From assembly GCA_963728945.1 (NCBI GenBank), contig CAVSMA010000002.1, forward strand, positions 738,723 through 802,722: DNA of 64,000 nt. Direction: 5' to 3'. Position numbers and translations under genes: made by a program. Positions 1 to 64,000 of the stretch are shown here, one piece after another. How positions within the stretch are numbered: the first letter of the stretch is position 1; each line of letters opens with the position of its first letter. The notes beneath the pieces were generated by a model. That model saw only the letters and a list, made by a program, of their open reading frames with translations. It ran no database searches and had not been told where the DNA came from. This DNA comes from an uncultured Actinomycetota bacterium (GTDB taxonomy: Bacteria > Actinomycetota > Actinomycetes > Mycobacteriales > CADCTP01).

Positions 1-2201
1 CGCGGCCGGACCTCGGCCCGTACGACTCGGCCCAGCAGGCCGTCTCCGTGCTCGAGGGCGCGTCGAACGTGACCGCGTCGAGCAGCGCGGACGACCCGTT
101 CGCGGCCGAGCCGGACGGCGTCGGCCACCGCGGCCCGGACCACCGGCCGGCCGCCGCGGTCGACGGCGACCCCGACACCGCGTGGCTGTCGGCCACCGGC
201 ACGGTCGGGCAGCACCTCGACCTGTCGCTGCTGCACCGGACGCGGGTCAGCGAGGCGACCGTCGAGCTGGTCACCGACCCCGCGTTCGGTCCCGAGGTGA
301 CCACGGTGGCGGTGACGACGGACACCGGCACCGTGTCCGCCCCGGTCCGCGCCGGCCGCGCGACCGTGCTGCTCCGGCCGGGACCGACGACGCGGATCCG
401 GGTCACGATCACCGGCGTGTCCGGCGACCCGGACTCCGGCGTGGTCGGCATCCGCGAGCTGATCGTGCCCGAGGTGCAGGTCACCGAGGCGATCGCGCTG
501 CCGCCGATCCAGGACGCCGACGGCGAGGAGTGGACCGTGCTCGCCGAGCGCCCGGACGGCCGGCGCGGCGACTGCCTGCTCGGACCGGCCGGCTGGAGCT
601 GCGTGCCCGGGCTGGCCGAGCCGGGGGAGGAGAGCGGCTCGCTGGAGCGGCGGTTCGAGGCGCCGGCCGGGGACGTCTCGGTGACCGGCACGGTCCGGCC
701 GCGGCCGGGGACCGCGCTCGACCTGCTGCTCGACGGGGCGCTGGGCTACCGGGCGGACGGCACCTCGCGGATCACCCAGGACCCGGCCGCCCGGCCCGGA
801 GCCGCCTACGACGGCGACCCCGCCACCGGATGGCTGCCCGCCCCCGGCGACCAGGCCCCGCGGCTGACCCTCGCGCTCGGCCGGATGACCACGATCACCG
901 GGCTCACCGGCGCGGACTGGACCGGCGTCGCCGGCGTCGAGCTGACCACCAGGACCGGCGAGCGGCGCTCGCTGGCCGGCTCCGGCGCGTTCCGCCCGGT
1001 CCGTACCGACGAGGTCACGCTCACCTTCCGCCGCGCGGTCAGCGGTGACCGGGTGGAGCCGATGGCCGTGCACGGGTTCGACCTCACGGGCGCGCCGGCC
1101 CGCTCCGCGGCGCCGGTCCAGGTGGACTGCGGCGCGGCCCCGGCCGTGCTGCTCGACGGCCAGGTCCGCAACCTGTCGATGACCGCGCCGGTCTCCGACC
1201 TGCTCTCGCTGGCCCCGGTGCGGGCGAAGACCTGCGGGCAGTCGATCGAGGTGGCCGGCGGTCCGCACCGGATGTCGTCGACCGCGACCGCGGCGCTCGA
1301 GGTGGCCACCGCGGAGGTGTCGAGCGGGCGACCGCCGGCGGCGCCGCCGGCCCGGGCGATCCGCACCCTGTCCTGGTCCGACCAGCACCGGGTCATCGAG
1401 GTCGGCGGCGGGGGCAAGGGCTACGTGGCGATGACCGAGGGCTACAACACCGGCTGGCGGGCCACCGCGTACGGGCGGACGCTGACCCCGGTCCGGATGG
1501 ACGGCTGGCAGCAGGGGTGGAAGCTGCCGCCCGGCGGCGACACCCGGGTCACGCTCAGCTTCGGCCCCGGCCGGACTCAGCACGGCCTGCTGCTCGGCGG
1601 ACTGGTCGCCGGGCTGGTGGTGCTCGTGCTCGCGCTGCTGCCGGTGCGCCGGGAGGCCGAGCTGCGGCCCGACCGGCTGCCGCCGCTGCCCGGCCGGTGG
1701 TGGCGGGCCGCGCCGGTGGCCGTCGTCGGCGGGCTGCTGATCGGCCCGGTCGGGCTGGTCTCGGCCGGGGCGGCGCTGGCGCTACCGCGGCGGTGGTGGG
1801 CTGCCGGCGCGGGCGGCGCGCTCGCGCTCGCCGGTGTGCTGCTCGCCGTCGACTCCGGCGCCGGCTGGGTGCAGGCGGCGGACCAGGGGCTCGCCGCCGC
1901 CGCGCTGTGCCTGGTCACCGCCGCGCTGGTGGACTGGACCCCGCCGGGCGCGCCGACGCGAGGGAGCGCCGCCGACGCGCCGGGTGCCCCAGCCGGCCAG
2001 GACGTCGGCCAGCCGCAGCGCCGGCCGCTCGAGCAGCACCCAGGACAGGCCGCCGAGAGCGGTCGCGCCGAGCGCGGTGAGCACCGCGACCGCCACCGTC
2101 CGCCCGCTGAAGTCGGGCCAGCCGGTGACCCGGTAGACCGCGTCGAGCACGACCAGGTGCCACAGGAAGATCCCGTACGACCATCGGCCGAGCAGCCGTA
2201 G
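1..2201 (+). CDS. 5'-truncated large exported/membrane protein with discoidin (F5/8 type C)-like modules; possibly the C-terminal part of an AftD/DUF3367-type arabinofuranosyltransferase
   Basis: The frame of ORF 48..2201 stays open back to base 3 (RPDLGPYDSAQQAVS precedes the listed GTG), so the gene enters from the left edge. It has two DGDPxTxWL motifs (AVDGDPDTAWLS, AYDGDPATGWLP). The C-terminus has hydrophobic helices (LLLGGLVAGLVVLVLALLPV, ALALAGVLLAV, AAALCLVTAALV). The family name is from memory only. Confidence 0.5.
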   Translation, partial: RPDLGPYDSAQQAVSVLEGASNVTASSSADDPFAAEPDGVGHRGPDHRPAAAVDGDPDTAWLSATGTVGQHLDLSLLHRTRVSEATVELVTDPAFGPEVTTVAVTTDTGTVSAPVRAGRATVLLRPGPTTRIRVTITGVSGDPDSGVVGIRELIVPEVQVTEAIALPPIQDADGEEWTVLAERPDGRRGDCLLGPAGWSCVPGLAEPGEESGSLERRFEAPAGDVSVTGTVRPRPGTALDLLLDGALGYRADGTSRITQDPAARPGAAYDGDPATGWLPAPGDQAPRLTLALGRMTTITGLTGADWTGVAGVELTTRTGERRSLAGSGAFRPVRTDEVTLTFRRAVSGDRVEPMAVHGFDLTGAPARSAAPVQVDCGAAPAVLLDGQVRNLSMTAPVSDLLSLAPVRAKTCGQSIEVAGGPHRMSSTATAALEVATAEVSSGRPPAAPPARAIRTLSWSDQHRVIEVGGGGKGYVAMTEGYNTGWRATAYGRTLTPVRMDGWQQGWKLPPGGDTRVTLSFGPGRTQHGLLLGGLVAGLVVLVLALLPVRREAELRPDRLPPLPGRWWRAAPVAVVGGLLIGPVGLVSAGAALALPRRWWAAGAGGALALAGVLLAVDSGAGWVQAADQGLAAAALCLVTAALVDWTPPGAPTRGSAADAPGAPAGQDVGQPQRRPLEQHPGQAAESGRAERGEHRDRHRPPAEVGPAGDPVDRVEHDQVPQEDPVRPSAEQP

Positions 2202-3005
2202 CGGCGGCGAGCCGAGCACCGGCGCCCGCGGTCCCAGCGCGGCCGGCACCAGCAGCAGCCCGGCGACCAGCGCATACCCGCCCTCCTTGAGCACGGCCGC
2301 CCCGCCCGGCGCCGGCGCCAGCGTGAGCGGTCCCGCGACCGGCGTGGCGAGCAGGAACAGCAGCGCCCCGGCCGCCGCCCAGCAGGTCCCCGAGGCCGCG
2401 GCCAGCTGCCCCAGCCAGCCGGGCACGCCGCGGCGGGCCAGCGCGGCGACGGCCATCCCGACCGCGAACCAGTCCAGGTGACCGGGCAGCCACAGCAGCA
2501 TCCGGTCGGGCAGGTCGAGCAGGTGCACCGCGACGATCCACGCGTACGCGAGGACGACGCAGCCGGCCAGCACCGGCCACTCCCACCGCCGCGCGAGCCA
2601 CACCAGCCCGGGCAGCACCAGGTAGAACGCGACCTCCGGGACCAGCGACCAGGTCTGGGTGAGCGCGCCGGCGAGCGGCTCGGTCCGGTAGCCCTGCCCG
2701 AGCCACCAGTACGCGGCCGGCACCGAGCCGATCACGGCCACCACCGCGAGCAGCACCCAGTACGCCGGCAGGATGCGGGCGGCCCGCCGCAGCGCATACC
2801 GGCCGACCGGACGGGTCCGCGGGTAGAGCAGGAAGCCGGACAGCACGAAGAACACCGCGACGCCGACGTCGAGGCGGCCCAGCACCGCGCCGCCGGCACC
2901 GGCCTGGGTCTGCCCGGTCCGGAACGCGACGTGGGTCAGCAGCACCGCGCCGGCAGCCACCGCACGCAGGCCGTCCAGCGCCGGCATCACCCGCCGCGCA
3001 CTCAT
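1782..3005 (-). CDS. acyltransferase family 3 (membrane O-acyltransferase)
   Basis: The N-terminus MPALDGLRAVAAGAVLLTHVAF is typical of acyltransferase_3. The protein has multiple TM helices and ends with LLERPALRLA. By hand count, G/C at third positions is near-total in 1980-2100 in this frame. Confidence 0.8.
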   Translation of the reverse strand: MSARRVMPALDGLRAVAAGAVLLTHVAFRTGQTQAGAGGAVLGRLDVGVAVFFVLSGFLLYPRTRPVGRYALRRAARILPAYWVLLAVVAVIGSVPAAYWWLGQGYRTEPLAGALTQTWSLVPEVAFYLVLPGLVWLARRWEWPVLAGCVVLAYAWIVAVHLLDLPDRMLLWLPGHLDWFAVGMAVAALARRGVPGWLGQLAAASGTCWAAAGALLFLLATPVAGPLTLAPAPGGAAVLKEGGYALVAGLLLVPAALGPRAPVLGSPPLRLLGRWSYGIFLWHLVVLDAVYRVTGWPDFSGRTVAVAVLTALGATALGGLSWVLLERPALRLADVLAGWGTRRVGGAPSRRRARRGPVHQRGGDQAQRGGGEPLVRRLHPAGAGVDGEQHTGERERAARAGSPPPPR

Positions 3006-3152
3006 CCGGACACCGTACGGCCCGGTCAGGTCACGATGCGGTTACGAGGAGCCGCCTTACCCGTGGTCGGATGTCCCGTTCATCCAACACTCGCTGGTAA
3101 CCTCCGCCCACCTGATCATGGGTCGGCCGGTTGGGGCGATGAGGGGAAGGCC

Positions 3153-4103
3153 ATGCGGCGGTTCTTGGGCCCGGCGCTGCTCGGCGTCGGCGTCTTCCTG
3201 GTGGTCCTCGGCGGGCTGCTGAAGTTCTACGTGGCCGACCGGGTGATCCTCACGCCGATCGACCAGTACGCGCAGACCACCTCGCCCGGTCCGGGTTCCT
3301 TCCTCGACCCGGCCACGCTGCAGGTGCGCTCCTCCGACCTCGTCGCGGTCCGCACGCTGCGCGGCGACGTCGCCGCCAGCAACCGGGACACCGCGGTCTG
3401 GGACGTCTCGGTGGTGCTGTCCACCGGCGACCAGCAGCTCGTCCAGGCCAGCGTCGACCGGGTCGCCACCGACCGGCGCACCGCCGAGGCGGTGAACTGC
3501 TGCGGCGAGGCGGTCAACTCGGTGCCGACCCGGCACAGCGGGCTGTCCTACAAGTTCCCGTTCGACACCCAGAAGCAGACCTACCAGTTCTGGGACGCCA
3601 ACGTGAAGAAGGCCGTGCCGGCGCGATACGTCTCCGAGGAGACGGTGCAGGGCCTGACGACATACAAGTTCGTCTCGCAGATCGACGCCACCCAGATCCA
3701 GACCCAGGAGGTGCCCGGGTCGCTGGTGGGGGAGAGCGCGCCGAGCGTGCAGGCGCCGGTCTACTACACCGACACCCGTACGGTCTGGGTCGAGCCGAAG
3801 ACCGGCGTGATCGTCAAGGGCAGCGAGCAGAACCGGACCACCCTGCGGGACAGCGCCGGGCAGGACAAGACCGTCGTCCTGCAGTTCGACCTGACCTTCA
3901 ACGAGGACAGCCAGCGCAGCCAGGCCCAGCTGGCCCGGGACAACATCGGCAAGATCGACCTGCTCACCACCTGGCTGCCGCTGATCGGCCTGCTCGTCGG
4001 CATCGTGCTCATCATCGCCGGCGTGATCATCATGTTCTCGGCCGACCGCGGCACCGGTCGCCACGCCGAGCAGCCCGAACCCGCCGGCACACCGTCGGGG
4101 TAG
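3153..4103 (+). CDS. DUF3068-like membrane-anchored protein (N- and C-terminal TM helices)
   Basis: ATG 3153 follows gaggggaagg. The N-terminus is MRRFLGPALLGVGVFLVVLGGLLKFYVADRV. The C-terminal TM helix is LLTTWLPLIGLLVGIVLIIAGVIIMF. The upstream part of ORF 2478..4103 is antisense to the acyltransferase. Confidence 0.7.
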   Translation: MRRFLGPALLGVGVFLVVLGGLLKFYVADRVILTPIDQYAQTTSPGPGSFLDPATLQVRSSDLVAVRTLRGDVAASNRDTAVWDVSVVLSTGDQQLVQASVDRVATDRRTAEAVNCCGEAVNSVPTRHSGLSYKFPFDTQKQTYQFWDANVKKAVPARYVSEETVQGLTTYKFVSQIDATQIQTQEVPGSLVGESAPSVQAPVYYTDTRTVWVEPKTGVIVKGSEQNRTTLRDSAGQDKTVVLQFDLTFNEDSQRSQAQLARDNIGKIDLLTTWLPLIGLLVGIVLIIAGVIIMFSADRGTGRHAEQPEPAGTPSG

Positions 4104-4156
4104 CGCGTCCTGTCGGTGCCCGGCGCTATGGTCTCGCCCCTCGGAGGTGACTGCCC

Positions 4157-5272
4157 ATGAGCGGCGTACGGGTCCTGGTGGGGACACGCAAGGGAGCGTT
4201 CGTGCTGAGTGCCGACGGCACGCGCAAGAGCTGGGACGTGGCCGGCCCACTGTTCCCGGGCTGGGAGATCTACCACATGACCGGGTCGCCGGCGGACCCC
4301 GACCGGTTGTACGCGTCGCAGTCGAGCGGCTGGTTCGGCCAGCAGATCCAGCGCTCCGACGACGGCGGCGCGAGCTGGGAGCAGGTCAGCAACCGGTTCG
4401 AGTACGACGGCGTGCCCGGCACGCACCAGTGGTACGACGGGACGCCGCACCCGTGGGAGTTCGCCCGGGTGTGGCACCTCGAGCCGTCGCCCGCCGACCC
4501 GGACACGGTCTACGCCGGCGTCGAGGACGCGGCGCTGTTCCGGACGCAGGACGGCGGCAAGGAGTGGCTGGAGCTGTCCGGGCTGCGCGGCCACGGCTCC
4601 GGCCCGAAGTGGCAGCCGGGCGCGGGCGGGATGTGCCTGCACACGATCGTGCTCGACCCGGCCGACCCGCAGCGGATCTTCGTCGCGATCTCCGCCGCCG
4701 GCGCGTTCCGCTCCGACGACGGCGGGGCGAGCTGGAAGCCGATCAACCGCGGCCTGCAGTCGGGCGGAATCCCCGACCCGGACGCGGAGGTCGGGCACTG
4801 CGTGCACCGGATCGCCATGCACCCGTCCCGGCCCGACGTGCTGTTCATGCAGAAGCACTGGGACGTCATGCGCACCGACGACGCCGGCGAGTCGTGGCAC
4901 GAGATCAGCGGCGACCTGCCCAGCGACTTCGGCTTCCCGATCGCGGTGCATCCGCACGAGCCGGACACGGCCTACGTCGTGCCGATCACCAGCGACTCCT
5001 ACCACTTCCCGCCGGACGGCCGGCTGCGGGTCTACCGCAGCCGCAGTGGCGGCGGCGAGTGGGAGCCGCTCAGCGACGGGCTGCCCCAGGAGCACTGCTA
5101 CGTCAACGTGCTGCGTGACGCGATGGCGGTCGACTCGCTGGAGGAGCCCGGCATCTACTTCGGCACCACCGGCGGCCAGGTATACGGGTCGGCGGACGCC
5201 GGGGACAGCTGGACGCCGATCGTGCGGGACCTGCCGGCCGTGCTGTCGGTCGAGGTCCAGACGCTGCCGTGA
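4157..5272 (+). CDS. BNR/Asp-box repeat beta-propeller protein (sialidase-like fold)
   Basis: There are five Asp-boxes: [48 protein letters not shown] and [13 protein letters not shown] cggagg RBS precedes the ATG. Confidence 0.8.
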
Positions 5273-5580
5273 GCGGCCCGTCGACGGTCCGGGTCCGGCT
5301 GCCGACCCACCTGCGCACGCTCGTCCGCATCGACGGCGAGGTGCGGTTGGAGGTCGCCGGGCCGCTGACCACGCGGTCGGTGCTGGACGCGCTCGAGGCC
5401 CGCTACCCGGGGCTGCGCGGCACGATCCGGGACGCGGCCACGCTCGAGCGCCGGCCGTTCGTCCGGTTCTTCGCCTGCGAGGAGGACCTCTCGCTGGAGC
5501 CGCCGGACGCGCCGCTGCCGGCCGCGGTCGGCACCGGAGCCGAGCCGCTGCTCATCGTCGGTGCGATGGCCGGCGGCTAG
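5269..5580 (+). CDS. MoaD/ThiS-family ubiquitin-like (beta-grasp) protein with C-terminal GG
   Basis: The 103-aa product ends ...[10 protein letters not shown] followed by the stop. The GTG start overlaps the upstream stop (GTGA at 5269-5272). The pattern [10 protein letters not shown]...[12 protein letters not shown] is typical of MoaD-like proteins. Confidence 0.75.
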
Positions 5581-5630
5581 CTGTCGGCCCTGCCCGCGGG
5601 CGGTGGGACGCGACGCGCCGGCGCCCGGCC

Positions 5631-6416
5631 TCAGCCCGGCTTCTCGGCGACGTAGATCGCGGTGCCGGGGACGAGCGCGCCGCGCAGCGGGCTCCACTGG
5701 CCCCACTCCCGGGTGTGCCCGGCCGGCCACTCCGGCTCGATCAGGTCCACCAGCCGGAACCCGGCGGCGACCAGCTCGCGGACCCGGTCGCCGAGGGTCC
5801 GGTGGTGCTCGACGTACACCGGCTCGCCGGCCTCGTCGACCTCGACGTACGGGGAGCGGTCGAAGTACGGCGTGCGGGCGGTGAGCCCGGCCGGGCCGGG
5901 GTCGTCGGGGAACACCCAGCGCAGCGGGTGGGTGGTCGCGAACACCCAGCGCCCGCCGGGCCGCAGCACCCGGGCGACCTCGCGCATCACCGCGGCGGAG
6001 TCGGCCACGAACGGCACCGCGCCGAACGCCGTGCAGGCGATGTCGAACGAGCCGTCCGCGAACGGCAGCCGCTGGGCGTCGGCCTGCACGAGCGGCACCC
6101 GGACGCCGGTCCGGTCGGCCGCGTCGGCGGCGTGCCGCAGCATCACCCCGGACAGGTCGAGCGCGACCGGGCCCGCACCCTGCGTCGCCAGCCAACGGGA
6201 GCACATCGCCGCGCCGGCGCCGACCTCGAGGACCCGCCGCCCGGACACCGCCCCGAGTAGGTGCGCGTCGGCCTCGCGCAGTCCTTCCGGGCACCAGACG
6301 AAATCGACCTCGCCGAGGAAATCACCGTGCTCGGCGAGGTACGCGCCGGCGTCGTGGTCCCACCACGACCGATTTGCCCGCACACTCTGGTCCGCCGTGA
6401 CCGGGTCGTGCGACAC
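5631..6416 (-). CDS. class I SAM-dependent methyltransferase
   Basis: Motif I is VLEVGAGAAMCSRWLA. Also present: LPFADGSFDIACTAFG and LRPGGRWVF. Confidence 0.85.
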   Translation of the reverse strand: MSHDPVTADQSVRANRSWWDHDAGAYLAEHGDFLGEVDFVWCPEGLREADAHLLGAVSGRRVLEVGAGAAMCSRWLATQGAGPVALDLSGVMLRHAADAADRTGVRVPLVQADAQRLPFADGSFDIACTAFGAVPFVADSAAVMREVARVLRPGGRWVFATTHPLRWVFPDDPGPAGLTARTPYFDRSPYVEVDEAGEPVYVEHHRTLGDRVRELVAAGFRLVDLIEPEWPAGHTREWGQWSPLRGALVPGTAIYVAEKPG

Positions 6417-6659
6417 TCCGGCGACAGGTCTCGGTTCGGCAACGCCGGTCAGCGCCGGTCCTCCCTCGTTGCATGTCTGTCGGCGCTCTCAGTATCCTTG
6501 ACAGCGCGCTGTGGGTCTGCGTGCCTCGGTATGGAGCAGGCCACGCTCGTCAAGGATGTCATCTGGCACGTCAGCCGGCGTGCACGGTCTCGTCACCGGC
6601 GAACAACGGGCCCTCGCGTATCGACCTATACCTAGCCCGCGACCGGAGCGCCCCACCAC

Positions 6660-8144
6660 ATGACGTCCACCACCGAGACCCGTCCCGAGCAGACGGCGAC
6701 CTCACCCACGTCCACGACCCCGCAGGTCGCGGTCAACGACATCGGATCGGCGGAGGACTTCGCCGCCGCCGTCGACCAGACGATCAAATACTTCAACGAC
6801 GGCGACATCGTCGAGGGCACGATCGTCAAGGTCGACCGGGACGAGGTCCTGCTCGACATCGGCTACAAGACCGAGGGCGTCATCCCCTCGCGGGAACTGT
6901 CGATCAAGCACGACGTCGATCCCAACGAGGTCGTCAAGCTGGGCGACGAGGTCGAGGCCCTTGTTCTCCAGAAGGAGGACAAGGAGGGCCGGCTGATCCT
7001 GTCCAAGAAGCGCGCGCAGTACGAGCGGGCCTGGGGCACGATCGAGCAGAAGAAGGAGAACGACGAGGTCGTCGAGGGCACCGTCATCGAGGTCGTCAAG
7101 GGCGGCCTGATCCTCGACATCGGCCTGCGCGGCTTCCTGCCCGCCTCCCTCGTCGAGATGCGCCGGGTCCGCGACCTCCAGCCGTACGTCGGCCGGCAGC
7201 TCGAGGCGAAGATCATCGAGCTCGACAAGAACCGCAACAACGTGGTGCTGTCCCGGCGCGCCTGGCTGGAGCAGACCCAGTCCGAGGTCCGCACCGAGTT
7301 CCTCAACAAGCTGGCCAAGGGCCAGGTCCGGACCGGCGTGGTCTCCTCGATCGTCAACTTCGGCGCGTTCGTCGACCTCGGCGGCGTCGACGGCCTGGTG
7401 CACGTGTCCGAGCTGTCCTGGAAGCACATCGACCACCCGTCCGAGGTCGTCGAGGTCGGCCAGGAGGTCACGGTCGAGGTGCTCGACGTCGACCTGGAGC
7501 GCGAGCGGGTCTCGCTGTCGCTCAAGGCGACGCAGGAGGACCCGTGGCGGCAGTTCGCCCGGACCCACCAGATCGGCCAGGTCGTCCCGGGCCGGGTCAC
7601 CAAGCTGGTGCCGTTCGGCGCGTTCGTCCGCGTCGAGGAGGGCATCGAGGGCCTGGTGCACATCTCCGAGCTGGCCGAGCGGCACGTCGAGATCCCCGAG
7701 CAGGTCGTCCAGGTCGGCCAGGAGATCCTGGTCAAGGTCATCGACATCGACCTGGAGCGGCGGCGGATCAGCCTGTCGCTCAAGCAGGCCAACGAGGGCG
7801 CCGGCACCGGCGGCGAGCCGGGCGAGTTCGACCCCGCTCAGTACGGCATGGACGCCCAGTACGACGAGCAGGGCAACTACATCTACCCCGAGGGCTTCGA
7901 CCCGGAGTCGGGGGAGTGGCTGCCCGGCTACGAGACCCAGCGCGAGGAGTGGGAGCGGCAGTATGCCGAGGCCCAGGCCCGCTACGAGGCGCACGTCAAG
8001 CAGGTCCGGGAGGCTCAGGCGGCGGAGGCGGAGGCGACCGGCGAGACGTCCTACAGCACCGACTCGGCCGACTCCGGTGGCACGCTCGCCTCGGACGAGG
8101 CGCTCGCCGCGCTGCGCGAGAAGCTCGCCGGCGGTCGCGCCTAG
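6660..8144 (+). CDS. rpsA: 30S ribosomal protein S1
   Basis: It has four S1 domains (GDIVEGTIVKVDRDEVLLDIGYKTEGVIP, VEGTVIEVVKGGLILDIGLRGFLPAS, VRTGVVSSIVNFGAFVDLGGVDGLVHVSEL, VVPGRVTKLVPFGAFVRVEEGIEGLVHISEL) and an acidic C-terminal tail. Confidence 0.97.
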   Translation: MTSTTETRPEQTATSPTSTTPQVAVNDIGSAEDFAAAVDQTIKYFNDGDIVEGTIVKVDRDEVLLDIGYKTEGVIPSRELSIKHDVDPNEVVKLGDEVEALVLQKEDKEGRLILSKKRAQYERAWGTIEQKKENDEVVEGTVIEVVKGGLILDIGLRGFLPASLVEMRRVRDLQPYVGRQLEAKIIELDKNRNNVVLSRRAWLEQTQSEVRTEFLNKLAKGQVRTGVVSSIVNFGAFVDLGGVDGLVHVSELSWKHIDHPSEVVEVGQEVTVEVLDVDLERERVSLSLKATQEDPWRQFARTHQIGQVVPGRVTKLVPFGAFVRVEEGIEGLVHISELAERHVEIPEQVVQVGQEILVKVIDIDLERRRISLSLKQANEGAGTGGEPGEFDPAQYGMDAQYDEQGNYIYPEGFDPESGEWLPGYETQREEWERQYAEAQARYEAHVKQVREAQAAEAEATGETSYSTDSADSGGTLASDEALAALREKLAGGRA

Positions 8145-8159
8145 CAGCTCACGACGGAG

Positions 8160-8190
8160 GCCCCACCCGACGCGCTCGGGTGGGGCTTCC
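8160..8190 (+). terminator. rho-independent-type hairpin after rpsA
   Basis: GCCCCACCCGA-cgcgc-TCGGGTGGGGC forms an 11-bp perfect stem, followed by ttcc. It lies 16 nt after the rpsA stop. Confidence 0.6.
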
Positions 8191-8246
8191 GCCGTTCCCG
8201 GGCCCGGAGCGCCCGCTCGAGGCGGAGGGGTCGCTACGGTGACCGC

Positions 8247-8882
8247 ATGACGATGCGTTCGTCGGTTGCGCGGTCAAGCTGTGTCCTGGTGCTGGTCGGG
8301 ATCGCCGCGCTCGCCGCGGCGTGTAGTTCGGGCGGGTCCGACCGGTCGCAGGCCGGCGCGACGCAGACCGCCGCCGCGCCGACATCGACCGGCTCGGCCG
8401 CCACGCCCACGCCGACCCCGACGCCGAACCTCCCCGGCGGCTGCGACCAGATGCTCCCGTTCACCGACCTCGACCAGGCTCTCGGCCGCCCCCTGTTCGG
8501 CCCGTCCCGCTACGTGCTCGGCGTCGCCGAGCCGTCCATCGGCCGCACCGGCCGGGTGACCTGCCAGTTCGGCCTGCAGCCGAACGGCCGCGGCGCGGCA
8601 CCGCTCGAGGTCGGCGTCTCCACGTACAAGGATGCCGACTCGGCGAACGAGCGGGTGGCCGCGACCGTGGCCGCCCTGCGGTCCACCGCCACCTCGCAGC
8701 GCAGCGCGACGGTCGCCGGCCAGCAGGCGGTGCTCATCGGCACGAAGAAGGACGACAACCTGGTCGTGGCCCAGGGCGACCGTACGGTCGCGGTGACGAT
8801 CGCCCGCACGCTGCACGTGGCCTCGCTCGACAAGGCGGCGGTCGGTGTGGCCGAGCGGGTGCTGGCCAACTGGGGGCAGTGA
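8247..8882 (+). CDS. lipoprotein of unknown function
   Basis: The signal peptide with lipobox is VLVLVGIAALAAAC-SSGGSD, followed by an Ala/Thr/Pro-rich linker. Confidence 0.65.
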   Translation: MTMRSSVARSSCVLVLVGIAALAAACSSGGSDRSQAGATQTAAAPTSTGSAATPTPTPTPNLPGGCDQMLPFTDLDQALGRPLFGPSRYVLGVAEPSIGRTGRVTCQFGLQPNGRGAAPLEVGVSTYKDADSANERVAATVAALRSTATSQRSATVAGQQAVLIGTKKDDNLVVAQGDRTVAVTIARTLHVASLDKAAVGVAERVLANWGQ

Positions 8883-8942
8883 CCGGCCGGAGCGGGACGG
8901 CCGCCCAGGGCCAGTGACCGGCCGGAGCGGGAGGGCCGGCTA
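8873..8942. repeat. tandem direct repeat, period about 35 bp, two copies, spanning the lipoprotein stop codon
   Basis: cagtgaccggccggagcgggaCggccg at 8877 recurs as cagtgaccggccggagcgggaGggccg at 8912 with one mismatch. Confidence 0.7.
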
Positions 8943-9158
8943 GAGCGAGAAGATCAGGGCGAACGCCGGGCGCGGCCGGGCCCCGCTGCGGGTCAGCGCG
9001 ACGGCGGTGTGGCGACCGCGCCAGCGCAGCATCGACCAGAACGGCAACCGGGTCTCGCGGATGCGGAGCATGACGGCCTCGTGGCTGCGGCAGTGCACCA
9101 GGCCAGGAGTGCCATGCCGGTGGCGTCCCACCGTCGGTGGGCGCCGGTGCTTGGCCAT
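8940..9158 (-). CDS. hypothetical small basic protein
   Basis: The 72-aa ORF has an ATG start. G/C at third positions is high by hand count. No recognisable motif. Confidence 0.35.
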   Translation of the reverse strand: MAKHRRPPTVGRHRHGTPGLVHCRSHEAVMLRIRETRLPFWSMLRWRGRHTAVALTRSGARPRPAFALIFSL

Positions 9159-9282
9159 GTCGCGACCACCTTTCGGCTGGGGAAGCCGTCGCGGCCGGCA
9201 GCCTACGGGCTGACCAGTCGCGATCTTGTGCGGCGCGCCGGGGGATCATCAGCATGTCGACTTCACGCCGTAGGGTCTTGCT

Positions 9283-9888
9283 GTGCAGATCGGGTTGACC
9301 GGCGGGATCGGGTCGGGCAAGTCGACGGTGGCCGGGCGGTTCGCCGAGCTCGGCGCGCTGGTTATCGACGCCGACGCGGTCGCCCGCGAGGTGGTCGAGC
9401 CGGGCACAGACGGGTTGGCCGCGGTGGTCGCCGAGTTCGGCGAGCAGGTCCTGGACGGCTCCGGCCGGCTCGACCGCCCGGCCCTGGCCCGGGTGGTGTT
9501 CGGCGACGAGGACGCGCGCGGCCGGCTCAACGCGATCTTGCACCCGCGGATCCGGGCCCGCGCGGCCGAGCTGATCGCAGCCGCGCCGGCCGGCACGGTC
9601 GTCGTGCAGGACGTGCCGCTGCTGGTCGAGACCGACCAGGCCGACCGGTACGACCTGGTCGTGGTGGTGGAGGCGCCGGCCGACCTGCGGGTCCGCCGGC
9701 TGGCCGAGGATCGCGGCATGCCGGCAGGGGAGGTCAGGGCGCGGATGGCGGCGCAGGCCACCGACGAGCAGCGCCGGGCGGTCGCGGACGTGCTGCTGGT
9801 CAACGACGGCACGACCGACGAGCTGCGGGCGAAGGTCGACGACCTCTGGCGGTCGCGGGTCAGTCCCGGGCCCGGACGGCCAGGATGA
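9283..9888 (+). CDS. coaE: dephospho-CoA kinase
   Basis: The P-loop is IGLTGGIGSGKSTV. Length and layout are typical of CoaE, and the conserved position after rpsA fits. Confidence 0.93.
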   Translation: MQIGLTGGIGSGKSTVAGRFAELGALVIDADAVAREVVEPGTDGLAAVVAEFGEQVLDGSGRLDRPALARVVFGDEDARGRLNAILHPRIRARAAELIAAAPAGTVVVQDVPLLVETDQADRYDLVVVVEAPADLRVRRLAEDRGMPAGEVRARMAAQATDEQRRAVADVLLVNDGTTDELRAKVDDLWRSRVSPGPGRPG

Positions 9889-10147
9889 GGTGGCCGTCGC
9901 CGAGCAGCGCGGCGATCTCCAGCTCGGGGTGCGTGGCGGCCTCGGCCGCGGCCAGCGTCGCCAGCTCTGCCCGTACGGACGGCTGGTCGGCGTAGAGGGA
10001 GTAGCTGGCGTCCTCGCCCGGGTGGACGGACAGCTGCGCCCGCTGGTTGAGCAGCCGCCAGCGGGCCTCCCGCTCGGCCTCGTCCGGCCGGGGCCAGGCG
10101 TCCGGCGGCAGCGGCAGCTCCGGCAGCAGCGCGTCCGCGTCGGTCAC
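9860..10147 (-). CDS. hypothetical 95-aa protein (copy A of a duplicated gene)
   Basis: It has a GTG start and sits 6 nt downstream of the phosphotransferase stop. A paralog of about 88% aa identity by eye lies at 11338..11628. Confidence 0.6.
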   Translation of the reverse strand: MTDADALLPELPLPPDAWPRPDEAEREARWRLLNQRAQLSVHPGEDASYSLYADQPSVRAELATLAAAEAATHPELEIAALLGDGHLILAVRARD

Positions 10148-10153
10148 GGGATG

Positions 10154-11017
10154 CTAGCTGCGGGCCGCCCTGGGCCGCCCGGGCGCCCGCGCCGCCCGGG
10201 ACAGCGCGGGGCGCTCGCGCGCGATCCAGGCGCGGCGGCGGTCGATCGCGTCGCCGACCCCGTCGGCCCACATCCGGGCCCAGCCGCCGCCGAGCGTCCG
10301 CGCGTTGTGCCGCATCAGCAGCCGGCTGCGCCGCCACATCCCGTCGGCGAGGTCGAGCAGCTCCTCCCGCTCCGGCCCCGGCAGCCCGTACGCGTCGAGC
10401 AGCGCGGCGAACCGCGCCGGCACGTCCACGTCCCGCTGCGCCGGCGCCCGGTCGGCCGGGTCGAGCAGCGGCACCCACCACATCGCGGTGGTGAGCAGGT
10501 CGGCGACCCGCCGGGTCGGGCGGGCCAGGTCGAAGTCGACCAGCGCGACCGGGCGCCCGTCCCGGAACACCACGTTCTGCGGGGTCACGTCGCAGTGTGC
10601 GACGAGCTCGGGCGTCCCGGGGAGCGCGGCCAGCTCGGGCGGCATCTCCGGGCCGGCGCGGTCGCGGCCGAACCACGCCAGCTCCGGCGGCGGGTCCCAG
10701 CCGGCGGACGCGTCGTGCAGCTCCCGGACCAGCCGGCCGATCCCGACCACAACCTCGTCGGTGCAGGCCCACGCCTCGGGCGGGGCGCCGGGCACGTCGC
10801 CGGGCACGAAGTCGAGCACGTCCCGCCCCCGGTCGTCGACGCCGAGGAACCGCGGCGCGCCGGCGAACCCGACCCGCTCCAGGTGACCGAGGTACGCGGC
10901 GACGAACGCGGACTGTGGCTGCCGCGGCCGCCGCACCGTGTCGCCGACCCGCACGACCCCCTCGGTGACGTCGCCCTTCGGCAACACGATCTCCACCCCG
11001 TCCCCGAACGCCGCCAC
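10154..11017 (-). CDS. phosphotransferase enzyme family protein (APH/choline-kinase fold)
   Basis: The catalytic-loop-like motif is LVHCDVTPQNVVFRDGRPVALVDFDLA (HxDxxxxN...D). GTG at 11017 is chosen as the start; the upstream part of ORF 10154..11173 is Arg/Pro-rich. Confidence 0.75.
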   Translation of the reverse strand: MAAFGDGVEIVLPKGDVTEGVVRVGDTVRRPRQPQSAFVAAYLGHLERVGFAGAPRFLGVDDRGRDVLDFVPGDVPGAPPEAWACTDEVVVGIGRLVRELHDASAGWDPPPELAWFGRDRAGPEMPPELAALPGTPELVAHCDVTPQNVVFRDGRPVALVDFDLARPTRRVADLLTTAMWWVPLLDPADRAPAQRDVDVPARFAALLDAYGLPGPEREELLDLADGMWRRSRLLMRHNARTLGGGWARMWADGVGDAIDRRRAWIARERPALSRAARAPGRPRAARS

Positions 11018-11140
11018 CCCACCACCCTGCCACCCCGGCCCGGCGCCCGGCCGCGCGGCACGGGCGGGGCGGTAGGGTCCCGGTGCAGTCGGGGTGGCCG
11101 CCGGGCGGCCGCGCGCCGGCGCACCGCTCCGACCGCGGCC

Positions 11141-11298
11141 CGGATCACCCTCGCGTTCGCCGGCGACCTGCACTTCGCCGAGCGCACCGCCACCCGGCTG
11201 GCCGCCGACCCCGGCACCGCCTTCGGCGAGGCCGCCCGGGCGCTGCGGGCGGCCGACCTGACCATGGTCAACCTGGTGACCGCGGTCACCGAGCGCGG
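11141..11298 (+). pseudogene. 5' fragment of a capA-like gene (duplicate of 12006..12162)
   Basis: It encodes RITLAFAGDLHFAERTATRLAADPGTAFGEAARALRAADLTMVNLVTAVTERG. It lacks the signal/TM region and everything after the junction. Confidence 0.7.
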
Positions 11299-11337
11299 TT
11301 CCTGGTCCAAGTGGGTGGGCCGGTCGGGTCGGCGTCC

Positions 11338-11628
11338 TCAGGTGGTCCGGTCGCGGACGGCGAGGATGAGGTGACCGTCGCCGAGCAGGGCGGCGATCTT
11401 CAGCTCGGGATGCGCCGCCGCCTCAGCCGCGGCGAGCGTCGCGAGCTCGGCCCGGACGGCGGGATGGTCGGCATAGAGGGAGTAGCTGGCGTCCTCGCCG
11501 GGGTGCACCGACAGCTGGGCGCGCTGGTTGAGCATGCTCCAGCGCGCCTCTCGCTCGGCCTCGTCCGGGTGCGGGCCGGGGTCCGGCGGCAGCGGCAGCT
11601 CGGGCAGCAGCGCGTCGGCGTCGGTCAC
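11338..11628 (-). CDS. hypothetical 96-aa protein (copy B of the duplicated gene)
   Basis: MTDADALLPELPLPPD...GDGHLILAVRDRTT. The C-terminus differs from copy A exactly at the duplication junction. Confidence 0.6.
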   Translation of the reverse strand: MTDADALLPELPLPPDPGPHPDEAEREARWSMLNQRAQLSVHPGEDASYSLYADHPAVRAELATLAAAEAAAHPELKIAALLGDGHLILAVRDRTT

Positions 11629-12162
11629 GGCCGGCGATGGTAGTGCCGGGCGTCAGAAGTCCTCGCACCGCTTCCCGGCACGAAATCTCTGCGGCGGGCC
11701 CCTGGCGCGCAGCCAGCGGGCGCGCCACCTCCACCCCGTTCCCGAACGTGGCCACCCTCCACCCGGGTCCGAGGGCCGGACCGGGCGGTAGGGTCCGGCG
11801 GTGCATGCGGGGCAGGCGCCTCGGCGCGGACCGGGCCCGGGCACCTGGGTCACGGTGGTCGCCGCGGTCCTCCTGGTGACCGGCGGTCTCGTCACGCTCG
11901 CGCGCAGCATCCGGCCGGCCGACCGGGCCACGATCGCCGCGCCGGCGCCGACCGCCGCGGCGGCCGCGCCCACCCCGGCGCCGACGACCAGCCGACCCGC
12001 CGCCCGGATCACGCTCGCGTTCGCCGGCGACGTGCACTTCGCCGAACGCACCGCGGCCCGGCTCACCGCCGACCCGGACACCGCGTTCGGCGAGGCCGCC
12101 ACCGCTCTGCGCGCGGCCGACCTCACCATGGTCAACCTGGAGACCGCCGTCACCGAGCGCGG
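11354..12162. repeat. segmental duplication, copy B (small ORF + about 35-bp phosphotransferase N-terminal remnant + intact capA 5' end)
   Basis: See copy A. Of the phosphotransferase, only ...VATFGNGVEV (about 11726-11760, minus strand) survives. Confidence 0.8.
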
Positions 12163-12928
12163 CAGCCCGGAGCCGAAGGAGTTCCACTTCCGCACCCCCG
12201 CGACCGCGTTCACGGCACTGCGCGCGGCCGGTGTCGACGTGGCGACGATGGCAAACAACCACGCCGCCGACTACGGCGCGGTCGGTCTCTCCGACACGCT
12301 GGCCGCGATCAAGTCGACCCGCTTCCCGACGATCGGGATCGGCGCCGACGCCGGGCGGGCGTACGCGCCGTACTACGTGACCGTCCGCGGCCACCGCGTC
12401 GCTCTGCTCGCGGCCAGCCAGATCCGCGACCGCACGCTCAGCGCCTGGACCGCCGGACCGACCTCGGCCGGCATCGCCTCCGCGTACGACGACCGGCTGA
12501 TCGCCGCCGTCCAGGCGGCCCGCGACCAGGCCGAGATCGTCGTCGTCTACCTGCACTGGGGCGTCGAGGGCCAGGGTTGCCCGAGCGGCGACCAGCGCGC
12601 TCTCGCCTCCCGGCTCGCCGCGGCCGGCGCCGACGCCGTCGTCGGCACGCACGCCCACCTGCTGCTCGGCGCCGGTTACCTCGGCTCGACCTACGTCGCG
12701 TACGGGCTGGGCAACTACCTCTGGTGGCGCAACTCCGCGTACTCCGACGACACCGGGGTGCTGCGGCTGACCTTCGCCGGTCGGCGGGTGGTCGGTGCCG
12801 CCCTGGCGCCGGCCCGGATCGACGGGCGCGGCGTGCCCGTGCCGGCCACCGGCGGCACCGCCGCCCGGATCCAGCAGAAGTGGGCCGGCCTCGCCGGCTG
12901 CACCGGCCTGGCGGCCCGAGCGTCCTGA
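11801..12928 (+). CDS. CapA-family protein (poly-gamma-glutamate-synthesis-type metallophosphatase fold)
   Basis: ITLAFAGDVHF, LTMVNLETAVTERG, ATMANNHAADYG, VVYLHWGVE and VVGTHAHLL are all typical CapA motifs. An N-terminal TM anchor is present. Confidence 0.85.
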   Translation: MHAGQAPRRGPGPGTWVTVVAAVLLVTGGLVTLARSIRPADRATIAAPAPTAAAAAPTPAPTTSRPAARITLAFAGDVHFAERTAARLTADPDTAFGEAATALRAADLTMVNLETAVTERGSPEPKEFHFRTPATAFTALRAAGVDVATMANNHAADYGAVGLSDTLAAIKSTRFPTIGIGADAGRAYAPYYVTVRGHRVALLAASQIRDRTLSAWTAGPTSAGIASAYDDRLIAAVQAARDQAEIVVVYLHWGVEGQGCPSGDQRALASRLAAAGADAVVGTHAHLLLGAGYLGSTYVAYGLGNYLWWRNSAYSDDTGVLRLTFAGRRVVGAALAPARIDGRGVPVPATGGTAARIQQKWAGLAGCTGLAARAS

Positions 12929-13019
12929 GTCACCCGGCGGCCCGCCGAATCGCGTGGATGTGCGATGCGGGCAGCCGCCGTCGCGGCGGAACGTCGATGG
13001 TGACCGCAGCTCACCCTGA

Positions 13020-13343
13020 AGGGAAGCCCGATCCGCACGCACGCACTGGCGGGTCGCCACCCCCGACGCCGTATCCTCGCCCGCTGCCGGTGGCCGCCCG
13101 GCGACGCTGCCGGCATCCGAGCCCGGCGTCACCGGCAAGCTCGGCAGCACGACCGGATCCGACGGCAACCGCCAGCTCACCGTCGCCGGCCACCCCGTAT
13201 ACACGTTCACCGGCGACTCCGCACCCGGGCAGACGGCCGGTCAGAACGTGGTGCTCAACGGTGGCCTGTGGACGGTCGTCTCACCGGCCGGCGCGCCGGT
13301 GCGGACAGCGGCCACCGCCGGCAACTCCGGCCCCTCGTACTGA
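13020..13343 (+). pseudogene. C-terminal remnant of a COG4315-type lipoprotein (Yx(FWY)xxD repeat)
   Basis: The frame is open from the stop at 13017-13019 to TGA 13341-13343, with no ATG and no usable GTG. It encodes KLGSTTGSDGNRQLTVAGHPVYTFTGDSAPGQTAGQNVVLNGGLWTVVSPAGAPV, i.e. one repeat only. The signal peptide and first repeat are absent. Confidence 0.5.
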
Positions 13344-13356
13344 GCGGGGGGACGTC

Positions 13357-13755
13357 ATGTCGGACCTGACCGCCGTCCCGGGACGGCTGTTCATCCTCGG
13401 CGACCGGCTCACCGTCGACATCGTCGACTGCACCGTCACGATGTGGCGGCGCGGCGAGGAGATCCCGGTCCTCGAGCTGCTGCTCTCCCACGGCCCCGAC
13501 GCCACGACCGCCGTGGCCCTCGACGCCGACCTCGTCGCGGCGGGGTTGCGTGGCCGGACCACGGCCGGCCGGGTCGTCGTCTGGCCGTGTCCCGAGGACG
13601 AGGTGCTCTGCATCGGGCTGCGCGGGCGGCGGGCCAGCGTGCTGGAACTGCCATACGAGCCGGTCGCCGCGCTGCTGGGCGGCGCCGGCCCGCACGGCGC
13701 CGCCCGCGGTCAGCTCGCCAGCCGCTCGGCGAGGAAGCGGAGCGCGAGCGGGTAG
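13357..13755 (+). CDS. hypothetical protein, distantly SsgA-like (SALP) by eye
   Basis: ATG 13357. G/C at third positions is near-total. LVAAGLRGRTTAGRVVVWPCPEDEVLCIGLRGRRASVLELPYEPVAALL resembles LAADGLTEPAGDGDVRIWP...VYIELRSPSGRALLAVPRAVLAGFV in the ssgB-like gene at 29592. Confidence 0.45.
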   Translation: MSDLTAVPGRLFILGDRLTVDIVDCTVTMWRRGEEIPVLELLLSHGPDATTAVALDADLVAAGLRGRTTAGRVVVWPCPEDEVLCIGLRGRRASVLELPYEPVAALLGGAGPHGAARGQLASRSARKRSASG

Positions 13756-14744
13756 CGGTATTCGATGGCCGGGTGGCCGGCGTCGAACAGCTCGAAGAAC
13801 TCCGGGGTCACGCCGATCTTGCTCAGCTCGTCGACGAACGCCTGCGCGCCGAGATCGAGGTAGTACTCGTCCCGCGTGCCGGCGTCGACGTAGATCGCCC
13901 GCTGCGAGCGCAGCGCCTCGGTGTAGCGCGGCACCATCCGGACCGGGTCCCAGTCCAGCCAGCGCTGCCAGACCGGCTCGATCAGCCGGCCGGTGGACAC
14001 CTCGAACGGAAGCCGTACGGTCCCGTCGTCGTCGGCGGAGAACGCGGCGGCGACGCCGTACACGCTGACCAGCACGCCGTCACCGGGCTTGGTGAAGGGG
14101 ACACGCGAGCGGAAGTCGGTCCAGAAGTTGTCGAACGAGCCGTCGTACGAGTCGCGCAGCGTGCGGGCGGCCTCGGCGAAGTCCTTGATGTAGCACAGCT
14201 CGTACAGGGTGTCGCCGGCGTGGCTGGCGAACGCGCCGAACAGGTCGGGCCGCAGCATCGGCGTGATCATCGCGCCGAACCCGCCGCTGGACTTGCCGGT
14301 GATCGCCCGCGACTCCCGGTCGGCGATCGTGCGCCAGTGCGCGTCCACGAACCGGACCACGTCCTCGCAGAGGTAGGTGTGGTAACGACCGGTGCCGGGG
14401 GAGTCGACGTACTGGCTGCCGCCGTATGCCGTCCACGCGTCCACGCCGACCACCAGCGCCGGCGGCGCGTCCGGGCGGCCGAACAGGTCGTCGACGAGCT
14501 CGAGCACCGTCGGCCGGAACGGGCTGCGGTTGCCCCACATGCCCAGCGTGCCGGTGTAGCCCTGGATCAGGTAGATCACCGGGAACCGGCGGTCCGGCTC
14601 GGCGTCGTACGCCGGCGGCAGGTACACCCACAGCGGCCGGCGCCAGTCGTCGCCGAGCGGGTTGTCCTTCAGCGCGGCTGCTTCGATGGTCACGTGCTCG
14701 TACCGGCCGACGAAGTCGGACTGCCACGGCCTCATGCGACCCAT
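13710..14744 (-). CDS. esterase-family alpha/beta hydrolase (enterochelin-esterase-like)
   Basis: PVIYLIQGYTG is present, with the nucleophile elbow AITGKSSGGFGA. The start is taken at MGRMRPWQ (14744, alternative 14735). The rest of ORF 13710..15080 is antisense to three tRNA genes. Confidence 0.8.
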   Translation of the reverse strand: MGRMRPWQSDFVGRYEHVTIEAAALKDNPLGDDWRRPLWVYLPPAYDAEPDRRFPVIYLIQGYTGTLGMWGNRSPFRPTVLELVDDLFGRPDAPPALVVGVDAWTAYGGSQYVDSPGTGRYHTYLCEDVVRFVDAHWRTIADRESRAITGKSSGGFGAMITPMLRPDLFGAFASHAGDTLYELCYIKDFAEAARTLRDSYDGSFDNFWTDFRSRVPFTKPGDGVLVSVYGVAAAFSADDDGTVRLPFEVSTGRLIEPVWQRWLDWDPVRMVPRYTEALRSQRAIYVDAGTRDEYYLDLGAQAFVDELSKIGVTPEFFELFDAGHPAIEYRYPLALRFLAERLAS

Positions 14745-14809
14745 CCTGCCTGGCCAGCCGTACCGGTTTGAAGCCGCGATCCGGGATCGGATACAGTCTT
14801 CTACGCGCT

Positions 14810-14882
14810 GCGGACGTGGCTCAGTTGGTAGAGCATCACCTTGCCAAGGTGAGGGTCGCGGGTTCGAATCCCGTCGTCCGCT
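14810..14882 (+). tRNA. tRNA-Gly (GCC)
   Basis: The acceptor is gcggacg/cgtccgc. The anticodon arm is tcacc-ttGCCaa-ggtga. The T-loop is ggttcgaatcc. Confidence 0.93.
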
Positions 14883-14934
14883 CGGAGACGCCCTCGGGTG
14901 TCCTGTCGGTCTCCCGAGGTCACTCGGGCTTCCT

Positions 14935-15006
14935 GGCGGAGTGGCCGAGTGGCATAGGCAAGGGCCTGCAAAGCCCTGTACGCGGGTTCGATTCCCGCCT
15001 CCGCCT
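14935..15006 (+). tRNA. tRNA-Cys (GCA)
   Basis: The acceptor is ggcggag/ctccgcc. The anticodon arm is agggc-ctGCAaa-gccct. The T-loop is ggttcgattcc. Confidence 0.92.
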
Positions 15007-15007
15007 C

Positions 15008-15082
15008 GGGCGCTTAGCTCAGCGGGAGAGCGCTTCCCTGACACGGAAGAGGTCACTGGTTCAATCCCAGTAGCGCCCACCA
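15008..15082 (+). tRNA. tRNA-Val (GAC), CCA encoded
   Basis: The acceptor is gggcgct/agcgccc. The anticodon arm is cttcc-ctGACac-ggaag. The T-loop is ggttcaatcc. The 3' end is acca. Confidence 0.93.
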
Positions 15083-15089
15083 GTGACTG

Positions 15090-15126
15090 GTGGCCCCGGT
15101 CCGCGGAAAGCGCGGACCGGGGCCAC
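15090..15126 (+). terminator. strong hairpin after the tRNA cluster
   Basis: GTGGCCCCGGTCCGCG-gaaag-CGCGGACCGGGGCCAC forms a 16-bp perfect stem. Confidence 0.7.
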
Positions 15127-15281
15127 TCGTCATGCCGGCCGCGGGGGCGACCCCCGCGGGCCCCGCGTTCCGGCCGGCGGCGGTCGGCACCCTGGTTCCG
15201 GCACGCCGGTACCTGAGCGGCGTGACGTGCTGGAGCGGGCCCTGCGGCGACCGGTCGGCCGGGCCGGAGGGCCCGGGCCGG

Positions 15282-15887
15282 TCAGCGCGAGTAGATCCAG
15301 GGTTGCTTCAGGTCGAAGAACTCCGGCTCGCCGGACATGAGCTTGTTCATCTCCTCCATCTGGGCGGCCAGCTCCGGCGGCGGCTCCTTGCGCTCGCCGT
15401 CGCGCGCCTCGGCCTCCGAGGTGAAGTAGATCGCCACCGTGTAGCCGCCGCCGGGGTGCACGACGGCGACCGTGCCGAGGATCTCCGGACGGAACGCGGC
15501 CCACTTGTCCGAGTCCTGGCTCATCAGCTCCCGGGCCCGGTCCGGGTCGGTGCCGCTGCCGCGCATGATCTGCACGAACCCGGCCTTGTCCGGGTCGCCG
15601 ACCAGGTCGAGCGTGACCTCCTCGCTGTCGGCGAACTTCGCGTCGCCGTCGAGCAGCGCGGCCGTCTCCCGCCACCACCGGTCCTGCTCCGGCCGCTCGC
15701 TGTTGCGCCGCGCCGCGTCCGCCGACTCGAACCGGGCCAGCGCGATCATCCGGCCGTCGTCGGTCACCCCGCCGGTGGAGCCGAGCCAGCCGGCCGCTCC
15801 CGGCGCCAGCTCCGTCCGCCACCGTTCCAGCGCGGCGTGCACGTCCTCCGGCTTGCCGGTCCTGCCCTGGATCACCTGGACGAACAT
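15282..15887 (-). CDS. hypothetical protein built from two tandem ABM/Dabb-like halves
   Basis: There is an internal duplication: FVQVIQGRTGKPEDV...MIALARFESADAARRNSERPE versus FVQIMRGSGTDPDRA...YTVAIYFTSEAEARDGERKEP. Confidence 0.6.
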   Translation of the reverse strand: MFVQVIQGRTGKPEDVHAALERWRTELAPGAAGWLGSTGGVTDDGRMIALARFESADAARRNSERPEQDRWWRETAALLDGDAKFADSEEVTLDLVGDPDKAGFVQIMRGSGTDPDRARELMSQDSDKWAAFRPEILGTVAVVHPGGGYTVAIYFTSEAEARDGERKEPPPELAAQMEEMNKLMSGEPEFFDLKQPWIYSR

Positions 15888-16200
15888 GGATCCTCCCCCG
15901 AGACGTCGTCGTCGGCCGGATCCACCGGGTCGCTGCGCCGGATCGTCCGGCTGCCCAGGACGTTACGGCCGGCCCGTCGCGGAATCGAGAGCCGGCTCGC
16001 GGAATCCGGCCCGGTCCGAGCGCGCGCCGGGACAGCGCCTGCTGGGCGCCGCCGGAGCCGCCCGACTGCGCGCCGACTCGCCGCGAGACAGCGGTACCCG
16101 CCCGGCCCCGACGGCGGGACGGTCCGGGTTGACACCCGCGCGGCGCCACCGCGCCGACCGGGACCGCCGGGCGCAGCGGCCCGGCAGCGGGGAGGGGACG

Positions 16201-16773
16201 ATGGACACCGACGTACGCAAGCTCTACCACCGCGCGATGGATGCCTTCGGCGACCACGTGCACGCCGTGCGGGACGACCAGTGGACGGCGCCGACGCCCT
16301 GCACCGACTGGGACGTCCGGGCGCTCGTCAACCACGTGGTGGGGGAGAACCGGTGGGCCGTGCCGTTGTTCGCCGGCGGCACGGTCGAGGACGTCGGCGA
16401 CCGGTTCGACGGCGACCTGCTGGGCGGCGACCCGGTTGCCGCCTGGGACGACTCGGCCGCGGCGGCGATCGCGGCGGTCGACGACCCCGGCGCGATGGAC
16501 CGGACCGTGCACCTGTCGTTCGGCGACTTCCCGGGCCGCGAGTACGGCATGCAGCTCCTGGCCGACCTGCTGGTGCACGGCTGGGACCTGGCCCGCGGGA
16601 TCGGCGCCGACCAGCGGATGGATCCGGAGCTGGTCGAGGTGTGCCGTGGCTGGTTCACCGGCGTCGCCGACGCCTACCGGTCGGCCGGCGCGGTGGCGGC
16701 CCGGCCGCCGGTGCCCCCGGACGCCGACGCGCAGACCCAGCTGCTGGCCGACTTCGGCCGCTCCGCCACCTGA
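16201..16773 (+). CDS. DinB/MDMPI_N-type protein (TIGR03086-like, mycothiol-dependent enzyme family)
   Basis: ATG 16201 follows ggggagggga. The motifs WTAPTPCTDWDVRALVNHVVGEN and DLLVHGWDLARG are present. Confidence 0.75.
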   Translation: MDTDVRKLYHRAMDAFGDHVHAVRDDQWTAPTPCTDWDVRALVNHVVGENRWAVPLFAGGTVEDVGDRFDGDLLGGDPVAAWDDSAAAAIAAVDDPGAMDRTVHLSFGDFPGREYGMQLLADLLVHGWDLARGIGADQRMDPELVEVCRGWFTGVADAYRSAGAVAARPPVPPDADAQTQLLADFGRSAT

Positions 16774-16780
16774 CCCGCGC

Positions 16781-17386
16781 TCAGCCGGCCGAGGCGTCCT
16801 CGACCAGGGTGTAGCGCCAGAACAGCCGGCGGCGGACGACGGCGGCCGGCGCGGCCGCTCGGATCTCCCGCAGGGTCTCCCGGGCCGGCGCGGTCGGCGC
16901 CGACATCGACACCCGGGCGCCGGCGGTGTGCCGGCCCGGCAGCAGGCCGATCGCCAGGTTCGCCGGCACGGCCAGCAGGTCGGTGGCGCGGTCGGCGGCG
17001 GTCGCCTGGCGGTAGCAGCCGACGACGAGCAGCCGGCCGCCGGGCCGCAGCAGGCTGCGCAGCCGGGCCAGGCCCGGCTCCAGCGGCACGTGGTGCAGTA
17101 CGGCCATCGCGGTGACGATGTCGTACGCGGGTTCCGGCGGCAGGTCGAACAGGTCGGCGCGGCGGCCACCGGACTGGGCGGCCATCGCCGGGTCTCGGTC
17201 GATCCCGTCGACCACCGGGACGCGGCGGCTCAACGCCCGCAGCAGCGTGCCGGTGCCGCAGCCGACGTCGAGGGCGCGGTTCGCACCCGGCGGGAGGTGG
17301 CGCAGGACCCATGGGATGTAGTGGTCGTTGTGGCTCCACGGGTGAGCGGCGTTGACCCGGTCGACGCAGTCGAGCAGGGTCCGCAC
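16781..17386 (-). CDS. class I SAM-dependent methyltransferase
   Basis: ALDVGCGTGTLLRAL, YDIVTAMAVLHHV and LLRPGGRLLVV are present. Confidence 0.75.
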   Translation of the reverse strand: MRTLLDCVDRVNAAHPWSHNDHYIPWVLRHLPPGANRALDVGCGTGTLLRALSRRVPVVDGIDRDPAMAAQSGGRRADLFDLPPEPAYDIVTAMAVLHHVPLEPGLARLRSLLRPGGRLLVVGCYRQATAADRATDLLAVPANLAIGLLPGRHTAGARVSMSAPTAPARETLREIRAAAPAAVVRRRLFWRYTLVEDASAG

Positions 17387-17418
17387 CGGCGGAGGATAGC
17401 CGACGCTACGGTCCTGGA

Positions 17419-18951
17419 ATGCGGACGATTCTCGTCAACGGCGACGGGCTCGCACTCGACGACGTGGTGGACGTGGCCCGGCAGCGGGCCAGGGCCGAGC
17501 TCGGCCCGGACGTGCCCAGGCGGATGGCGGCCGCCCGCCGGGTCGTCACCGACGCGGTCGAGCGCGGCGCGGTCGTGTACGGGGTGAGCACCGGGTTCGG
17601 CGCGCTCGCCGACGTCTCGGTGGCCCGCGAGGACCTGGAGGCGATGCAGCTGGCGCTGGTCCGCTCGCACGCCGCCGGCACCGGCGAGCCGCTGCCCGCG
17701 GACGCGGTCCGGGCGCTGCTCCTGCTGCGGGCCCGCACGATCGCCGCCGGCGCGTCCGGCTGCCGCCCGGAGCTGCCGGAGCGGCTGCTCGAGCTGCTCG
17801 ACCGCGACCTGCTGCCGACCGTGCCGGCCAAGGGGTCGGTCGGCGCGTCCGGCGACCTGGCCCAGCTCGCCGCGGTCGCGCTGCCGCTGGTCGGCGAGGG
17901 CCTGCTGGACGGCCGGCCGGCCGCCGGGGTGCTCGCCGCCGAAGGACTCGCTCCGCTGGTGCTCGCCCCGAAGGAGGGGCTCACGCTCATCAACGGCACG
18001 GAGCCGATGCAGGCGCTGCTCGCGCTCGCGGTGGCCGACGCCGAGGGGCTGGCCCGGGCCGCCGACGTGGCGTGCGCGCTGTCGGTGGAGGCGCTGCTCG
18101 GCACCGACCGCGCGTACGACGACCGGGTGATCCGCATCCGGCCGCATCCAGGGCAGCTCGCCAGCGCCGACAACCTGCGCCGGCTGCTCGCGCACAGCCC
18201 GCTGCTGGCCAGCCACCGGCACTCCAACCACGCCGTCCAGGACCCGTATTCGCTGCGTTGTGCGCCACAGGTGCACGGCGCCTCCCGCGACGCCATCGCG
18301 TACTGCCGGCGGGTCGTGGAGATCGAGCTCGCGTCGGTCGTGGACAACCCCGTCGTCGTCGACGAGATCGACGGCGACGGGTACGAGGTGATGTCGACCG
18401 GCAACTTCCACGGTCAGCCGCTGGCGTTCGCCGGCGACATGCTGGCGATGGCGGCGGCGGAGCTGGGAAGCATCAGCGAGCGGCGGGTCTATCGGCTGCT
18501 CGACCCGGCGACCTCCCGCGGCCTGCCGCCGTTCCTCGCCCGCCGGGCCGGGACGAACTCCGGCTTCATGCTCGCCCAGTACACGGCCGCGTCGCTGGTG
18601 GCCGAGAACAAGGTGCTGGCCCATCCCGCCGGCGTGGACAGCATCCCGACCAGCGGCAACCAGGAAGACCACGTGTCGATGGGCTGGCACGCCGTCCGCA
18701 AAGCCGGTGAGGTGCTCGAGAATGTGTCGACCGTCCTCGCGGTCGAGCTGCTCTGCGCCGCCCAGGCCATCGACCTGCGGGCGGACACAGCGGTGCCGGG
18801 GCCGGCCGCGTCGGGCGTGCACGCGCTCATCCGCGCGCACGTGCCGGCGATGGACGTCGACCGGCAGGTCACCCCGCAGATCGAGGCCGTCCGCGCGATG
18901 CTGCCGGAGCTGGTCGCCGCGGCCGAGGAGGTCACCGGGCGGTTGGCCTGA
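17419..18951 (+). CDS. hutH: histidine ammonia-lyase
   Basis: The MIO-forming motif is GSVGASGDLAQLA. Also present are YGVSTGFGALA and QEDHVSMG. Confidence 0.95.
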   Translation: MRTILVNGDGLALDDVVDVARQRARAELGPDVPRRMAAARRVVTDAVERGAVVYGVSTGFGALADVSVAREDLEAMQLALVRSHAAGTGEPLPADAVRALLLLRARTIAAGASGCRPELPERLLELLDRDLLPTVPAKGSVGASGDLAQLAAVALPLVGEGLLDGRPAAGVLAAEGLAPLVLAPKEGLTLINGTEPMQALLALAVADAEGLARAADVACALSVEALLGTDRAYDDRVIRIRPHPGQLASADNLRRLLAHSPLLASHRHSNHAVQDPYSLRCAPQVHGASRDAIAYCRRVVEIELASVVDNPVVVDEIDGDGYEVMSTGNFHGQPLAFAGDMLAMAAAELGSISERRVYRLLDPATSRGLPPFLARRAGTNSGFMLAQYTAASLVAENKVLAHPAGVDSIPTSGNQEDHVSMGWHAVRKAGEVLENVSTVLAVELLCAAQAIDLRADTAVPGPAASGVHALIRAHVPAMDVDRQVTPQIEAVRAMLPELVAAAEEVTGRLA

Positions 18952-18975
18952 GCACGCCGGGAACCCGCGAAGCGA

Positions 18976-20499
18976 CTACCGGTAGCGGGACGCGGTGTCC
19001 CGGGCCGGGTGCGCCCGGCCGGCCGGGCCGGTCGCGAACGCCTCCAGCAGCCGCGTCGTCACCCCGGTCACCACCCGGCGTACGACCGGGGTCGGCGAGT
19101 CGAGCCCGGCGACCCAGTCGCTGGTGCCCGAGTCGAACACGGCCGCGCCGGACCGGGTGGTGTAGTACGCCGCCTCGGCCGCGTCCGCCCGCCCGTCGCA
19201 GACCAGCGGGGAGTGGGTGAGCACCTCGATCGGCCGCGGCGTGGGCGCACCAAGGTAGACCCGGTCATACTCGGAGCCGACCAGGCCGGGCAGCCGGCTG
19301 CCGGCGGACAGCCCGAGCCCGGCGAACAGCCAGCTGCCCGGGTCGACCACGACCATCGGCGCGCGGACCGGGCTGCAACCGTAGTCGGTGCCGGTCAGGC
19401 TGCTCTCGTTGTCGCTGGACGGCGGGTCCCGCCACTGGGTCGTCACCTGCGCCGGGTCGGTACGGCCGATCGGGTCGGTGTCGTCCTTGTAGTTGATCTC
19501 GAGCCGGTCCGGGCCGACCGCGGTGCCGCCGAACCGGATCTTCCGGTAGATCGCGTTCGCCCCGAGGAACGCGACGTTGGTGCCGGCGTCACGGGCGCGG
19601 GTGAGCGCCGCCCGCATGTCCGGCGACCAGTACTCGTCGTGTCCGAGCGAGATCACCGCACTCGCGCCGGCCAGCAGGCCGGGGTCACGCTGCAGGTCGA
19701 CGTCGGTGGCGTAGCCGAGCCGAAGCCCGAGCTTCTCGGCGAGCGCGACCGCCGGCAGCTCGGCGCCGAGGAAGTCGGCCGTCCCGGCGCCGTAGTCGTA
19801 CGGCCGGTCGAACGTGACCGCGCGGGCCCGGTCGGCGCGGGCGCCGTCCGGTCCGTGGTAGAGGCTGTAGCCGCCCCAGGCGTTGTACGCCTGCCAGGTC
19901 GTGTCGGCGTTGACCAGCACCACCGCGCCCCGGTTGGTCGCCGTCCGGACGGTGAGCGGGACGAACCGGCGCAGCGCTCCGCGGTCGGTGTCCAGCCGGA
20001 GCAGGTAGTCGCCGGCCGGCCAGCCGGTGGTCGGCACGGTCAGCGTCGGCCGCCACGGCGCGCTCGGCGTGTGCGTCGGGCCGGTGACCCGGGCCGCCGC
20101 CTGCAGCCGGGTCGGCACCGGCGCCGACTGCCAGACCAGCCGCGCCCTCCTCCCGCCGTACCAGCCCATCCGGTACGCGCGGACCCGGACGTGGTGGGCG
20201 GTCGTCGAGACGAACAGCCGCACCGGCTGGCCGGGCAGCACGCTGTCGTGATCGGCGTAGCCCTCGACGTCGTGCTGGCCGCCCACCTTGACCACCGACC
20301 AGTTCGGGTCGCCGGGCCTGGCCCGCTCCGTGGCGGCCGGGAACGCCGGTGCCGCGGTCGGTCGGGCCGCCGGGCGGGTGGTGGCGGATGCGGTCCGGGG
20401 CGGCGGAGTCGGGCGCCCGGACGTGCAGCCGGCCAGCGCCAGCGCGGCCAGCGCTCCGGCGAGCAGGGCGCCTCGTCCTGGACGGGACCGGACGGTCAT
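18976..20499 (-). CDS. lipoprotein of the N,N-dimethylformamidase beta-subunit-like (DUF6605) family
   Basis: The start is chosen at [25 protein letters not shown] (lipobox). [34 protein letters not shown] is typical of the family, from memory. Confidence 0.65.
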
Positions 20500-20578
20500 C
20501 GGCACAGTGTGGCGGACCACCGAACGGTCCGGCCCGGCGCGGGCCGCAGCGCCGGCCGGGAGGGATACGGTCGGGCTC

Positions 20579-22269
<1,691 letters not shown>

Positions 22270-22270
<1 letters not shown>

Positions 22271-23467
22271 TGCCGCCGGTCGGGGACCTGCTGGTCCGGC
22301 GGGCCGGCCGGATCGTCACCAACGACGGCCCGCCGGTGCCCGGGCCGGCCGCGGTGTCGGTCCGCAACGGGGTGGTCGCCTGGATCGGCCCGGACGAGCG
22401 GGTGCCGTGGACGATCACCGACGCGCCCGAGCTGGACGCGGACGGCGCCTGCGTGCTGCCCGGGTTCGTCGACCCGCACACGCACGCGTTGTGGGCCGGC
22501 TCGCGGCGGGAGGAGTACGCCGCCCGGCTGGCCGGCGAGTCGTACACCGGCGGCGGCATCGCGTCGACCGTCGCCGCCACCACCGCAGCGCCCGACGACG
22601 AGCTCCTCGACCTGGCCGCGCTCCGGCTCGGGCGGATGGCCGCGAACGGCACGACGACCGTCGAGGTGAAGACCGGCTACGGGCTCGACCCGGCGGCGGA
22701 GCTGCGGCTGGTCGGGCTGGTACGCCGGCTCGCCGAGCGGGTGCCGCTCCGGGTCGAGCCGACCCTGCTGGCGCACGTGGTCCCGGCCGGGGTCGACCGC
22801 GGCCGCGCACGTCGCGGCGCTGGCCGGGCTCATGCCGGTGGCCGGCGACGCCGGCGCCCGATGGCTGGACGTGTTCTGCGACCGGGGCGCGTTCACGGTC
22901 GACGAGGCGCGGACGCTGCTGCGGGCCGGCGCCGCGGCCGGGCTCGGCGGCCGGCTGCACGCCGAGCAGCTCAGCCACACCGGCGCCGCCGCGCTGGCCG
23001 CCGAGGCCGGCTGCGCCTCCGCAGACCACCTGGAGCACGTCGACGAGGCCGGGGCGAAGGCGATGGCGGCGACCGGCGTGGTCGGCGTGCTGCTGCCGAC
23101 CGCGACACTGAGCACGCACGGGGGCTGGGACAACGCGCGGGTGCTGCGCGAGGCCGGGGTGACGCTCGCCCTCGGCACCGACTGCAACCCGGGCACGTCC
23201 TGGTGCGAGTCCGTCCCGTACGCGCTGCAGCTGGCGGCGCCGCTGCTCGGGCTGACCGTGCCGGAGGCGATCCGCGCCGCGACGGCCGGCGGGGGAGCGG
23301 CGCTGCGCCGGCCCGAGCTCGGCGTGCTGCGGTTGACCCACCCGGGCGACCTGCTGGTGCTGGAGGCGGAGCACGAGGCGGACCTGCTCGCCCACCTCGG
23401 CGCGCCCGCCGTCCGCACCACGATCGTCGGCGGAGTGCCGGTCTCCGGCGCCCGCACCATCCACTGA
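22270..23467 (+). pseudogene. hutI: imidazolonepropionase interrupted by an apparent +1 frameshift near 22798
   Basis: The N-terminal half (LPGFVDPHTHALWAGSR...LLAHVVPAGVD) is in the frame of 22270. The C-terminal half (AAAHVAALAGLMPVAGDAGARWLDVFCDRGAF...LHAEQL...ADHLEH...LGTDCNPGTS) is in the next frame and ends at 23467. Removing c at 22798 joins them seamlessly. Confidence 0.85.
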
Positions 23468-23702
23468 CGCACCGCCCGCCGCCGGCCGCACCACTCGCCC
23501 GCCCGCGACGGCTCGACCGTCCTCTGGGCTGGTTGCGGGCGTCCGCCCCACCGTCTTGGTCGCCCAGTGCCGCCGGCGGCTCGACCCTCCTGCCGGACCG
23601 CGGCGCCGGCCGTTGCCCCGGGCGCCGGCTCCGGCGGGCGACTCGGGTGCCGGGCGCCGGCCGGGCGACGGGTCGGGAGCGGGCGCCTTAGGCTGGGTGC
23701 TC

Positions 23703-24806
23703 ATGCGGAGGCTGCCGGTGAGCGGAGTCGGCGACCGGGTGCGGCTGGCCGGGTTCTTCGCCCGGCTGGCGGTCAAGGAGCACCTGGCGCCACGGCTGCA
23801 CGTGCGACCCCTGGTGGCCGAGCTGTTCCTCACCGACAACTGCAACCTCAACTGCATCAGCTGCGCCTGCTGGCGCACCGTCACCCGGCGCGAGCTGGAC
23901 GGCGACGAGTGGCGCGGGGTGATCGACCAGATCGCGGAGCTCGGCATCCTGAAGGCCAACTTCACCGGCGGCGAGCCGTTGCTGCGCCGCGACGCCCCGG
24001 AGCTCATGGCGTACGCGCGGGACGCGGGAATTCGGTCGCTGCACGTGAACACCAACGCGATCCTGCTCGACGACCGCCGACTCGGCGCCGTGCTCGACGC
24101 CGGCGTGCGCTCGTTCAACGTGTCCGTCGACGGTCCGGACGCCGAGCAGCACGACCGGATCCGCGGTAAGTCCGGGGCATTCGACACGACCCTCGACGCC
24201 CTGCAGCGGCTGCTCGCCGGCCGCGACGAGCTCGACATGCGGGTACGGATGAACTACACGGTCATGCGCTCGACCGTGGCCGCGCTGCCGGAGATCATGC
24301 GGCTGGCGCAGCGACTGCGGGTGCAGCTCTACCTGAACCTGGCCACCGACCACACGTTCCTGTTCCGGGACGGTCAGGTCTCGATCGAGGCGCGGGTCGA
24401 CCAGGCGCAGGTCGACGCGGCGCTGACCGAGGTCGAACAGGTGCTGCGGGCCGACCGCCGGTTCCTGCCGCGCTACTCGGAGCTGGCGTATCTGCGCGGC
24501 CACTTCGCGGACCTGCTGCAGAAGCCGCTGCCGTGCGCCGAGTCGCAGCTGAAGCTGATGGTGCATTCGACCGGCGAGGTCGGCGGCTGCTGGGGACACG
24601 ACGCGACGGCGAACGTGCGCACCACGCCGCTGCGGGAGATCGTCGCCGGTGCCGCGTACCGGGACGAGCACGCGCGGCTCTTCCGGAAGGACTGCGTGGG
24701 CTGCGGCAGCAACTACGCGCTCAACCTGGCCTGGCGACCGCGGACGTACGCGGCCGACGTGCTGTGGCGGGCGGGCCGGCGATCGCTGGCTCCGGTCGCA
24801 GCGTGA
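23703..24806 (+). CDS. radical SAM enzyme with SPASM/twitch-like C-terminal cysteines
   Basis: The Cx3Cx2C motif is in LTDNCNLNCISCAC. FTGGEPLL is present. The C-terminal cysteines are PLPCAESQ...GEVGGCWGH and KDCVGCGSNY. Confidence 0.85.
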   Translation: MRRLPVSGVGDRVRLAGFFARLAVKEHLAPRLHVRPLVAELFLTDNCNLNCISCACWRTVTRRELDGDEWRGVIDQIAELGILKANFTGGEPLLRRDAPELMAYARDAGIRSLHVNTNAILLDDRRLGAVLDAGVRSFNVSVDGPDAEQHDRIRGKSGAFDTTLDALQRLLAGRDELDMRVRMNYTVMRSTVAALPEIMRLAQRLRVQLYLNLATDHTFLFRDGQVSIEARVDQAQVDAALTEVEQVLRADRRFLPRYSELAYLRGHFADLLQKPLPCAESQLKLMVHSTGEVGGCWGHDATANVRTTPLREIVAGAAYRDEHARLFRKDCVGCGSNYALNLAWRPRTYAADVLWRAGRRSLAPVAA

Positions 24807-25576
24807 GACCGAGCGCGCCCCTGTACGACGCGCTGGCCGCGGACTACGACGCCCACTTCGCCGCCCCGCACCGGCGCGCGTACGACGAGCTGGCCTGGGA
24901 GGTCTGCGCGGAGGTGATCGGGGCGGCTCCAGCGCACGTCGTGGACGTCGGGTGCGGGGTCGGACGGTGGGCGGCGCGACTGGTCTCGGCCGGGCACCGG
25001 GTGACCGGGATCGAGCCGGCTCCGGCGATGGCGGCCGCGGCCCGGCGCCGGCTCGCCGGCAGCGACGTCACGCTGGTCGAGTGCCGCCTGGAGGACGCCG
25101 CGCTGCGGTCCGGGTCGGCCGACGTGGTGCTCGCGATGGGGTCGCTGCAGTACACGCTCGACCCGGCCGCGGCGCTCGCCCGGTGCGCGGCCTGGCTGCG
25201 GCCCGGGGGCGCGATGTGCGTTCTGGTCGACTCGCGCCAGGCCCTGGTGCTGGAACTGCTCGCCGCCGGCCGGACCGATGAGGCACTGGAGTGCCTGGCG
25301 ACCCGGCGCGGGGTGTGGCAGGTCGGACCGCACGCCGCCGACCTGCACCTGCTCGACGCGGCCGAGCTGGCCGCGGCGGTGCGTGCCGCCGGCCTGGCGG
25401 TGGAGCGGCTGGCCGGCCTGCTCGTCGGCGCCTCGGCGCACGGCCGGGCCGGCCTGCTCACCCGCCTCGAGCGCGACTACCCGGCCCAGCTCGCCGCCGA
25501 ACGCCGCCTCGCCGCCGAACCCGCGCTGGCCGACCTCGGCAAGCAACTCCTCATCACCGCCCGCAAGCCCGCCTGA
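24803..25576 (+). CDS. class I SAM-dependent methyltransferase
   Basis: The GTG start overlaps the radical SAM stop (GTGA at 24803-24806). VVDVGCGVGRWAARL and LRPGGAMCVLV are present. Confidence 0.8.
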   Translation: MRPSAPLYDALAADYDAHFAAPHRRAYDELAWEVCAEVIGAAPAHVVDVGCGVGRWAARLVSAGHRVTGIEPAPAMAAAARRRLAGSDVTLVECRLEDAALRSGSADVVLAMGSLQYTLDPAAALARCAAWLRPGGAMCVLVDSRQALVLELLAAGRTDEALECLATRRGVWQVGPHAADLHLLDAAELAAAVRAAGLAVERLAGLLVGASAHGRAGLLTRLERDYPAQLAAERRLAAEPALADLGKQLLITARKPA

Positions 25577-25677
25577 GCACCGCCCGCAAGCCAACCGAGC
25601 CGGGCCGGCCGCCCGACGCAGCAGTCAGCGCCGCGCGCCCAGCTGGGCCGGGATGGCCGCCCGGCGCTGCGCAGCGG

Positions 25678-27744
25678 TCAGCGCCGGGCGGCGGTCAGCG
25701 CCGCGAGGACTGCCATCGTGACGCGTTCGGCCTGGAGAGGTGACAGTTCCGAGGACATCGGCAGCGCGAGCGCCTCCCGGCCGAGCGCGTCGGAGACCGG
25801 CAGCGGCCCGGCCCGCTCCGCGTAGGGACCCCAGTCGTGCCAGTGCAGCGGGGGCGCGTAGTAGGGCTTGGTGCGGACGCCGAGCCGGTCGAGCTCGGCC
25901 GCCAGCCGATGCCGGTCGACCCCGCCGAATCGCGCCACCCAGTGGACGAACGCGTGCGCGTCGCCGTCGGCCACCTGCTGCGGCCGCACCCCCTCCACGG
26001 TCGCGAGCTCGGCGTAACGGGCGGCGACCGCCCGCCGCCGGTCGAGCAGCAGGTCGAGGTCCGCGAGCAGATCGAGCGCGGCCACCGCCGCGGTCTCGAC
26101 CATCGGCACCGACCGCAGCCAGTCGACCGGTGCCCGCAGCCGCTCGACCGCGTCGGCCGGCAGTGCCAGCGCGCCGCCGCTCCCGCCGGCGGAGACCACC
26201 TTCGCGAAGCTCAGCGAGTAGGCATGGGCGGCCGCCTGGGTGGCGACCGGGCGGCCCTGGTGCCGCGCCCCGACCGCGGCGGCGGAGTCGGCGACCAGCG
26301 GCACCCCGGCGTCCGCGCAGACCTTCGTCAGCGCCGTGTAGTCCGCCGGCGCGCCGAGTGCGTCGACCGCGACGACGACCGCCGCGTGGCCGCCGGCGAG
26401 CGCGGCCGCGAGCGAGTCGGGGTCCATCGTCCAGGTGTCCGGGCGCACGTCGCAGAACCGCAGCGTGTAGCCGAGCTGGGCCAGGATCTCGCCGGTGGCC
26501 GCGAAGGTGAACGAGGGCAGCACGCCGACGTCGCCCGGGCGGACCGGCCCCGCGACAGCCTGCACGGCCAGCCGCACCGCGGCCGAGCCGGACGCGGTCA
26601 GCAGCAGCGCCGAGTCTTCCGGCAGCGTCAGCTCGTCCCGCAGCCGGGTGGCCAGCTCGGTCGCCCAGCGCCCGCCCTTGACCCTGCCGGTGTCCAGGCA
26701 GGCCTGCATCCTGACGGCCACCAGGTCGGGCCGGCGCGGCCGCGGCGGCAGCACCACCGGCAGCGGCGGCGAGAACGCGGGCAACCGGTCGGCGGCGAGC
26801 CCGGTCACGAACGACCGCAGCGTCCGGTCGAGCCGAGCCGGCCCGTCAGCGGCACCGAGCCGCCGCCGGAACTCCTCCGTGTCGACCCGGCCGGACACGT
26901 CCAGCCGTGGCGGCGGGTCGACCGTCACCGGCACGTCGACGCCGAGCGTGTCCAGCACCAGCGCGGCGAGACAGGTCAGCGGCAGCGCGGCCAGCCCGGC
27001 GTCGAGCGTGCCCGGTTCGGCGTCGAGCACGACGGCGGCGAGGTCGTCGACCGGCAGGAAAGTCCGCACGGTGTCGGTGACGGCCAGCGGCAGCCCGGCC
27101 AGCGCCCGCCGGCTCAGCTGGGCGACCACGCGGTCCTGACCCGGACCGAACACGTTGGCCGCGCGCAGCACGGTCAGCCGGTCGGGCTCGACCACCGAGC
27201 GGACCAGCAGCTCCTGCGCCCGTTTGGACAGCGCGTAGGCCCAGCGGCCGCCCGGGTCGGCGGCTACCAGCTCCCGGCACAGCGCGGCCACCTGCCACGG
27301 CGGAGAGGGCCGGCGGGCGACCTCGAGCAGCGCCGCGCACCAGTCGGCGACGGTGGCGTCGTCGACCGGCAGCTCGCCGCCGGCCGGGCCGTGCACCTCG
27401 GCCGAGGAGACCAGCACAACCTGCCGGTCCGCCAGCGCTGGCAGCAGTCGTGCGGTCGTGACCGCGTTGTCGAGCACCAGCCGCCACGGATCGCCGGCGT
27501 GCCGGTCGCTGGCGCCGGCCGCGAGCACGACCGGCCCGGGTGGCATCTCGATCGGGTCGACCAGCAGGTCGACCACCCGCTGTTCGACCGACGCCGGCAG
27601 CCGCGACGGCGGCTGACGGATGCGGTCGAGACTGACCACCGGCCGTCCCGACCCGGTCACCCGCCGAGCGATCCCGGAGCCCACGAATCCGGCGCCGCCC
27701 ACGACAGTCACAGCCCCACGCTGCACCCGGCACCTCCCCGTCAT
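25678..27744 (-). CDS. fusion protein: N-terminal NAD-dependent epimerase/dehydratase (extended SDR) + C-terminal DegT/DnrJ/EryC1/StrS-type PLP aminotransferase
   Basis: SDR part: VTVVGGAGFVGSGIA, VSSAEVHG, and the YxxxK motif in YALSKRAQE. Aminotransferase part: LLTASGSAAVRLAV, VPLVADSAAAVGA, and the lysine motif SLSFAKVVSAGGSGGA. An alternative GTG start at 27726 is preceded by ggggagg. Confidence 0.8.
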   Translation of the reverse strand: MTGRCRVQRGAVTVVGGAGFVGSGIARRVTGSGRPVVSLDRIRQPPSRLPASVEQRVVDLLVDPIEMPPGPVVLAAGASDRHAGDPWRLVLDNAVTTARLLPALADRQVVLVSSAEVHGPAGGELPVDDATVADWCAALLEVARRPSPPWQVAALCRELVAADPGGRWAYALSKRAQELLVRSVVEPDRLTVLRAANVFGPGQDRVVAQLSRRALAGLPLAVTDTVRTFLPVDDLAAVVLDAEPGTLDAGLAALPLTCLAALVLDTLGVDVPVTVDPPPRLDVSGRVDTEEFRRRLGAADGPARLDRTLRSFVTGLAADRLPAFSPPLPVVLPPRPRRPDLVAVRMQACLDTGRVKGGRWATELATRLRDELTLPEDSALLLTASGSAAVRLAVQAVAGPVRPGDVGVLPSFTFAATGEILAQLGYTLRFCDVRPDTWTMDPDSLAAALAGGHAAVVVAVDALGAPADYTALTKVCADAGVPLVADSAAAVGARHQGRPVATQAAAHAYSLSFAKVVSAGGSGGALALPADAVERLRAPVDWLRSVPMVETAAVAALDLLADLDLLLDRRRAVAARYAELATVEGVRPQQVADGDAHAFVHWVARFGGVDRHRLAAELDRLGVRTKPYYAPPLHWHDWGPYAERAGPLPVSDALGREALALPMSSELSPLQAERVTMAVLAALTAARR

Positions 27745-27855
27745 CCCGGACCAACCGTCCCGAACCCGGGGGACAACCTATCCCCTTCCGGACCTGACGG
27801 GACATCCTTGCTACGTTCCTGCACGTCATGTCTGTGATCGACCTAGGGTGTCGGA

Positions 27856-28308
27856 GTGCCGCGCGTGCTGCTCGTCTCGTCCAGCGGCGGCGTACTACCC
27901 GACCTGCTTGCACTCCGACCGTGGTGGGGCCGGTACGACGTCAGCTGGGTCGCGGTGAACGCTCCGGACACACGCGAACTGCTGGCGGGCGAGCGGGTTC
28001 GCTGGACACCGGAGCTGAGCCCCGGCCGGCCGGACCGGCTGCTGGCCGCGGTCCCGGCCGCGCGGGCGGCCCTGCGCGCCTCCCGGGTCGATCTCGTTGT
28101 CTCCGCGGGCAGCGGCGTCGCCGTGCCCTGGTTCCTCGCGGCGCGTACCACGGGCGCGCGGGCGGTGTGGGTGGAGACGTTCAACATCGTCGACCGTGCG
28201 GGGCTGGCCGCCCGGCTGTGCGCCCGACTGGCCAGCCACGTCGTCGTGCAGCGGCCGCACCTGCTCGGCCGGCACCGGCGGGCGGTTGCCGTCGGGGAGC
28301 TGTGGTGA
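27856..28308 (+). CDS. Alg14-like glycosyltransferase accessory/membrane-association subunit (PssD/Cps14F-like)
   Basis: VLLVSSSGGVL, DLVVSAGSGVAVPWFLAAR and VWVETFNIVDRAGLAARL...VVVQRPHL match the Alg14 layout, from memory. Confidence 0.7.
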   Translation: MPRVLLVSSSGGVLPDLLALRPWWGRYDVSWVAVNAPDTRELLAGERVRWTPELSPGRPDRLLAAVPAARAALRASRVDLVVSAGSGVAVPWFLAARTTGARAVWVETFNIVDRAGLAARLCARLASHVVVQRPHLLGRHRRAVAVGELW

Positions 28309-29540
28309 GTTCGGTCTTCGTCACGGTCGGGATGGGGCCCTGGCCGTTCGACCGGCTGGTCCGGGCGGTCTCGCCGCTCTGTTCCGAGCACGACGTATTC
28401 GTCCAGACCGGCACGTCGTCGGTGGTGCCGCCGTGCCCGTACGAGCGATTCCTGGGGCCGGCCGAGACACTGCGCCGGATCACGGACGCCGACGTCGTCG
28501 TCACCCACGGCGGCAACACCGTGCGGCTCGCGCAGCGCGCCGGGAAGGTGCCGATCGCGGTCGCTCGGGAGGCGGCGCGCGGGGAGATGCGCAACGACCA
28601 CCAGGTCGCTTACCTGGCGACGGAGCTGGCCGGCGGCCGGATCCGCGTGCTCACCGGGGACCGGCCGGCGCTGGCCACCGCGGTCGGGGACCATCCGGCC
28701 GTACAGTCCCGGATGCTCGCCGCCGCCCCGCCGCTGCCGCCGCCGGCGGACCCGGTCCGGGTGGTCGAAGCGCTGGACGCCGCGCTGTCGCCGGCCGGTG
28801 GACCGTTCGATCGGCACCCGCTGGCCCGCTACCGGTGGGCCTGGGGCCAGCTCGCCGCCCGCACCGGCCGGCACCTCGACCTGGGCGTCGGTGACGGGAC
28901 GTTCACGGCCGCGCTGCACCGGGAGACCAAGCTGGACGTGGTGGCCGTCGATGCCCACCCGAGCTATCTCAACGAGCTGCGCGCAGCCGAACCTCACCTC
29001 CCGCTGGGCCGGGTCGGGGCCGCGCTGCCGTTCGCGAGCGGCGCCTTCGACTCGGTCAGCGCGCTGGACGTGCTCGAACACGTCGCCGACGAGGCCGGGA
29101 CGCTGGCCGAGTTGCACCGCGTGCTGCGCCCGGGCGGCCTGCTGGTGCTCACCGTCCCCGCGCGGCATGCGTTCTCGGTGCTCGATCCCGACAACGCCAA
29201 ACTCACGCTGCCGCGCCTGCACCGGGCGGTCTACCAGCGCCGGTTCGGCCGGGCCGAGTACGAGCGGCGGTTCGTCGACGCGGCGAACGGGCTGCGCGGC
29301 GACATGGCCTGGGATCGGGCGGAGCACACGAACTACCGGGCGACCGAGCTGCTCGCCGCGCTGTCCGCGGTCGGGTTCGAGCCGACCGTGCGGGACGGCG
29401 CCGGGCTCTACTGGCGGCTCCTGCAGGTGCCGGCGCTGCTGCTGCCCCGCCGCCTCGCCCGGCTGCTGGACGCCCCGCAGCGGCTGGACGCCCGGCTGTT
29501 CCACCGGGCCAACCTCTTCCTCACCGCGACCCGCCGCTGA
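28305..29540 (+). CDS. fusion: Alg13-like glycosyltransferase catalytic half (Glyco_tran_28_C; PssE/Cps14G-like) + class I SAM methyltransferase
   Basis: There is a GTGA overlap with the Alg14-like gene. GT half: VFVTVGMGPWPFDRLV, VVVTHGGNTV, GKVPIAVARE...NDHQ. MT half: HLDLGVGDGTF, FDSVSALDVLEHV, LRPGGLLVLTVP. Confidence 0.7.
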   Translation: MSSVFVTVGMGPWPFDRLVRAVSPLCSEHDVFVQTGTSSVVPPCPYERFLGPAETLRRITDADVVVTHGGNTVRLAQRAGKVPIAVAREAARGEMRNDHQVAYLATELAGGRIRVLTGDRPALATAVGDHPAVQSRMLAAAPPLPPPADPVRVVEALDAALSPAGGPFDRHPLARYRWAWGQLAARTGRHLDLGVGDGTFTAALHRETKLDVVAVDAHPSYLNELRAAEPHLPLGRVGAALPFASGAFDSVSALDVLEHVADEAGTLAELHRVLRPGGLLVLTVPARHAFSVLDPDNAKLTLPRLHRAVYQRRFGRAEYERRFVDAANGLRGDMAWDRAEHTNYRATELLAALSAVGFEPTVRDGAGLYWRLLQVPALLLPRRLARLLDAPQRLDARLFHRANLFLTATRR

Positions 29541-29590
29541 TCCGCGGCTGATCCGGCGCTGATCCGGCGCTGATCCGGCGCTGGTCTGCG
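29536..29590. repeat. 11-bp tandem repeat x5 (gctgatccggc) starting in the stop codon of the GT-MT gene
   Basis: The units are gctgatccgcg, gctgatccggc, gctgatccggc, gctgatccggc and gctggtctgcg. The repeat fills the whole 51-bp gap between two convergent genes. Confidence 0.85.
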
Positions 29591-29591
29591 G

Positions 29592-30020
29592 TCAGCTGAA
29601 GTCGCCGTGCAGGAGCAGGTCGAGCTCGGCGTCGAGGTCGACGTACCGCGCCTCGTCCCCGGGTGGCACGACCTCGTGGCACCGGTCGACGAACCCCGCG
29701 AGCACCGCCCGCGGCACGGCGAGCAGCGCGCGGCCGGACGGCGACCGCAGCTCGATATACACCGGTCCGGTCAGGTCGTCCAGCGCCGGCCAGATCCGCA
29801 CGTCGCCGTCGCCCGCCGGCTCGGTCAGGCCGTCGGCGGCGAGCGAGCGGGCGAAGATCCACTCGATCGGATCGCGACCGGACGGAGTCAGGAAGGACAG
29901 ATGGATCGCGTACGGGTCATCGCGGTCGTAGCGGAGCGATGCCTCGACGAAGACCTCAGCACGCGGCATCACGAGCCATAAGGTGACAGCCGTACGGACT
30001 TCGGATACTCGACCGTTCAT
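29592..30020 (-). CDS. ssgB: SsgA/SsgB-family sporulation/cell-division protein
   Basis: LRYDRDDPYAIHLSF, IEWIFARSLAADGL, GDGDVRIWP and PPGDEARYVDLDAELDLLL closely follow the SsgB pattern. The start is ATG 30020, preceded by ggggggaa. Confidence 0.85.
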   Translation of the reverse strand: MNGRVSEVRTAVTLWLVMPRAEVFVEASLRYDRDDPYAIHLSFLTPSGRDPIEWIFARSLAADGLTEPAGDGDVRIWPALDDLTGPVYIELRSPSGRALLAVPRAVLAGFVDRCHEVVPPGDEARYVDLDAELDLLLHGDFS

Positions 30021-30168
30021 TCGTTCCCCCCGTGCATGACTTCTTACCACGCGTGACTGCGTCCGCAACGCCAGTCAACCCGGATCGGTAAGGTGTCGCC
30101 CGTCGAAGACAGCGATTCGCGAACCGGTGTGCCCCGTGTCGCGAAGACTTGTCGTGGAGAGCGCCGTC

Positions 30169-30789
30169 ATGGAGAGGCCCCCTGCGCTGCCGCCCGAGAC
30201 CGATGTCTCGGACGGCATGCTGGTGCGCCGCCTCACCGACGGTGACAACGGGGCGCTCGAAGCGCTCTACGACCGGTACGTCCGGCCGGCGTTCGCGCTG
30301 GCCAGGCGGATCACCGGGGACGCCGCGTTCGCCGAGGAGGTGGTCCAAGAGGTCTTCCTGGCCCTCTGGCGGGACCCGGCCAAGTACGACCCGCAGCGCG
30401 GCGGGTTCCCGAGCTGGTTGCTCGCGGCGACCCACCACAAGGCTGTGGATGCGGTGCGCCGGGAGCAGTCGGTGCGCTCGCGGCGGGCAAGCCTGGCCGA
30501 GGAGGCGCACTACTACACCGCGGCCGGCGCGAGCGACCTGCCGCCGGTCGAGGACGCGGCCTGGGCCGGGCTGCGCGGCGAACGGGTACGCGCGGCGTTG
30601 TCTGCGCTGCCGCCATCGCAGCGGGAAGCGATCGTGCTGGCCTACTACGCCGGCTATACCCAGTCGGAGATCGCGGAGCGCACGGGGGCGCCGCTCGGCA
30701 CAGTAAAGACGCGCATGCTGGCGGCCATGCGTCGGCTTCGTCTGCTCCTCGACGAGGTCGCCGACCCCACGGAAGGGGGTCGGCCGTGA
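30169..30789 (+). CDS. ECF (group IV) sigma-70 factor, SigK-like
   Basis: Region 2 is AEEVVQEVFLALWR...WLLAATHHKAVDAVR. Region 4 is REAIVLAYYAGYTQSEIAERTGAPLGTVKTRM. ATG 30169 follows ggagag. Confidence 0.85.
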   Translation: MERPPALPPETDVSDGMLVRRLTDGDNGALEALYDRYVRPAFALARRITGDAAFAEEVVQEVFLALWRDPAKYDPQRGGFPSWLLAATHHKAVDAVRREQSVRSRRASLAEEAHYYTAAGASDLPPVEDAAWAGLRGERVRAALSALPPSQREAIVLAYYAGYTQSEIAERTGAPLGTVKTRMLAAMRRLRLLLDEVADPTEGGRP

Positions 30790-32063
30790 GCGAGCCCATC
30801 GACCCCCGCGAGCAGCTCGGCGAGCACGCCGAGTGGGATGCGCTCGCCGTCGCCTGGGCGCTGTCGGCGCTCGACCCCGAGGACGAGGAGCGCTTCGCCG
30901 AGCACCTGCCGGGGTGCACACGCTGCACGGCAACCGTGCGGGAGTCGCTCTACACGGTCGCGGATCTCGCGTACGCGCTGCCCGACGAGGCACCGCCTCC
31001 CTCGCTGAAGGCGAGGCTGATGGCGGCGGTCGCGGCCGAGCCGCGGACACCCGGCGCGCCGCCGGAGCCCGAGGCGCCGGTGGAGCCGGAACCCGAACAG
31101 GAGTGGCCGCTCGGCGAGCCGCATCCTGGCAGCCCGGGGTACGGCATCGACTGGTTCGCCAGGCCCGCGCGCCCAGAACCCGGGCCTGACCAGGGGGACC
31201 TGGGAATCCACCAGCCGCCGGTCGGGGAGCGCCGGACCGGTCCGCAGCCGGCGCCGGCCGTCGACGCGCCCGCGACCGAGACGCGCCGCCCCGACCTGCC
31301 CCTCGCCCGCCCGCCGCAGCCCACCGCCGACCGCCCGCCGCAGCCCACCGCTGACCGCGCGCCGCAGCCCAGCGCCGACCGCGCGCCGCAGCCCGGCGCC
31401 GACCGCCCGCTGCAGCCCGGCGCCGACCGCCCGCCGCAGCCCAGCGCCGACCGCCCGCCGCAGCCTCCGGCCGCCGGTCCGACCCAGCCGCGGTCCACCG
31501 GAGAGCCCCCCGCCGACGAGGAGGCGACCGAGGTCGTCTCGCTGGGTGGACGTCGTCGCGGCGTGGTGCGGTGGGTCGCGATCGGGGTCGCCGCGGCCGC
31601 GGTGGTGGCGCTCATCGCGGGGCTGCTGGTTTCGAACGTCCACCTGCGCGACCAGAAGGACGACCTCCGCCGGGTCGTGGCCCAGCGAGACGCCGCGATC
31701 GCGCAGCTGACGGCCAACGGTCCGGCCAAGGTCGCCGCGCTGACCGCGGATGGCCAGCCGTCGCCCGACCGCCGCGCCACGCTCGTCGTCCGCGGCGACC
31801 ACATCGAGATCATCGTCGAGTCGCTGGGTCCGACGACCGGCAACGAGACGTACTGGCTGTGGACGCTGCGTTGTGACACACCGAAGCCCACCGACCTCAA
31901 GCCGATCCGCGGGTTCACCGTTACTCAGTCCGACTTCAGCGTGCGCGACATAGGATCGGACCCTGGAGTGGCCAGCGCGCCCTGCTTCGCGATCAGCTCG
32001 GAGGAGGGCACGGCGACTCCGAAGGCCCCACGGCAGGTCGTGGCGGTGGGGCGGCCCAGATAG
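30786..32063 (+). CDS. anti-sigma factor (zf-HC2 N-terminus, single TM, RskA-like extracytoplasmic domain) with Pro-rich repeat linker
   Basis: There is a GTGA overlap with the sigma gene. The Hx3Cx2C motif is in EHLPGCTRC. The TM helix is WVAIGVAAAAVVALIAGLLV. The C-terminal part contains ETYWLWTL. Confidence 0.75.
   Translation: MSEPIDPREQLGEHAEWDALAVAWALSALDPEDEERFAEHLPGCTRCTATVRESLYTVADLAYALPDEAPPPSLKARLMAAVAAEPRTPGAPPEPEAPVEPEPEQEWPLGEPHPGSPGYGIDWFARPARPEPGPDQGDLGIHQPPVGERRTGPQPAPAVDAPATETRRPDLPLARPPQPTADRPPQPTADRAPQPSADRAPQPGADRPLQPGADRPPQPSADRPPQPPAAGPTQPRSTGEPPADEEATEVVSLGGRRRGVVRWVAIGVAAAAVVALIAGLLVSNVHLRDQKDDLRRVVAQRDAAIAQLTANGPAKVAALTADGQPSPDRRATLVVRGDHIEIIVESLGPTTGNETYWLWTLRCDTPKPTDLKPIRGFTVTQSDFSVRDIGSDPGVASAPCFAISSEEGTATPKAPRQVVAVGRPR
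31308..31475 (+). repeat. 24-bp in-frame tandem repeat x7 encoding (D)RPPQPxA octapeptides
   Basis: The units are RPPQPTAD, RPPQPTAD, RAPQPSAD, RAPQPGAD, RPLQPGAD, RPPQPSAD and RPPQPPAA. Confidence 0.85.
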
Positions 32064-32095
32064 CCGACAGCCCGGCCAGCCGACGGGGAGGGACC

Positions 32096-32512
32096 TTGCC
32101 CACCGACCAGGATCGTCGTTCGGACGACGAGCCAGGCCTGCTGGACGAGGTCGCCGACAAGCTCGGGTTCCGCGCCCGGCTCAAGCGCAACCCCGCGCTC
32201 GCCCTGGCATACCGGATCGTCGTCGGGGTCGTCGGCGCCGCCGTCGCCCTGCTCGGCCTCGCGCTCGTGCCGCTGCCCGGTCCCGGCTGGCTGATCGTCT
32301 TCCTCGGCCTCGGCATCCTCGCGACCGAGTTCTCCTGGGCCGAGCGGCTGCTCGGCTTCGGCCGCCGGACGCTCCGATCGTGGCTGCACTGGCTCGGCCG
32401 GCAGCACCCGGTCGTCCGCGCGCTGGTCTCGCTGGTCACCCTCCTGTTCGTGGTCAGCGTCGTCGGCCTGACCCTGCAGCTGTCGGTGGGACTGCCGTTC
32501 GTCACCAGCTGA
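32096..32512 (+). CDS. PGPGW-motif membrane protein (TIGR02611-like)
   Basis: LALVPLPGPGWLIVFLGLGILATEFSWAE is present. The start is TTG as given by the ORF track. Confidence 0.7.
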   Translation: MPTDQDRRSDDEPGLLDEVADKLGFRARLKRNPALALAYRIVVGVVGAAVALLGLALVPLPGPGWLIVFLGLGILATEFSWAERLLGFGRRTLRSWLHWLGRQHPVVRALVSLVTLLFVVSVVGLTLQLSVGLPFVTS

Positions 32513-32535
32513 TCCGGTATGCTGCACAGGTTCCC

Positions 32536-32607
32536 GGGCGATTGGCTCAGCGGGAGAGCGCCTCGTTCACACCGAGGAGGTCACTGGTTCGATCCCAGTA
32601 TCGCCCA
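32536..32607 (+). tRNA. tRNA-Val (CAC)
   Basis: The acceptor is gggcgat/atcgccc. The anticodon arm is cctcg-ttCACac-cgagg. The T-loop is ggttcgatcc. No CCA is encoded. Confidence 0.92.
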
Positions 32608-32879
32608 CCCGAGTGACCGGCGACCCCTGCCCACGGAGAGCGCGGGCCTGGGGTCAATCTTATGTCTGCCGCGGGCCGAGCCCCGCGGGCCCGCGTTCCG
32701 TCCGGTGGCGGATTGGGTGGTGGTTCCGGACCACGGGTCGCCTACGGATCACCGCGCCCGCCCGCGGGACCCGGCGGCGGCGTTGGGGTGGTTGTCCGGA
32801 TCACGCCAGGGCGGGCCGTCGGCGCGGGGCTGTCGGACGTGCGGGGGAAAGGTCGTCGGGCGGGGATAGCTTCTCGGGT

Positions 32880-33842
32880 GTGGTGGTGGGGACGCGGCTC
32901 GATGGTGGGCGGGTCGGGGCGGCGCGTGCGGTGATCGACCCGGTGTTCCTGGACACGCCGATGTATCCGTGTGATCCGCTGGGGCGTGCGCTCGGGTGCA
33001 CGGTGAGCGTCAAGCTGGAGACGGCGAACCCGGTCCGCAGCTTCAAGGGCAGGGGTACGGAGCTCGTCGCGAGCATGCTGGCCGAGCAGGGCCGGCCGGC
33101 CGTGGTGTGCGCCAGCGCCGGCAACCTCGGTCAGGCGCTCGCCTGGTCGGCTGGTCGCCGCGGCATCGACGTCACCGTGGTGGCCTCGCGGTGGGCGCCG
33201 GTGGCCAAGCTCGATCGGATCCGCGCCCTGGGCGCGGCGCTGGAGCTCGTGGACGGCGACTTCGAGGCGGCCCGCGAGCGGGCGGCGAGCATCGCGGAGC
33301 GGGACGGCGTCCGGCTGGTGGAGGACAGCCGCGACCTCGAGACCTGCGAGGGGGCCGCGACGATCGGCCTCGAGCTGGCAGCCGGGGCAGCGCAGTTCGA
33401 CGCGGTCCTGATCGCGCTGGGTGGCGGCGCGATGGCCACCGGCGTGGGCCACGTACTGAAGACGCACGCACCGGCGGCCGAGGTGATCTGCGTGCAGCCC
33501 TCCGGCGCACCGGCCATGACCCTGTCCTGGCGGGCGCGCCGGGTGGTCACCACCGACTCGGCCGACACCATCGCCGACGGCGTCGCCGGTCGATACCCCA
33601 TCCCGGCGGTCCTCGACGACCTCCTCGTCGTCGCCGACGACGCCGTCCTGGTCCAGGAAGCGTCGATCGTCGCGGGCCTCCGGCTGTTGCTCGAGCACGC
33701 CGGCCTGGTCGTCGAACCGTCCGCGGCCCTCGGCGTCGCCGCCGTCCTGGAGGACCGCGAGCGCTTCGCGGGCCGGCACGTCGTCGTCATCATCTGCGGC
33801 AGCAACGTCGACCTCGACGCCTATCACCGCTGGATCTCCTGA
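32880..33842 (+). CDS. PLP-dependent threonine/serine dehydratase-family enzyme
   Basis: The lysine motif is LETANPVRSFKGRGT. Also present are ASAGNLGQALA and ALGGGAMATGVG. The GTG start at 32880 is uncertain. Confidence 0.8.
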   Translation: MVVGTRLDGGRVGAARAVIDPVFLDTPMYPCDPLGRALGCTVSVKLETANPVRSFKGRGTELVASMLAEQGRPAVVCASAGNLGQALAWSAGRRGIDVTVVASRWAPVAKLDRIRALGAALELVDGDFEAARERAASIAERDGVRLVEDSRDLETCEGAATIGLELAAGAAQFDAVLIALGGGAMATGVGHVLKTHAPAAEVICVQPSGAPAMTLSWRARRVVTTDSADTIADGVAGRYPIPAVLDDLLVVADDAVLVQEASIVAGLRLLLEHAGLVVEPSAALGVAAVLEDRERFAGRHVVVIICGSNVDLDAYHRWIS

Positions 33843-34816
33843 GCGCCGGCGGCGGTCGCGCGCCGGTAGCGGTCGGCCAGGCGGCGTACGTGCTCGACCA
33901 GCTCGGGAGGCCCGGCGACGTGGAAGTCCAGGTCGAGCATGCCCACGTAGGCGGCAACCGTGGCGAGGCTGTCGGCGCCGGTGACCAGGATCGAGTTGTG
34001 CTCGTCGACGGTCTCGACGACCCCGACCGCCGGGTTGATCCGGGCGAGGACCGCCTCGGCCGGCGCGGCCACGGCGATGCGGGCGCGCACGTTCCACCCG
34101 GTCGAGGCGACCTCGCGCAGCACCAGGTCGGTGTAGTCGTCCGGCGGCGCCGACGGGGTGAAGCGCGGGCCGCCCGGCGTCCGCAGCGTGATCCAGTCGA
34201 CGCGCAGCACCTGCCAGGACCCGCGGACCGGCTCCCTGGCCACCAGATACCACCGGCGCTCCCAGCTGACCAGCCGGTACGGCTCGACCTGTCGCGGCAG
34301 CCCGGCGGCCGGCGAGCCCGGGTCGTGGTAGTCGAAGCGCACCGAGACCCGGTCCCGGACGGCCGCGGCGAGCGCGCTCAGCAGCGCCGGGTCGACCTCC
34401 GGGTCAGGGGCGTCGGTGCGGGTGTTCTCCGGCCCGGACGAGACCGTCGCGGAGATCGCCTCCACCGAGCGGCGCAGCCGGTGCGGCAGCACTCGTTCCA
34501 GCTTCGCCAGCGCCCGCGCGCTGCTCTCGCGGATGCCGCTGATCCCGGCACCCGACCGCAGCCCGACGGCGATCGCGACCGCCTCCTCGTCGTCGAGCAG
34601 CAGCGGCGGCAGCGCCGCTCCGACCCCGAGCCGGTAGTGCCCGGCCGGTCCCTGCACGGCGTCGACGGGGTATCCCAGCTCGCGCAGCCGGCTGATGTCG
34701 TTGCGGACCGTGCGGGCGCTCACTCCGAGCCGACCGGCCAGCTCGGAGCCGGTCCAGTCCGGTCGGGACTGCAGCAGGGACAGCAGGCTGAGCAGCCGTA
34801 CGGCGGGATCGCGCAT
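33824..34816 (-). CDS. HTH + WYL-domain transcriptional regulator (YafY family)
   Basis: The HTH is LAGRLGVSARTVRNDISRLRELGYPV. The WYL-type motif is EPYRLVSWERRWYLVA. Confidence 0.85.
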   Translation of the reverse strand: MRDPAVRLLSLLSLLQSRPDWTGSELAGRLGVSARTVRNDISRLRELGYPVDAVQGPAGHYRLGVGAALPPLLLDDEEAVAIAVGLRSGAGISGIRESSARALAKLERVLPHRLRRSVEAISATVSSGPENTRTDAPDPEVDPALLSALAAAVRDRVSVRFDYHDPGSPAAGLPRQVEPYRLVSWERRWYLVAREPVRGSWQVLRVDWITLRTPGGPRFTPSAPPDDYTDLVLREVASTGWNVRARIAVAAPAEAVLARINPAVGVVETVDEHNSILVTGADSLATVAAYVGMLDLDFHVAGPPELVEHVRRLADRYRRATAAGAQEIQR

Positions 34817-34878
34817 CTGCCAAGAATGCCCGACAACTAGGAAGGGTTGCTGCCTAGTAAGACCGTAGCGTCGTCGTC

Positions 34879-36036
34879 ATGACCGAAACACTGCGCGACA
34901 CCGACGTCCACCGGTTCGTCATCGACATCCCGCAGGCCGATCTGGACGACCTTGCCGACCGGCTGGCCAGGACCCGGCTGCCCCGGCCGGCCCCCGGCGA
35001 CGACTGGGACTACGGCACGCCGAACTCGTACCTGGCCGAGATGGTGGAGCGGTGGCGCACCACCTTCGACTGGCGCGCCCAGGAGGCGCGGATGAACGCG
35101 TTCCCGCACTACCGCACCGAGATCGACGGGCAGACCGTGCACTTCGTCCACGTGCCGTCCGCCGAGCCGGGCGCGACGCCGCTGCTGCTGGCGCACAGCT
35201 ACCCGGGCTCGTTCGTCGACTTCCTCGACATGATCGGGCCGCTGACCGACCCGGTCGCGCACGGCGGCCGGTCCGAGGAGGCGTTCTCGGTCGTGGTCCC
35301 GTCGCCGCCCGGGTTCGCCTTCTCCACCCCGGTGGTCGACCGCGGCTGGACCGTCGCCCGGGTCGCCCGCACGTACGACACGCTCATGCGGCGGCTCGGG
35401 TACGAGTCGTACGGGGTGCACGGCAGCGACAACGGCGCGCTGGTGGCGCGCGAGCTCGGCCTGCTCGACCCGCCTGGCTTCCTCGGCCTGCACGTGCTGC
35501 AGCTGTTCTCGTTCCCCTCCGGCGACCCGGCCGAGTTCGAGCAGCTCGGTCCGGCCGACTACGCGGCGCTGGAGCACCTGACGTGGTTCCAGTCCGTCGG
35601 CGGCTACAACGGGATGAACGCGTCCCGGCCGCAGACCGTCGCGGTCGGGCTGTCCGACTCGCCGGTCGGCCAGCTCGCGTACAGCGAGCTGTTCAACTCG
35701 TTCGGTAACGGCACCAGCCTGCTCACGCCCGACCAGATCCTCACCCAGGTCTCGCTCTCCTGGCTGACCAACACGTCCGCGACGGCGGCGCGCTACTACT
35801 ACGAGGAGGCCCGGGCCGGGACGACGCCGGCCGTGAACGCCGCCCGCACCGGGGTCGCGGTCTTCGCGGACGACTTCCAGACGATCCGGGCGTTCGCCGA
35901 GCGGGACAACTCGAACATCGCGCACTGGAGCCGGTTCGACACCGGCGGCCACTACGCCGCCATGGAACAGCCCGCCGCCGTCGTCGGCGACCTGCGCACG
36001 TTCTTCGCCACCAGCCGGAAGTCCCCTGTCGCGTAG
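34879..36036 (+). CDS. epoxide hydrolase (EHN N-terminal domain + alpha/beta hydrolase)
   Basis: FVIDIPQADLDDLADRLARTRLP, FDWRAQEARMNAFPHYRTEIDGQTVHFVHV and GWPGSF-like HSYPGSFVDF are present. Confidence 0.85.
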   Translation: MTETLRDTDVHRFVIDIPQADLDDLADRLARTRLPRPAPGDDWDYGTPNSYLAEMVERWRTTFDWRAQEARMNAFPHYRTEIDGQTVHFVHVPSAEPGATPLLLAHSYPGSFVDFLDMIGPLTDPVAHGGRSEEAFSVVVPSPPGFAFSTPVVDRGWTVARVARTYDTLMRRLGYESYGVHGSDNGALVARELGLLDPPGFLGLHVLQLFSFPSGDPAEFEQLGPADYAALEHLTWFQSVGGYNGMNASRPQTVAVGLSDSPVGQLAYSELFNSFGNGTSLLTPDQILTQVSLSWLTNTSATAARYYYEEARAGTTPAVNAARTGVAVFADDFQTIRAFAERDNSNIAHWSRFDTGGHYAAMEQPAAVVGDLRTFFATSRKSPVA

Positions 36037-36045
36037 GTTCGGACG

Positions 36046-36585
36046 GTGGTGCCGAGGGTGATCGTGGTCAACGGCGGGTCGAGCTCCGGCAAGACCAGCA
36101 TCGTGCGCCAGCTACAGGGCATGCTCGCCGAGCCGTGGCTGGCCGCGAGCATCGACGACTTCGTCGACTCGCTGCCGCCCGCGCTGCAGGACTCGGCGGA
36201 GGGCTTCGGTATCGCCGCCGGCGGCGCCGTCGCGGTCGGGCAGGTGTTCCGAAGGCTGGAGGCGGCGTGGATGGCCGGAATCGCGGCCACCGTCCGGGCC
36301 GGCGCGCCGGTCGTCGTCGACGACGTCTTCCTCGGCGCCGCGGAGTCCCAGCAACGCTGGCGGGCGGCGCTGGCCGGGCTGCCGGTGGCCTGGGTCGGCG
36401 TGCACTGCGATCCCGCGGTCGCCGGACGGCGGGAGGCCGCCCGCGCGGACCGCGAGCCCGGGATGGCGGCAAGGCAGGCGACCGCGGTGCACCGGGACGT
36501 CGGATACGACGTGGAGGTCGACACCACCGGCACCGGCGCAGTGGACTGTGCCCGCACCGTCGTCACCCGGCTGGGGCTCACGTAA
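36046..36585 (+). CDS. chloramphenicol phosphotransferase-like (CPT family) P-loop kinase
   Basis: The P-loop is VIVVNGGSSSGKTSI. Size and layout are typical of the CPT family. Confidence 0.8.
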   Translation: MVPRVIVVNGGSSSGKTSIVRQLQGMLAEPWLAASIDDFVDSLPPALQDSAEGFGIAAGGAVAVGQVFRRLEAAWMAGIAATVRAGAPVVVDDVFLGAAESQQRWRAALAGLPVAWVGVHCDPAVAGRREAARADREPGMAARQATAVHRDVGYDVEVDTTGTGAVDCARTVVTRLGLT

Positions 36586-36595
36586 AGCGAGATGG

Positions 36596-36625
36596 GCCGG
36601 CGACGCACGGGGGGACGTCGCCGGC
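36596..36625 (+). terminator. hairpin after the CPT-like gene
   Basis: GCCGGCGACG-cacgggggga-CGTCGCCGGC forms a 10-bp stem with a 10-nt loop. Confidence 0.4.
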
Positions 36626-36795
36626 GGCTCATCGGGCTCACCCGAGGGGTGGCTGCAATCGATTGTGCACAGGTCTCCTCGTCAGTCCAGGGGTCGTCCC
36701 CCCTGAATCGGTTCGCCATGCAGATCCGTGCGCCGAACGGTCGTACGGCCCGCCCGGCCCGGACCCGGGTGATCGGGTCCGGGCCGGCGGACCGG

Positions 36796-37090
36796 TCAGT
36801 CCGACAGGGCGGCGTCGAACTGACCGGCCTGGTAGGACCCGCCCTGGTAGTTGAGGATCACGCCGAGCCGGTTGGTGGCGTTGATCATGGCGACCAGGGA
36901 GACCAGCGCCGCGGTCTGGTCGTCGTCGTAGTGCTTGCGCACGTGCGCCCAGGTCTCGTCGGACACGCCCTCGGCCGCGTCGGCGAGCCGGGTGCCCTCC
37001 TCGGTCAGCGCCAGGGCGGCGCGCTCCGCTTCGGTGAACACCGCGGCGTGCCGCCAGGCGGCGACCAGGTTGAGCCGCGCCCGGGTCTCG
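36796..37090 (-). pseudogene. 3' fragment of a carboxymuconolactone decarboxylase (AhpD-like) family gene
   Basis: It encodes GETRARLNLVAAWRHAAVFTEAERAALALTEEGTRLADAAEGVSDETWAHVRKHYDDDQTAALVSLVAMINATNRLGVILNYQGGSYQAGQ. The N-terminal half, including the CxxC region, is missing. No start codon is available. Confidence 0.6.
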
Positions 37091-37094
37091 CCGG

Positions 37095-37246
37095 CGGCAG
37101 CGGCCGCGCTGGTGCTGCGGGTCGACGGCGAGCCGGACACCGTCGTCGCGGTGCGCCTCGACGGCGGCCTCGTCACCGGGCTGTACGCGGTCCGCAATCC
37201 CGCGAAGCTCTCCCATTTGGATCGGCAGACCACGCTGAGCCGCTGA
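37095..37246 (+). pseudogene. 3' fragment of a SigJ-type (TIGR02957-like) sigma factor gene
   Basis: It encodes ALVLRVDGEPDTVVAVRLDGGLVTGLYAVRNPAKLSHL followed by a stop. This matches the characteristic C-terminal SnoaL-like end (..NPxKL..) of that family, from memory. Nothing upstream belongs to it. Confidence 0.5.
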
Positions 37247-37263
37247 GTCGGTACGGTCGGGGG

Positions 37264-37905
37264 GTGGCGAGCCCCTGCGACCCGCTCGGCTGCGACGAGT
37301 TCTTCCGCGGCGGCTTCGCCCGGCGCAAGGCCAGCAGCTACCGCAGCCGCGGCCTCGACCGGACCGCCGTCCGGATGCTGGCGTTCCTGCAGGAGCGCGG
37401 GATCGCCGGCGCCAGCGTCCTCGAGATCGGCGGCGGCGTCGGGGAGATCCAGCTGGAGCTGCTGCGGGCGGGCGCGGCGCGGGCGGTGAACCTGGAACTG
37501 TCCCCGGCGTACGAGGCCGAGGCCGCCGGCCTGGTCCGGGAGGCCGGGTTCGAGGGCCGGGTGACCCGCAGGCTGCACGACGTCGCGGTCGACGGGGATG
37601 CGGTCGAGCCTGCCGACGTGGTCGTGCTGCACCGGGTGGTCTGCTGCTACCCCGATTACGAGCGGCTGCTGGCGGCGGCGGCCGAGCACGCGCGCCGGCT
37701 GCTGGTCTTCAGCTACCCGTCCCACACCGTGCTCGCGAGGATGGTCCTCGGCGCGGAGAACCTGAGCTTCCGGATGCGCCGGCTGCGGTTCCGGGTCTTC
37801 GCCCACCCGCCGGACCGCATGCTCAGCATGCTGCGCGAGCACGGCCTGCGGCCGACTGTGGTCCACCGCGGCCTGGCCTGGCAGGTCGCCGGCGCCGAGC
37901 GCTGA
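37264..37905 (+). CDS. class I SAM-dependent methyltransferase
   Basis: VLEIGGGVGEIQLELL and VVVLHRVVCCYPDYERLL are present. The GTG start at 37264 is uncertain. Confidence 0.7.
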   Translation: MASPCDPLGCDEFFRGGFARRKASSYRSRGLDRTAVRMLAFLQERGIAGASVLEIGGGVGEIQLELLRAGAARAVNLELSPAYEAEAAGLVREAGFEGRVTRRLHDVAVDGDAVEPADVVVLHRVVCCYPDYERLLAAAAEHARRLLVFSYPSHTVLARMVLGAENLSFRMRRLRFRVFAHPPDRMLSMLREHGLRPTVVHRGLAWQVAGAER

Positions 37906-39779
37906 GGTCGGCGCTCACCCGCTCCGGTCGCGCGAGTCCCTGGCCCTGCCGTCCCTGGACCGGAAGGGCAGCGCGGCCCGACCGCCGGGCCGCTCGGGCT
38001 CGGCGCCGTCCGGGCTGCGGGCCGCGATGCGCTCCTCGGCCCCGGCGTCGTCAGCGGCGACGTCCTCGCCGGGCCGGCCCGGCCGTGCCCGCGGCCAGCC
38101 TCGCGGACGGCCAGAGTGATCGTGCGCCAGAAGTGGTCCTCGCCGATCTCGGCCATCAGCCCGGACCGGCGAAGCCCCCTGCGGACCGCCCACCCGACGC
38201 GGACCAGGTAGAGGTCGACGCCCCGCGCGCGCAACGCGGCCAGCAGGCCCGCCAGCGCGTCGGCGCTGGTCGTGTCCATCTGGTGGGTCGCCTGCAGGTC
38301 GAGCACGACCGCCTTGACGTCACCGGCCGCGTCGACCTCGGCCAGGATCGCGTCGGCGACCGGCGAGGCCGTGACCCAGAACAGCGGCGTGTCCATCCGC
38401 AGCACCAGGACGCCGGGGACGGTGGCCCGCTCCCGGTGGTCGCGGATGCTGCCCCAGGCCGCCTTCTCCTCGGCCAGCCGGCCCATCACGTCGATCTCGA
38501 CCCGGCTCGACCGGTACACCAGCCCGAGCACCGAGCCGGCCACTGCCAGCAGCAGCCCGTACAGCGGGCCGAAGGCGAGCACGCCGACAGCGGCGACGGC
38601 GGCGGCGACGATGTCGTTGCGCCGCACCCTGGCGTACCGGCGCAGGGCCGTGACGTCCATCAGCTTCCAGACCGCGTTGACGACGATCGCGCTCAGGACG
38701 GCCTTCGGCAGCTCGGAGAGCACCGGCGCGATCAGCGCGATGACGGCGACGGCGAGCGCGGCCGCGGTCAGCCCGGCGATCTGGGTGCGGCCGCGGGCGT
38801 CGGCGACGGCCGCCGTCTTGGACAGGCTGCCGGCCACCCCGAGGCCGCCGAACAACCCGGACGCGACGTTGGCCGCACCGGTCGCGCGCAGCTCCTGGTC
38901 GGCGTCGATCCGGTAGCCGCCGCGGGCGGCGAACAGCCGGGCCGCGCTCAGCCCTTCGGCCAGCCCCACCAGGGCCAGCGCGGCGCCCGAGCTGAGCAGC
39001 GCCGGGACGTCGGCGGCGGCCACCGACGGCACGGCGGGAGCGGGCAGCCCGCGCGGCACCGGGCCGACCACCTCGACCCCGTGCGCGCCGAGGTCGAGCG
39101 CGGTCGAGACGGCGAGGCCCGCGATCAGCACCAGCAGCGCCCAGGGCACGCCGCGCGCCAGCCACTGGCCGCCGAACAGGACGAGCAGCGCGACCGCGGA
39201 GATCAGCACGGTCGTGCCGTCGGCGTCGCCGCGGCCGAGACTGCCGCCCAGCGCACCGACCCGCTCGACGACCCGGCCCTGCGGCGTCGGCACCCCGAGC
39301 AGGTGCGGCAGTTCGCCGAGGATGACCAGCACGACCAGGCCGAGCACGAACCCGGTGACGATCGGCTTGGACAGGAACTCCGCCACCCAGCCGATGCCGA
39401 GGAAGCCGGCGACGAGCATGACCAGCCCGCACGCCAGCGCCAGCGCGGCCGTGTACGACGCCGCCCGCGCGGTCCCGGCCACCCCGAAGCTGGCCAGGAA
39501 CGAGCCGGACAGCACCGACACCGTCGACACCGGGCCGACGACGAGCTGGCGGGAGGAGCCGAAGACCGCGTACGCCACCAGCGCCAGCGGCACCGCATAC
39601 AGGCCGACCTGGACCGGCGCGCCGGCGATCGACGCGTAGCCGAGCGCCTGCGGCACGGCCAGCGCCACGACGACGGCGCCGGCGACGAGGTCACCGCGCA
39701 GCCAGCCGCCGTCGTATCGGGGCAGCCACTCGGCGATCGGCACCCAGCGCCGCCAGCCGCGGGCGGCCTGCTCGCTCAT
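37713..39779 (-). CDS. SulP-family anion transporter with C-terminal STAS domain (3' end uncertain; see finding)
   Basis: WLPRYDGGWLRGDLVAGAVVVALAVPQALGYASIAG and FGSSRQLVVGPVSTVSV are present. The STAS part is VLVLRMDTPLFWVTASP...VVLDLQATHQMDTTSADAL. The start is ATG 39779. Third-position G/C suggests the true tail ends at 37915 in another frame. Confidence 0.85.
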   Translation of the reverse strand: MSEQAARGWRRWVPIAEWLPRYDGGWLRGDLVAGAVVVALAVPQALGYASIAGAPVQVGLYAVPLALVAYAVFGSSRQLVVGPVSTVSVLSGSFLASFGVAGTARAASYTAALALACGLVMLVAGFLGIGWVAEFLSKPIVTGFVLGLVVLVILGELPHLLGVPTPQGRVVERVGALGGSLGRGDADGTTVLISAVALLVLFGGQWLARGVPWALLVLIAGLAVSTALDLGAHGVEVVGPVPRGLPAPAVPSVAAADVPALLSSGAALALVGLAEGLSAARLFAARGGYRIDADQELRATGAANVASGLFGGLGVAGSLSKTAAVADARGRTQIAGLTAAALAVAVIALIAPVLSELPKAVLSAIVVNAVWKLMDVTALRRYARVRRNDIVAAAVAAVGVLAFGPLYGLLLAVAGSVLGLVYRSSRVEIDVMGRLAEEKAAWGSIRDHRERATVPGVLVLRMDTPLFWVTASPVADAILAEVDAAGDVKAVVLDLQATHQMDTTSADALAGLLAALRARGVDLYLVRVGWAVRRGLRRSGLMAEIGEDHFWRTITLAVREAGRGHGRAGPARTSPLTTPGPRSASRPAARTAPSPSGPAVGPRCPSGPGTAGPGTRATGAGERRPQRSAPATCQARPRWTTVGRRPCSRSMLSMRSGGWAKTRNRSRRIRKLRFSAPRTILASTVWDG

Positions 39780-40008
39780 CGGCGGCGGGTACGGGGGCGG
39801 GCGGGGGCCTCGGGCACGGCGCACCTCCACGTCTCGGCCGCCGTGTCCCCTCGCGGTGGTCGCCGGGTGGGTGGCGGCTCCTCGGCGCGAGGGTCCCATC
39901 CACGCGACCGGTTCGGCAGCGGGACGGCCGGGCTCGCGGGCGGGACTGGCGCGTCGCGGTGTCCGGGGTCGATGCTTCGCAGAGCAAGTGTCCGCGTGCG
40001 AAAGGACG

Positions 40009-40533
40009 ATGATGGCCAGGCCCACGGAGGAAGAGCTCGTCCAGATCGAGAAGCGCCGTGCCGAGCTGCGCGGGCAGTATCTGCTGCCGGCCGCGCAACG
40101 CCCGCCGACGTCGGGGCGGGGGATCCACCATGCCGCGCTGATCTGCCGCGACGTCGAGCGGACCATCCAGTTCTACCAGGGCCTGCTCGGGTTCCCGCTG
40201 GTCGAGCTGGTGGAGAACCGGGACTACCCGGGCTCGTCGCACTTCTTCTTCGACCTCGGCAACAAGACCCTGCTCGGCTTCTTCGACTTCCCGGGCCTCG
40301 GCCTGGAGCAGGGTGTCGAGTCGATCGGGGCCGTGCAGCACATCGCGATCGCGGTGCCCCCGGACCGGCACGCCGAGCTGCGCAAGGTGCTCGACGACAA
40401 CGGCATCCCGTACGACGGGCCGGCCCGCGGCATTCCCGAGTCGCTCTACCTGCGCGATCCGGACGGCATCGGCATCGAGCTGCTCAGCGACGAGCTCATG
40501 TACTTCGCCGGTCGCCACCTGGACCAGGAGTGA
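40009..40533 (+). CDS. VOC-family (glyoxalase/bleomycin-resistance/dioxygenase) protein
   Basis: IHHAALICRDVERTIQFYQGLLGFPL and VQHIAIAV...LYLRDPDGIGIEL are present. ATG follows gaaaggacg. Confidence 0.8.
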   Translation: MMARPTEEELVQIEKRRAELRGQYLLPAAQRPPTSGRGIHHAALICRDVERTIQFYQGLLGFPLVELVENRDYPGSSHFFFDLGNKTLLGFFDFPGLGLEQGVESIGAVQHIAIAVPPDRHAELRKVLDDNGIPYDGPARGIPESLYLRDPDGIGIELLSDELMYFAGRHLDQE

Positions 40534-40684
40534 TCTTCCGGCGTCGCGCCCATTGACACGGCTGCGCGCCTGCGGTGTCGTGTGCAAACACGTTCGCTGC
40601 GCAACTATCTGCGGCAGGGGCGTTGCCGGGCTGCCGAGCCGCAGGGTCGCGACTCGGCCTTGCGATAGAAGGGTGCGATAAGGC

Positions 40685-41500
40685 ATGAGCGAGTGGAACG
40701 CGATGACGTACGAGGGCAAGGACACGATCCTCCGCGTCGTCAAACAGGAGGCCCAGCGGCTGTTCGCGCTCGCCGAGGAACCCGGTGCCTGGGAGCGGCC
40801 GACCGCCTGCGCCGGCTGGACGACGCGGGACGTCGTCGGCCACATCGTCGACACGACCGAGGGCTACTTCGCCGCCTTCGACGCGGCCCGCAGCGGCGGC
40901 GAGGCGCCCGCACCGTTCGGGCTCTCGGCGATGCACGAGCGGGTCAACGAGATGGCGATCGGGTTCCGCCGGGTGCCGCAGGCCGAGATGATGGAACGGC
41001 TTCGCGACGACTTCGCGAAGATGATGGGGATCCTGGAGCCGCTTGGTCCGGACGAGTGGACCGGCATGATGGTCTCGCACGCGTACATGGGCCCGGTGCC
41101 GGCGTTCTTCTACGCCGCCGGCCAGCTGATGGACTACGGCGTCCATTCCTGGGACATCCGGCAGGGGACCGGCCGCGCGCACGGGCTGCCGGGCGACGTC
41201 GCCGACCTGCTGGTGCCGTTCATGTTCGCGATCTGGCAGGGCACGGTGCTCTCCGACGCGGTCGACGAGCCGGGCGAGATCGGGATCAGGGTCAGCGGCC
41301 GCAACGCCGGCGACTTCCGGGTCTCGGTCAGCGAGAAGGGGCTCACGTACGAGCCGGGCGACATCGAGGACCTGCCGGCGCGGATCGAGTTCGACGCCGG
41401 CAGCCTGGTGCTCACCGCCTTCGGCCGGGGCAACTTCGGCACCGTACGGGGCGACTTCGCGGCGGCCGAGCGCTACCTGAACATGTTCTTCCGCATCTAG
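40685..41500 (+). CDS. maleylpyruvate-isomerase-family mycothiol-dependent enzyme (DinB/MDMPI_N + SCP2-like C-terminus)
   Basis: WERPTACAGWTTRDVVGHIVDT and HSWDIRQG are present. The C-terminal tail is that of the TIGR03083 type, from memory. Confidence 0.8.
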   Translation: MSEWNAMTYEGKDTILRVVKQEAQRLFALAEEPGAWERPTACAGWTTRDVVGHIVDTTEGYFAAFDAARSGGEAPAPFGLSAMHERVNEMAIGFRRVPQAEMMERLRDDFAKMMGILEPLGPDEWTGMMVSHAYMGPVPAFFYAAGQLMDYGVHSWDIRQGTGRAHGLPGDVADLLVPFMFAIWQGTVLSDAVDEPGEIGIRVSGRNAGDFRVSVSEKGLTYEPGDIEDLPARIEFDAGSLVLTAFGRGNFGTVRGDFAAAERYLNMFFRI

Positions 41501-41515
41501 GCAGCCCGACCTGGG

Positions 41516-41544
41516 GGCCGGCCGGCGCGGGTCGCCGGCCGGCC
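41516..41544. terminator. bidirectional hairpin between convergent genes
   Basis: GGCCGGCCGGCG-cgggt-CGCCGGCCGGCC forms a 12-bp perfect stem. It lies between stop 41500 (+) and stop 41546 (-). Confidence 0.5.
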
Positions 41545-41545
41545 G

Positions 41546-43057
41546 TCAGGACCCGGCGTCGTACTCGCCGTCCGGGTGGCCGGTGGGCAGCCGGTGCCGG
41601 GCGATCCGCGAGGTCGGCGTGCGGGGCAGCGCGTCCAGCTGCTGCCAGTACCGCGGGACCTTGAACGCGGTCAGCCGCTGCGCCGCCCACTCCCGCAGCG
41701 CGGCGAAGTCCGGCGACCGGCCCGGTGCGAGCACCACGAACGCCTTGATCTCCTCCTCGGACAACTCCGAGGGCACACCCACCACGGCGCACTCGAGCAC
41801 GTCCGGGTGCTCCTGGATCGCCTCCTCGACCTCGGCCGGCGACACGTTCTCGCCGCGTCGGCGCAGCACCTCCTTCTGCCGCGCGACGAACGTGTAGGTC
41901 CCGTCGGCGTTCGGGGTGACCAGGTCGCCGGTGTGCAGCCAGCCGTCCTCGATCGCCCGGGCGGTCTCCGCCGGCATCTCCCAGTAGCCCGGCGTCAGCA
42001 CCGGGTTGCGCAGCAGCAGCTCGCCGGTCTCGCCGGCGGCGACCTCCCGCCCGTCCTCGCCAACCACCTTCGCCTGGTTGATCCGGCCCAGGGTCGGGTG
42101 CTGCCGGACGGTGCCGAGCGTCCCGTACGGGCGCGAGCCGTGCGGCCAGATCAGCCCGTACGGCGACTCCGACATCGCGTACCCGACCACGACCCGCAGC
42201 CCGAACCGGCGCTCGAACGCCTCCTGCCACTCCCGGGCCGGCGCCGGGCCGGTGTAGCACAGCCGCAGGTCGGTGTCGGCGTCGTCGGGACGCTCCGGCC
42301 GGCGCATGAGGATCTCCAGCATCGCGCCGATCGCGTTGAACTCGGTCGCTCCGTGCCGGCGGGCCGAGTCGAGGAACCCGCTGGCCGAGAACCGGGGCAG
42401 CAGCACCAGGCCGGCGCCGCAGGCCAGCGAGCCCAGCACCGAGTATGCGATCGCGTTGAGGTGGAACAGCGGCAGCGACGTCATCAGCCGGTCGTCGCGG
42501 TCGAGCCCCATCCAGTAGGGGAAGCCCTCGCCGGCCAGCGCGTACGCCCGGTGGGTCTGCATGACCAGCTTCGACCGTCCGGTCGTGCCCGAGGTCGGCA
42601 TGAGCACGGCCAGGTCGTCCGGGCGGCCCCGGACCTGGAGCTCGGCCGAGCCGGCCGCCGGACCGGCGAGCTCGTCCGCGGCCGCGCCGGGCACGCCGGT
42701 GATCCCGGCCGCCTCGACCAGCCCGGCCAGCGTCGGGTCGGTGACGAGCAGCCGCGGGCGGACCTGACCGGCGAGGCCGGCCAGCTCGACCGGGGCGCTG
42801 GCCGGGTTGACCGGCACCGCGATCCCGCCGGCAGCGATGACCGCGAGCATGCACAGCAGGTAGGGCGGGGTGTTCCGGGCGGTCACCAGGACCCGGTCGC
42901 CGTCGCCGACCCCGCTCGCACGGAGCCGCTCGGCGACCGCGGCGATGCGTCCCGCCGCCTCGGCGAAGCTGAGCTGCTGATCGTCCGTACGCAGCCAGGT
43001 TCCGTCCGGATCGCGGTCGGCGGCGGCCGCGAGCAGCCCCGGGATCGTCTCGGGCAC
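41546..43057 (-). CDS. AMP-dependent acyl-CoA synthetase/ligase
   Basis: The AMP-binding motif is LMPTSGTTGRSKLV. Also present are GYAMSES, GWLHTGDL and RRGENVSPAEVE. Confidence 0.85.
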   Translation of the reverse strand: MPETIPGLLAAAADRDPDGTWLRTDDQQLSFAEAAGRIAAVAERLRASGVGDGDRVLVTARNTPPYLLCMLAVIAAGGIAVPVNPASAPVELAGLAGQVRPRLLVTDPTLAGLVEAAGITGVPGAAADELAGPAAGSAELQVRGRPDDLAVLMPTSGTTGRSKLVMQTHRAYALAGEGFPYWMGLDRDDRLMTSLPLFHLNAIAYSVLGSLACGAGLVLLPRFSASGFLDSARRHGATEFNAIGAMLEILMRRPERPDDADTDLRLCYTGPAPAREWQEAFERRFGLRVVVGYAMSESPYGLIWPHGSRPYGTLGTVRQHPTLGRINQAKVVGEDGREVAAGETGELLLRNPVLTPGYWEMPAETARAIEDGWLHTGDLVTPNADGTYTFVARQKEVLRRRGENVSPAEVEEAIQEHPDVLECAVVGVPSELSEEEIKAFVVLAPGRSPDFAALREWAAQRLTAFKVPRYWQQLDALPRTPTSRIARHRLPTGHPDGEYDAGS

Positions 43058-43145
43058 GTTCAGGCACCGGCTTCCGCGCGCGAGACCACGGCAGCAGTCT
43101 CTTCGACCGGCTGTCGCGAAGCAATCCGGGGTCGGCCCGGACGGG

Positions 43146-43493
43146 TCAGCGGCGGCGCAGGATCGAGCGGAGCACGAGCAGGAACGTGACCGCGACGAGC
43201 TGGCCGCCGAGGATGACCTTGCCGAGATCGAGGGCCGGCCGCCAGTCGACCTGGTCGCCGCGGATCACGAAGACGCCCGCCGGCTGGGCCATGAACCCGT
43301 AGCCGCCGCCGGCGCCCTCGTTCTCGCCCTCCTCCTGCTTGGGGTTGCGACCGCGCCCGCCCCCGCCGCCGGCACCGCCGCGCACCGAGGCGGTCGGAAT
43401 GACCGTCACCCCGTCGCGCTCGATCGGCTCGCCGAAGACCCGACGCACCTGCGCGGCCTCGGCCGCCCGTCCGAGGACCTCGGGAAGTTCCAT
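43146..43493 (-). CDS. GerW/YtfJ-family protein with Gly-rich insert and C-terminal TM helix
   Basis: ATG 43493 follows ggaaggag. VRRVFGEPIERDGVTVIPTASV and PAGVFVIRGDQVDWRPALD are present. The tail is LGGQLVAVTFLLVL. Confidence 0.7.
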   Translation of the reverse strand: MELPEVLGRAAEAAQVRRVFGEPIERDGVTVIPTASVRGGAGGGGGRGRNPKQEEGENEGAGGGYGFMAQPAGVFVIRGDQVDWRPALDLGKVILGGQLVAVTFLLVLRSILRRR

Positions 43494-43579
43494 GCCAAGC
43501 TCCTTCCGGATAAGGAGTACGAATCTCGAAGACTCCGCCCCCGGACCCGCAGCCGTCCAGGGAAATGCGCCGGGACCGG

Positions 43580-44032
43580 TCAGCCGCCCCGCGCCGCGAT
43601 CAGGCTCGCCAGCTCGGCGACGTCGGCGGGGGCCAGCCAGGTCTCCTCGAGCGGACTGCCGCCGGCGCGCCGGACCGTCGCGGTCAGCGGGCCCGCCCAG
43701 ATGTGCTCGATGAGCGCGACCGCGGCGGCCGACCCGGGCGGGACCGCGTCGGCCAGCGACCATCCGCCCGCCTCGTCCGGCTGGTCGGTCTCGCCGGCGC
43801 CGTCCTCGGCGGACCGGCCCAGCAGCGCGGCGGCGAGCCCGCCGAGCTCCGGCCCGAACCCGGGCGGCGCGGTGAGCGTGTCGAGCGTGCTGTCCGGGCC
43901 GCGGGACACGAGCAGCAGGTCCACGAGCCGGACGATCCCCGCCTCGCGCAGCCGGGTAAACTCCGCCAGCACCTCGCCGGAGAACGCCGGCTGCTCGAAC
44001 CCGACGACCAGCACCTGCACCGGCCCCATCAC
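43580..44032 (-). CDS. small uncharacterised protein (resembles the actinobacterial family annotated as DUF6325; from memory)
   Basis: MMGPVQVLVVGFEQPAFSGEVLAEFTRLREAGIVRLVDLLLVSRG. There is an ATGA overlap with the upstream SHOCT gene. Confidence 0.55.
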   Translation of the reverse strand: MMGPVQVLVVGFEQPAFSGEVLAEFTRLREAGIVRLVDLLLVSRGPDSTLDTLTAPPGFGPELGGLAAALLGRSAEDGAGETDQPDEAGGWSLADAVPPGSAAAVALIEHIWAGPLTATVRRAGGSPLEETWLAPADVAELASLIAARGG

Positions 44033-44331
44033 GCGGTCACCCGCGCCCGCAGCTGCTCGTACTCGTCCGCGCTGATCACGCCGGAGTCCAGCAGGTGCCG
44101 CAGGGAAGCGAGCGTGTCGCGGTGGCTCGGCGGCGGGCTCGGCGGCGGGCTCGGCGCGGGACCGTGCGGGGGAACCGTCCGGCCGACCACGTCGACGGCC
44201 GTGGCGACCGACGCCGGCGGCGGTCCCGGGTGGGACAGGGCATACGCCTGGGCCGGCGAGAACCGGCCGCCGTAGTAGGGCACGTCGCCGGTCATCCCGG
44301 CCCGCCGCAACTGCCTCGGTACGAGAAGCAT
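44029..44331 (-). CDS. SHOCT-domain protein
   Basis: The C-terminal LASLRHLLDSGVISADEYEQLRARV is a SHOCT motif. ATG 44331 follows ggaggggg. A Pro-rich linker is present. Confidence 0.65.
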   Translation of the reverse strand: MLLVPRQLRRAGMTGDVPYYGGRFSPAQAYALSHPGPPPASVATAVDVVGRTVPPHGPAPSPPPSPPPSHRDTLASLRHLLDSGVISADEYEQLRARVTA

Positions 44332-44484
44332 CGGACCCCCTCCGTCAGGTGGCGTGATCAGAATGCCGCACCACCAGCCCTCGTGGCCCGGATCCGACGC
44401 AGCCAGGTCGAGCCGGCTCGACGACCGCTCACCGCCGGAGCGGTCCGGCCCGGCTACCGTGCGAGCTGAACCCGAGGAGGGCGG

Positions 44485-45429
44485 ATGACGGAGAAGCCGG
44501 CGGTGCTGTTCTTGTGCGTGCACAACGCCGGGCGCAGTCAGATGGCGCTGGGGTGGTTCCAGCACCTGGCCGGGGATCGGGCCGTCGGGTGGTCGGGTGG
44601 ATCGGAACCCGGTGACGAGGTCAACCCCTCGGCGGTCGAGGCGATGCGTGAGGTCGGCATCGACATCTCGCGCGAGTTCCCGAAGCCGTGGACCGAGCAG
44701 GCGGTCCGTGCGGCCGACGTGGTGGTCACGATGGGCTGCGGGGACACCTGCCCGGTCTTCCCGGGCAAGCGGTACGAGGACTGGACGCTGGACGATCCGG
44801 CCGGTCTGGGCGTGGAGGCGGTGCGCCCGATCCGGGACGCGATCGAGCGCCGGGTACGGACCCTGCTCGCCGAGCTCGGCGTCCGGCCGGCCGCAGGGCC
44901 GGACGCGCGGCTGGGCGTCAGCGACGCGGCGCGGTCGGCGGTGGGCGTCCGGGGGATGCGGGTCGAGGACTGGCCGGCGGTGGCGGAGATCTACGCGGAG
45001 GGCGTCGCCGGCGGCGACGCGACCTTCGAGACGGAGGTTCCGACCTGGGCCGGCTGGGACGCCGCGCACCTGCCCGACCACCGCTTCGTCGCCGAGGTCG
45101 ACGGAACCGTCGTCGGCTGGACCGCGGTCTCGCCCGTGTCCGGCCGGTGCGTCTACGCCGGTGTCGTCGAGGACTCCGTGTACGTCGCCGAGTCGGCCCG
45201 CGGCCGCGGCGTCGGTCGCCGGCTGCTCGCCGCCCTGGTCGAGTCGACCGAGAACGCCGGGATCTGGACGATCCAGACCGGCATCTTCCCGGAGAACGAG
45301 TCGAGCCTCGCGCTGCACCGGGCCGCCGGCTTCCGGGTGCTGGGCGTGCGGGAGCGGCCAGGGCAGCTGCGCGGCCGCTGGCGGGATGTCGTGCTGCTCG
45401 AACGCCGCAGCACCGTCGCCGGTCGCTGA
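44485..45429 (+). CDS. fusion: LMW-PTPase-type arsenate reductase (ArsC) + GNAT/PAT-family N-acetyltransferase (ArsN1-like)
   Basis: ArsC part: VLFLCVHNAGRSQMA (CX5R P-loop) and VVTMGCGDTCP. GNAT part: VYVAESARGRGVGRRLLAAL and ESSLALHRAAGFRVLG. Confidence 0.8.
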   Translation: MTEKPAVLFLCVHNAGRSQMALGWFQHLAGDRAVGWSGGSEPGDEVNPSAVEAMREVGIDISREFPKPWTEQAVRAADVVVTMGCGDTCPVFPGKRYEDWTLDDPAGLGVEAVRPIRDAIERRVRTLLAELGVRPAAGPDARLGVSDAARSAVGVRGMRVEDWPAVAEIYAEGVAGGDATFETEVPTWAGWDAAHLPDHRFVAEVDGTVVGWTAVSPVSGRCVYAGVVEDSVYVAESARGRGVGRRLLAALVESTENAGIWTIQTGIFPENESSLALHRAAGFRVLGVRERPGQLRGRWRDVVLLERRSTVAGR

Positions 45430-45480
45430 CATTCCTGGCGTCGGCGGGGAATGCCCGGGCAGGATCGCCCGTTGGCGTGG

Positions 45481-45504
45481 ACATCCGTACGGCCGTACGG
45501 ATGT
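45481..45504. promoter_or_regulatory. perfect 24-bp palindrome; candidate ArsR/SmtB operator
   Basis: ACATCCGTACGG|CCGTACGGATGT equals its own reverse complement. It ends 5 nt before the ggagg RBS of the ArsR-family gene. Confidence 0.6.
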
Positions 45505-45517
45505 TTGGAGGCCAGTC

Positions 45518-45901
45518 ATGGTGCTGCAGCACGCACACCCGGTGGATGCGGAGCGGGTGGCGCGGGCCCGGGAGCGCGGGATCTCGGCCGAGGACGCGAC
45601 CCGGCTGTCCGGCCTGCTGGCGTTGCTGTCGGACCCGGTCCGGACGCGCATCCTGTATGCGCTGGACCTGGTGGAGGAGATGTGCGTCGGTGATCTGGCG
45701 CTCGCGCTGGACATCAGCGAGGACTCAGCGAGCTACGCGCTGCGGCTGCTGCGTACGGCCGGGCTCGTGCAGACCCGCCGGCAGGGTCGGGTCGTGTTCT
45801 ACCGGCTCGCGGCCCGGTTCCCCGAGCCGCTGCTGGAGCACTGCCTGCGCGAGCTGATCTCGCTGTCCCGCGTGGCGTCCGCGGAGGAGGAGCAGTCATG
45901 A
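45518..45901 (+). CDS. ArsR/SmtB-family metalloregulator
   Basis: LLALLSDPVRTRILYALDLVEEMCVGDLALAL and RRQGRVVFYRLA (winged HTH) are present. There is an ATGA overlap with the ATPase gene. Confidence 0.85.
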   Translation: MVLQHAHPVDAERVARARERGISAEDATRLSGLLALLSDPVRTRILYALDLVEEMCVGDLALALDISEDSASYALRLLRTAGLVQTRRQGRVVFYRLAARFPEPLLEHCLRELISLSRVASAEEEQS

Positions 45902-48136
45902 CCCACCACCCCGGTCACACCCCGGGGCCAGACGCGCCCGCGCCCCGCCCCGGCCCGGCCGTCGTGAGCCACCACCCGCAGCACGCCGGCCACCCGGCTC
46001 CCGGCGACGAGCACCAGGCGCCGGCCGAGACCGCGGCCGCGGGTCACGGCCACCCGCACCACACCGATGCCCCCGATCACGCCGGCCAGGGGCACGGTGC
46101 GCACGGTGCGCACGGTGGGCACGGGGATCATGCGGCGCAGTTCCGGGACCGGTTCTGGTGGAGCCTGCTGCTGGCCGCGCCGGTGGTGGCGTTCTCCACC
46201 ATGTTCGCAGACCTGCTCGGCTACTCCCTGCCGAACGGCACCGGCTGGATCGCGCCGGTCCTCGGCACGATCGTCTACCTGTACGGCGGCTGGCCGTTCC
46301 TGACCGGCGCGGTCGCCGAGATCCGCGCCCGCCAGCCCGGGATGATGCTGCTGGTCGCGCTCGCGATCACGGTCGCGTTCGTCGCCAGCGCCGCCACATC
46401 CCTCGACCTCGGCGGGCTGGACCTCGACTTCTGGTGGGAGTTGGCGCTCCTGGTCGTGATCATGCTGCTCGGCCACTGGCTGGAGATGCGCGCTCTCGGC
46501 CAGGCGTCGTCGGCCCTGGACGCCCTGGCCGCGCTGCTGCCGGACGAGGCCGACCGGGTCGGCCCGGACGGCACGACCGAGCCGGTGCCGCTGACCGACC
46601 TGCGTACCGGTGACCTCGTGCTGGTCCGCTCCGGCGGCCGGGTGCCGGCGGACGGCGCGGTCGAGGACGGCGAGGCCGAGCTGGACGAGTCGATGATCAC
46701 CGGCGAGTCGCGGCCGGTGTCCAAGCGACCCGGCGACCGGGTCGTCGCCGGGACGGTCGCCACCGACTCCGCGCTGCGGGTCCGGGTCACCGCGGTCGGC
46801 GAGCAGACCGCGCTGGCCGGCATCCGCCGGCTGGTCGAGCAGGCCCAGTCCTCCCGGTCACGCGCGCAGGCGCTGGCCGATCGCGCGGCCGCCGCGCTGT
46901 TCTACTTCGCCTCGGGCGCGGGCGTGATCACGTTCGTGGTCTGGCTGCTGCTCGGCGAGCCGGACCAGGCCGTCGAACGTACGGTCACCGTCCTCGTCAT
47001 CGCCTGCCCGCACGCGCTCGGGCTGGCCATCCCGCTGGTGATCGCTATCTCCACGGCGATCGTCCGCGCGGGCCGGGATCCTGGTCAAGGACCGGCTGGC
47101 GCTGGAGCGGATGCGTACGGTCACGGCGGTGCTGTTCGACAAGACCGGCACGCTGACCAAGGGCCGGCCCGCGGTCACCGGCGTGGTCGCGGCACCCGGG
47201 GAGGACGAGGATCGGCTGCTGGCGCTGGCCGGCGCGGTCGAGGGCGACTCCGAGCACCCGCTGGCCCGGGCCGTCGTGGCCGCCGCGACCGCGCGGGGTC
47301 CGGTGCCTGCGGCGAACGGGTTCCGGTCGTCGACCGGACGGGGCGTGCAGGCGACCGTCGGGGGCGAGGACATCGGAGTCGGCGGTCCGGCGCTGCTGCG
47401 CGCGACCGGCGCCGAGGTCCCGGCCGCGGTCGCCGAGCGGGCGCGGGACTGGTCGGCCGAGGGCTCGACGGTCCTCTACGTGCTGCGGTCCGGTGCGGTC
47501 GCCGGCGCGCTGGCGCTCGCCGACGAGATCCGGCCGGAGTCGCGGCAGGCGGTCGACGAGCTGCACCGCCGCCGCGTCCACGTCGTGATGATCACCGGCG
47601 ACGCCCGCCCGGTGGCGGAGGCGGTCGGCCGCGAGCTCGGCGTCGACGAGGTCTTCGCCGAGGTGCTGCCGGAGGACAAGGACGCCAAGGTCGGCGAGCT
47701 GCAGGCGCGCGGGCTGCGGGTGGCGATGGTCGGCGACGGCGTGAACGACGCCCCGGCGCTGGCCCGGGCCGACGTCGGCATCGCGATCGGCGCGGGCACC
47801 GACGTCGCCATCGAGTCGGCCGGGGTCGTGCTCGCCTCCGACGACCCGCGCGGCGTGGTCAGCGTGATCTCGCTGTCCGCAGCCAGTTACCGTAAGATGC
47901 AGCAGAACCTGGCCTGGGCCACCGGCTACAACGTGCTCACGGTGCCGCTCGCGGCGGGCGTACTGGCGCCGGTCGGGTTCGTGCTGCCGCCGGCGGTGGG
48001 CGCGGTCATGATGAGCCTGTCCACGATCGTGGTCGCGCTCAACGCCCAGCTGTTGCGCCGCATCAACCTCCGCCCGGAGGCCGAACCGACTCCCGCCGCG
48101 CCGCGACCCGCCGAGGTCGCCACGGCCTCCCGATGA
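45898..48136 (+). pseudogene. copB: CopB-type (P1B-3, CPH motif, His-rich N-terminus) heavy-metal P-type ATPase with an apparent +1 frameshift near 47062
   Basis: His-rich N-terminus: HHPGH..HHPQHAGHP..GHGHPHH..HGAHGAHGGHGDH. ESMITGES and TM CPH (VIACPHALGLAIP) lie in the first frame. SARAGILVKDRLALERMRTVTAVLFDKTGTLT, MITGD, VAMVGDGVNDAPAL and MSLST lie in the next frame, ending at 48136. Confidence 0.85.
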
Positions 48137-48196
48137 CGCTCAGCCCGCCCGCGTGAACAGCTCGATCGGGTTGCCCGGCCGGCGCCTGCGGCGGAG

Positions 48197-49372
48197 TCAG
48201 CGGGTCGGGTTGGTGCCGGGGGCCAGGTCGGCCGACCACTTCTCCTCGATGCGGCCGAAACGCCAGACCGCGAGGGCGGTGAGCCAGGCCAGCACGAAGA
48301 ACGCGACGATCGCGTAGCCGGCGTAGTCGAGCGGGATGGACGCGATCGCCGACAGCGGCCCGGAGTCGATCTTCGCCTGGTCGGCGAGCACGCCGACCAG
48401 CTCGATCGTGCCGATGATCAGCGCCACTGCGACCGAGATCGACGTGATCGTGATGTTGTAGAAGACCTTCCGGACCGGCTTCGCGAACGCCCACCCGTAC
48501 GCGGCGTTCATGAACACGCCGTCGGTGGTGTCCATCAGGCACATGCCGGCCGCGAACAGGATCGGCAGCACGAGGATCGCGTAGAACGGCAGGTTGAACG
48601 CGGCGGCGCCACCGGCCAGCACGAGCAGGCCGATCTCGGTCGCGGTGTCGAAGCCGAGCCCGAACAGCACGCCGATCGGGTAGATGTGCCAGGCCTTGCG
48701 GACGGACTTCGTGAGCCCGCCGAGGAACCGGTTCATGAAGCCGCGCTTGTTCAGGTGGTCCTCGAGCTGGGCCTCGTCGTACCGGCCGGTGCGCATCTCC
48801 CGGAACACCTTGAGGATCCCGAACAGCACGACCAGGTTGAGAATCCCGAGCACCCAGAGGAAGACGCCGGATACCGACGCGCCCACGACGCCGGTGACCG
48901 AGTGCAGCTCTGAGTCGTCGCTCTCCACCTGGCCGGCCAGCGCCTTGACCCCGGCCGAGAGCAGGAACGCCAGCGCGAACACGATCGTGGAGTGGCCGAG
49001 GGAGAACCAGAACCCGACCGAGAGCGGCTTGCGGATCTCGGCGCGGGCGACGCCGGCCGCCTCCTTCTCCGCGTTGTCGGCCATCAGCTTCCGCGTCGTG
49101 TTGTCGACGGCCGCGATGTGATCCGCGTCGAACGCGTGCCGAAGCCCGAACGTGTACGCGAGGATGCCGACGCCGATCGAGAAGACCGGGTGGTCGCCGC
49201 CGAGCTGGTAGTGGTTCGGCACCACGAAGCCGAGCAGGACGCCGAAGCCGACGACGTGCAGCAGGATGATGAAGCCGTACATTCCGCCCAGTGAGGTCCA
49301 GTCGCGCCGGGTCAAGCTGCCGTGAAACCGGGCGAATCGCGAGGCGTCCACGTCCGTGGTGCTGTCGCTCAC
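48197..49372 (-). CDS. NiCoT-family nickel/cobalt transporter (HoxN/HupN/NixA)
   Basis: The signature is LRHAFDADHIAAVDNTTR. Also present are FSLGHSTIV and LFGLGFDTATE. The GTG start follows gaaggagg. Confidence 0.9.
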   Translation of the reverse strand: MSDSTTDVDASRFARFHGSLTRRDWTSLGGMYGFIILLHVVGFGVLLGFVVPNHYQLGGDHPVFSIGVGILAYTFGLRHAFDADHIAAVDNTTRKLMADNAEKEAAGVARAEIRKPLSVGFWFSLGHSTIVFALAFLLSAGVKALAGQVESDDSELHSVTGVVGASVSGVFLWVLGILNLVVLFGILKVFREMRTGRYDEAQLEDHLNKRGFMNRFLGGLTKSVRKAWHIYPIGVLFGLGFDTATEIGLLVLAGGAAAFNLPFYAILVLPILFAAGMCLMDTTDGVFMNAAYGWAFAKPVRKVFYNITITSISVAVALIIGTIELVGVLADQAKIDSGPLSAIASIPLDYAGYAIVAFFVLAWLTALAVWRFGRIEEKWSADLAPGTNPTR

Positions 49373-49417
49373 CGGCCGGACCTCCTTCTCTGCGGACCGT
49401 CGTGGTCAGACCTTCGT

Positions 49418-49443
49418 AACCCTCGTATATCAATACGCGGGTT
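49418..49443. promoter_or_regulatory. AT-rich imperfect palindrome upstream of the NiCoT gene; candidate operator
   Basis: AACCCTCGTAT-atca-ATACGCGGGTT has 11-bp arms with one mismatch. It lies 46-71 bp upstream of the start and is the lowest-GC spot in the neighbourhood. TTGCAA follows directly. Confidence 0.35.
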
Positions 49444-49488
49444 GCAAGCCCGGCGCGGCGTGGCGCAGGACGCTCCGGCGTGCCGCGC

Positions 49489-50007
49489 TCAGAAGCCGGC
49501 CGGGAGCGGGATCCCGAACCGCGCACAGAGCAACGGCACGTCGTGCCGGTCGTTCGGACGTGGCGCGTAGCCGGTTCGCCAGCGGACGGCCCACTCGGGC
49601 GACTCGCACCGGACGTCGGTGCCGGCGATGCTGCCCCGGCCGGCCAGCGCCTCGACCGGGAACGTGAACGGGTCGAGCACGGAGCCGTAGTGGATCTGCC
49701 CGTCCGGGCGCGGTTCGTACAGGTGCAGGTCGACGCGCCGGCGCTCGCCGTCGTGCAGGACGAAGTTCCACGGCCGGTCGCCGGGCCACGGGAAGATCCG
49801 GTCGACGCCGCGCCCGGCGAACGCCTTGAACAGCTGCTCAAGGTCGGCAGCCGGCACCCACAGGTCGAGGTCGGCATGCTGTCGCGTCTGCGCGCCGAGC
49901 AGCGCGTCCACCGCCCACCCGCCGCCGACGCAGGCGTCCACCCCGTGCTGCGCCAGCGCGCCGAGCAATCCGGTCGCGTCGGTCGCGGTCATCACGTAGT
50001 CCGTCAT
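49489..50007 (-). CDS. nucleotidyltransferase-fold protein (aminoglycoside 2''-adenylyltransferase/lincosamide NTase-like)
   Basis: CVGGGWAVDALLG...HADLDLWV (GG...DxD NTase motif) is present. The product is about 170 aa. Confidence 0.65.
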   Translation of the reverse strand: MTDYVMTATDATGLLGALAQHGVDACVGGGWAVDALLGAQTRQHADLDLWVPAADLEQLFKAFAGRGVDRIFPWPGDRPWNFVLHDGERRRVDLHLYEPRPDGQIHYGSVLDPFTFPVEALAGRGSIAGTDVRCESPEWAVRWRTGYAPRPNDRHDVPLLCARFGIPLPAGF

Positions 50008-50086
50008 GAGTACCGGGGGGACGAGCTCGACGCCGAGACGGTCGCGCTGCGAGCGGCTGGTCCGGCGGCGGATCGCGGACTGCCGC

Positions 50087-50566
50087 TCACCCTGCCTGGC
50101 CGAGCACTGAGTCAGCCAGGGTGACCGGGATGCGGCGGTCGGTCGTGTCGAGCACGTACTGGGCGGACGGGACGGCGTGGAACAGGCGGTGTGCCGCGGG
50201 AGCGGTGACGTCGGCGAGCGTCCACTCCTGCGCGCCGAACTCGACCGAGCGGCGGGTGTAGGTGGCCAGCGCGCGGTCCCGGTCCGGCCCGTGCAGCTCG
50301 CTCGCCTCGGCGTCGAGGTACACCGCCTGCGCGCCGCCGTTGCCGACCGTGGAGTCGAAGATCACGATGCCGACCTGCGGCCGTACCGCGATGTTCGTCG
50401 AGTGCCGGGCGTCGGGCTTCGAGGCCCAGACGAACTCCCGGTAGCCGTCGTGGGCGAACCAGACCGGCGACGCCCACGGCTTCCCGCTCGCATCTGCGGT
50501 GGCCAGCGTCAGGTACCAGGAGCCGTCGACGATCGACCGCCCCATCTCGACCGGGCTCTCGCTCAT
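50087..50566 (-). CDS. pyridoxamine 5'-phosphate oxidase-family (FMN-binding split barrel) protein
   Basis: ATG 50566 follows gaaggagg. GSWYLTLATADASGKPWASPVWF is present. Confidence 0.75.
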   Translation of the reverse strand: MSESPVEMGRSIVDGSWYLTLATADASGKPWASPVWFAHDGYREFVWASKPDARHSTNIAVRPQVGIVIFDSTVGNGGAQAVYLDAEASELHGPDRDRALATYTRRSVEFGAQEWTLADVTAPAAHRLFHAVPSAQYVLDTTDRRIPVTLADSVLGQAG

Positions 50567-50583
50567 GTGCGTCCTCCTTCTTG

Positions 50584-51771
50584 TCAGCGGACGGTACGGA
50601 ACGGGCTGGCGAGCAGCGCGAGACCGGCCGCCGCGACGCCACCGGCGCACAGCCACAGCGCCGGACGGTAGCCGAGCGAGTCGGCCAGCAGCCCGCCCAG
50701 CGGCGCGCCGACCACCACGGCGGCCCGGTTGATCGAGCGCATCGTCGCGTTGGTCCGGGCCTGCAGCCGGTCCGGCGTGATCGTCTGCCGGTACGCCATC
50801 TCCAGCGGGCTGGACAGTCCCAGCCCGAACCCGTTGACCAGGTTGCCGAGCCCGGCGACGAGCAGGCTGCCGATCGGCGTGATCGCGATGATCGCGATGC
50901 CGGCCGCCTGCAGCAGCCAGGCGAGCGGGATCGTCAGCCCGGCCCGGCCGGCGCGCTCGGAGAGTCCGGCGCCGGCGAGGCCGCCGACGCCGGCCAGCGC
51001 GAGGGTCAGGCCGAGACCGAGCGCGCTGAACCCCAGGTGTAGCAGCCCGTACGGGACGTAGACCGCGCCGAGCGTCGCGTAGAAGACGAACCAGCCGTGC
51101 GTGCACAGCGACAGCGGGCGCAGCAGCCGGTGCCCGTACACCCAAGCGAGGCCCTCGCGCATCTCCCGGCCGAGCGGGGCGCGGACCGGCGCCGGCGGGT
51201 CGTCGAGCCGTACCCGGGCGATCAGCAGCCCGGAGGTCAGGTAGGTCCCCGCGTCGACGAGCACGGCGGTCGGCGCGCCGAGCCAGCCGACCAGGCCACC
51301 GGCGACGGCGGGACCGGCGGTGTCGGCGGCGGCCGTGCTCTGCGACAGCCGCGCGTTCGCCCGGGTGAACGCGTCCCGGGGCAGCAGCCGGGGCAGGAAC
51401 GACTGGTGCGCGGCGTCGTTGACCAGCGACAGCAGGCCGAACGCGGCGACCAGCGCGGCGAGCGTGGGCAGGGACAGCAGTCCCGGCCAGGCCAGCAGTG
51501 GCACCGTGCAGAGCAGCGCGGCGCGGCCGAGGTCGGTGCCGACCAGCAGCGGCTTGCGCCGGGTCCGGTCGGCCAGCGCGCCGACCAGCACGCCGAACAG
51601 CAGGTACGGCAGCCAGCGGGCGGCGTTGACCAGGCCGACCTCGGCCGCCGAACCGGACAGCGTGGTCACGACCAGCACCTGGATCGCGAGCGTGGTGATG
51701 GGGGTGCCGAAGTCGGACACGGTGCTGGCGGTCCAGAACAGCCGGAAGCCGGCGTGAGTCCGCAGCCGCAT
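50584..51771 (-). CDS. MFS transporter
   Basis: About 12 TM helices. The N-terminus FRLFWTASTVSDFGTPITTLAIQVL is typical of the MFS_3/EntS-like group. Confidence 0.85.
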   Translation of the reverse strand: MRLRTHAGFRLFWTASTVSDFGTPITTLAIQVLVVTTLSGSAAEVGLVNAARWLPYLLFGVLVGALADRTRRKPLLVGTDLGRAALLCTVPLLAWPGLLSLPTLAALVAAFGLLSLVNDAAHQSFLPRLLPRDAFTRANARLSQSTAAADTAGPAVAGGLVGWLGAPTAVLVDAGTYLTSGLLIARVRLDDPPAPVRAPLGREMREGLAWVYGHRLLRPLSLCTHGWFVFYATLGAVYVPYGLLHLGFSALGLGLTLALAGVGGLAGAGLSERAGRAGLTIPLAWLLQAAGIAIIAITPIGSLLVAGLGNLVNGFGLGLSSPLEMAYRQTITPDRLQARTNATMRSINRAAVVVGAPLGGLLADSLGYRPALWLCAGGVAAAGLALLASPFRTVR

Positions 51772-51814
51772 CGTGCCTCGACCCTATCGACCGCGGCTTC
51801 GTCTGTTGCGGGCG

Positions 51815-52594
51815 ATGCCCGCCGGTGCCGGGGTCCGGAGGCTGCCGGTGGGAGGGCCGGTGGGAGGGAACGTGGAGCCGGACGCGGGGAAGGCGGCGCG
51901 GCCGGATGCGGCGGCCGCCCGCGGGTGGGTGCTGGTCGTGGTCGGCTGCCTGGTCGCGGTCAACCTGCTCGAGCACCGCATCCTGCCCGGGGCGCCGGTC
52001 GTGGTCGCCGCGGTGCTGGTGCTGGCGATGGTCGGCGTCGCCCGGGCCAGCGGGCTGACCGCCGCCGAGCTCGGGCTGGCGCGCGGGACCTGGCTGCGCG
52101 GGCTGCGCTGGGCCGCGGTGCCCGCCGCGGTGGTGGTGCTCGCCTGCGTACTGGTCCTGGTGGTGCCGGCGCTGGAGCACCGGGTCGCGCCGGCGCCGGG
52201 CAGCTGGGGCGGCGTGGCGGTGCGGGTGCTGGTCACGCTCCCGCTGCTCACCGTGATCCCGGAGGAGCTGGCGTTCCGGGGCGTGACCTGGGCGCTGCTG
52301 CGGCGGGTCGGCGGCACGCGGGTCGCGACGCTCGGATCCTCGGTGCTGTTCGGGCTCTGGCACGTGCTGGCCGCGCTGGGCGGCGGGCCGGCGAACGAGA
52401 CGGCGGCGGGGGCGCTCGGCGAGGGCGCGGTCGGCGTCGCGGCCCGGGTCGGCGCGACGGTGCTGGTCACCTTCCTCGCCGGGCTGTTGCTGTGCGCGTT
52501 GCGGGAGGGCAGCGGGAGCCTGCTGGCGCCGATCGGCCTGCACTGGGCCGCGAACGGAGCCGGCATCGTGCTGGTCCATCTCGTCGGTCCGTGA
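51815..52594 (+). CDS. CPBP-family intramembrane glutamic endopeptidase (CAAX protease-like)
   Basis: The motifs are IPEELAFRGV, LFGLWH and GLHWAAN. The start is uncertain: candidates are GTG 51773, ATG 51815, and GTG 51872 after gggaggg. Confidence 0.8.
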   Translation: MPAGAGVRRLPVGGPVGGNVEPDAGKAARPDAAAARGWVLVVVGCLVAVNLLEHRILPGAPVVVAAVLVLAMVGVARASGLTAAELGLARGTWLRGLRWAAVPAAVVVLACVLVLVVPALEHRVAPAPGSWGGVAVRVLVTLPLLTVIPEELAFRGVTWALLRRVGGTRVATLGSSVLFGLWHVLAALGGGPANETAAGALGEGAVGVAARVGATVLVTFLAGLLLCALREGSGSLLAPIGLHWAANGAGIVLVHLVGP

Positions 52595-52684
52595 CCACGC
52601 CACCGGCCGGCTCCCGTTCATCCGCGGCGGATGAGCCAGCACCCCGGGCGTGGTCGGACACTGCGGCCGGCGCAGGGAGGCGGC

Positions 52685-54559
52685 ATGACCACGCAGCCGG
52701 ACGATCTTCGCAGCGAGCCGGCCACGCCGCCCGGCGGCGGCGAGCAGAGCCCGCTCGCCCCGGACCCCGACCGGACGGACGCCGGCCCGGCGATGGAGCC
52801 GGCGACCGGCCGTCCGACCGCGCCGGCGGGCGCGGTGGCGACTGCTGAGCCGGTCGAGGCCGGTGGCGCCGAGGGGTCGGCCGTGGGGGACGGCGACGCC
52901 GGTGGGGCCACGGAGGCGGCGGGTCGGCGCCGGCGGCGGTGGTTCCGGTACACGCTGCCCGGGGCGGGCGGCGCCCTGCTGTTCACCTGCCTGGCGTTCA
53001 CGCCGTCCCTGCTGCCGCGCGGTGCGGTGGTGCAGGGCCTGGTCTGCGGGATCTCCGCGGCGATCGGCTACGGCGTCGGCGTGGTCGCGGCCTGGGTCTG
53101 GCGCGCGTTCGCCGACCGGGACGAGCGCCCGGCCCGGACCACCGCGTGGCGCGTCTTCGCCGTGATCGCCGTCGTCGCGCTCGTCACCGCGTTCGTGCTG
53201 GGCCAGCGCTGGCAGGGCGAGATCCGTGACCTCATGGGGATGGCGGGAGACAACCCGGCCGCTCTGGTGCTGGTCCCGGTGCTGGCCGCCGTCGTTTTCG
53301 TCGCCCTGGTCGCCCTGGGCCGCGCCCTGCGGGCGGCCTACCGCTGGTTGGCCCGGCTGCTCGGCCGCTGGATCGGACCCAGGGCGGCCCGCGCGGTCGG
53401 CTGGGTCACGGTCGTCGGCGTCACCATCGCCCTGGTCAGCGGCGTCCTGCTGGACGGGCTCGTCTCCGCCGCGGACGAGGCGTTCTCGGTGCGCAACGGG
53501 ATCACGATCGAGGGCGCGCAGCAGCCCACCGTCGAAACCCGCTCCGGGGGACCCGGCTCCCTGGTCGCGTGGGACAGCCTGGGCCGCGAGGGCCGGAAGT
53601 TCACCGGGCTCGGGCCGACGGCGTCGGACATCTCCGCGTTCGCCGGCGGGCCGGCGCTCGCACCGATCCGGGCGTACGCCGGCCTGGAGTCGGCCTCGTC
53701 GACGGAGGACCGGGCGAACCTGGCCGTGGCCGACCTGGAACGCGCCGGCGGCTTCGACCGCCGGTACCTCGTCGTCGCCACGACCACCGGCAGCGGCTGG
53801 GTCGACCCGGCGGCGATCGACACGGTCGAGTACATGACCGGCGGCGACTCGGCGATCGTCGCGATCCAGTACTCGTACCTGCCGTCCTGGATCTCCTACC
53901 TGGTCGACCAGAAGCGCGCCCGGGAGGCCGGCCGGGCCCTGTTCGACGCGGTCTACGGCAAGTGGTCGGCGCTGCCGCAGGACAGCCGGCCCCGGTTGCT
54001 GGTCTTCGGCGAGAGCCTCGGCTCGTTCGGCGGGGAGACCGCGTTCAGCGGGGAGCAGGACCTGCGCAACCGTACGCAGGGCGCGATCTTCGCCGGACCG
54101 CCGAACTTCAACACGCTCTTCCGGGAGTTCAGCGACACCCGCGACCCCGGCAGTCGCGAGGTCGCGCCGATCTACCGGGACGGCCGGACCGTCCGGTTCG
54201 ACGACCACCCCGGGCCGCCGGTCGAGCCGGCGTCCGTCCGCTGGGACGGGCCGCGGGTGCTCTACCTGCAGCACCCGTCCGACCCGATCGTCTGGTGGAC
54301 CCCGCGGCTGCTGCTGACCGAGCCCGACTGGCTGCGCGAGCCGCGCGGCCACGACGTCCTCGGCAGCGTGCGCTGGATCCCGTTCGTCACCTTCTGGCAG
54401 GTCACCGCGGACCTGCCGTTCGCCACCGAGGTGCCCGGCGGGCACGGGCACAAGTACACCTCGGAGTACGTGGACGCCTGGGCGACCGTGTTGCAGCCCT
54501 CCGACTGGACCGAGGCGAAGTCGGCCCGCCTCCGCGAGATCGTCGCCGGCGTCGACTGA
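52685..54559 (+). CDS. membrane-anchored alpha/beta-hydrolase (Abhydrolase_9-like)
   Basis: ATG 52685 follows cagggagg (alternative 52631). There are four to five N-terminal TM helices. The nucleophile elbow is VFGESLGSFGG. LYLQHPSDPIVWW is present. Confidence 0.7.
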   Translation: MTTQPDDLRSEPATPPGGGEQSPLAPDPDRTDAGPAMEPATGRPTAPAGAVATAEPVEAGGAEGSAVGDGDAGGATEAAGRRRRRWFRYTLPGAGGALLFTCLAFTPSLLPRGAVVQGLVCGISAAIGYGVGVVAAWVWRAFADRDERPARTTAWRVFAVIAVVALVTAFVLGQRWQGEIRDLMGMAGDNPAALVLVPVLAAVVFVALVALGRALRAAYRWLARLLGRWIGPRAARAVGWVTVVGVTIALVSGVLLDGLVSAADEAFSVRNGITIEGAQQPTVETRSGGPGSLVAWDSLGREGRKFTGLGPTASDISAFAGGPALAPIRAYAGLESASSTEDRANLAVADLERAGGFDRRYLVVATTTGSGWVDPAAIDTVEYMTGGDSAIVAIQYSYLPSWISYLVDQKRAREAGRALFDAVYGKWSALPQDSRPRLLVFGESLGSFGGETAFSGEQDLRNRTQGAIFAGPPNFNTLFREFSDTRDPGSREVAPIYRDGRTVRFDDHPGPPVEPASVRWDGPRVLYLQHPSDPIVWWTPRLLLTEPDWLREPRGHDVLGSVRWIPFVTFWQVTADLPFATEVPGGHGHKYTSEYVDAWATVLQPSDWTEAKSARLREIVAGVD

Positions 54560-54652
54560 GTGCGCGGGCGCCACCGGGAGGTGGGCGCCGCGACCGGGTC
54601 GGCGGGCACCACCCGGCGGCGGGGCGGGTGCGGTCGGCCGGACAATGGGGCG

Positions 54653-55267
54653 GTGACGGTGCCGGCGGAGCGGCTGGCCGAGGCGGTCGCCGCGGCCGGC
54701 CGGGTGCTGGTCGACGTCGGCTGTGGGGACGGCCGGCACACCGTGCGGTGGGCCGAACGCCAACCGGACGCGCTGGTCGTCGGACTGGACGCGGAGACGA
54801 CCCGGCTGGACCGGTCGGTTGCCGTTGCGCGGAAGCGGAAGCTCGCGGTCGTGTTCGTGACGGCGGTGGCGGAGCACCCGCCCGAGCCGCTGCGGGGGCG
54901 GTGTGCGGAGATCGCGGTCGTGATGCCGTGGGGCTCCCTGCTGGACGGGATCCTCGGCGCGGATCCGGACGTGCTGCGCGCGGTGCTCGGGCTCGGTGCG
55001 CCGGGCGCGACCCTGGACGCGGTGGTCAACGTGCGGCCGTGGGACGCGCCGGCCTCGGTCGACCGCAAGCTCGCCGCGACGCCGGAGCCGACCTCCGAAC
55101 ACCTCGAGCGGCTCGTCGGCGTGTACGCGGAGCTGGGCTGGGCGCTGGAGCCGGCCGGCCTGCTCTCCGACGCCGACGCCCGCGGGCTCGGCTCGACCTG
55201 GGCGTCCCGGGTGGTCGCCGCCCGGGCCAGCCGGCTGCTGCGGCTGCGCGCGGTGGAGAAGTCGTGA
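54653..55267 (+). CDS. KamB/NpmA-family 16S rRNA (adenine1408-N1)-methyltransferase homolog
   Basis: VLVDVGCGDGRH (motif I), VVGLDAETTRL, VVMPWGSLLDGILG and GSTWASRV are present. These parallel KamB's VLDVGTGDGKH, VVALDA, VLMPWGSLLRGVLG and ETSWTRRL as I remember them. An alternative start, GTG 54560, directly abuts the upstream stop. Confidence 0.7.
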   Translation: MTVPAERLAEAVAAAGRVLVDVGCGDGRHTVRWAERQPDALVVGLDAETTRLDRSVAVARKRKLAVVFVTAVAEHPPEPLRGRCAEIAVVMPWGSLLDGILGADPDVLRAVLGLGAPGATLDAVVNVRPWDAPASVDRKLAATPEPTSEHLERLVGVYAELGWALEPAGLLSDADARGLGSTWASRVVAARASRLLRLRAVEKS

Positions 55268-56313
55268 AGCCGATACGGCTGACCGCGGCCGGCCACCCGG
55301 CGGTGACCGGCCGGCACGACAAGACGCTGGAGCTGACGGCGGCCGACTCGATCACCGCCCGGGCGACCTGCATCGTGGCCGTGTCCGCCGGCCCGCTGCC
55401 GGGCGACCTGCCGATGCTGCGCGAGCGGGTCCGGCTCACCCTGTCGGCGGGCGGGGTGAGCGCCGCGGTCGACGGCGAGGTCAACCCGGGCTGGCACTCG
55501 GCCGAGTCGCTGATCATCCGCCGCAGCGGCGCGCTCGACCCGGACACCTACCTGGCCAACGCCACCGGCGCGGCGGCCGACCTGCCCCCCGACCTGCTGG
55601 CCGCGTTGCGCGAACCCGCGGCGACGATCGAGGTGTCCGTCGAGGAGCTGGGCACGCCGACCCCGGTCGTGCTCGTGCTGACCGGGGGCCCGGCCACGGA
55701 CGAGATCGCCCGGCTCGCCGCGCAGGCCGACCTGGTCGTGGACCTCACCGGCCGGGGCGCTCCGCCGCCGCCCGTCCCGCTCAGCGCACCCCGCCGGCAC
55801 CGGATCCCGACCGGGGAGACGGCCCGCACGACGGTCGTCCTGACCGAGGATCCAGCCGCCGCGTTGCCGCTGACGACCGGCAACCGGGTCGTCCTCTGGC
55901 CTCCGAACCCGGGCGCCGACCTGCTGCTGTCCGCCGGGCGACCGCCGACCCCGCTCCTGCGGGCCGGCACCGCGAACCGCGAGCTCGCGCGGCTGCTGGC
56001 CGCGACTCCGGCGCCCGCGCTCGTCGACCTGGCCGGCGCCGACCCGGCCGAGCTGGCCCCCGACCACACCGTCCTCGCCGACGGCGCCGGGCTCGGCTGG
56101 GGCGTCCGGGCCACCGACGGGGCGCACGGAAGCCGGGTCGTGCTGGTGCCGCCGCCGAAGGACACGATCGGCATCGAGGCGGCCGAGCTGGCCCGGTTGC
56201 TGCGCGCGGCCGGGCGGTCCGGCAGGGACGCCGCCGCCGCGCTCACCGCGCTCGGCGTGCCGCGGCGGGAGGCCTACCGGCTCGCTGCGGATTCGGCTCG
56301 CCACCCTCGATAG
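55264..56313 (+). CDS. fusion: N-terminal DUF371 domain + C-terminal degenerate RsmI-like (tetrapyrrole-methylase-fold) domain
   Basis: There is a GTGA overlap with the upstream gene. DUF371-like part: [37 protein letters not shown]...SLIIRRS. The C-terminal part ends [25 protein letters not shown], like the RsmI C-terminus. The assignment of the C-terminal part is by eye only. Confidence 0.6.
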
Positions 56314-56356
56314 CATCGGCGTACCAACCGAGCACCACCGTGCACCAGGAGGAACC

Positions 56357-58510
56357 GTGTCGTCGCAGCCGTCTCCGTCCGCCGTTCCCGCCAGCGTGGC
56401 GGTCGCGGCCGGCACGACGGCCGCCGACGCGCTCGCCGCCGCCGGGGTGCCGCTGACCGGCCCGTCCGGCGCTGTCGTCGTGCGCGACCTCGGCACCGAC
56501 GCGCTCAAGGACCTCGACTGGGTGCCGGACGAGGACGCCAGGGTCGAGCCCGTCCCGCTGGACTCCGGTGCCGGCCGGTCGGTGCTGCGGCACTCGACCG
56601 CGCACGTCATGGCCCAGGCCGTGCAGGACCTGTTCCCGGGCACCAAGCTCGGCATCGGCCCGCCGATCGAGAACGGCTTCTACTACGACTTCCTCCCGGC
56701 CCGCCCGTTCACCCCGGACGACCTCGACCGCATCGACAAGCGGATGCAGGAGATCGTCAAGGCCGGGCAGCGCTTCTCCCGCCGGCCGGTCTCGGACGAC
56801 GAGGCGCGCGCCGAGCTGGCCGACGAGCCGTTCAAGCTGGAGCTGATCGGGCTCAAGGGCGCCGCCGAGGACACCGAGGGCGCCTCGGCCGAGGTCGGCG
56901 CCGGCCAGCTGACCATGTACGACAACCTCGACAAGGGCGGCGAGCGGGTCTGGACCGACCTGTGCCGGGGCCCGCACCTGCCGACCACCCGGCTGATCCC
57001 GGCCTTCAAGCTGATGCGCTCGGCCGCGGCGTACTGGCGGGGGTCGGAGAAAAACCCGCAGCTGCAACGGATCTACGGCACCGCCTGGGAGAGCCGGGAC
57101 GCGCTCAAGGAACACCTGCGGCTGCTGGCCGAGGCCGAGAAGCGCGACCACCGCCGGCTGGGCACCGAGCTCGACCTGTTCAGCTTCCCCGAGGAGATCG
57201 GCTCCGGGCTGCCGGTGTTCCACCCCAAGGGCGGGATCATCCGGCGCGAGCTGGAGGACTACTCACGGCGCCGGCACATCGCCGCCGGATACGAGTTCGT
57301 CAACACCCCGCACATCACCAAGGGCCACCTGTTCGAGGTCTCCGGCCACCTGGACTGGTACGCGGAGGGCATGTACCCGCCCATGCAGCTGGAGGGCGCG
57401 CAGTATTACCTCAAGCCGATGAACTGCCCGATGCACGACCTGATCTTCCGGGCCCGCGGCCGGTCGTACCGCGAACTGCCGCTGCGGATGTTCGAGTTCG
57501 GCACCGTCTACCGGCATGAGAAGTCCGGCGTCGTGCACGGGCTGACCCGGGTGCGCGGCCTGACCATGGACGACGCGCACATCTTCTGCGCCCCGGAGCA
57601 GGTCGCCGACGAGCTGCGCTCGCTGCTCACCTTCGTGCTCGACCTGCTGGCCGACTACGGGCTGGACGACTTCTACCTGGAGCTGTCCACCCGCAACCCG
57701 GAGAAGTCGATCGGCTCGGAGGAAGTCTGGGAGGTCGCGACCGAGACCCTGCGGTCGGTGGCCGAGGAGTCCGGGCTCGAGCTGGTCCCCGACCCCGGAG
57801 GCGCCGCGTTCTACGGGCCGAAGATCTCCGTCCAGGCGCGGGACGCGATCGGGCGGACCTGGCAGATGTCGACCATCCAGCTGGACTTCATGCTGCCGGA
57901 CCGGTTCGAGCTGGAATACCAGGCCGCGGACGGGTCGCGGCAGCGGCCGGTGATGATCCACCGGGCGCTGTTCGGCTCGATCGAGCGATTCTTCGGCATC
58001 CTCACCGAGCACTACGCCGGCGCGTTCCCGGCCTGGCTGTCGCCGGTGCAGGCGGTCGGCATTCCGGTGACCGACGCGCACGTGCCGTACCTGTCGGCGT
58101 TCGCCGACCGGCTGCGGGCCGAGGGCGTCCGGGTCGACGTGGACACCTCCGACGACCGGATGCAGAAGAAGATCCGCACCTGGACCAGGCAGAAGGTGCC
58201 GTTCCTGCTCATCGCCGGGGACGACGACGCCGGTGGGGGCACCGTGTCCTTCCGCTACCGGGACGGGTCGCAGCGCAACGGCGTGCCGCTGGACCAGGCG
58301 GCCGAGGAGATCCTGGCGACCATCCGCGGCCGGGTGAACGCCGGGCCGTCGGCGGCGCTGTTCGACGAGGCCGAAGCCGCCGAGCCGGGCGCCGGCGCCG
58401 GTACGGCGGTCGAGGCCGCCGCCGCCGGCGAGCTCGCGGCCGAGCGGGCGGCGGTCGAGCGGGTGGCGGCCGGCGACGGGCTCTCGGGGGAGGGGAGCGC
58501 GCCGGCGTGA
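56357..58510 (+). CDS. thrS: threonine--tRNA ligase
   Basis: [11 protein letters not shown], class II motifs ([41 protein letters not shown]) and QMSTIQLDF are present. The GTG start follows caggagg. There is an Ala-rich C-terminal extension. Confidence 0.97.
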
Positions 58511-59061
58511 CGGGCGCGGCGGGCGGACCGGAGCTGACCGGCCAGGACGGCGTCGGCGAGCCGGACGCGTTCGAGCGGCTGTGGACCCCGCACCGGATGG
58601 CCTACATCAAGGGCGAGGGCAAGCCGGCCTCGGAGGACGAGTGCCCGTTCTGCCGGGCGCCGAAGCTGTCGGACGAGGACGGGCTGATCCTCGCCCGCGG
58701 CACGCAGGTCTACGCGGTGCTCAACCTCTACCCGTACAACTCCGGGCACCTGATGACCGTCCCGTACCGGCACGTCGCCGACTACACCGACCTGACCGCG
58801 GACGAGTACGGGGAGCTTGCCGTCTTCACCCGTCAGGCGATGTCCGCGGTCCGGGCGGCCAGCGGCGCGCACGGCTTCAACATCGGGATGAACCAGGGCG
58901 CGGTGGCCGGTGCGGGGATCGCCGCCCACCTGCACCAGCACGTGGTGCCCCGGTGGGGCGGCGACACGAACTTCATGCCGGTGGTCGGGCACACCCGGGT
59001 GCTGCCGCAGTTGCTCGGCGAGACCAGGGCGATCCTCGCCGCCGCCTGGCCCAGCAGCTGA
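58507..59061 (+). CDS. HIT-family protein (Ap4A-phosphorylase-type neighbour of thrS)
   Basis: The histidine triad is [16 protein letters not shown] is present. There is a GTGA overlap with thrS. Confidence 0.9.
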
Positions 59062-59115
59062 GCCGGCCGCGCCCGCCCGTTGTCATGCTCCGGCCGGGCC
59101 ACTGGGGGCGAGGCC

Positions 59116-61275
59116 TCAGTCCTGGTTGGCGGCCGCGATCGCCTTGCGCGCCTCGTGCTCCGGCATCGGGTCGTGCCGCAGGTAGCGCCGGGTGAACCGG
59201 CCGGTCCCGGCGGTGATCGAGCGGAGATCCACCGCGTATCGCAGCAGCTCGATCTCCGGCACCTCGGCGTTGACCACCGACCGTTCGCCGCCGATCGACT
59301 CGGTGCCGGTGACCCGGCCGCGCCGGCCGGACAGGTCGCTCATCACCGCGCCGACGTACTCGTCGGGCACGGTCACCGAGACCGACTGCAGCGGCTCGAG
59401 CAGCGAGATCGTCGTCGCCTTCGCCGCCTCCCGCAGCGCCAGCGCGCCGGCCACCTGGAACGCGGCGTCCGACGAGTCGACGCTGTGCGCCTTGCCGTCG
59501 ACCAGGGTCACCTTGAAGTCGACCACGGGGAACCCGGCGGCGACCCCGCGTTCCATCTGCTGCCGCACGCCCTTCTCCACCGAGGAGTGGAACTGCACCG
59601 GCACCGAGCCGCCGACGACCTTGACCTCGAACTCGAACCCGCCGCCGGTCGGCAGCGGCTCGACCTCGATGTCGCAGATCGCGAACTGCCCGTGGCCGCC
59701 GGACTGCTTGACGTGCCGGCCCTTGGCCGACGCCTTGCCCGCGAACGTCTCCCGCAGCGGAACGACGACGGGCACGGTCTCCAGCTCGACCCCCTGCTCG
59801 CGCAGCCGGTCGAGCAGCACGTCGGCGTGCGCCTCGCCCATGCACCACAGCACCAGCTGGTGCGTCTCCGCGTTGCGCTCCAGCCGCAGCGTCGGGTCGC
59901 CGGCGGTGAGCTTGGTCAGCCCCTTGGCCAGCGAGTCCTCGTCCGAGCGGGTCTTGGCCCGGACCGCGATCGGCAGCAGCGGCTCGGGCATGTCCCACGG
60001 CGCGACCAGCAGCGGCTCGTCCTTCGCCGAGATCGTGTCGCCGGTCTCCGCACTGGCCAGCTTGGTCACCGCGACGATGTCGCCGGCGACGGCGAAGTCG
60101 ACCGGTCGCAGCGTCGCCCCGAGCGGCGAGAACAGGTGCCCGACGCGCTCGTCGGTGTCGTGGTCCTCGTGCCCGCGCGCGGCCAGCCCGTGCCCGGCCA
60201 CGTGTACGGACAGGTCCGGCTTGAGCGTCCCGGAGAACACCCGCAGCAGCGACACCCGTCCCACGTACGGGTCGACGGTCGTCTTGACCACCTCGGCGAC
60301 CAGGGGGCCGGCCGGGTCGACGGCCAGCGGCTCGTGCGGGCTGCCGTCGATGTCGGTCACCGGCGGCAGCGCGTGCTCGGCCGGGGTCGGGAAGGCGCTG
60401 GTGAGCACCTCGAGGATGGCCTCGGCGCCGAGGCCGGAGGAACCGCAGGCGGCCAGCACGGGGTAGAACGAGCCGCGCGCGACCGCGGTCTCCAGGTCGT
60501 CGACGAGCGTCTCGATCGGGATGTCCTCGCCGCTGAGGTAGCGGTCCATCAGCGACTCGTCCTCGGACTCCGCGATGATGCCCTCGATCAGCTCGTTGCG
60601 CGGGCCCTCGATGAGCTCCAGGTGCTCCGGGTCGGCCGGCCGCTCGACCAGGCTGCCGCTGGAGTAGTCCTGCACGGTGCGGGACAGCAGCCCGATCAGG
60701 CCGCCGATGGTGCCGTCGTCGGCGTGCAGCGGCAGGTAGAGCGGCAGCACGTTGTCGCCGAACACCCGGCGGCAGACGGCGACCGACTCCTCGAAGTCGG
60801 CCCGCTGGTGGTCGAGCCGGGTCACCACCACCGCCCGCGGCATGCCGACCGCGGCGCACTCCTCCCAGAGCGCGATCGTGGTGGCGTCGACGCCGTCGAC
60901 GGAGGAGACCACGAACATCGCGGCGTCGGCGGCGCGCAGGCCGGCGCGCAGCTCGCCGACGAAGTCCGCGTAGCCGGGGGTGTCGAGCAGGTTGACCTTG
61001 ATCCCGTTGTGCTCGAACGGGGCGACCGACAGCGACACCGAGCGCTGCTGCTTGACCTCGGCCGGGTCGGAGTCGGACACGGTGGTGCCGTCGGGCACCG
61101 TGCCGGCCCGCGGGATCGTGCCGGTGGCCAGCAGCAACCCTTCCACCAGGGTGGTCTTGCCGGAGCCGGAATGGCCCACGACCGCGACGTTGCGGATCTG
61201 CTCGGGGCGGTCGACCGCCGCCGCCGCGACGACCGCCCCGCGGTCAGCTCCCTTGGTGGACCCTTTCGACGCCAT
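59116..61275 (-). CDS. fusA2: elongation factor G paralog (EF-G2-like GTPase)
   Basis: G1 is VAVVGHSGSGKTTL. Also present are DTPGYADF and TRLD. Domains II-V are full length. ATG 61275 follows ggagg. Confidence 0.9.
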   Translation of the reverse strand: MASKGSTKGADRGAVVAAAAVDRPEQIRNVAVVGHSGSGKTTLVEGLLLATGTIPRAGTVPDGTTVSDSDPAEVKQQRSVSLSVAPFEHNGIKVNLLDTPGYADFVGELRAGLRAADAAMFVVSSVDGVDATTIALWEECAAVGMPRAVVVTRLDHQRADFEESVAVCRRVFGDNVLPLYLPLHADDGTIGGLIGLLSRTVQDYSSGSLVERPADPEHLELIEGPRNELIEGIIAESEDESLMDRYLSGEDIPIETLVDDLETAVARGSFYPVLAACGSSGLGAEAILEVLTSAFPTPAEHALPPVTDIDGSPHEPLAVDPAGPLVAEVVKTTVDPYVGRVSLLRVFSGTLKPDLSVHVAGHGLAARGHEDHDTDERVGHLFSPLGATLRPVDFAVAGDIVAVTKLASAETGDTISAKDEPLLVAPWDMPEPLLPIAVRAKTRSDEDSLAKGLTKLTAGDPTLRLERNAETHQLVLWCMGEAHADVLLDRLREQGVELETVPVVVPLRETFAGKASAKGRHVKQSGGHGQFAICDIEVEPLPTGGGFEFEVKVVGGSVPVQFHSSVEKGVRQQMERGVAAGFPVVDFKVTLVDGKAHSVDSSDAAFQVAGALALREAAKATTISLLEPLQSVSVTVPDEYVGAVMSDLSGRRGRVTGTESIGGERSVVNAEVPEIELLRYAVDLRSITAGTGRFTRRYLRHDPMPEHEARKAIAAANQD

Positions 61276-61449
61276 TGGCCGCCTCCGGTCGTCCGTGCTG
61301 GTCTCCCGCGTCCTGCGATTCGACACCCTCCGCATGCGCACCGACAAGACTTCCGACGGACTTGGCAGGAAACACCGCGGTCCCGGCGCACGGCGGCCGG
61401 CCGGCCAGGCTCCGCCGCGTAGCGCCGCACCACTAAGGTGGGCCGCACC

Positions 61450-62079
61450 ATGACCGGTCTCTTCTCCCGCGGCCTGTTCTCCCGCAGCGGCTGGGGACGG
61501 GTGATGGGGCCACTGATCCGCTGGCTGGTCAAGCACGGCGTCACCGCCAACACGGTGACCGTGGTTGGCACGCTCGGCGCGATGGCCGGTGCCCTGGTTT
61601 TCTACTCCCGCGGCGTCTTCTTCGTCGGCACGCTGGTCATCTGGGCGTTCGCGATGCTCGACTTCGTCGACGGCTCGGTCGCCCGGGCGCAGGGCGGCTC
61701 GACGGTGTTCGGCGCGGTGCTCGACTCGACCCTCGACCGGGTCGTCGACGCGGCCGTGTTCGGCTCGCTCGTCTGGTGGTTCGCCGGCGCCGGCGACTCG
61801 ACGCCGCTGCTGCTGGCCTGCCTGCTCTGCCTCGTCCTCGGCTCGGTCGTGTCCTACGTCAAGGCCAGGGCCGAGGGTGCCGGGCTGCGCTGCGACGTCG
61901 GGCTGATCGAGCGGCCGCAGCGGCTGACCACCGCGCTGGTCGGCACCGGCCTCGACGGGCTCGGCGTGCCGTACGTGCAGGCGATCGCGCTGTGGGCGCT
62001 GGTCGCGCTGTCGGCGTACACGGCCTGGCAGCGGCTGGTCGAGGTGCACCGGCAGTCCCGGGCGGTGCAGCAGGGGTGA
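61450..62079 (+). CDS. pgsA1: CDP-alcohol phosphatidyltransferase (phosphatidylinositol-phosphate synthase type)
   Basis: The motif is DFVDGSVARAQGGSTVFGAVLDSTLDRVVD (Dx2DGx2AR..Gx3Dx3D). ATG 61450 follows aaggtggg (alternative GTG 61438). Confidence 0.85.
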   Translation: MTGLFSRGLFSRSGWGRVMGPLIRWLVKHGVTANTVTVVGTLGAMAGALVFYSRGVFFVGTLVIWAFAMLDFVDGSVARAQGGSTVFGAVLDSTLDRVVDAAVFGSLVWWFAGAGDSTPLLLACLLCLVLGSVVSYVKARAEGAGLRCDVGLIERPQRLTTALVGTGLDGLGVPYVQAIALWALVALSAYTAWQRLVEVHRQSRAVQQG

Positions 62080-63002
62080 GCGTGCGGGATCGGGCGGTCG
62101 ACGGGGCCTTCGCCGCCGGCTGGGCCGCGGTGCGGGCGCTGCCGCAGCCGGTCGCGTCGGCCGCGTTCGTGGCGGTCGGTGAGCTGGCCGCGCGTCGGGA
62201 CAGCCGCGGCGTGCGCCGGCTGCGGGCGAACCTGGCCCGGGTGGTCCCGCCCGGCACCGACCTGGATGCGCTGGTGCGCCGGGCGATGCGGTCGTACGCG
62301 CGGTACTGGATGGAGACGTTCCGGCTGTCCCGGATCACGCCGGAGACGGTGCGCGCGCGCACCGAGGTGATCGGCGGCGACATCCTGGACAAGGCGCTGG
62401 CCAGCGGGCGCGGCGTGATCCTGGCGCTGCCGCACTGCGGCAACTGGGAGTCGGCCGGGGTCTGGCTGCTCGACCACGGCTACCCGCTGAGCACCGTGGC
62501 CGAGCGGCTGAAGCCAGAGTCCCTGTACGAGCGGTTCGTCGCCTACCGGAAGAGCCTCGGCATGGAGGTGCTGCCGCTGACCGGCGGCGAGCGCTCGCCC
62601 AGCGACGTGCTCAAGGACCGGCTGCGCGAGGGAGACCGGGTGGTGTGCCTGCTCGCCGACCGGGATCTGACCAAGCGCGGGATCGACGTCGAGTTCTTCG
62701 GCGACACCGCGCGGATGCCGGCCGGTCCGGCGCTGCTGGCCGCGAGCACCGGCGCCGCGCTGCTGCCGGTCGGGACCTGGTTCACCCGGGGCGGCTGGGG
62801 GATCCGGATCCACCCCGAGGTGCCGATCGCCGAGAGCGGTCGGCTGCGGGACAAGGTCGCCGCCGCGACCCAGGAGCTCGCCGACGCGTTCGCGGCCGAC
62901 ATCGCGCTGCGCCCGCACGACTGGCACATGCTGCAGCGGCTCTGGCTCAGCGACCTGCCCGGGATCGAGCCGGCCACCGACGAGCCCAGCGGCGCGGGGT
63001 GA
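62076..63002 (+). CDS. LpxL/HtrB-family acyltransferase (PIM acyltransferase PatA-type)
   Basis: There is a GTGA overlap with pgsA1. LALPHCGNWESAG (HX4E/D-type motif) and CLLADRDLT are present. The position between pgsA1 and pimA is conserved. Confidence 0.8.
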   Translation: MSVRDRAVDGAFAAGWAAVRALPQPVASAAFVAVGELAARRDSRGVRRLRANLARVVPPGTDLDALVRRAMRSYARYWMETFRLSRITPETVRARTEVIGGDILDKALASGRGVILALPHCGNWESAGVWLLDHGYPLSTVAERLKPESLYERFVAYRKSLGMEVLPLTGGERSPSDVLKDRLREGDRVVCLLADRDLTKRGIDVEFFGDTARMPAGPALLAASTGAALLPVGTWFTRGGWGIRIHPEVPIAESGRLRDKVAAATQELADAFAADIALRPHDWHMLQRLWLSDLPGIEPATDEPSGAG

Positions 63003-63006
63003 GCGG

Positions 63007-64000
63007 ATGCGGGTCGGGCTGGTGTGTCCGTACTCCTGGGACATCCCCGGGGGTGTGCAGGCGCACGTCCGGGACCTGGCCGAGGCGCTGATCGACCTCG
63101 GCCACGAGGTCTCGCTGCTGACCCCGGCCGACGAGGACACCCCGCTGCCGCCGTACGCGGTCTCGGCCGGGCGGGCGCTGCCGGTACGCTACAACGGCTC
63201 GGTCGCCCGGCTGCAGTTCGGCCCGGTGTCGGCGGCCAGGGCCCGCCGGTGGCTGCGGGAGGGCCGGTTCGACGTGCTGCACCTGCACGAGCCGTCGACG
63301 CTGAGCCTGTCGCTGACCGTGCTCATGCTCGCCCGCGGGCCGATCGTGGCGACCTGGCACAGCTCGATGACCCGGTCCCGCACGCTGTCGGCGCTGTCCG
63401 CGCCGCTGCAGCCGTTCCTGGAGAAGATCAGCGGCCGGATCGCGGTGTCGGCGGCCGCCCGCCGGCTGCAGGTCGAGCACCTCGGCGGCGACGCGGTGGA
63501 GATCCCCAACGGCGTCGCGGTCGCCCAGTACGCCACCGCCGAGCCGTTGCCCGGCTACCCGCGGCCGGGCACGGTCGGCTTCCTCGGCCGGTACGACGAG
63601 CCGCGCAAGGGCATGCCGGTGCTGCTCGACGGGCTGGCCCGGCTCGCGCCGGACCGGCCCGAGCTGCGGCTGCTGATCGCCGGCCGCGGCGACGCCGACG
63701 ACCTGCTGTCCGAGCTCCCGCCGGCGCTGGCCGGCCGCGTGGAGCTGATGGGCCAGGTGAGCGAGGCGGACAAGGCGCGCATGCTGCGCTCGATCGACGT
63801 CTACTGCGCGCCCAACCTCGGCGGCGAGAGCTTCGGGATCATCCTGCTGGAGGCGATGGCGGCCGGCGCCCCGATCGTGGCCAGCGACCTCGACCCGTTC
63901 CGCCGCGTGCTCGACGACGGCCGGGCCGGCACGCTGTTCCGCACCGGCGACCCGGCCGCGCTGGCGAAGGCCCTGGCCGGGCTGCTCGACGACCCGGCCC
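63007..64000 (+). CDS. pimA: GT4 phosphatidylinositol alpha-mannosyltransferase, 3'-truncated by the window edge
   Basis: MRVGLVCPYSWDIPGGVQAHVRDLAEAL and GGESFGIILLEAMAAGAPIVASD (E-x7-E region) are present. The frame is open to base 64000. Confidence 0.85.
   Translation, partial: MRVGLVCPYSWDIPGGVQAHVRDLAEALIDLGHEVSLLTPADEDTPLPPYAVSAGRALPVRYNGSVARLQFGPVSAARARRWLREGRFDVLHLHEPSTLSLSLTVLMLARGPIVATWHSSMTRSRTLSALSAPLQPFLEKISGRIAVSAAARRLQVEHLGGDAVEIPNGVAVAQYATAEPLPGYPRPGTVGFLGRYDEPRKGMPVLLDGLARLAPDRPELRLLIAGRGDADDLLSELPPALAGRVELMGQVSEADKARMLRSIDVYCAPNLGGESFGIILLEAMAAGAPIVASDLDPFRRVLDDGRAGTLFRTGDPAALAKALAGLLDDPA

What the first reader, a model, noticed from the sequence alone, without database searches (positions are those of the whole stretch)
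27856..29540. Alg14/Alg13-type split glycosyltransferase whose catalytic half carries a C-terminal methyltransferase
The 150-aa Alg14-like gene and the 411-aa gene overlap by GTGA. The second protein has a Glyco_tran_28_C-like half (VFVTVGMGPWPFDRL, THGGNTV, NDHQ) for about 150 aa. A full class I SAM methyltransferase follows (DLGVGDGTF, DVLEHV, RPGGLLVLTVP). Covalently coupling glycosyl transfer to methylation is unusual. It suggests a methylated sugar or methylated acceptor as the product.
Basis: partly seen in the sequence, partly recalled or inferred. Interest (0 to 1): 0.55.

Follow-up and report, generated by a model that had tools for sequence, protein, structure and literature searches.

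The report
Split sugar-transferase fused to a methyltransferase
Two overlapping genes encode a two-piece sugar-transferring enzyme whose second piece is fused to a methyl-transferring enzyme, and they belong to an uncharacterised five-gene sugar-modification cassette found in many soil Actinomycetota and some Chloroflexota.

Summary
A 150-aa PssD/Alg14-like gene (27856-28308) overlaps by GTGA a 411-aa gene (28305-29540). That second gene is a PssE/Alg13-like donor-binding half followed by an intact class I SAM methyltransferase. Codon-position GC stays in one frame throughout. The fusion recurs full-length in 23 of 38 related loci, so it is not a frameshift artefact. In one clade (Micromonospora, Actinoplanes, Streptosporangiales, a Sphingobium MAG) the two halves are separate genes.

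The pair is part of a five-gene cassette kept together in about 30 loci despite shuffled gene order. Its members are a radical SAM enzyme (nearest structures BlsE and DesII), a second methyltransferase, an SDR-DegT aminotransferase fusion (nearest DesI), the PssD-like gene and the PssE-methyltransferase gene. Subsets of loci add a small phosphoglycosyl transferase, a UDP-xylose-synthase-like SDR or a sulfotransferase.

The likely role is assembly of a methylated amino/deoxy-sugar glycoconjugate, probably on a polyprenyl-diphosphate primer. This role is inferred, not shown.

The pair departs from canonical Alg14/PssD. The essential GGH histidine is an invariant valine, there is no membrane anchor, and all HMM scores fall below curated cut-offs.

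Verdict: a new variant of a known kind, of moderate interest.

The parts
27856..28308 (+). PssD/Cps14F/Alg14-like acceptor-side half of a split GT-B glycosyltransferase (150 aa; alternative start GTG 27865). N-terminal loop is SSSGGV instead of GSGGH. No transmembrane segment.
   Evidence: NCBIfam NF041549 E 1.8e-14 (54 bits, cut-off 110), WelK N-half 9e-13, Pfam Alg14 7e-5. 31% identity over full length to an NCBI-named PssD of L. plantarum. G11 G12 V13 invariant in 17 relatives. Maximum hydropathy 1.59.
28305..28308 (+). GTGA start/stop overlap that couples the two genes translationally.
   Evidence: Read directly from the sequence. GGGGAG lies 6 nt upstream of the GTG.
28305..28790 (+). PssE/Cps14G/Alg13-like donor-binding half (aa 1-162 of the 411-aa protein).
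   Evidence: NCBIfam NF041548 E 5.5e-11 and WelK C-half 6e-8. Invariant GMGPWPFDR, TH(G/A)GN and GEM.NDHQ, shared with L. plantarum PssE. Rossmann-like beta/alpha pattern at pLDDT 87-96.
28791..29540 (+). Class I SAM-dependent methyltransferase with a conserved C-terminal lid (aa ~163-411), then the TGA stop. The junction with the GT half is around ALS|PAGG|PFDRHPL.
   Evidence: Methyltransf_11 E 4.5e-17, above cut-off. Motif I HLDLGxGDG, D216, D255..EH and LRPGGLL are invariant or near-invariant; lid motifs are LDPDNAK, GLRGD, HTNY and DGANLFWR. Foldseek top hits are the sugar O-methyltransferases AtmM and RebM, E ~1e-13. The junction is inferred from the split forms.
23703..24806 (+). Cassette member: radical SAM enzyme (CxxxCxxC, plus C-terminal Cys residues) of the BlsE/DesII-like type.
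   Evidence: Pfam Radical_SAM 6e-23. PDB sequence search: BlsE 1.3e-14, DesII 3e-5. AF2 pLDDT 86, and Foldseek top hits BlsE (TM 0.63/0.70) and DesII. Linked to the GT pair in ~30 loci.
24803..25576 (+). Cassette member: second class I SAM methyltransferase (MT2). Its GTG overlaps the radical SAM stop as GTGA.
   Evidence: Methyltransf_11 8e-20. Start and overlap read. Not a close paralogue of the fused methyltransferase. Always adjacent to the radical SAM gene.
25678..27744 (-). Cassette member: fusion of an extended-SDR (epimerase/dehydratase-type) domain and a DegT/DnrJ/EryC1 sugar aminotransferase (688 aa), transcribed divergently from the GT pair.
   Evidence: Pfam Epimerase 1e-17 and DegT 2e-44. 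Best NCBIfam and PDB hits are DesI. Invariant GGxGFxG, SSxE, YxxxK and SFAK (PLP lysine).
27745..27855 (.). Divergent intergenic region between the aminotransferase fusion and the GT pair, presumed to hold promoters.
   Evidence: Inference from gene orientation only. The consensus scan found no sigma-70-like site.

Best explanation
The two genes encode a soluble or peripheral two-subunit GT-B glycosyltransferase of the PssD/PssE (Cps14F/G, Alg14/Alg13) lineage. The 150-aa protein supplies the acceptor-side Rossmann half. The first ~160 residues of the 411-aa protein supply the nucleotide-sugar-binding half. A class I SAM methyltransferase is fused to that half.

These points are shown:
- The domain identities.
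- A single reading frame.
- Conservation of the fusion.
- A sister clade in which the same three modules are three separate genes, translationally overlapping where read (remote from each other in the Sphingobium MAG L026).
- Tight linkage to a radical SAM enzyme, a second methyltransferase and an SDR-aminotransferase fusion.

This mechanism is inferred:
- The SDR-aminotransferase makes an NDP-4-keto and then an NDP-4-amino sugar.
- The BlsE/DesII-like radical SAM enzyme further deoxygenates or rearranges that sugar ring.
- A phosphoglycosyl transferase loads a primer sugar on polyprenyl phosphate. This gene is encoded next to the cassette in 8 related loci and must lie elsewhere in this genome.
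- The PssD-like/PssE-like heterodimer adds the next sugar, as PssDE, Cps14FG and Alg13/14 do on lipid-PP-monosaccharides.
- The fused methyltransferase methylates the sugar just added (or its neighbour) before release, as a modification or as a chain-terminating cap.
For: - Domains and frame.
- Fusion conserved: the best 120 of 375 homologues are nearly all full length, 400-445 aa. 23 of 38 loci are fused, in Mycobacteriales-like MAGs, Kribbella, Nocardioidaceae, Kineosporia, Acidimicrobiales, Solirubrobacterales and Chloroflexota.
- Natural split forms: the 15 split loci have the two halves in different frames. In the two read in full (L020, L024) the genes overlap. The split forms make one clade nested among fused ones.
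- Cassette linkage: about 30 loci carry it, in at least three gene orders.
- Residue conservation: catalytic and cofactor residues are conserved in every domain.
- Methyltransferase fold: it is nearest to the sugar O-methyltransferases AtmM and RebM.
- Radical SAM and aminotransferase: the radical SAM enzyme is nearest to BlsE and DesII, and the aminotransferase is nearest to DesI.
- Accessory genes: a Bac_transf phosphoglycosyl transferase lies in or close to the cassette (abutting a cassette gene in five loci) in L016, L024, L025, L027, L032, L052/53 and L055. UXS-like SDR and sulfotransferase genes occur in other subsets.
- Family role: PssDE is a glucuronosyl-beta-1,4-glucosyltransferase acting on the und-PP-linked glucose primer (PMC7589315).
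- Fusion precedent: WsaE combines methyltransferase and glycosyltransferase domains and makes a 2-O-methyl cap (PMC2943079).
Against: - No phosphoglycosyl transferase, flippase, polymerase or ligase is present in the 64-kb window, and none is in most actinobacterial loci.
- The histidine of the GGH loop is an invariant valine here. That histidine is essential in Agl24 and conserved in all Alg14, MurG and PssD (PMC8993221). The acceptor or the chemistry may therefore differ from lipid-PP-sugars.
- None of the five proteins has a predicted membrane segment.
- The resemblance to AtmM/RebM is only marginally better than to many other small-molecule methyltransferases.
- pTM 0.62 means the relative position of the two domains is not defined.
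- One locus (L032) has the cassette without the fused-type methyltransferase.
- No heterodimer model or experiment exists.
Confidence: 0.5

Rival explanations
1. The cassette makes a soluble small-molecule glycoside, such as a nucleoside-type or other secondary metabolite. The split transferase glycosylates a free acceptor, as BlsD or RebG do. The radical SAM enzyme and the aminotransferase then remodel the attached sugar, as BlsE and its partner aminotransferase do. The two methyltransferases decorate the product.
For: - The radical SAM enzyme's best sequence and structure match is BlsE, which acts on cytosylglucuronic acid after glycosyl transfer (PMC3715490).
- The methyltransferase's best fold matches are RebM and AtmM, which methylate the sugar of a small-molecule glycoside.
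- All five proteins lack membrane segments.
- The diphosphate-contacting GGH histidine is lost.
- Most loci carry no lipid-carrier genes.
Against: - No scaffold-forming genes (NRPS, PKS, nucleoside-forming), transporter or resistance gene is conserved with the cassette.
- A phosphoglycosyl transferase is recurrently adjacent in four lineages.
- The cassette sits among housekeeping genes in the window.
- The nearest characterised GT relatives all use lipid-PP-sugar acceptors (PMC8993221).
Confidence: 0.22
2. The PssD-like/PssE-like pair has lost catalysis (His to Val). It serves as a sugar-nucleotide or glycan-binding scaffold that targets the fused methyltransferase to its substrate.
For: The GGH histidine, shown to be essential in Agl24 (PMC8993221), is valine in every member examined. 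HMM scores are below family cut-offs.
Against: The donor-side motifs are invariant across 40 divergent sequences: TH(G/A)GN, E94, N97 and H99-Q100. D38-T39, S83-A84-G85 and Q132 are invariant in the PssD-like half. This pattern is what selection on an active site would produce. The pair also persists without the methyltransferase in L032 and L034-L036.
Confidence: 0.08
3. The fusion has no mechanistic meaning. Two neighbouring, overlapping operon genes lost a stop codon, and the methyltransferase acts on a different step (for example on the nucleotide-sugar) independently of the transferase.
For: Split and fused forms both persist. In the Sphingobium MAG (L026) the methyltransferase gene lies 5.6 kb from PssE. 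The relative domain orientation is poorly defined (pTM 0.62).
Against: The gene order PssD-PssE-MT is kept in every split actinobacterial locus, with overlapping stop and start where the ORFs were read (L020, L024). The fused state is retained across deeply diverged lineages.
Confidence: 0.12
4. The 411-aa ORF is an assembly or sequencing artefact that joins two genes.
For: None beyond the existence of split forms in other genera.
Against: GC3 is continuous in one frame. There are 23 independently assembled fused loci and more than 100 full-length metagenomic homologues.
Confidence: 0.01

Closest known systems
PssD/PssE of Rhizobium leguminosarum and Cps14F/Cps14G-type (EpsE/EpsF) pairs of lactic acid bacteria
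   Same: - Two adjacent genes of ~150 and ~160 aa give the N- and C-halves of one GT-B enzyme.
- There is full-length homology: NCBIfam E 1.8e-14 and 5.5e-11, and 31% / 25% identity to the L. plantarum pair.
- The donor-side H-x-G, E and N-x-HQ motifs are kept.
   Different: - Scores are below the equivalog cut-offs.
- GSGGH has become SSSGGV.
- The C-half is fused to a methyltransferase.
- The pair is not embedded in a Wzx/Wzy-type polysaccharide locus. Instead it sits with a radical SAM enzyme, an aminotransferase and a second methyltransferase.
Eukaryotic Alg14/Alg13 and archaeal Agl24 (UDP-GlcNAc transferase making lipid-linked chitobiose)
   Same: The same split (or fused) GT-B lineage. 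There is a weak Pfam Alg14 hit. The catalytic donor half is recruited by a small partner.
   Different: There is no N-terminal membrane anchor. The essential GGH histidine is absent. The Pfam score is below gathering. The donor and acceptor are unknown.
WsaE of Geobacillus stearothermophilus (trifunctional methyltransferase plus two rhamnosyltransferase domains)
   Same: Methyltransferase and glycosyltransferase are covalently coupled on one polypeptide. In WsaE the methyltransferase methylates the sugar the enzyme installs and caps the chain (PMC2943079). WsaE is also a soluble protein.
   Different: In WsaE the methyltransferase is N-terminal and the transferase domains are complete and of other families. 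Here only the donor half of a split GT-B is fused, and the methyltransferase is C-terminal. No homology between the two proteins was tested.
RebG/RebM and AtmG/AtmM (glycosyltransferase followed by sugar O-methyltransferase in indolocarbazole pathways)
   Same: The fused methyltransferase's best structural matches are AtmM and RebM. The logic is glycosylate, then methylate the sugar.
   Different: The proteins are separate and the transferase is a different GT family. Identity is only 16-22%, and many other class I methyltransferases score nearly as well.
DesI/DesII (desosamine) and BlsE with its partner aminotransferase (blasticidin S)
   Same: The neighbouring genes pair a DegT-family PLP enzyme (nearest DesI) with a radical SAM enzyme (nearest BlsE and DesII). 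This suggests radical deoxygenation or amination of a pyranose ring.
   Different: Identity is 20-24%, and no equivalog-level match exists. The aminotransferase is fused to an SDR. The remaining desosamine or blasticidin genes are absent.

Membership tests
PssD/Cps14F family (NCBIfam NF041549) | Whole-protein HMM score at or above the curated cut-off (110 bits) | tested here: not met
   54.3 bits, E 1.8e-14, covering the whole model 1-151. It is a homologue, not an equivalog.
PssD/Cps14F family (NCBIfam NF041549) | A ~150-aa N-half encoded immediately upstream of, and coupled to, a PssE-type C-half | tested here: met
   150 aa with a GTGA overlap to the PssE-like gene. The arrangement matches the L. 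plantarum pssD locus.
Alg14 / MurG / Agl24 / PssD N-domain | G-loop with a conserved histidine (GSGGH / GGxGGH / GGH), essential in Agl24 | tested here: not met
   SSSGGV, with V13 invariant in 17 relatives. It aligns to the H of VGSSGGHL in L. plantarum PssD. The motif definition comes from PMC8993221.
Alg14 (Pfam PF08660) | Score at or above Pfam gathering (27 bits), and an N-terminal membrane anchor as in eukaryotic Alg14 | tested here: not met
   23.3 bits. No hydrophobic segment: maximum KD(19) is 1.59, in the core strand/helix. The Alg14 anchor itself is from general knowledge.
PssE/Cps14G family (NCBIfam NF041548) / Alg13 | Whole-protein HMM score at or above the cut-off (120 bits) | tested here: not met
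   42.6 bits, E 5.5e-11, residues 4-101. Pfam Glyco_tran_28_C gave no hit at E<0.1.
PssE/Cps14G family / Alg13 | Donor-binding motifs of the C-terminal GT-B half (H-x-G after beta4, and an acidic residue plus N-x-H-Q helix) | tested here: met
   H68, G70, E94, N97, H99 and Q100 are invariant in 40 sequences and shared with L. plantarum PssE.
PssDE / Cps14FG / Alg13-14 function | Heterodimer that transfers a sugar to a polyprenyl-diphosphate-linked monosaccharide | not testable with these tools
   No multimer prediction or assay was available. Indirect support comes from an adjacent Bac_transf phosphoglycosyl transferase in 8 related loci.
Class I SAM-dependent methyltransferase (Pfam Methyltransf_11/23/25) | HMM score above gathering, glycine-rich motif I, acidic post-I residue, motif II/III and a Rossmann fold | tested here: met
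   62.9 bits against 21.2. HLDLGxGDG, D216, D255 and LRPGGLL are conserved. The AF2 model has pLDDT 89, with more than 1000 methyltransferase fold matches.
Sugar O-methyltransferases of the RebM/AtmM type | A closer relationship to these than to other small-molecule methyltransferases, and a carbohydrate hydroxyl as the methyl acceptor | tested here: inconclusive
   They are the top Foldseek hits (1.5e-13 to 2.8e-13), but TleD, MitM, PE N-methyltransferase and others lie within one to two orders of magnitude. By sequence they are not the top hits.
DesII/BlsE-type sugar radical SAM enzymes (neighbour gene) | CxxxCxxC cluster and a closest relationship to DesII/BlsE | tested here: inconclusive
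   The cluster motif is present. BlsE and DesII are the top two fold hits, but SkfB, PqqE and SuiB follow closely. The NCBIfam BlsE model scores 57 bits against a cut-off of 400.

The most novel reading that the evidence does not exclude
The five-gene cassette is a self-contained, undescribed pathway. It comprises a His-less Alg14/13-type split transferase with a fused methyltransferase, a BlsE/DesII-like radical SAM enzyme, a second methyltransferase and an SDR-DesI-like aminotransferase. Under this reading it installs a new methylated amino-deoxy sugar on an envelope glycolipid or wall glycan in many soil Actinomycetota and Chloroflexota. The transferase would use a histidine-independent mechanism or a non-diphosphate acceptor, and the fusion would channel the nascent glycoside into methylation.
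Probability: 0.35. Interest if true: 0.6.

Novelty: new variant of a known kind. Interest (0 to 1): 0.45.

Why it matters
Split Alg13/14-type transferases are models for how a catalytic half is recruited by a partner. This lineage differs in four ways. The partner lacks both the membrane anchor and the 'essential' histidine. The catalytic half drags a methyltransferase with it. The set is also locked to a sugar-type radical SAM enzyme and an aminotransferase.

The cassette is small, has no characterised member and occurs in cultivable genera (Micromonospora, Kribbella, Actinoplanes auranticolor, Actinoallomurus soli). It is therefore a tractable route to a probably new methylated amino/deoxy-sugar glycoconjugate. 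It also offers a test of whether fusion gives substrate channelling between glycosyl transfer and methylation. It does not by itself overturn anything known.

Tried and rejected
- **Frameshift or missed stop.** Rejected by the GC3 frame plot and by conservation of the fusion.
- **Natural triple fusion (PssD-PssE-MT) to model the heterodimer.** The only long candidate, P0058 (537 aa), is a frameshifted read-through with a low-complexity tail.
- **PDB sequence searches with each GT half.** These gave only MurG at E 0.3 and noise, so they were uninformative.
- **Foldseek on the whole fusion model.** The methyltransferase domain dominates the hits, so the GT half could not be scored separately.
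- **hut genes, SsgA-like gene and the ECF sigma/anti-sigma pair as functional partners.** They are conserved only in the closest relatives L001-L004, which indicates synteny rather than function.
- **LCP (LytR-CpsA-Psr) gene next to the cassette in L054.** It is not found near any other cassette.
- **The two methyltransferases as recent paralogues.** They share motif-level similarity only.
- **Clustering of all flanking ORFs.** No further universally conserved neighbour emerged.
- **Literature searches for the cassette or the fusion.** Nothing specific was found.
- **Promoter and terminator consensus scan.** It found nothing, as expected at 75% GC.
Full report
**Observation**

The window is about 75% G+C. 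ORF 27856-28308 (+, 150 aa) and the frame 28305-29540 (+, 411 aa from a GTG) overlap in the four bases GTGA. GGGGAG lies 6 nt before the second start.

A sliding count of third-position G+C shows gene 1 in its own frame up to about 28290. From there a single frame runs at 0.85-1.00 to 29500. There is no switch at the proline-rich linker.

**Domain identities**

- The 150-aa protein matches NCBIfam PssD/Cps14F end to end (E 1.8e-14). It also matches the N-half of the fused glucuronosyltransferase WelK (9e-13) and, weakly, Pfam Alg14 (7e-5).
- Residues 4-101 of the 411-aa protein match PssE/Cps14G (5.5e-11), and residues 3-127 match the C-half of WelK (6e-8).
- Residues about 184-360 are a class I SAM methyltransferase (Methyltransf_11, 62.9 bits, cut-off 21.2).
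- All the glycosyltransferase scores are below the curated cut-offs. Pfam Glyco_tran_28_C did not hit.

An NCBI-named PssD/PssE pair from a Lactiplantibacillus plantarum plasmid aligns over full length, at 31% and 25% identity. PssDE is the glucuronosyl-beta-1,4-glucosyltransferase that acts on the und-PP-linked glucose primer, and its genes are 459 and 477 bp (PMC7589315). Those sizes match the parts found here.

**The fusion is real, recurrent and has a natural split counterpart**

The large protein search gave 375 hits. The best 120 are almost all 400-445 aa at about 99% coverage and 52-95% identity. JGI names several of them 'SAM-dependent methyltransferase/UDP-N-acetylglucosamine transferase subunit ALG13'.

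In one genome per species, relatives occur in these groups:
- Mycobacteriales-like MAGs (78-89% identity, the window's own lineage)
- Kribbella, Nocardioidaceae, Jatrophihabitantaceae and Kineosporia
- Acidimicrobiales and Solirubrobacterales
- Micromonospora, Actinoplanes auranticolor, Actinoallomurus soli and Streptosporangiaceae
- A Sphingobium MAG

Further look-ups added Chloroflexota.

In Micromonospora sp. NBC_01392 and Actinoallomurus soli, the PssE part (about 164 aa) ends with a stop, and a separate 258-273-aa methyltransferase gene overlaps it. Across 38 loci, 23 are fused and 15 have the halves in different frames. In a neighbour-joining tree the split forms make a single clade nested among fused ones. 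One fission from a fused ancestor is therefore the most economical reading.

At 50%-identity resolution the family has 69 clusters at E<=1e-30. About nine of these are full-length fusions. Many others are stand-alone methyltransferases carrying the same C-terminal lid, or stand-alone PssE-like proteins.

**Conservation and model of the fusion**

A 40-sequence alignment shows these invariant features:
- Glycosyltransferase half: GMGPWPFDR, TH(G/A)GN and GEM.NDHQ.
- Methyltransferase half: motif I (HLDLGxGDG), D216, D255..EH and LRPGGLL.
- Distinctive lid: LDPDNAK, GLRGD, HTNY and DGANLFWR.

The AlphaFold2 model has mean pLDDT 89, but pTM is only 0.62. Each domain is confident, while their mutual orientation is not.

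Foldseek against the PDB is headed by the sugar O-methyltransferases AtmM and RebM (E about 1e-13). TleD, MitM and many other class I enzymes follow closely. By sequence the top PDB hits are generic methyltransferases.

**Departures from the canonical family**

The N-terminal loop of the PssD-like protein reads SSSGGV, with G11, G12 and V13 invariant in 17 relatives. It aligns to the GSSGGH of bona fide PssD.

The histidine of this GGH loop is stated to be present in all Alg14, MurG and Agl24 homologues, and it is essential in Agl24 (PMC8993221).

No protein of the cassette has a predicted membrane segment, unlike eukaryotic Alg14, whose anchor is from general knowledge.

**Genomic context: a five-gene cassette**

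tblastn of the window's neighbours against all loci shows that three further genes travel with the pair in about 30 loci:
- A radical SAM gene (23703-24806).
- A second methyltransferase (24803-25576, again with a GTGA overlap).
- A 688-aa fusion of an extended SDR and a DegT-family aminotransferase (25678-27744, minus strand).

Gene order differs between lineages. In the window the order is rSAM-MT2, then the aminotransferase fusion on the opposite strand, then PssD and PssE-MT. In Micromonospora the order is PssD-PssE-MT-rSAM-MT2, followed by the aminotransferase fusion on either strand. Linkage that survives such shuffling argues for shared function.

The hut genes, the SsgA-like gene and the ECF sigma/anti-sigma pair are shared only with the closest relatives. 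Clustering of all flanking ORFs found no other universal neighbour.

None of the cassette proteins reaches an equivalog-level NCBIfam model.

- **Radical SAM enzyme.** It is the best conserved member, at 60-96% identity. Its closest solved relatives by sequence are BlsE (1.3e-14) and PqqE, with DesII at 3e-5. By fold (model pLDDT 86, pTM 0.88) they are BlsE (TM 0.63/0.70) and DesII.
- **Aminotransferase.** Its closest relative is DesI, and it keeps the PLP lysine (SFAK).
- **SDR domain.** It keeps GGxGFxG, SSxE and YxxxK, with an insertion of about 30 residues.

BlsE acts on a glucuronide after glycosyl transfer (PMC3715490). DesI and DesII act together on an NDP-4-amino-sugar; this is from my own knowledge of the desosamine pathway.

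**Accessory genes in relatives**

- A small Bac_transf (PF02397) phosphoglycosyl transferase lies in or close to the cassette, abutting a cassette gene in five of these loci: two Chloroflexota-type loci (L052/53, L055), Solirubrobacterales (L016), Actinoallomurus (L024), and L025, L027 and L032.
- A UDP-xylose-synthase-like SDR (ASTSEIYGDP) is adjacent in ten loci.
- A sulfotransferase is adjacent in five, with weaker matches in three more.

None of these is in the 64-kb window.

**Interpretation**

These points are shown:
- A PssD/PssE-lineage split GT-B exists here.
- Its donor half carries an intact methyltransferase.
- The association of the three modules is conserved, whether fused or not.
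- The set is linked to sugar-type radical SAM, aminotransferase/SDR and methyltransferase genes.

These points are inferred:
- The cassette makes and transfers a modified amino/deoxy sugar.
- The fused methyltransferase methylates the transferred sugar or its neighbour.
- The acceptor is probably a polyprenyl-diphosphate-linked primer. The recurrent phosphoglycosyl transferase and the known role of every characterised relative support this.

Four things keep a soluble-glycoside pathway open as a serious rival: the missing histidine, the absence of membrane segments, the BlsE and RebM/AtmM resemblances, and the lack of carrier-lipid genes in most loci. Two lesser rivals are a catalytically dead scaffold and a mechanistically meaningless fusion.

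**Comparison and novelty**

The thing works like PssDE/Cps14FG/Alg13-14 followed by a RebM-like sugar methylation. WsaE is a precedent for putting methyltransferase and glycosyltransferase on one chain (PMC2943079).

It is a homologue of the PssD/PssE families but fails their curated thresholds and the GGH criterion. I therefore file it as a new variant (a distinct subfamily and architecture), not as a member.

I found no paper describing the fusion or the cassette. Automated annotation already recognises both domains.

Interest is moderate. The fusion alone is a modest surprise. The conserved, uncharacterised cassette in cultivable actinomycetes is a good experimental lead.

Noticed in passing
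window 29531-29583: An 11-nt tandem repeat (GCTGATCCGGC-like, 4.8 copies) starts at the stop codon of the fusion gene. It fills the convergent intergenic gap to the SsgA-like gene. Each unit carries a TGA, so stops fall in all three frames. The closest relatives L001 and L003 have a single copy or no repeat, so this is a local expansion.
   Followed up: partly
window 31307-31465: A 24-nt repeat (6.6 copies, 93% matches) lies inside the anti-sigma factor gene (30786-32063). It encodes tandem DRPPQP(T/S)A-type octapeptides.
   Followed up: no
window 29592-30068 (-), 30127-30789 (+), 30786-32063 (+): An SsgA-family protein (nearest NCBIfam match SsgD, below cut-off) converges on the fusion gene. 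It is followed by an ECF sigma factor and an overlapping anti-sigma factor. These are conserved only in the closest relatives.
   Followed up: partly
window 17419-23467: Histidine-utilisation genes are present: hutH 17419-18951, hutU 20288-22270 and a hutI-like gene at about 22300-23467. A 565-aa gene on the opposite strand (18976-20673) sits between hutH and hutU and overlaps the annotated hutU N-terminus. The hutU start is probably further downstream. Gene identities were recognised from the translations and were not HMM-tested.
   Followed up: no
window 14810-15082 and 32536-32609: There is a tRNA cluster Gly(GCC)-Cys(GCA)-Val(GAC) and a separate tRNA-Val(CAC). A high-GC3 ORF on the minus strand (13710-15281) from my own ORF filter overlaps the tRNA cluster and is probably spurious there.
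   Followed up: no
window 3-4103: An AftD-type carbohydrate-binding module / F5_F8 domain protein is followed by a protein with a C-terminal PorA porin domain (PF11271, E 2e-87). This is consistent with a Mycobacteriales-like organism.
   Followed up: no
L055 13787-14740; L052 5121-6095 and 3082-4056; L016 80-634: A 317-324-aa protein with no Pfam match at E<0.1 sits next to the phosphoglycosyl transferase and aminotransferase in Chloroflexota-type and Solirubrobacterales cassettes. It may be a further accessory component of unknown fold.
   Followed up: partly
L032 10001-11586; L034-L036 9540-10500: One Streptosporangiaceae MAG has the cassette with PssE followed directly by the radical SAM gene and no fused-type methyltransferase in 14.9 kb. 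Three Actinoplanes/Paractinoplanes genomes keep only the PssD-PssE pair, with none of the other cassette genes within 10 kb.
   Followed up: partly
L054 11325-13418; L006, L008, L025, L032: A sulfotransferase (PF13469) lies immediately downstream of the fusion gene in several Propionibacteriales-like loci. In L054 alone it is followed by an LCP-family (LytR-CpsA-Psr) gene. This hints that some versions of the product are sulfated.
   Followed up: partly

Follow-up and report, generated by a model that had tools for sequence, protein, structure and literature searches.

Methylation of A1408 of 16S rRNA (m1A1408) confers resistance of a very high level that extends across aminoglycoside classes, and to our knowledge the environmental reservoir and the native biology of the Kam enzymes are poorly known. 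Among the described enzymes, KamB has been probed with alanine mutants of D30, D55, W105, T191, W193, R196 and R201, in which the kanamycin MIC falls to 10-20 µg/ml, while its N-terminal hairpin was judged non-critical (PMC2995053). The essential residues of NpmA are D30, W107 and W197 (PMC3061052), and this enzyme blocks RsmF at C1407 and leaves RsmI and RsmH undisturbed (PMC3923132). For CacKam, methylation of A1408 has been demonstrated in vitro, and in E. coli the enzyme brings the kanamycin MIC to >1024 µg/ml; the paper that reports this also describes the positions of NpmA R207, E146 and R153 as varying across the family, and is silent on the gene adjoining that of CacKam, the words 'operon' and 'neighbor' being absent from it (PMC4705659). 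WarA of Nocardia wallacei is cited as a chromosomal enzyme that gives intrinsic broad aminoglycoside resistance in a non-producer (PMC12406665, PMC13493296).

The gene considered here lies in a 64,000-nucleotide stretch of DNA from an uncultured Actinomycetota bacterium, the whole of which is referred to as the window. The features of the locus are as follows.

52631..54559, + strand: membrane alpha/beta-hydrolase (Abhydrolase_9_N + Abhydrolase_9; Pfam PF10081 E=1.8e-130, PF15420 E=1.1e-69)
54560..54652, + strand: 5' part of the 235-aa open reading frame, most likely non-coding intergenic sequence (alignment of relatives, indels, pLDDT)
54641..54655, + strand: conserved block GACAAT-GGGGCG-GTG, a putative -10-like hexamer (NANNAT), 6-nt spacer and start
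54653..55267, + strand: Kam/NpmA-family SAM-dependent methyltransferase, 204 aa, predicted to carry out 16S rRNA (adenine1408-N1) methylation
55264..55647, + strand: N-terminal DUF371 β-barrel domain of the partner protein (Pfam PF04027, 62.9 bits, cut-off 25)
55651..56313, + strand: C-terminal RsmI-derived module of the partner protein (profile against the PDB, Foldseek)
56357..58510, + strand: thrS, threonyl-tRNA synthetase (open reading frame; orthologs in relatives)
58507..59061, + strand: HIT-family gene overlapping the thrS stop, housekeeping context (Pfam HIT E=2.5e-12)

The open frame 54560..55267(+) encodes 235 aa, and methyltransferase residues are numbered in this frame throughout. 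An earlier sequence-only reading had described the immediate layout, and in this it was correct: the gene directly upstream encodes a membrane Abhydrolase_9 hydrolase, the methyltransferase TGA stop (55265-55267) and the GTG with which the DUF371 gene starts (55264-55266) overlap in the sequence GTGA, and thrS begins 43 nt past the partner stop at 56313. The partner gene encodes the DUF371 domain and ~220 more residues, 349 aa in total. The thrS product is 91% identical to its ortholog at locus L001 and 80% to that at L003, the ortholog at L023 matches Pfam tRNA_SAD, tRNA-synt_2b and HGTP_anticodon, and the HIT gene is syntenic in L001-L003. A scan found no terminator-like site between the pair and thrS, the terminator-like matches elsewhere lying off the locus, and read-through into thrS from the methyltransferase-partner pair is possible. 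Rfam matches across the whole window were to tRNAs only. Several resistance-like genes are also present in the window.

The gene is a real and apparently intact relative of the ribosome-methylating aminoglycoside-resistance enzymes, in agreement with its original assignment to the KamB/NpmA family. A profile search, which had been suggested as a check on that assignment, gives a similarity far beyond chance to Pfam PF24675 (NpmA), with 155.7 bits against a cut-off of 60 (E=1.4e-45) over profile positions 9-212 of 214, and the phmmer matches in the PDB are KamB (3mq2, E=7.7e-27), CacKam (1e-22), NpmB1, Kmr and NpmA. The AF2 model of the protein has a pLDDT of 85.8, and its best 19 Foldseek matches are all Kam enzymes (TM 0.71-0.79, best 3e-17), after which there is a gap. 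A weak TrmB-family match (PF02390, 27 bits) is also seen. Because the protein scores far below every NCBIfam cut-off for a named enzyme (KamB, 119 bits against 350; WarA, 88 against 305; NpmB, 69 against 460; NpmA, 41 against 470), it is not an ortholog of KamB, WarA, NpmA or NpmB; it is 38% identical to KamB and 24% to NpmA. Phylogeny with the Kam enzymes sets the protein in a clade of its own, separate from KamB with 98% bootstrap and apart from the NpmA side of the tree. This clade is a separate actinobacterial Kam/NpmA subfamily, previously uncharacterised and structurally trimmed. Both genes of the pair are under purifying selection, with a dN/dS of 0.18-0.21 for the methyltransferase, and only 3 close orthologs were found among 185,579 species genomes.

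The features of the class I SAM fold are present, with the motif DVGCGDG at residues 52-58 contributing D52, which together with D77 corresponds to D30 and D55 of KamB/NpmA. The two tryptophan segments that had been recognised by eye as shared with KamB and NpmA, MPWGSLL at 122-128 and STW at 212-214, do hold the residues expected to stack on A1408: W124 and W214 align with W107/W197 of NpmA and W105/W193 of KamB, and both are invariant in 21 clade sequences. R217 and R222 are the equivalents of the KamB β6/7-linker arginines R196 and R201, and E105, P123, N157 and S212 complete the set of conserved key residues. All seven positions critical for the KamB MIC are kept, T191 being replaced by serine as it is in NpmA, as are D30, W107 and W197 of NpmA; every residue whose mutation abolishes the activity of KamB or NpmA is retained. 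The variable NpmA residues R207, E146 and R153 are not matched position-for-position, the equivalent of R207 being S224, followed by R225. The protein also lacks the N-terminal β-hairpin (βN1/βN2): there is no V.QV.GK motif, structure in the model begins with the helix 36-45, and a start at 54653 leaves only three residues before it. In the basic β2/3 linker (K..KP.KGG), by which NpmA docks on the 30S subunit, a 4-residue deletion removes KP.KGG, with R91-K92-R93-K94, R82 and R85 remaining basic, and there is an insertion in the β5/6 linker.

The start at 54560, which had been placed directly against the hydrolase stop, is probably unused, as judged from the alignment of relatives, indels, pLDDT and homolog lengths. 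The segment 54560-54652 is unalignable among close relatives and differs in length between them (93 nt here, ~133 nt in L001, ~175 nt in L002). In L028, where the methyltransferase is 98% identical, the equivalent segment carries two 1-nt insertions, and 1-nt indels are also seen in the near-identical relatives L029 and L031. Residues 1-30 of the 235-aa model have a pLDDT <50, homologs are mostly called at 204-210 aa, and L045 has an ATG exactly at the position of the GTG at 54653. It would seem most likely that 54560-54652 is non-coding intergenic sequence. Ahead of the GTG, the -10-like block occurs in three subclades as GACAAT/CACAAT, GATCAT and CATCAT, always with 6 nt between it and the GTG, and in L045 as CATGAT, 6 nt and then the ATG. 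Transcription and translation probably both begin, on this comparison of sequences, at a leaderless GTG at 54653 behind the conserved -10-like box, giving a protein of 204 aa. A scan for sigma-70 consensus promoters found nothing, as expected for a promoter of this type. A 3-codon leader reading frame (ATG GGG CGG TGA, 54645-54656) was considered as a coupling leader and dropped; it is better explained as -10 box and spacer because L003 retains the block and loses the frame.

The DUF371 gene had been taken as simply one of the neighbours, but it proves to be a near-obligate partner of this group of Kam enzymes. Among informative bacterial (metagenomic) DUF371 loci a Kam gene adjoins the DUF371 gene in 59 of 63, in four orientations, and the actinobacterial loci with the best Kam matches, spread over three clades, carry a DUF371-RsmI-like gene next to the Kam gene. 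One such pair is that of the CacKam ortholog at L024 (411 bits to 5bw5, 409.1 to 4x1o), which overlaps its partner by ATGA, and another, in Actinokineospora, includes a KamB relative 68% identical to KamB. Pairwise distances for the methyltransferase and DUF371 are strongly correlated (Mantel r=0.89 over 57 pairs), a correlation that may reflect shared species phylogeny alone. In the Kam loci inspected on the NpmA side of the tree (Chloroflexi, Proteobacteria) there was no adjacent DUF371 gene. No description of the Kam and DUF371-RsmI-like pairing was found in the literature. Of the 25 informative loci that share the arrangement, just 7 have the hydrolase gene ahead of the methyltransferase. 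The description of the gene as embedded in a housekeeping operon holds locally, with thrS following, but is specific to the lineage: thrS comes after the pair in 14 of the 24 informative loci of this clade (type A) and in 0/34 with other arrangements. What is conserved is the methyltransferase together with the overlapping DUF371-RsmI-like gene; thrS and the hydrolase are variable neighbours.

The DUF371 domain of the partner matches MTH639 (3cbn) in a profile search of the PDB with E=1.3e-17, and by Foldseek it matches 3cbn (1.6e-12, TM 0.76) and 7y7n (4.4e-11, TM 0.81) as a duplicated 8-stranded barrel. Residues G10, H18, K20, T21, E23, T31, R33, A34, C36, N74, R86, S88, T95 and D106 are invariant. 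The literature found on DUF371 consists of the ECOD note that places its fold among the RIFT-related barrels (PMC4256011). The gene neighbourhoods of archaeal DUF371 proteins were looked at as a clue to function and were uninformative (PF1765-like, DUF123 and sugar genes adjoin).

Residues 131-349 of the partner have no Pfam match even at E<=10. A profile of the partner family matches RsmI in the PDB (9pzg, E=7.4e-7, positions 205-369; 5hw4, E=1e-3), covering the C-terminal half of RsmI, and Foldseek aligns the module with the RsmI-30S complex (E=1e-4, probability 1.0), followed by CbiE and SUMT. RsmI_C Pfam matches are found in two partner relatives (P0206 and P0336), and a permuted relative (P0326) has a TP_methylase match above the cut-off. 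The module is made up of a reduced TP-methylase-like N-subdomain, a conserved C-subdomain and the RsmI C-terminal three-helix domain; the partner is derived from RsmI, another methyltransferase of the 30S decoding centre. Its invariant R321, R334 and Y338 align with K260, K274 and Y278 of RsmI, which contact h23b (PMC13037946). The E. coli RsmI sequence aligned here agrees in the numbering of its first 89 residues with PMC13037946. Only RsmI residues 112-286 align, the SAM/h44 loops TPIGN, EDTR and SDAGTP are unrecognisable in the partner, and the N-subdomain is ~35 residues shorter than that of RsmI. With the loops unrecognisable, the N-subdomain shortened, no TP_methylase match and DUF371 fused, the partner is not an RsmI ortholog and probably not a methyltransferase, and its C-terminal module is probably non-catalytic. 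Among 238 partner-family proteins there were no methyltransferase-partner fusions. One of the family (P0344) has an N-terminal extension with no recognisable domain, which looks like a mis-called start.

The reading that we favour, with a probability of roughly 0.7, is that the locus encodes an active Kam/NpmA m1A1408 methyltransferase, translated from a leaderless GTG and translationally coupled to a DUF371/RsmI-derived partner that would bind the 30S subunit. On the model of NpmA, KamB and CacKam, the enzyme would dock on the assembled 30S subunit, where the flipped A1408 would be captured between W124 and W214 and a methyl group transferred to its N1 from SAM bound by D52 and D77. The methyl group would then block the binding of kanamycin, apramycin and neomycin-type aminoglycosides, and on the same analogy methylation of A1408 would most likely confer intrinsic resistance of the kanamycin/apramycin type. 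More weakly, we infer that the partner may bind the 30S platform in the manner of the RsmI C-terminal domain and assist or regulate the methyltransferase. It is not needed for catalysis, since CacKam works without its own partner in E. coli. Counting against the favoured reading are the absent N-terminal hairpin, the four residues lost from the docking linker, the unmatched NpmA R207, E146 and R153 and the low scores against the curated KamB, WarA, NpmB and NpmA models. A further, speculative proposal, which we would rate as rather unlikely, is that the actinomycetotal Kam methyltransferases are natively two-component: the dead RsmI-derived partner would anchor on h23b, loosen h44 as RsmI does from A1408, and then either hand A1408 over or dislodge a bound aminoglycoside, so that drug-occupied subunits could be modified. 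A compensating role, in which the RsmI-like partner would make good the methylation that the Kam enzyme prevents, was also considered; it is unsupported, since NpmA leaves RsmI and RsmH undisturbed.

The strongest competitor, possible though not the likelier case, is that the pair is a physiological module for 30S maturation or decoding-centre modification, with resistance as a by-product. Within this clade the placement of the pair upstream of thrS-HIT is stable down to ~75% thrS identity, the selection on both genes is purifying, no mobile-element signature or aminoglycoside cluster lies beside the pair, and the partner descends from the housekeeping RsmI, for which a role as a 30S assembly checkpoint has been proposed (PMC13037946). 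On the other hand, in other clades the pair is found in unrelated contexts, beside LNT, lipoproteins or kinases, the scarcity of close orthologs makes for a patchy distribution that is more accessory-like than core, and all characterised members of the family are resistance determinants.

Drift of the substrate to another 16S nucleotide, or to tRNA as in the related TrmB, is unlikely. The divergent N-terminus, the β2/3 linker and the partner would then reflect that drift, and the loss of the hairpin, the deletion in the docking linker, the β5/6 insertion and the weak TrmB-family match would fit, as would the finding that TrmB has the fold nearest to that of the Kam enzymes (PMC3061052, PMC2995053). 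Yet both adenine-stacking tryptophans and the A1408-specific β6/7 arginines are invariant in the clade, the hairpin was judged dispensable in KamB, and the same partner accompanies CacKam, for which A1408 is the proven target.

A stand-alone Kam resistance gene, inserted by chance in a thrS operon among irrelevant flanking genes, would account for the proximity of thrS with no terminator-like site between and for the ability of CacKam to function alone, but this improbable reading is already contradicted by the neighbourhood statistics: the DUF371-RsmI-like gene goes with Kam in four orientations, thrS is missing from every locus with another arrangement, the hydrolase is found in a minority, and the overlap is GTGA here and ATGA in Catenulispora.

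The claim that no aminoglycoside biosynthetic gene is visible stands for the hallmarks of 2-deoxystreptamine, including 2-deoxy-scyllo-inosose synthase, none of which was found among the open reading frames called and scanned (part of the window), but has to be qualified by a cluster at 23.5-29.5 kb with a DegT/StrS-type aminotransferase, an epimerase, a radical-SAM enzyme and methyltransferases. Self-resistance of an aminoglycoside producer, with the cluster elsewhere or partly in the window, might draw on these genes and on the role that KamB-type enzymes have in producers (PMC2760815), but it is very improbable, given that the cluster is ~25 kb off with housekeeping genes between (sigma factor, SsgA, tRNA, cysteine synthase), that the synthase is missing from the frames scanned and that relatives hold the pair at the same thrS locus.

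For the Kam enzymes more widely, the pairing means that a large actinobacterial group, including the crystallised CacKam and a close relative of KamB, is almost always found beside an RsmI-derived DUF371 protein. This gives a first functional lead for DUF371 and a candidate ribosome-binding pseudo-methyltransferase, and offers a directly testable account of Kam enzyme control in native hosts. Under the two-component proposal, enzymes such as CacKam, which the crystal shows with an autoinhibited β6/7 linker, would have been studied in the absence of their natural partner; should the partner affect activity or fitness cost, this would bear on how easily such genes transfer to pathogens.

Of the characterised enzymes, KamB (Streptoalloteichus tenebrarius; PDB 3MQ2) is the best match in both sequence and fold (TM 0.78, 38% identity over the core). 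The two proteins have the same SAM motif layout, MPWGSLL and the critical residues D30, D55, W105, W193, R196 and R201, but the window protein has cysteine for threonine in motif I, lacks the N-terminal hairpin and, through the 4-residue deletion, KPAKGG, and has a longer β5/6 linker; KamB, moreover, comes from an aminoglycoside producer. NpmA, NpmB1 and UncKam, which are acquired or metagenomic, belong to the same family and fold and have the essential D30, W107 and W197 in common with the window protein, but they are only 22-30% identical to it and branch on the opposite side of the tree. RsmI, the 16S rRNA C1402 2'-O-methyltransferase, is the comparison for the partner, its TP-methylase-fold C-terminal half and three-helix domain being homologous to those of the partner. 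The archaeal DUF371 proteins (MTH639/MJ0206; PDB 3CBN, 7Y7N) have the same 8-stranded duplicated barrel, and the motifs GH..V....H.(K/T)T.E.T, C(I/V), R(R/K)S and T are common to the methanogen proteins and the partner; the archaeal proteins stand alone at ~137 aa in unrelated contexts, whereas in bacteria the domain forms one protein with the RsmI-like module and its gene is associated with Kam genes. WarA, a Kam enzyme of the Mycobacteriales, is the closest precedent for the role proposed here, though the window protein scores far below its NCBIfam cut-off. CacKam (Catenulispora acidiphila; PDB 4X1O), a chromosomal enzyme ~33% identical to the window protein, has both the N-terminal hairpin and the KPAKGG linker that the window protein lacks, as well as a C-terminal tail. 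Its ortholog at L024 is joined to a DUF371-RsmI-like gene by a stop/start overlap, as here, with the order of the pair reversed and the partner first.

The window, with a G+C content of 74.5%, is actinobacterial, and the gene order that the sequence-only reading had described around the methyltransferase is present: the motifs DVGCGDG, MPWGSLL and STW all lie in the open frame, a membrane alpha/beta-hydrolase gene is found upstream, the stop codon overlaps the start of the DUF371 gene (here termed the partner), and thrS begins 43 nt past the end of the latter.

Upstream gene: membrane Abhydrolase_9 protein
54560..55267, plus strand: methyltransferase open frame
55264..56313, plus strand: partner gene, 349 aa, whose GTG start overlaps the methyltransferase TGA
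59116 to about 61240, minus strand: EF-G2 paralog (NCBIfam equivalog, 1180 bits), convergent to thrS-HIT

A fragmented EF-G-like gene occupies the equivalent place in the related locus L023. The first 31 codons of the methyltransferase frame are probably not translated, and the GTG at 54560, proposed earlier as a possible start, is not favoured. Sequence 5' of GGCCGGACAATGGGGCGGTGACGGTG has no alignable counterpart in the orthologous loci L001 and L002, where this stretch also has another length, single-base indels occur in the 5' stretch of L028, L029 and L031, where the methyltransferase is ~98% identical, residues 1-30 have a pLDDT below 50 in the AlphaFold model, and homologs are mostly called at 204-210 aa. 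A block of NANNAT, 6 nt and GTG is kept in three subclades, with L045 having ATG at the exact position of the window GTG at 54653. We infer that this block would combine a −10 element with the start of a leaderless mRNA at 54653, for a protein of 204 aa; a generic sigma-70 promoter scan gave no match. 5'-terminal GTG and ATG starts are common in mycobacteria.

The assignment to the KamB/NpmA family held in a profile search, with Pfam NpmA (PF24675) scoring 155.7 bits where 60 are required. The phmmer matches in the PDB are led by KamB (E=7.7e-27), followed by CacKam, the crystallised Kam enzyme of Catenulispora acidiphila (1e-22), NpmB1 (7e-19), Kmr (6e-13) and NpmA (4e-12), with unrelated methyltransferases appearing only at E >0.01. 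When the AlphaFold model (pLDDT 85.8) was used in a structure search the first 19 matches were Kam-family structures (TM 0.71-0.79), other class I methyltransferases ranking after them at TM about 0.5. Residues were compared in an alignment of 31 family members, in which the NpmA reference sequence is identical to the PDB entry. Alanine mutation of D30, D55, W105, T191, W193, R196 or R201 abolishes resistance in KamB (PMC2995053), and D30, W107 and W197 are essential in NpmA (PMC3061052). All the KamB positions are conserved in the window protein (D52, D77, W124, S212, W214, R217 and R222), with Thr191 substituted by serine as in NpmA, and so are the three NpmA residues. The dN/dS against close relatives is 0.18-0.21.

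The methyltransferase and its partner form a conserved unit. A forward test in species genomes looked at the neighbours of Kam homologs. A long DUF371 gene adjoins the methyltransferase in the window clade (L001-L003, L022, L023 and the contig of P0096) and the Kam gene in Jatrophihabitans (L005-L008), in an Actinomycetota MAG with the same divergent arrangement as the latter (L011), in Actinokineospora pegani (L004, Kam protein 68% identical to KamB) and in a Catenulispora sp. (L024). It is absent beside the inspected Kam loci of Chloroflexi, Solirubrobacteraceae and Proteobacteria, and also at L010, another Actinomycetota MAG, which has a split methyltransferase match. L024 encodes the CacKam ortholog (411 bits to 5bw5 and 409.1 to 4x1o), and the ATG of this methyltransferase overlaps the partner stop. 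The intact 250-aa ORF of the methyltransferase, at 6011-6763 of this Catenulispora sp. MAG, was missed by public gene calls, which leave a 985-bp gap. In L002 (7000-11700) methyltransferase, partner, thrS and HIT all look frameshifted, which fits assembly errors over pseudogenes.

In the reverse test, 80 metagenomic loci were retrieved with the partner as query. A Kam gene lies beside the partner in 59 of the 63 informative loci (methyltransferase then partner in 33, the reverse order in 13, divergent in 9 and convergent in 4); four have no Kam gene, and 17 loci were too short to judge. Methyltransferase and DUF371 distances are correlated over 57 pairs (Mantel r=0.89), showing co-inheritance, to which shared phylogeny contributes. 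The housekeeping operon in which the gene had been said to be embedded is a local feature: thrS is close by here, but follows the pair in 14/24 informative loci of the window arrangement and in 0/34 of other arrangements, and the hydrolase precedes it in 7/25. A subfamily of ~430-aa DUF371-RsmI-like proteins (L025 2590-3894, L081, L083, L094 and L096) lacks a neighbouring Kam gene over about 2-3 kb, so the partner can exist without the methyltransferase; the L025 gene is preceded by two genes for Ser/Thr kinases. We found the Kam and DUF371/RsmI-like pairing described nowhere in the literature searched, which covered few subscription journals, and the words 'operon' and 'neighbor' are absent from the CacKam paper (PMC4705659).

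The partner begins with a DUF371 barrel at residues 1-128 (62.9 bits in Pfam; fold matches 3cbn and 7y7n). In the remainder, a profile built from 17 homologs matches RsmI (E=7.4e-7) over the C-terminal half and C-terminal domain of RsmI. RsmI is the 16S C1402 2'-O-methyltransferase. The partner model (pLDDT 90.8) resembles RsmI as seen on the 30S (E=1e-4, probability 1.0), other TP-methylases coming next, RsmI_C Pfam matches are found in partner relatives, and one domain-permuted relative exceeds the TP_methylase cut-off. This is P0326, which like P0340 and P0347 carries DUF371 at its C-terminal end, after the TP-methylase/RsmI_C part. The invariant R321, R334 and Y338 align with RsmI K260, K274 and Y278, which make h23b contacts through a domain that 30S recognition has been shown to require (PMC13037946). 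The SAM- and h44-binding loops of RsmI (TPIGN, EDTR and SDAGTP) are not recognisable in the partner, so the module is probably non-catalytic. Clustered at 50% identity, the partner family counts 965 clusters (E<=1e-3) among 1.84 billion representatives, and in the literature searched DUF371 occurs as a whole word in a single paper, which deals with fold classification. In methanogens a stand-alone DUF371 gene (L107 4001-5125, L108 4001-5067) is followed in both loci examined by a PF1765-like (PF02594) gene, from which it is separated by some 350 nt where no gene is called.

Given the intact catalytic set, the fold match and an A1408 target proven within the module for CacKam, the window enzyme is most likely a SAM-dependent methyltransferase of N1 of A1408 on the assembled 30S. 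Such methylation would give resistance of the kanamycin/apramycin/neomycin type (PMC4705659). CacKam alone confers a kanamycin MIC of >1024 µg/ml and in vitro causes reverse transcriptase to stop at C1409 (PMC4705659); the partner is not needed for catalysis in E. coli. From its conservation, the translational coupling and the RsmI-like platform-binding domain, we argue that the partner acts on the same ribosomal face. Since RsmI starts h44 unwinding by sequestering A1408 (PMC13037946), a role as helper, regulator or drug-eviction factor is conceivable but unproven. A physiological maturation function of the pair is a rival reading, compatible with the one given above.

Self-resistance of a producer is a further rival reading, for which there is no adjacent cluster. 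The earlier statement that no aminoglycoside biosynthetic gene is visible was upheld for 2-deoxystreptamine hallmarks, none being found among the ORFs called and scanned in the partly annotated window. The resistance-like genes scattered over it are the APH-like, chloramphenicol-phosphotransferase-like, nucleotidyltransferase and MFS exporter genes among the following features.

10154-11173, minus strand: APH-family phosphotransferase-like protein
14810-15082: tRNA-Gly/Cys/Val cluster, over which GC3-based ORF calling put a spurious minus-strand ORF
23556-29540: sugar-modification-type cluster 25 kb from the pair, with a radical-SAM gene, two class I methyltransferases and a long ORF
32536-32609: separate tRNA-Val
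36046-36585, plus strand: chloramphenicol-phosphotransferase-like protein (246.6 bits, just short of the 250 required by the NCBIfam CPT equivalog)
49489-50007, minus strand: 172-aa Lnu/ANT(2'')-family nucleotidyltransferase (Pfam Aminoglycoside-2''-adenylyltransferase, 84 bits)
50584-51771, minus strand: MFS exporter, weakly similar to EntS, Mef and Tap

The long ORF of the sugar-modification-type cluster has epimerase/dehydratase and DegT/DnrJ/EryC1/StrS aminotransferase domains, and no 2-DOI synthase was seen. The nucleotidyltransferase lies upstream of the methyltransferase at a distance of 4.5 kb and could be a second gene for antibiotic modification close to the locus. Its best NCBIfam models are those for Lnu(C) and Lnu(D), at about 70 bits, and for ANT(2'')-Ia, at 33 bits; none of these scores comes near the respective cut-off.

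An altered substrate for the methyltransferase is unlikely, as the tryptophans and arginines are invariant and the pair is linked to CacKam. Insertion of a stand-alone Kam gene is contradicted by the neighbourhood statistics.

The predicted A1408 methyltransferase differs from the characterised Kam enzymes in lacking the N-terminal β-hairpin, in a β2/3 linker four residues shorter, where KP.KGG is gone and an RKRK cluster is left, in a cysteine instead of threonine in motif I, and in a longer β5/6 linker. None of the NCBIfam named-enzyme models was reached, all scores being far under the cut-offs. In the phylogeny that had been suggested, a neighbour-joining tree, the window clade is separate (98% bootstrap) from a distinct clade of KamB, Actinokineospora and Jatrophihabitans (86%) and from the CacKam clade (100%), with NpmA, NpmB1 and UncKam on the opposite side. 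The protein is thus a Kam family member but orthologous to none of the named enzymes. As chromosomal Kam enzymes of non-producers are already known in WarA, CacKam and Kmr, the methyltransferase by itself adds a divergent new member to an established family.

Follow-up and report, generated by a model that had tools for sequence, protein, structure and literature searches.

Why would a gene for an aminoglycoside-resistance methyltransferase be tied to a second gene that resembles a worn-out copy of a housekeeping methyltransferase acting on the same ribosomal helix? Enzymes of the Kam family (KamB, KamC, CacKam, and NpmA) make bacteria resistant to many aminoglycosides at very high levels and have been studied, in structure and function, as stand-alone proteins. 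In a 64-kb stretch of an actinomycetotal genome (hereafter the window), a member of this family, to which Kmr also belongs, overlaps a gene whose product joins a DUF371 domain to a divergent relative of RsmI. Papers on Kam enzymes (PMC4705659, PMC12406665), part of an incomplete literature collection, treat them as stand-alone and mention no partner gene; here a partner gene lies alongside. A conserved partner beside actinomycete Kam genes would alter views of Kam regulation, fitness cost, and 30S recognition. We combined profile and structure searches, residue mapping, and comparison of gene neighborhoods to examine what the fusion protein is and how firmly it is linked to Kam.

The open reading frame proposed in the first-pass annotation at 55264-56313 (+ strand) is genuine, with a GTG start, 349 aa, and a TAG stop read from the translation. 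Sequence search returned 92 homologues at E ≤ 1e-3, the AF2 model has a pLDDT of 93.5 and a pTM of 0.83, and dN/dS ranges from 0.23 to 0.66 over the three parts of the gene; together these show it to be a coding gene subject to selection. For the same genome pairs, dN/dS was 0.21-0.48 for Kam (leaving out the pair of the window and L007) and 0.14-0.39 for ThrS. Purifying selection thus acts on the fusion gene; the DUF371 part evolves most slowly (0.26-0.46) and the pseudo-methyltransferase core faster (0.23-0.66).

The gene upstream, at 54653-55267 (+ strand), encodes a 204-aa homologue of the Kam/NpmA-family 16S rRNA (adenine1408-N1) methyltransferases and matches the Pfam NpmA family PF24675 at 155.7 bits (cutoff 60, E 1.4e-45). 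Among proteins of solved structure, it comes closest to KamB (3mq2, E 4.5e-27) and CacKam (E 1.6e-22). Residues D21, G23, G25, D46, P92-W93-G94, W183, and R186, all family-invariant, are retained (of these, D21, G23, G25, D46, PWG92-94, and W183 do not vary across 16 members of the family, KamB among them), so that both catalytic tryptophans and the SAM motif are in place. Judged by these matches, its membership is at the family level only: none of the NCBIfam equivalog and exception models (KamB, WarA, NpmA, and NpmB) scored above its cutoff, the best being self_KamB with 119 bits vs 350. For the relatives CacKam, KamB, and NpmA, A1408 methylation and aminoglycoside resistance have been shown experimentally (PMC4705659). 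CacKam alone is active, conferring resistance in Escherichia coli and methylating 30S subunits in vitro (PMC4705659), and KamB alone also gives resistance in E. coli (PMC4705659, PMC12406665), so a partner is not required for catalysis.

We placed the Kam start at GTG 54653 by reference to 204-aa orthologues in four related loci (L006, L035, L008, and L011); the longest reading frame begins at GTG 54560. The stop codon of Kam (TGA) and the start codon of the fusion gene (GTG) share the four letters GTGA at 55264-55267 (+ strand), and the same 4-bp overlap recurs in every intact locus of the clade to which the window belongs (L002-L011, L013, L014, L035, and L045). As read from the sequence, this arrangement suggests translational coupling of the two genes, in agreement with the earlier claim that the fusion gene is coupled to an A1408 methyltransferase homologue. 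An Rfam scan at gathering thresholds and scans for promoters and terminators over 54300-56500 found nothing between the genes.

The N-terminal part of the fusion protein (residues 4-128, 55273-55647, + strand) is a DUF371 domain with an eight-stranded, RIFT-related barrel. Pfam PF04027 matches residues 7-126 over profile positions 2-130 of 133 with 62.9 bits (E 3.8e-17), well above the gathering cutoff of 25, and the family profile matches the archaeal MTH639 structure 3cbn (E 8.4e-19). Foldseek with the AF2 model recovered the same fold (3cbn, E 2.2e-12, TMt 0.76; M. ruminantium 7y7n, E 5e-11, TMt 0.81), including the duplicated eight-stranded barrel of 3CBN and 7Y7N. The motifs by which the domain had been recognized by eye, LIIRRS among them, are present and fall on near-invariant columns of an alignment of 52 homologues, in which G10, H18, T21, E23, C36, R86, and S88 are invariant or almost so. 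Conservation of G10, H11, H18, T21, E23, C36, R86, and T95 reaches at least 85% for each residue in two separate sets, 32 actinobacterial fusions and 30 DUF371 proteins from archaea. The fusion therefore resembles archaeal DUF371 proteins in Pfam match, profile, fold, and conserved polar residues; however, the archaeal proteins are single-domain (~137 aa), whereas here the domain, retained in every fusion, is joined to an apparently dead RsmI. A whole-word search for DUF371 in our incomplete literature collection returned only the ECOD classification, in which the family is grouped with PTS IIA-Gut and a conserved position is noted as a putative active site (PMC4256011), and no function for any DUF371 protein. 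The linkage to Kam provides a first functional context for the domain.

The remaining 221 aa are homologous to RsmI (YraL; PDB 5HW4, 9PZG), the 2'-O-methyltransferase of C1402 in 16S rRNA, and the homology of residues 129-349 extends along the whole RsmI chain. As a single sequence, this part matched no Pfam or NCBIfam family, and the TP_methylase family PF00590, which matched 33/33 canonical RsmI proteins used for comparison, was absent even at E ≤ 1; the Pfam and NCBIfam thresholds for the RsmI family were accordingly not reached. The relationship emerged from profiles. The family profile matched E. coli RsmI in the PDB (9pzg_V, E 1.6e-6 to 3.1e-6; 5hw4_A, ~1e-3) and, among 1.84 billion sequences, canonical RsmI proteins with E values between 1e-9 and 1e-5. 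Alignment of profiles with hhalign gave a probability of 98.9 (E 1.4e-17, 230 columns) against an RsmI alignment and still 95 (E 4e-8, 179 columns) for the core without the C-terminal helices; controls with Kam, reversed, and column-shuffled alignments stayed at or below 0.3. The top 50 Foldseek matches were all class III methyltransferases, headed by the RsmI family members 3kwp and 9pzg_V. The TM-score to RsmI was low (~0.3), which indicates that the subdomains in the AF2 model are arranged unlike those of RsmI and that RsmI-like docking may not be preserved.

These searches delimit a trimmed, degenerate, RsmI-derived core of the class III (tetrapyrrole-methylase) fold at residues 129-300 (55648-56163, + strand), supported by hhalign, Foldseek, and residue mapping, and an RsmI-type three-helix (HTH) domain at residues 303-345 (56170-56298, + strand). 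The best-conserved core block corresponds to the β5-α5 segment of RsmI, and the αB-β3-αC segment is swapped for a proline-rich loop. In the AF2 model, the C-terminal helices span residues 306-315, 320-329, and 334-343 and align to RsmI residues 246-285; a distant homologue has a weak, below-threshold match to Pfam RsmI_C. Both the relation to the tetrapyrrole-methylase fold and the RsmI-type terminal helix had been proposed from by-eye alignment, and the profile, profile-profile, and structure searches all point the same way. Fusion and RsmI hence share the class III fold and the C-terminal three-helix domain, but RsmI is a universal housekeeping gene, whereas the fusion gene is Kam-linked and has gained an N-terminal DUF371 domain. 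An RsmI HMM run over the whole 64-kb window matched only the C-terminal-domain segment of the fusion (E 1.8e-5) and detected no canonical rsmI there. One distant member of the fusion family is annotated as RsmI by JGI.

Mapping onto the E. coli RsmI sequence, whose numbering was verified at 25 residues, bore out the suspected erosion of the SAM-binding signature. In RsmI, AdoMet binding requires D100 and A124 and is abolished by mutation of D100 (PMC5053481), and E44, D92, and D100 bind Mg2+, the E44A variant being inactive (PMC13037946). In the fusion protein, the I21-G22-N23 loop (β1-α1) is deleted, as in 12/13 lineage representatives; D100 is replaced by P202 and absent in all 13; A124 is replaced by P216 and is P, K, G, or a gap among the representatives. 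The window's clade has lost E44 to a deletion, with an equivalent retained in L001, L017, L034, and L047, and the residue opposite D92 is T194, D196 lying two positions off. Neither the AdoMet-binding set (D100, A124, and the I21 loop) nor the Mg2+ ligands (E44, D92, and D100) is thus preserved. E170, R174, L198, and K200 are also lost, and three loops of the SAM pocket are shorter than in RsmI by 6, 9, and 5+9 residues. None of the residues with which RsmI unwinds helix 44 (h44), N23, F144, R174, K200, and T201 (PMC13037946), is kept: each is deleted or has P, A, G, or a gap in its place. The alignment is less certain around β8-β9.

A different fate befell the equivalents of K260, K274, and Y278, through which the auxiliary RsmI protomer anchors on helix 23b (h23b) of 16S rRNA (PMC13037946). 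K260 corresponds to R321 and K274 to R334, each R or K in 12/13 lineage representatives, and Y278 to Y338, present in 13/13 and invariant in sets of 52 and 32 sequences. Compared with RsmI, the fusion lacks the residues for SAM, Mg2+, and h44 unwinding yet retains equivalents of the h23b contacts. From this pattern, the C-terminal part is most likely a catalytically dead copy of RsmI. Sequence erosion alone is no strict proof of lost SAM binding, since RsmI contacts SAM mostly via main-chain atoms (PMC5053481). Net charge and pI, considered as a clue to RNA binding, proved uninformative: the pseudo-core has an acidic median pI of 5.3, but genuine RsmI cores and Kam enzymes likewise carry a net negative charge.

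The fusion gene directly adjoins a Kam gene in 41/45 related genome loci. The remaining four are cut off by contig ends, so all 41 loci with both sides observable carry the pair. It occurs in six arrangements with unrelated flanks, and Kam and the fusion are the only two genes common to 12 lineage-representative loci. Many lineages carry the two genes in divergent or convergent orientation, not as a co-translated pair. The pair spans two classes, Actinomycetes and Thermoleophilia, of a single phylum, and the Kam neighbor of the Catenulispora fusion is the orthologue of the crystallized, active CacKam (E 6e-115). Approached from the other side, KamB/KamC-clade genes picked by Kam similarity alone had a fusion partner in 4/4 cases; these four close genes stood in for KamB itself, since its exact sequence is recorded solely as a PDB chain, to which no contig belongs. 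Partner presence was scored by DUF371-domain matches only, an HMM of the C-terminal domain having been dropped because of some off-frame matches on six-frame ORFs in GC-rich DNA (L053 and L064 among them). The linkage is therefore near-obligatory and survives rearrangement, and the predicted co-occurrence with a KamB-like gene extends beyond the window's clade.

The converse does not hold. The fusion partner was absent from 8 well-flanked metagenomic Kam loci in which it was sought, and a fusion neighbor is likewise missing beside NpmA-like and many environmental Kam genes. The dependence is consequently one-way: the fusion almost never occurs without Kam, and Kam enzymes exist and function without the fusion. 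Within the 7-kb contig of one subfamily that joins DUF371 to a fuller RsmI-like domain (P0092), no Kam gene was found. The near-constant adjacency to Kam across Actinomycetota suggests that these Kam-type enzymes have a previously undescribed partner; the CacKam orthologue and the KamB/KamC-clade genes share it with the window's Kam. In 19 loci, the cluster also contains a gene for a minimal SpoU/TrmH 2'-O-methyltransferase.

We lean, with confidence a little above even, towards the view that the fusion is a 30S-docking pseudoenzyme, accessory to the adjacent Kam or to m1A1408-modified subunits; the first-pass annotation had likewise proposed that it could be a targeting or regulatory partner. 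Such a protein would no longer methylate anything. With its intact RsmI C-terminal domain, which keeps the residues for h23b anchoring, it could dock on the 30S platform and h44 surface in the manner of the auxiliary RsmI protomer, as a homodimer or in a pair with some other protein. There it might position or time A1408 methylation, bring a DUF371 module to the decoding center, or manage a conflict between m1A1408 and RsmI. A 2026 structure of RsmI on the 30S subunit indicates that RsmI begins to unwind h44 by sequestering A1408, which is captured before C1402 is reached (PMC13037946), and resistance methyltransferases interfere with housekeeping methylations of h44 (PMC12406665). That A1408 is both captured by RsmI and targeted by Kam offers a mechanistic rationale for the tie between fusion and Kam, and an RsmI-derived, Kam-tied protein makes crosstalk between resistance and housekeeping methylation of h44 directly testable. 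RsmI and NpmA-type enzymes appear to bind overlapping 30S surfaces (as the RsmI-30S work, PMC13037946, implies), so docking of the fusion alongside Kam is sterically uncertain.

Precedents for such a division of labor come from METTL14 with METTL3 and Trm6 with Trm61, in which catalytically dead methyltransferase paralogues serve as RNA-binding or scaffold subunits. METTL14, Trm6, and, by its residue pattern, the fusion are alike in having lost cofactor binding while keeping substrate-docking elements under selection. METTL14 and Trm6, however, pair with their own active paralogues, whereas the fusion has as its partner, by genomic linkage, an unrelated class I methyltransferase whose target is a neighboring nucleotide. 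The fusion would add a bacterial case of a dead methyltransferase paralogue turned ribosome-docking module. A bolder version, which we hold to be distinctly unlikely, makes the dead RsmI scaffold the ribosome-bound organizer of a multi-enzyme h44 module: anchored on h23b, it would handle or open the A1408 region and either coordinate Kam's base methylation with the ribose methylation by housekeeping RsmI or the clustered SpoU/TrmH enzyme, or arbitrate between the two, with DUF371 adding a catalytic or sensing activity. If true, the intrinsic aminoglycoside resistance that actinomycetes owe to m1A1408, and with it the self-resistance of KamB/KamC producers, would be a two- or three-component system.

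DUF371 could instead be the functional module, an enzyme or a ligand or metal sensor, for which the dead RsmI is merely a ribosome-targeting adaptor; the target would then be the decoding center or m1A1408 subunits (their processing, reversal, sensing, or quality control) and not Kam. The slow evolution of DUF371 (dN/dS 0.26-0.46 against 0.23-0.66 for the core), its retention in every fusion, the polar constellation shared with archaeal proteins, which points to a conserved biochemical site, and the ECOD active-site position all speak for this account, which we nevertheless regard as rather unlikely: two archaeal (Methanobacteriales) DUF371 loci, which gave no clue to function, had no methyltransferase or ribosome-related neighbors, and nothing found ties the domain to RNA chemistry. 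It is quite improbable, in our estimate, that the fusion acts on Kam itself as an inhibitor, chaperone, or timing factor that binds the enzyme, lets A1408 be methylated only at the proper stage of assembly or under the proper condition, and so limits the fitness cost of the modification. The 4-bp overlap implies stoichiometric co-production, the partner depends on Kam in one direction, Kam enzymes have measurable effects on fitness and fidelity (PMC12406665), and the β6/7 linker of CacKam is auto-occluding, for which its authors propose a control of turnover (PMC4705659). A regulator of this kind would leave the invariance of the h23b-contact residues unexplained, however, and fits poorly with the divergent or convergent genes of many lineages.

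We also considered that the fusion is a still active, highly divergent RsmI-type 2'-O-methyltransferase working on another nucleotide near A1408. True homology of the core, the main-chain nature of SAM contacts in RsmI (PMC5053481), the E44 equivalent of four loci, and the JGI annotation are compatible with activity; the absence of D100 in all 13 lineage representatives, the replacement of A124, the loss of the β1-α1 loop in 12 of them and of E44 in the window's clade, the shortening of all three pocket loops, and the missing TP_methylase match make it very improbable. The adjacency might finally be a historical accident devoid of functional meaning, given that all loci belong to one phylum and that Kam works without the partner. 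We consider this extremely improbable, because the pair persists through six orders and orientations, unrelated flanks, and two classes, and because all 41 fully observable loci and all four independently picked Kam genes carry it.

The gene at 55264–56313 (+), a translated frame of 349 aa in a window with ~75% G+C, encodes a DUF371 domain followed by an RsmI-like C-terminal part (residues 129–349). Its GTG start and the TGA that ends the preceding gene share four bases (GTGA, 55264–55267), and thrS and an HIT-family gene lie downstream. The upstream gene (54653–55267, +; hereafter Kam) matches Pfam NpmA (PF24675, E 1.4e-45), a 16S rRNA A1408-N1 methyltransferase family, with KamB (E 4.5e-27) and CacKam as its best solved relatives. 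Residues 7–126 of the fusion match Pfam DUF371 (PF04027, E 3.8e-17), far over the gathering score. A search of 5.8 billion proteins returned 92 homologues, nearly all of 330–430 aa and nearly all with DUF371. A constellation of polar residues (G10, H11, H18, T21, E23, C36, R86, and T95) is common to the fusion and archaeal standalone proteins; the DUF371 domain of the fusion probably keeps its own biochemical function. All three parts of the fusion had dN/dS <1 (DUF371 0.26–0.46, core 0.23–0.66), comparable to Kam (0.21–0.48) and ThrS (0.14–0.39) in the same genome pairs. Some database entries from the window's clade show apparent read-through, of Kam into the DUF371 gene (L012:3377–4924) and of a DUF371 gene into the thrS frame (P0045); rather than true fusions, these are apparently products of frameshifting or misassembly in GC-rich MAGs.

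Searched singly, without a family profile, the C-terminal ~220-aa sequence had no Pfam or NCBIfam match. A 52-sequence family profile matched both DUF371 structures and E. coli RsmI, the 16S rRNA C1402 2'-O-methyltransferase (9pzg_V, E 3.1e-6; 5hw4_A, E 1.7e-3), and a profile built from just the C-terminal domain also matched RsmI (E 1.6e-6). Across 1.84 billion cluster representatives, the latter profile retrieved just 241 proteins (E ≤ 1e-3), of which the ~45 best were DUF371 fusions and the remainder mostly ~275–300-aa proteins, plus shorter fragments. The ~280-aa matches sampled (n = 33) carried Pfam TP_methylase in 33/33 and RsmI_C in 16/33 cases and are therefore canonical RsmI. Profile-profile comparison aligned 230 columns, covering RsmI from about residue 20 to the C-terminus (Prob 98.9%, E 1.4e-17; core without C-terminal helices, Prob 95%, E 4e-8), and every control (Kam alignment, reversed RsmI alignment, three column-shuffled RsmI alignments, DUF371 domain) gave Prob ≤0.3% and E ≥ 0.2. 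AF2 models were confident (pLDDT 93.5 full length, 91.5 C-terminal domain). Foldseek against the PDB returned DUF371 structures for the N-terminal part and class III methyltransferases for the C-terminal part (50/50 top matches), with 3kwp and 9pzg_V of the RsmI family first (E 1.9e-4 and 4.8e-4, respectively; both prob 0.99). TM-scores for the C-terminal part were just ~0.3, so the subdomain arrangement in the AF2 model differs from that of RsmI, and the fold evidence by itself would lend the relation modest support. Profile, profile-profile, and structural searches nevertheless agree, and the first-pass annotation's assignment of DUF371 to the N-terminal part and an RsmI-like domain to the C-terminal part holds.

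That annotation had also described the SAM-binding signature as eroded, which residue mapping (hhalign, 13 lineage representatives) bears out. The E. coli RsmI sequence used as reference agrees with two papers at all 25 positions compared, and its C-terminal 170 residues agree with PDB alignment output too. RsmI contacts AdoMet through I21, T95, I98, D100, A124, Y169, E170, L198, and M228, and the D100K and A124L substitutions abolish AdoMet binding (PMC5053481). E44, D92, and D100 are ligands of an essential Mg2+, and N23, F144, R174, R196, K200, T201, and W202 unwind h44 (PMC13037946). In the fusion family, the I21-G22-N23 loop is deleted in 12/13 representatives, D100 is missing from 13/13, the A124 position holds P, K, G, or a gap, and E170, R174, L198, and K200 are lost; the E44 equivalent is deleted in the window's clade. 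The three SAM-pocket loops are all shorter than in RsmI by 6, 9, and 5+9 residues, and a proline-rich coil replaces the RsmI αB-β3-αC segment. The auxiliary RsmI protomer anchors on h23b via its C-terminal domain (K260, K274, and Y278), and RsmI lacking this domain is inactive (PMC13037946). These three contacts are retained (K260→R321, K274→R334, Y278→Y338), the Tyr being invariant across all alignments. Because catalytic residues and loops are lost while these equivalents are kept, we infer that the fusion preserves the requirements of the auxiliary protomer but not those specific to the catalytic one. Since it lacks the catalytic features that define RsmI, the fusion does not belong under that name; it is a paralogue derived from RsmI and a probable pseudo-methyltransferase.

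The proposed co-occurrence with a KamB-like gene extends well beyond the window's clade. Contigs with homologues down to 42% identity keep the arrangement Kam, 4-bp overlap, DUF371 gene, thrS, HIT. Scanning a single genome for each species recovered 45 loci (Mycobacteriales-labelled MAGs, Jatrophihabitans, Streptomyces, Saccharopolyspora, Actinokineospora, Kineosporiaceae, Micromonosporaceae, and Thermoleophilaceae), 41 of which have a Kam-family gene directly adjoining the DUF371 gene; in each of the other four, one flank is truncated where the contig ends. Kam lies upstream on the same strand with a 4-bp overlap (11 loci), a ~600-bp gap (4), or a 20-bp gap (2), upstream and divergent (15), downstream and convergent (8), or downstream on the same strand (1). 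Among 12 lineage-representative loci, the broadly common regions are Kam and the DUF371 gene only, and the flanks differ. A Catenulispora MAG carries, 65 bp downstream of its DUF371 gene, a Kam gene overlooked by the gene caller, an orthologue of the crystallised, active CacKam (E 6e-115). A rough NJ tree places KamB inside the Pseudonocardiales Kam clade that is associated with the partner, and KamB/KamC-clade genes picked by Kam similarity alone adjoin a DUF371 gene in 4/4 cases (Goodfellowiella, Actinoalloteichus, Crossiella, and a Saccharopolyspora gene named KamC by NCBI). The converse fails: in metagenomes, the partner was present at 8/24 full-length Kam genes, and 8 further Kam genes with ≥1.3 kb of sequence on both sides, several of low GC, had none. 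The linkage also has an exception in P0092 (L098:2590–3894), a DUF371 protein of 434 aa whose RsmI-like domain is fuller (269 aligned columns). Its gene shares 4 bp with that of a Ser/Thr protein kinase, and its 7-kb contig has no Kam gene. P0092 retains the Gly-rich loop position as S-G-E, with D100 and A124 still lost, and may be an evolutionary intermediate or belong to a subfamily with different wiring.

The fusion is most likely a pseudo-RsmI joined to DUF371 and functionally tied to Kam. The RsmI-30S structure offers a concrete rationale for such a tie: RsmI starts h44 unwinding by sequestering A1408, the target of Kam, in a T19/P20/D92 pocket, and blocking this abolishes C1402 methylation (PMC13037946). 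Resistance methyltransferases disturb housekeeping h44 methylations (PMC12406665). CacKam and KamB function alone in E. coli (PMC4705659, PMC12406665), so the partner is accessory rather than catalytically necessary; it could position Kam, time methylation, protect or compensate the RsmI step, or deliver DUF371. In the literature searched, the word "DUF371" occurred in the ECOD classification only, and Kam studies (including PMC4705659 and PMC12406665) described stand-alone enzymes and mentioned no partner; within these limits, neither the identity of the fusion nor its linkage to Kam seems to have been described.

A minimal 164-aa SpoU/TrmH-family RNA 2'-O-methyltransferase (PF00588, E 1e-26; under all NCBIfam equivalog cutoffs; closest structures TARBP1 and TrmH) clusters with the pair in 19/45 loci, with no copy within the 64-kb window. 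Its gene and Kam converge in every case; it sits between Kam and the DUF371 gene in Streptomyces (4 loci) and on the far side of Kam in Jatrophihabitans-type loci (15). It lies at L021:3413–3907 (−), in L024, L026, and L029, and, mostly at about 2740–3335 (+), in L016, L017, L019, L020, L022, L023, L025, L027, L028, L036, L037, L038, L040, L042, and L049. The protein is ~60% identical between the two locus types and more conserved than Kam or the fusion. It is suggestive that a predicted active ribose methyltransferase with a different fold neighbours one that is probably dead.

In comparison with KamB and CacKam, the "KPAKGGxPN" segment of the β2/3 linker is missing from the Kam proteins in the window's clade, which carry a shorter "ARKRKL" there; in NpmA and KamB this linker is a positively charged 16S rRNA docking surface. 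In two Methanobacteriales loci, a standalone DUF371 gene, with a DUF123 gene upstream on the opposite strand, is followed by a 350–380-nt stretch without a called gene (L051:4414–4797, L052:4411–4765) and then by a PF02594 (PF1765-like) gene. The window's only Rfam matches at gathering level are three tandem tRNA genes (14810–15079, +) and one further tRNA gene (32536–32607, +). Just downstream of thrS-HIT, a long ORF (59116–62049, −) encodes an EF-G-like GTPase whose orthologues carry GTP_EFTU, EFG_III, EFG_IV, and EFG_C domains, a further translation-related gene near the pair with synteny limited to the window's clade.
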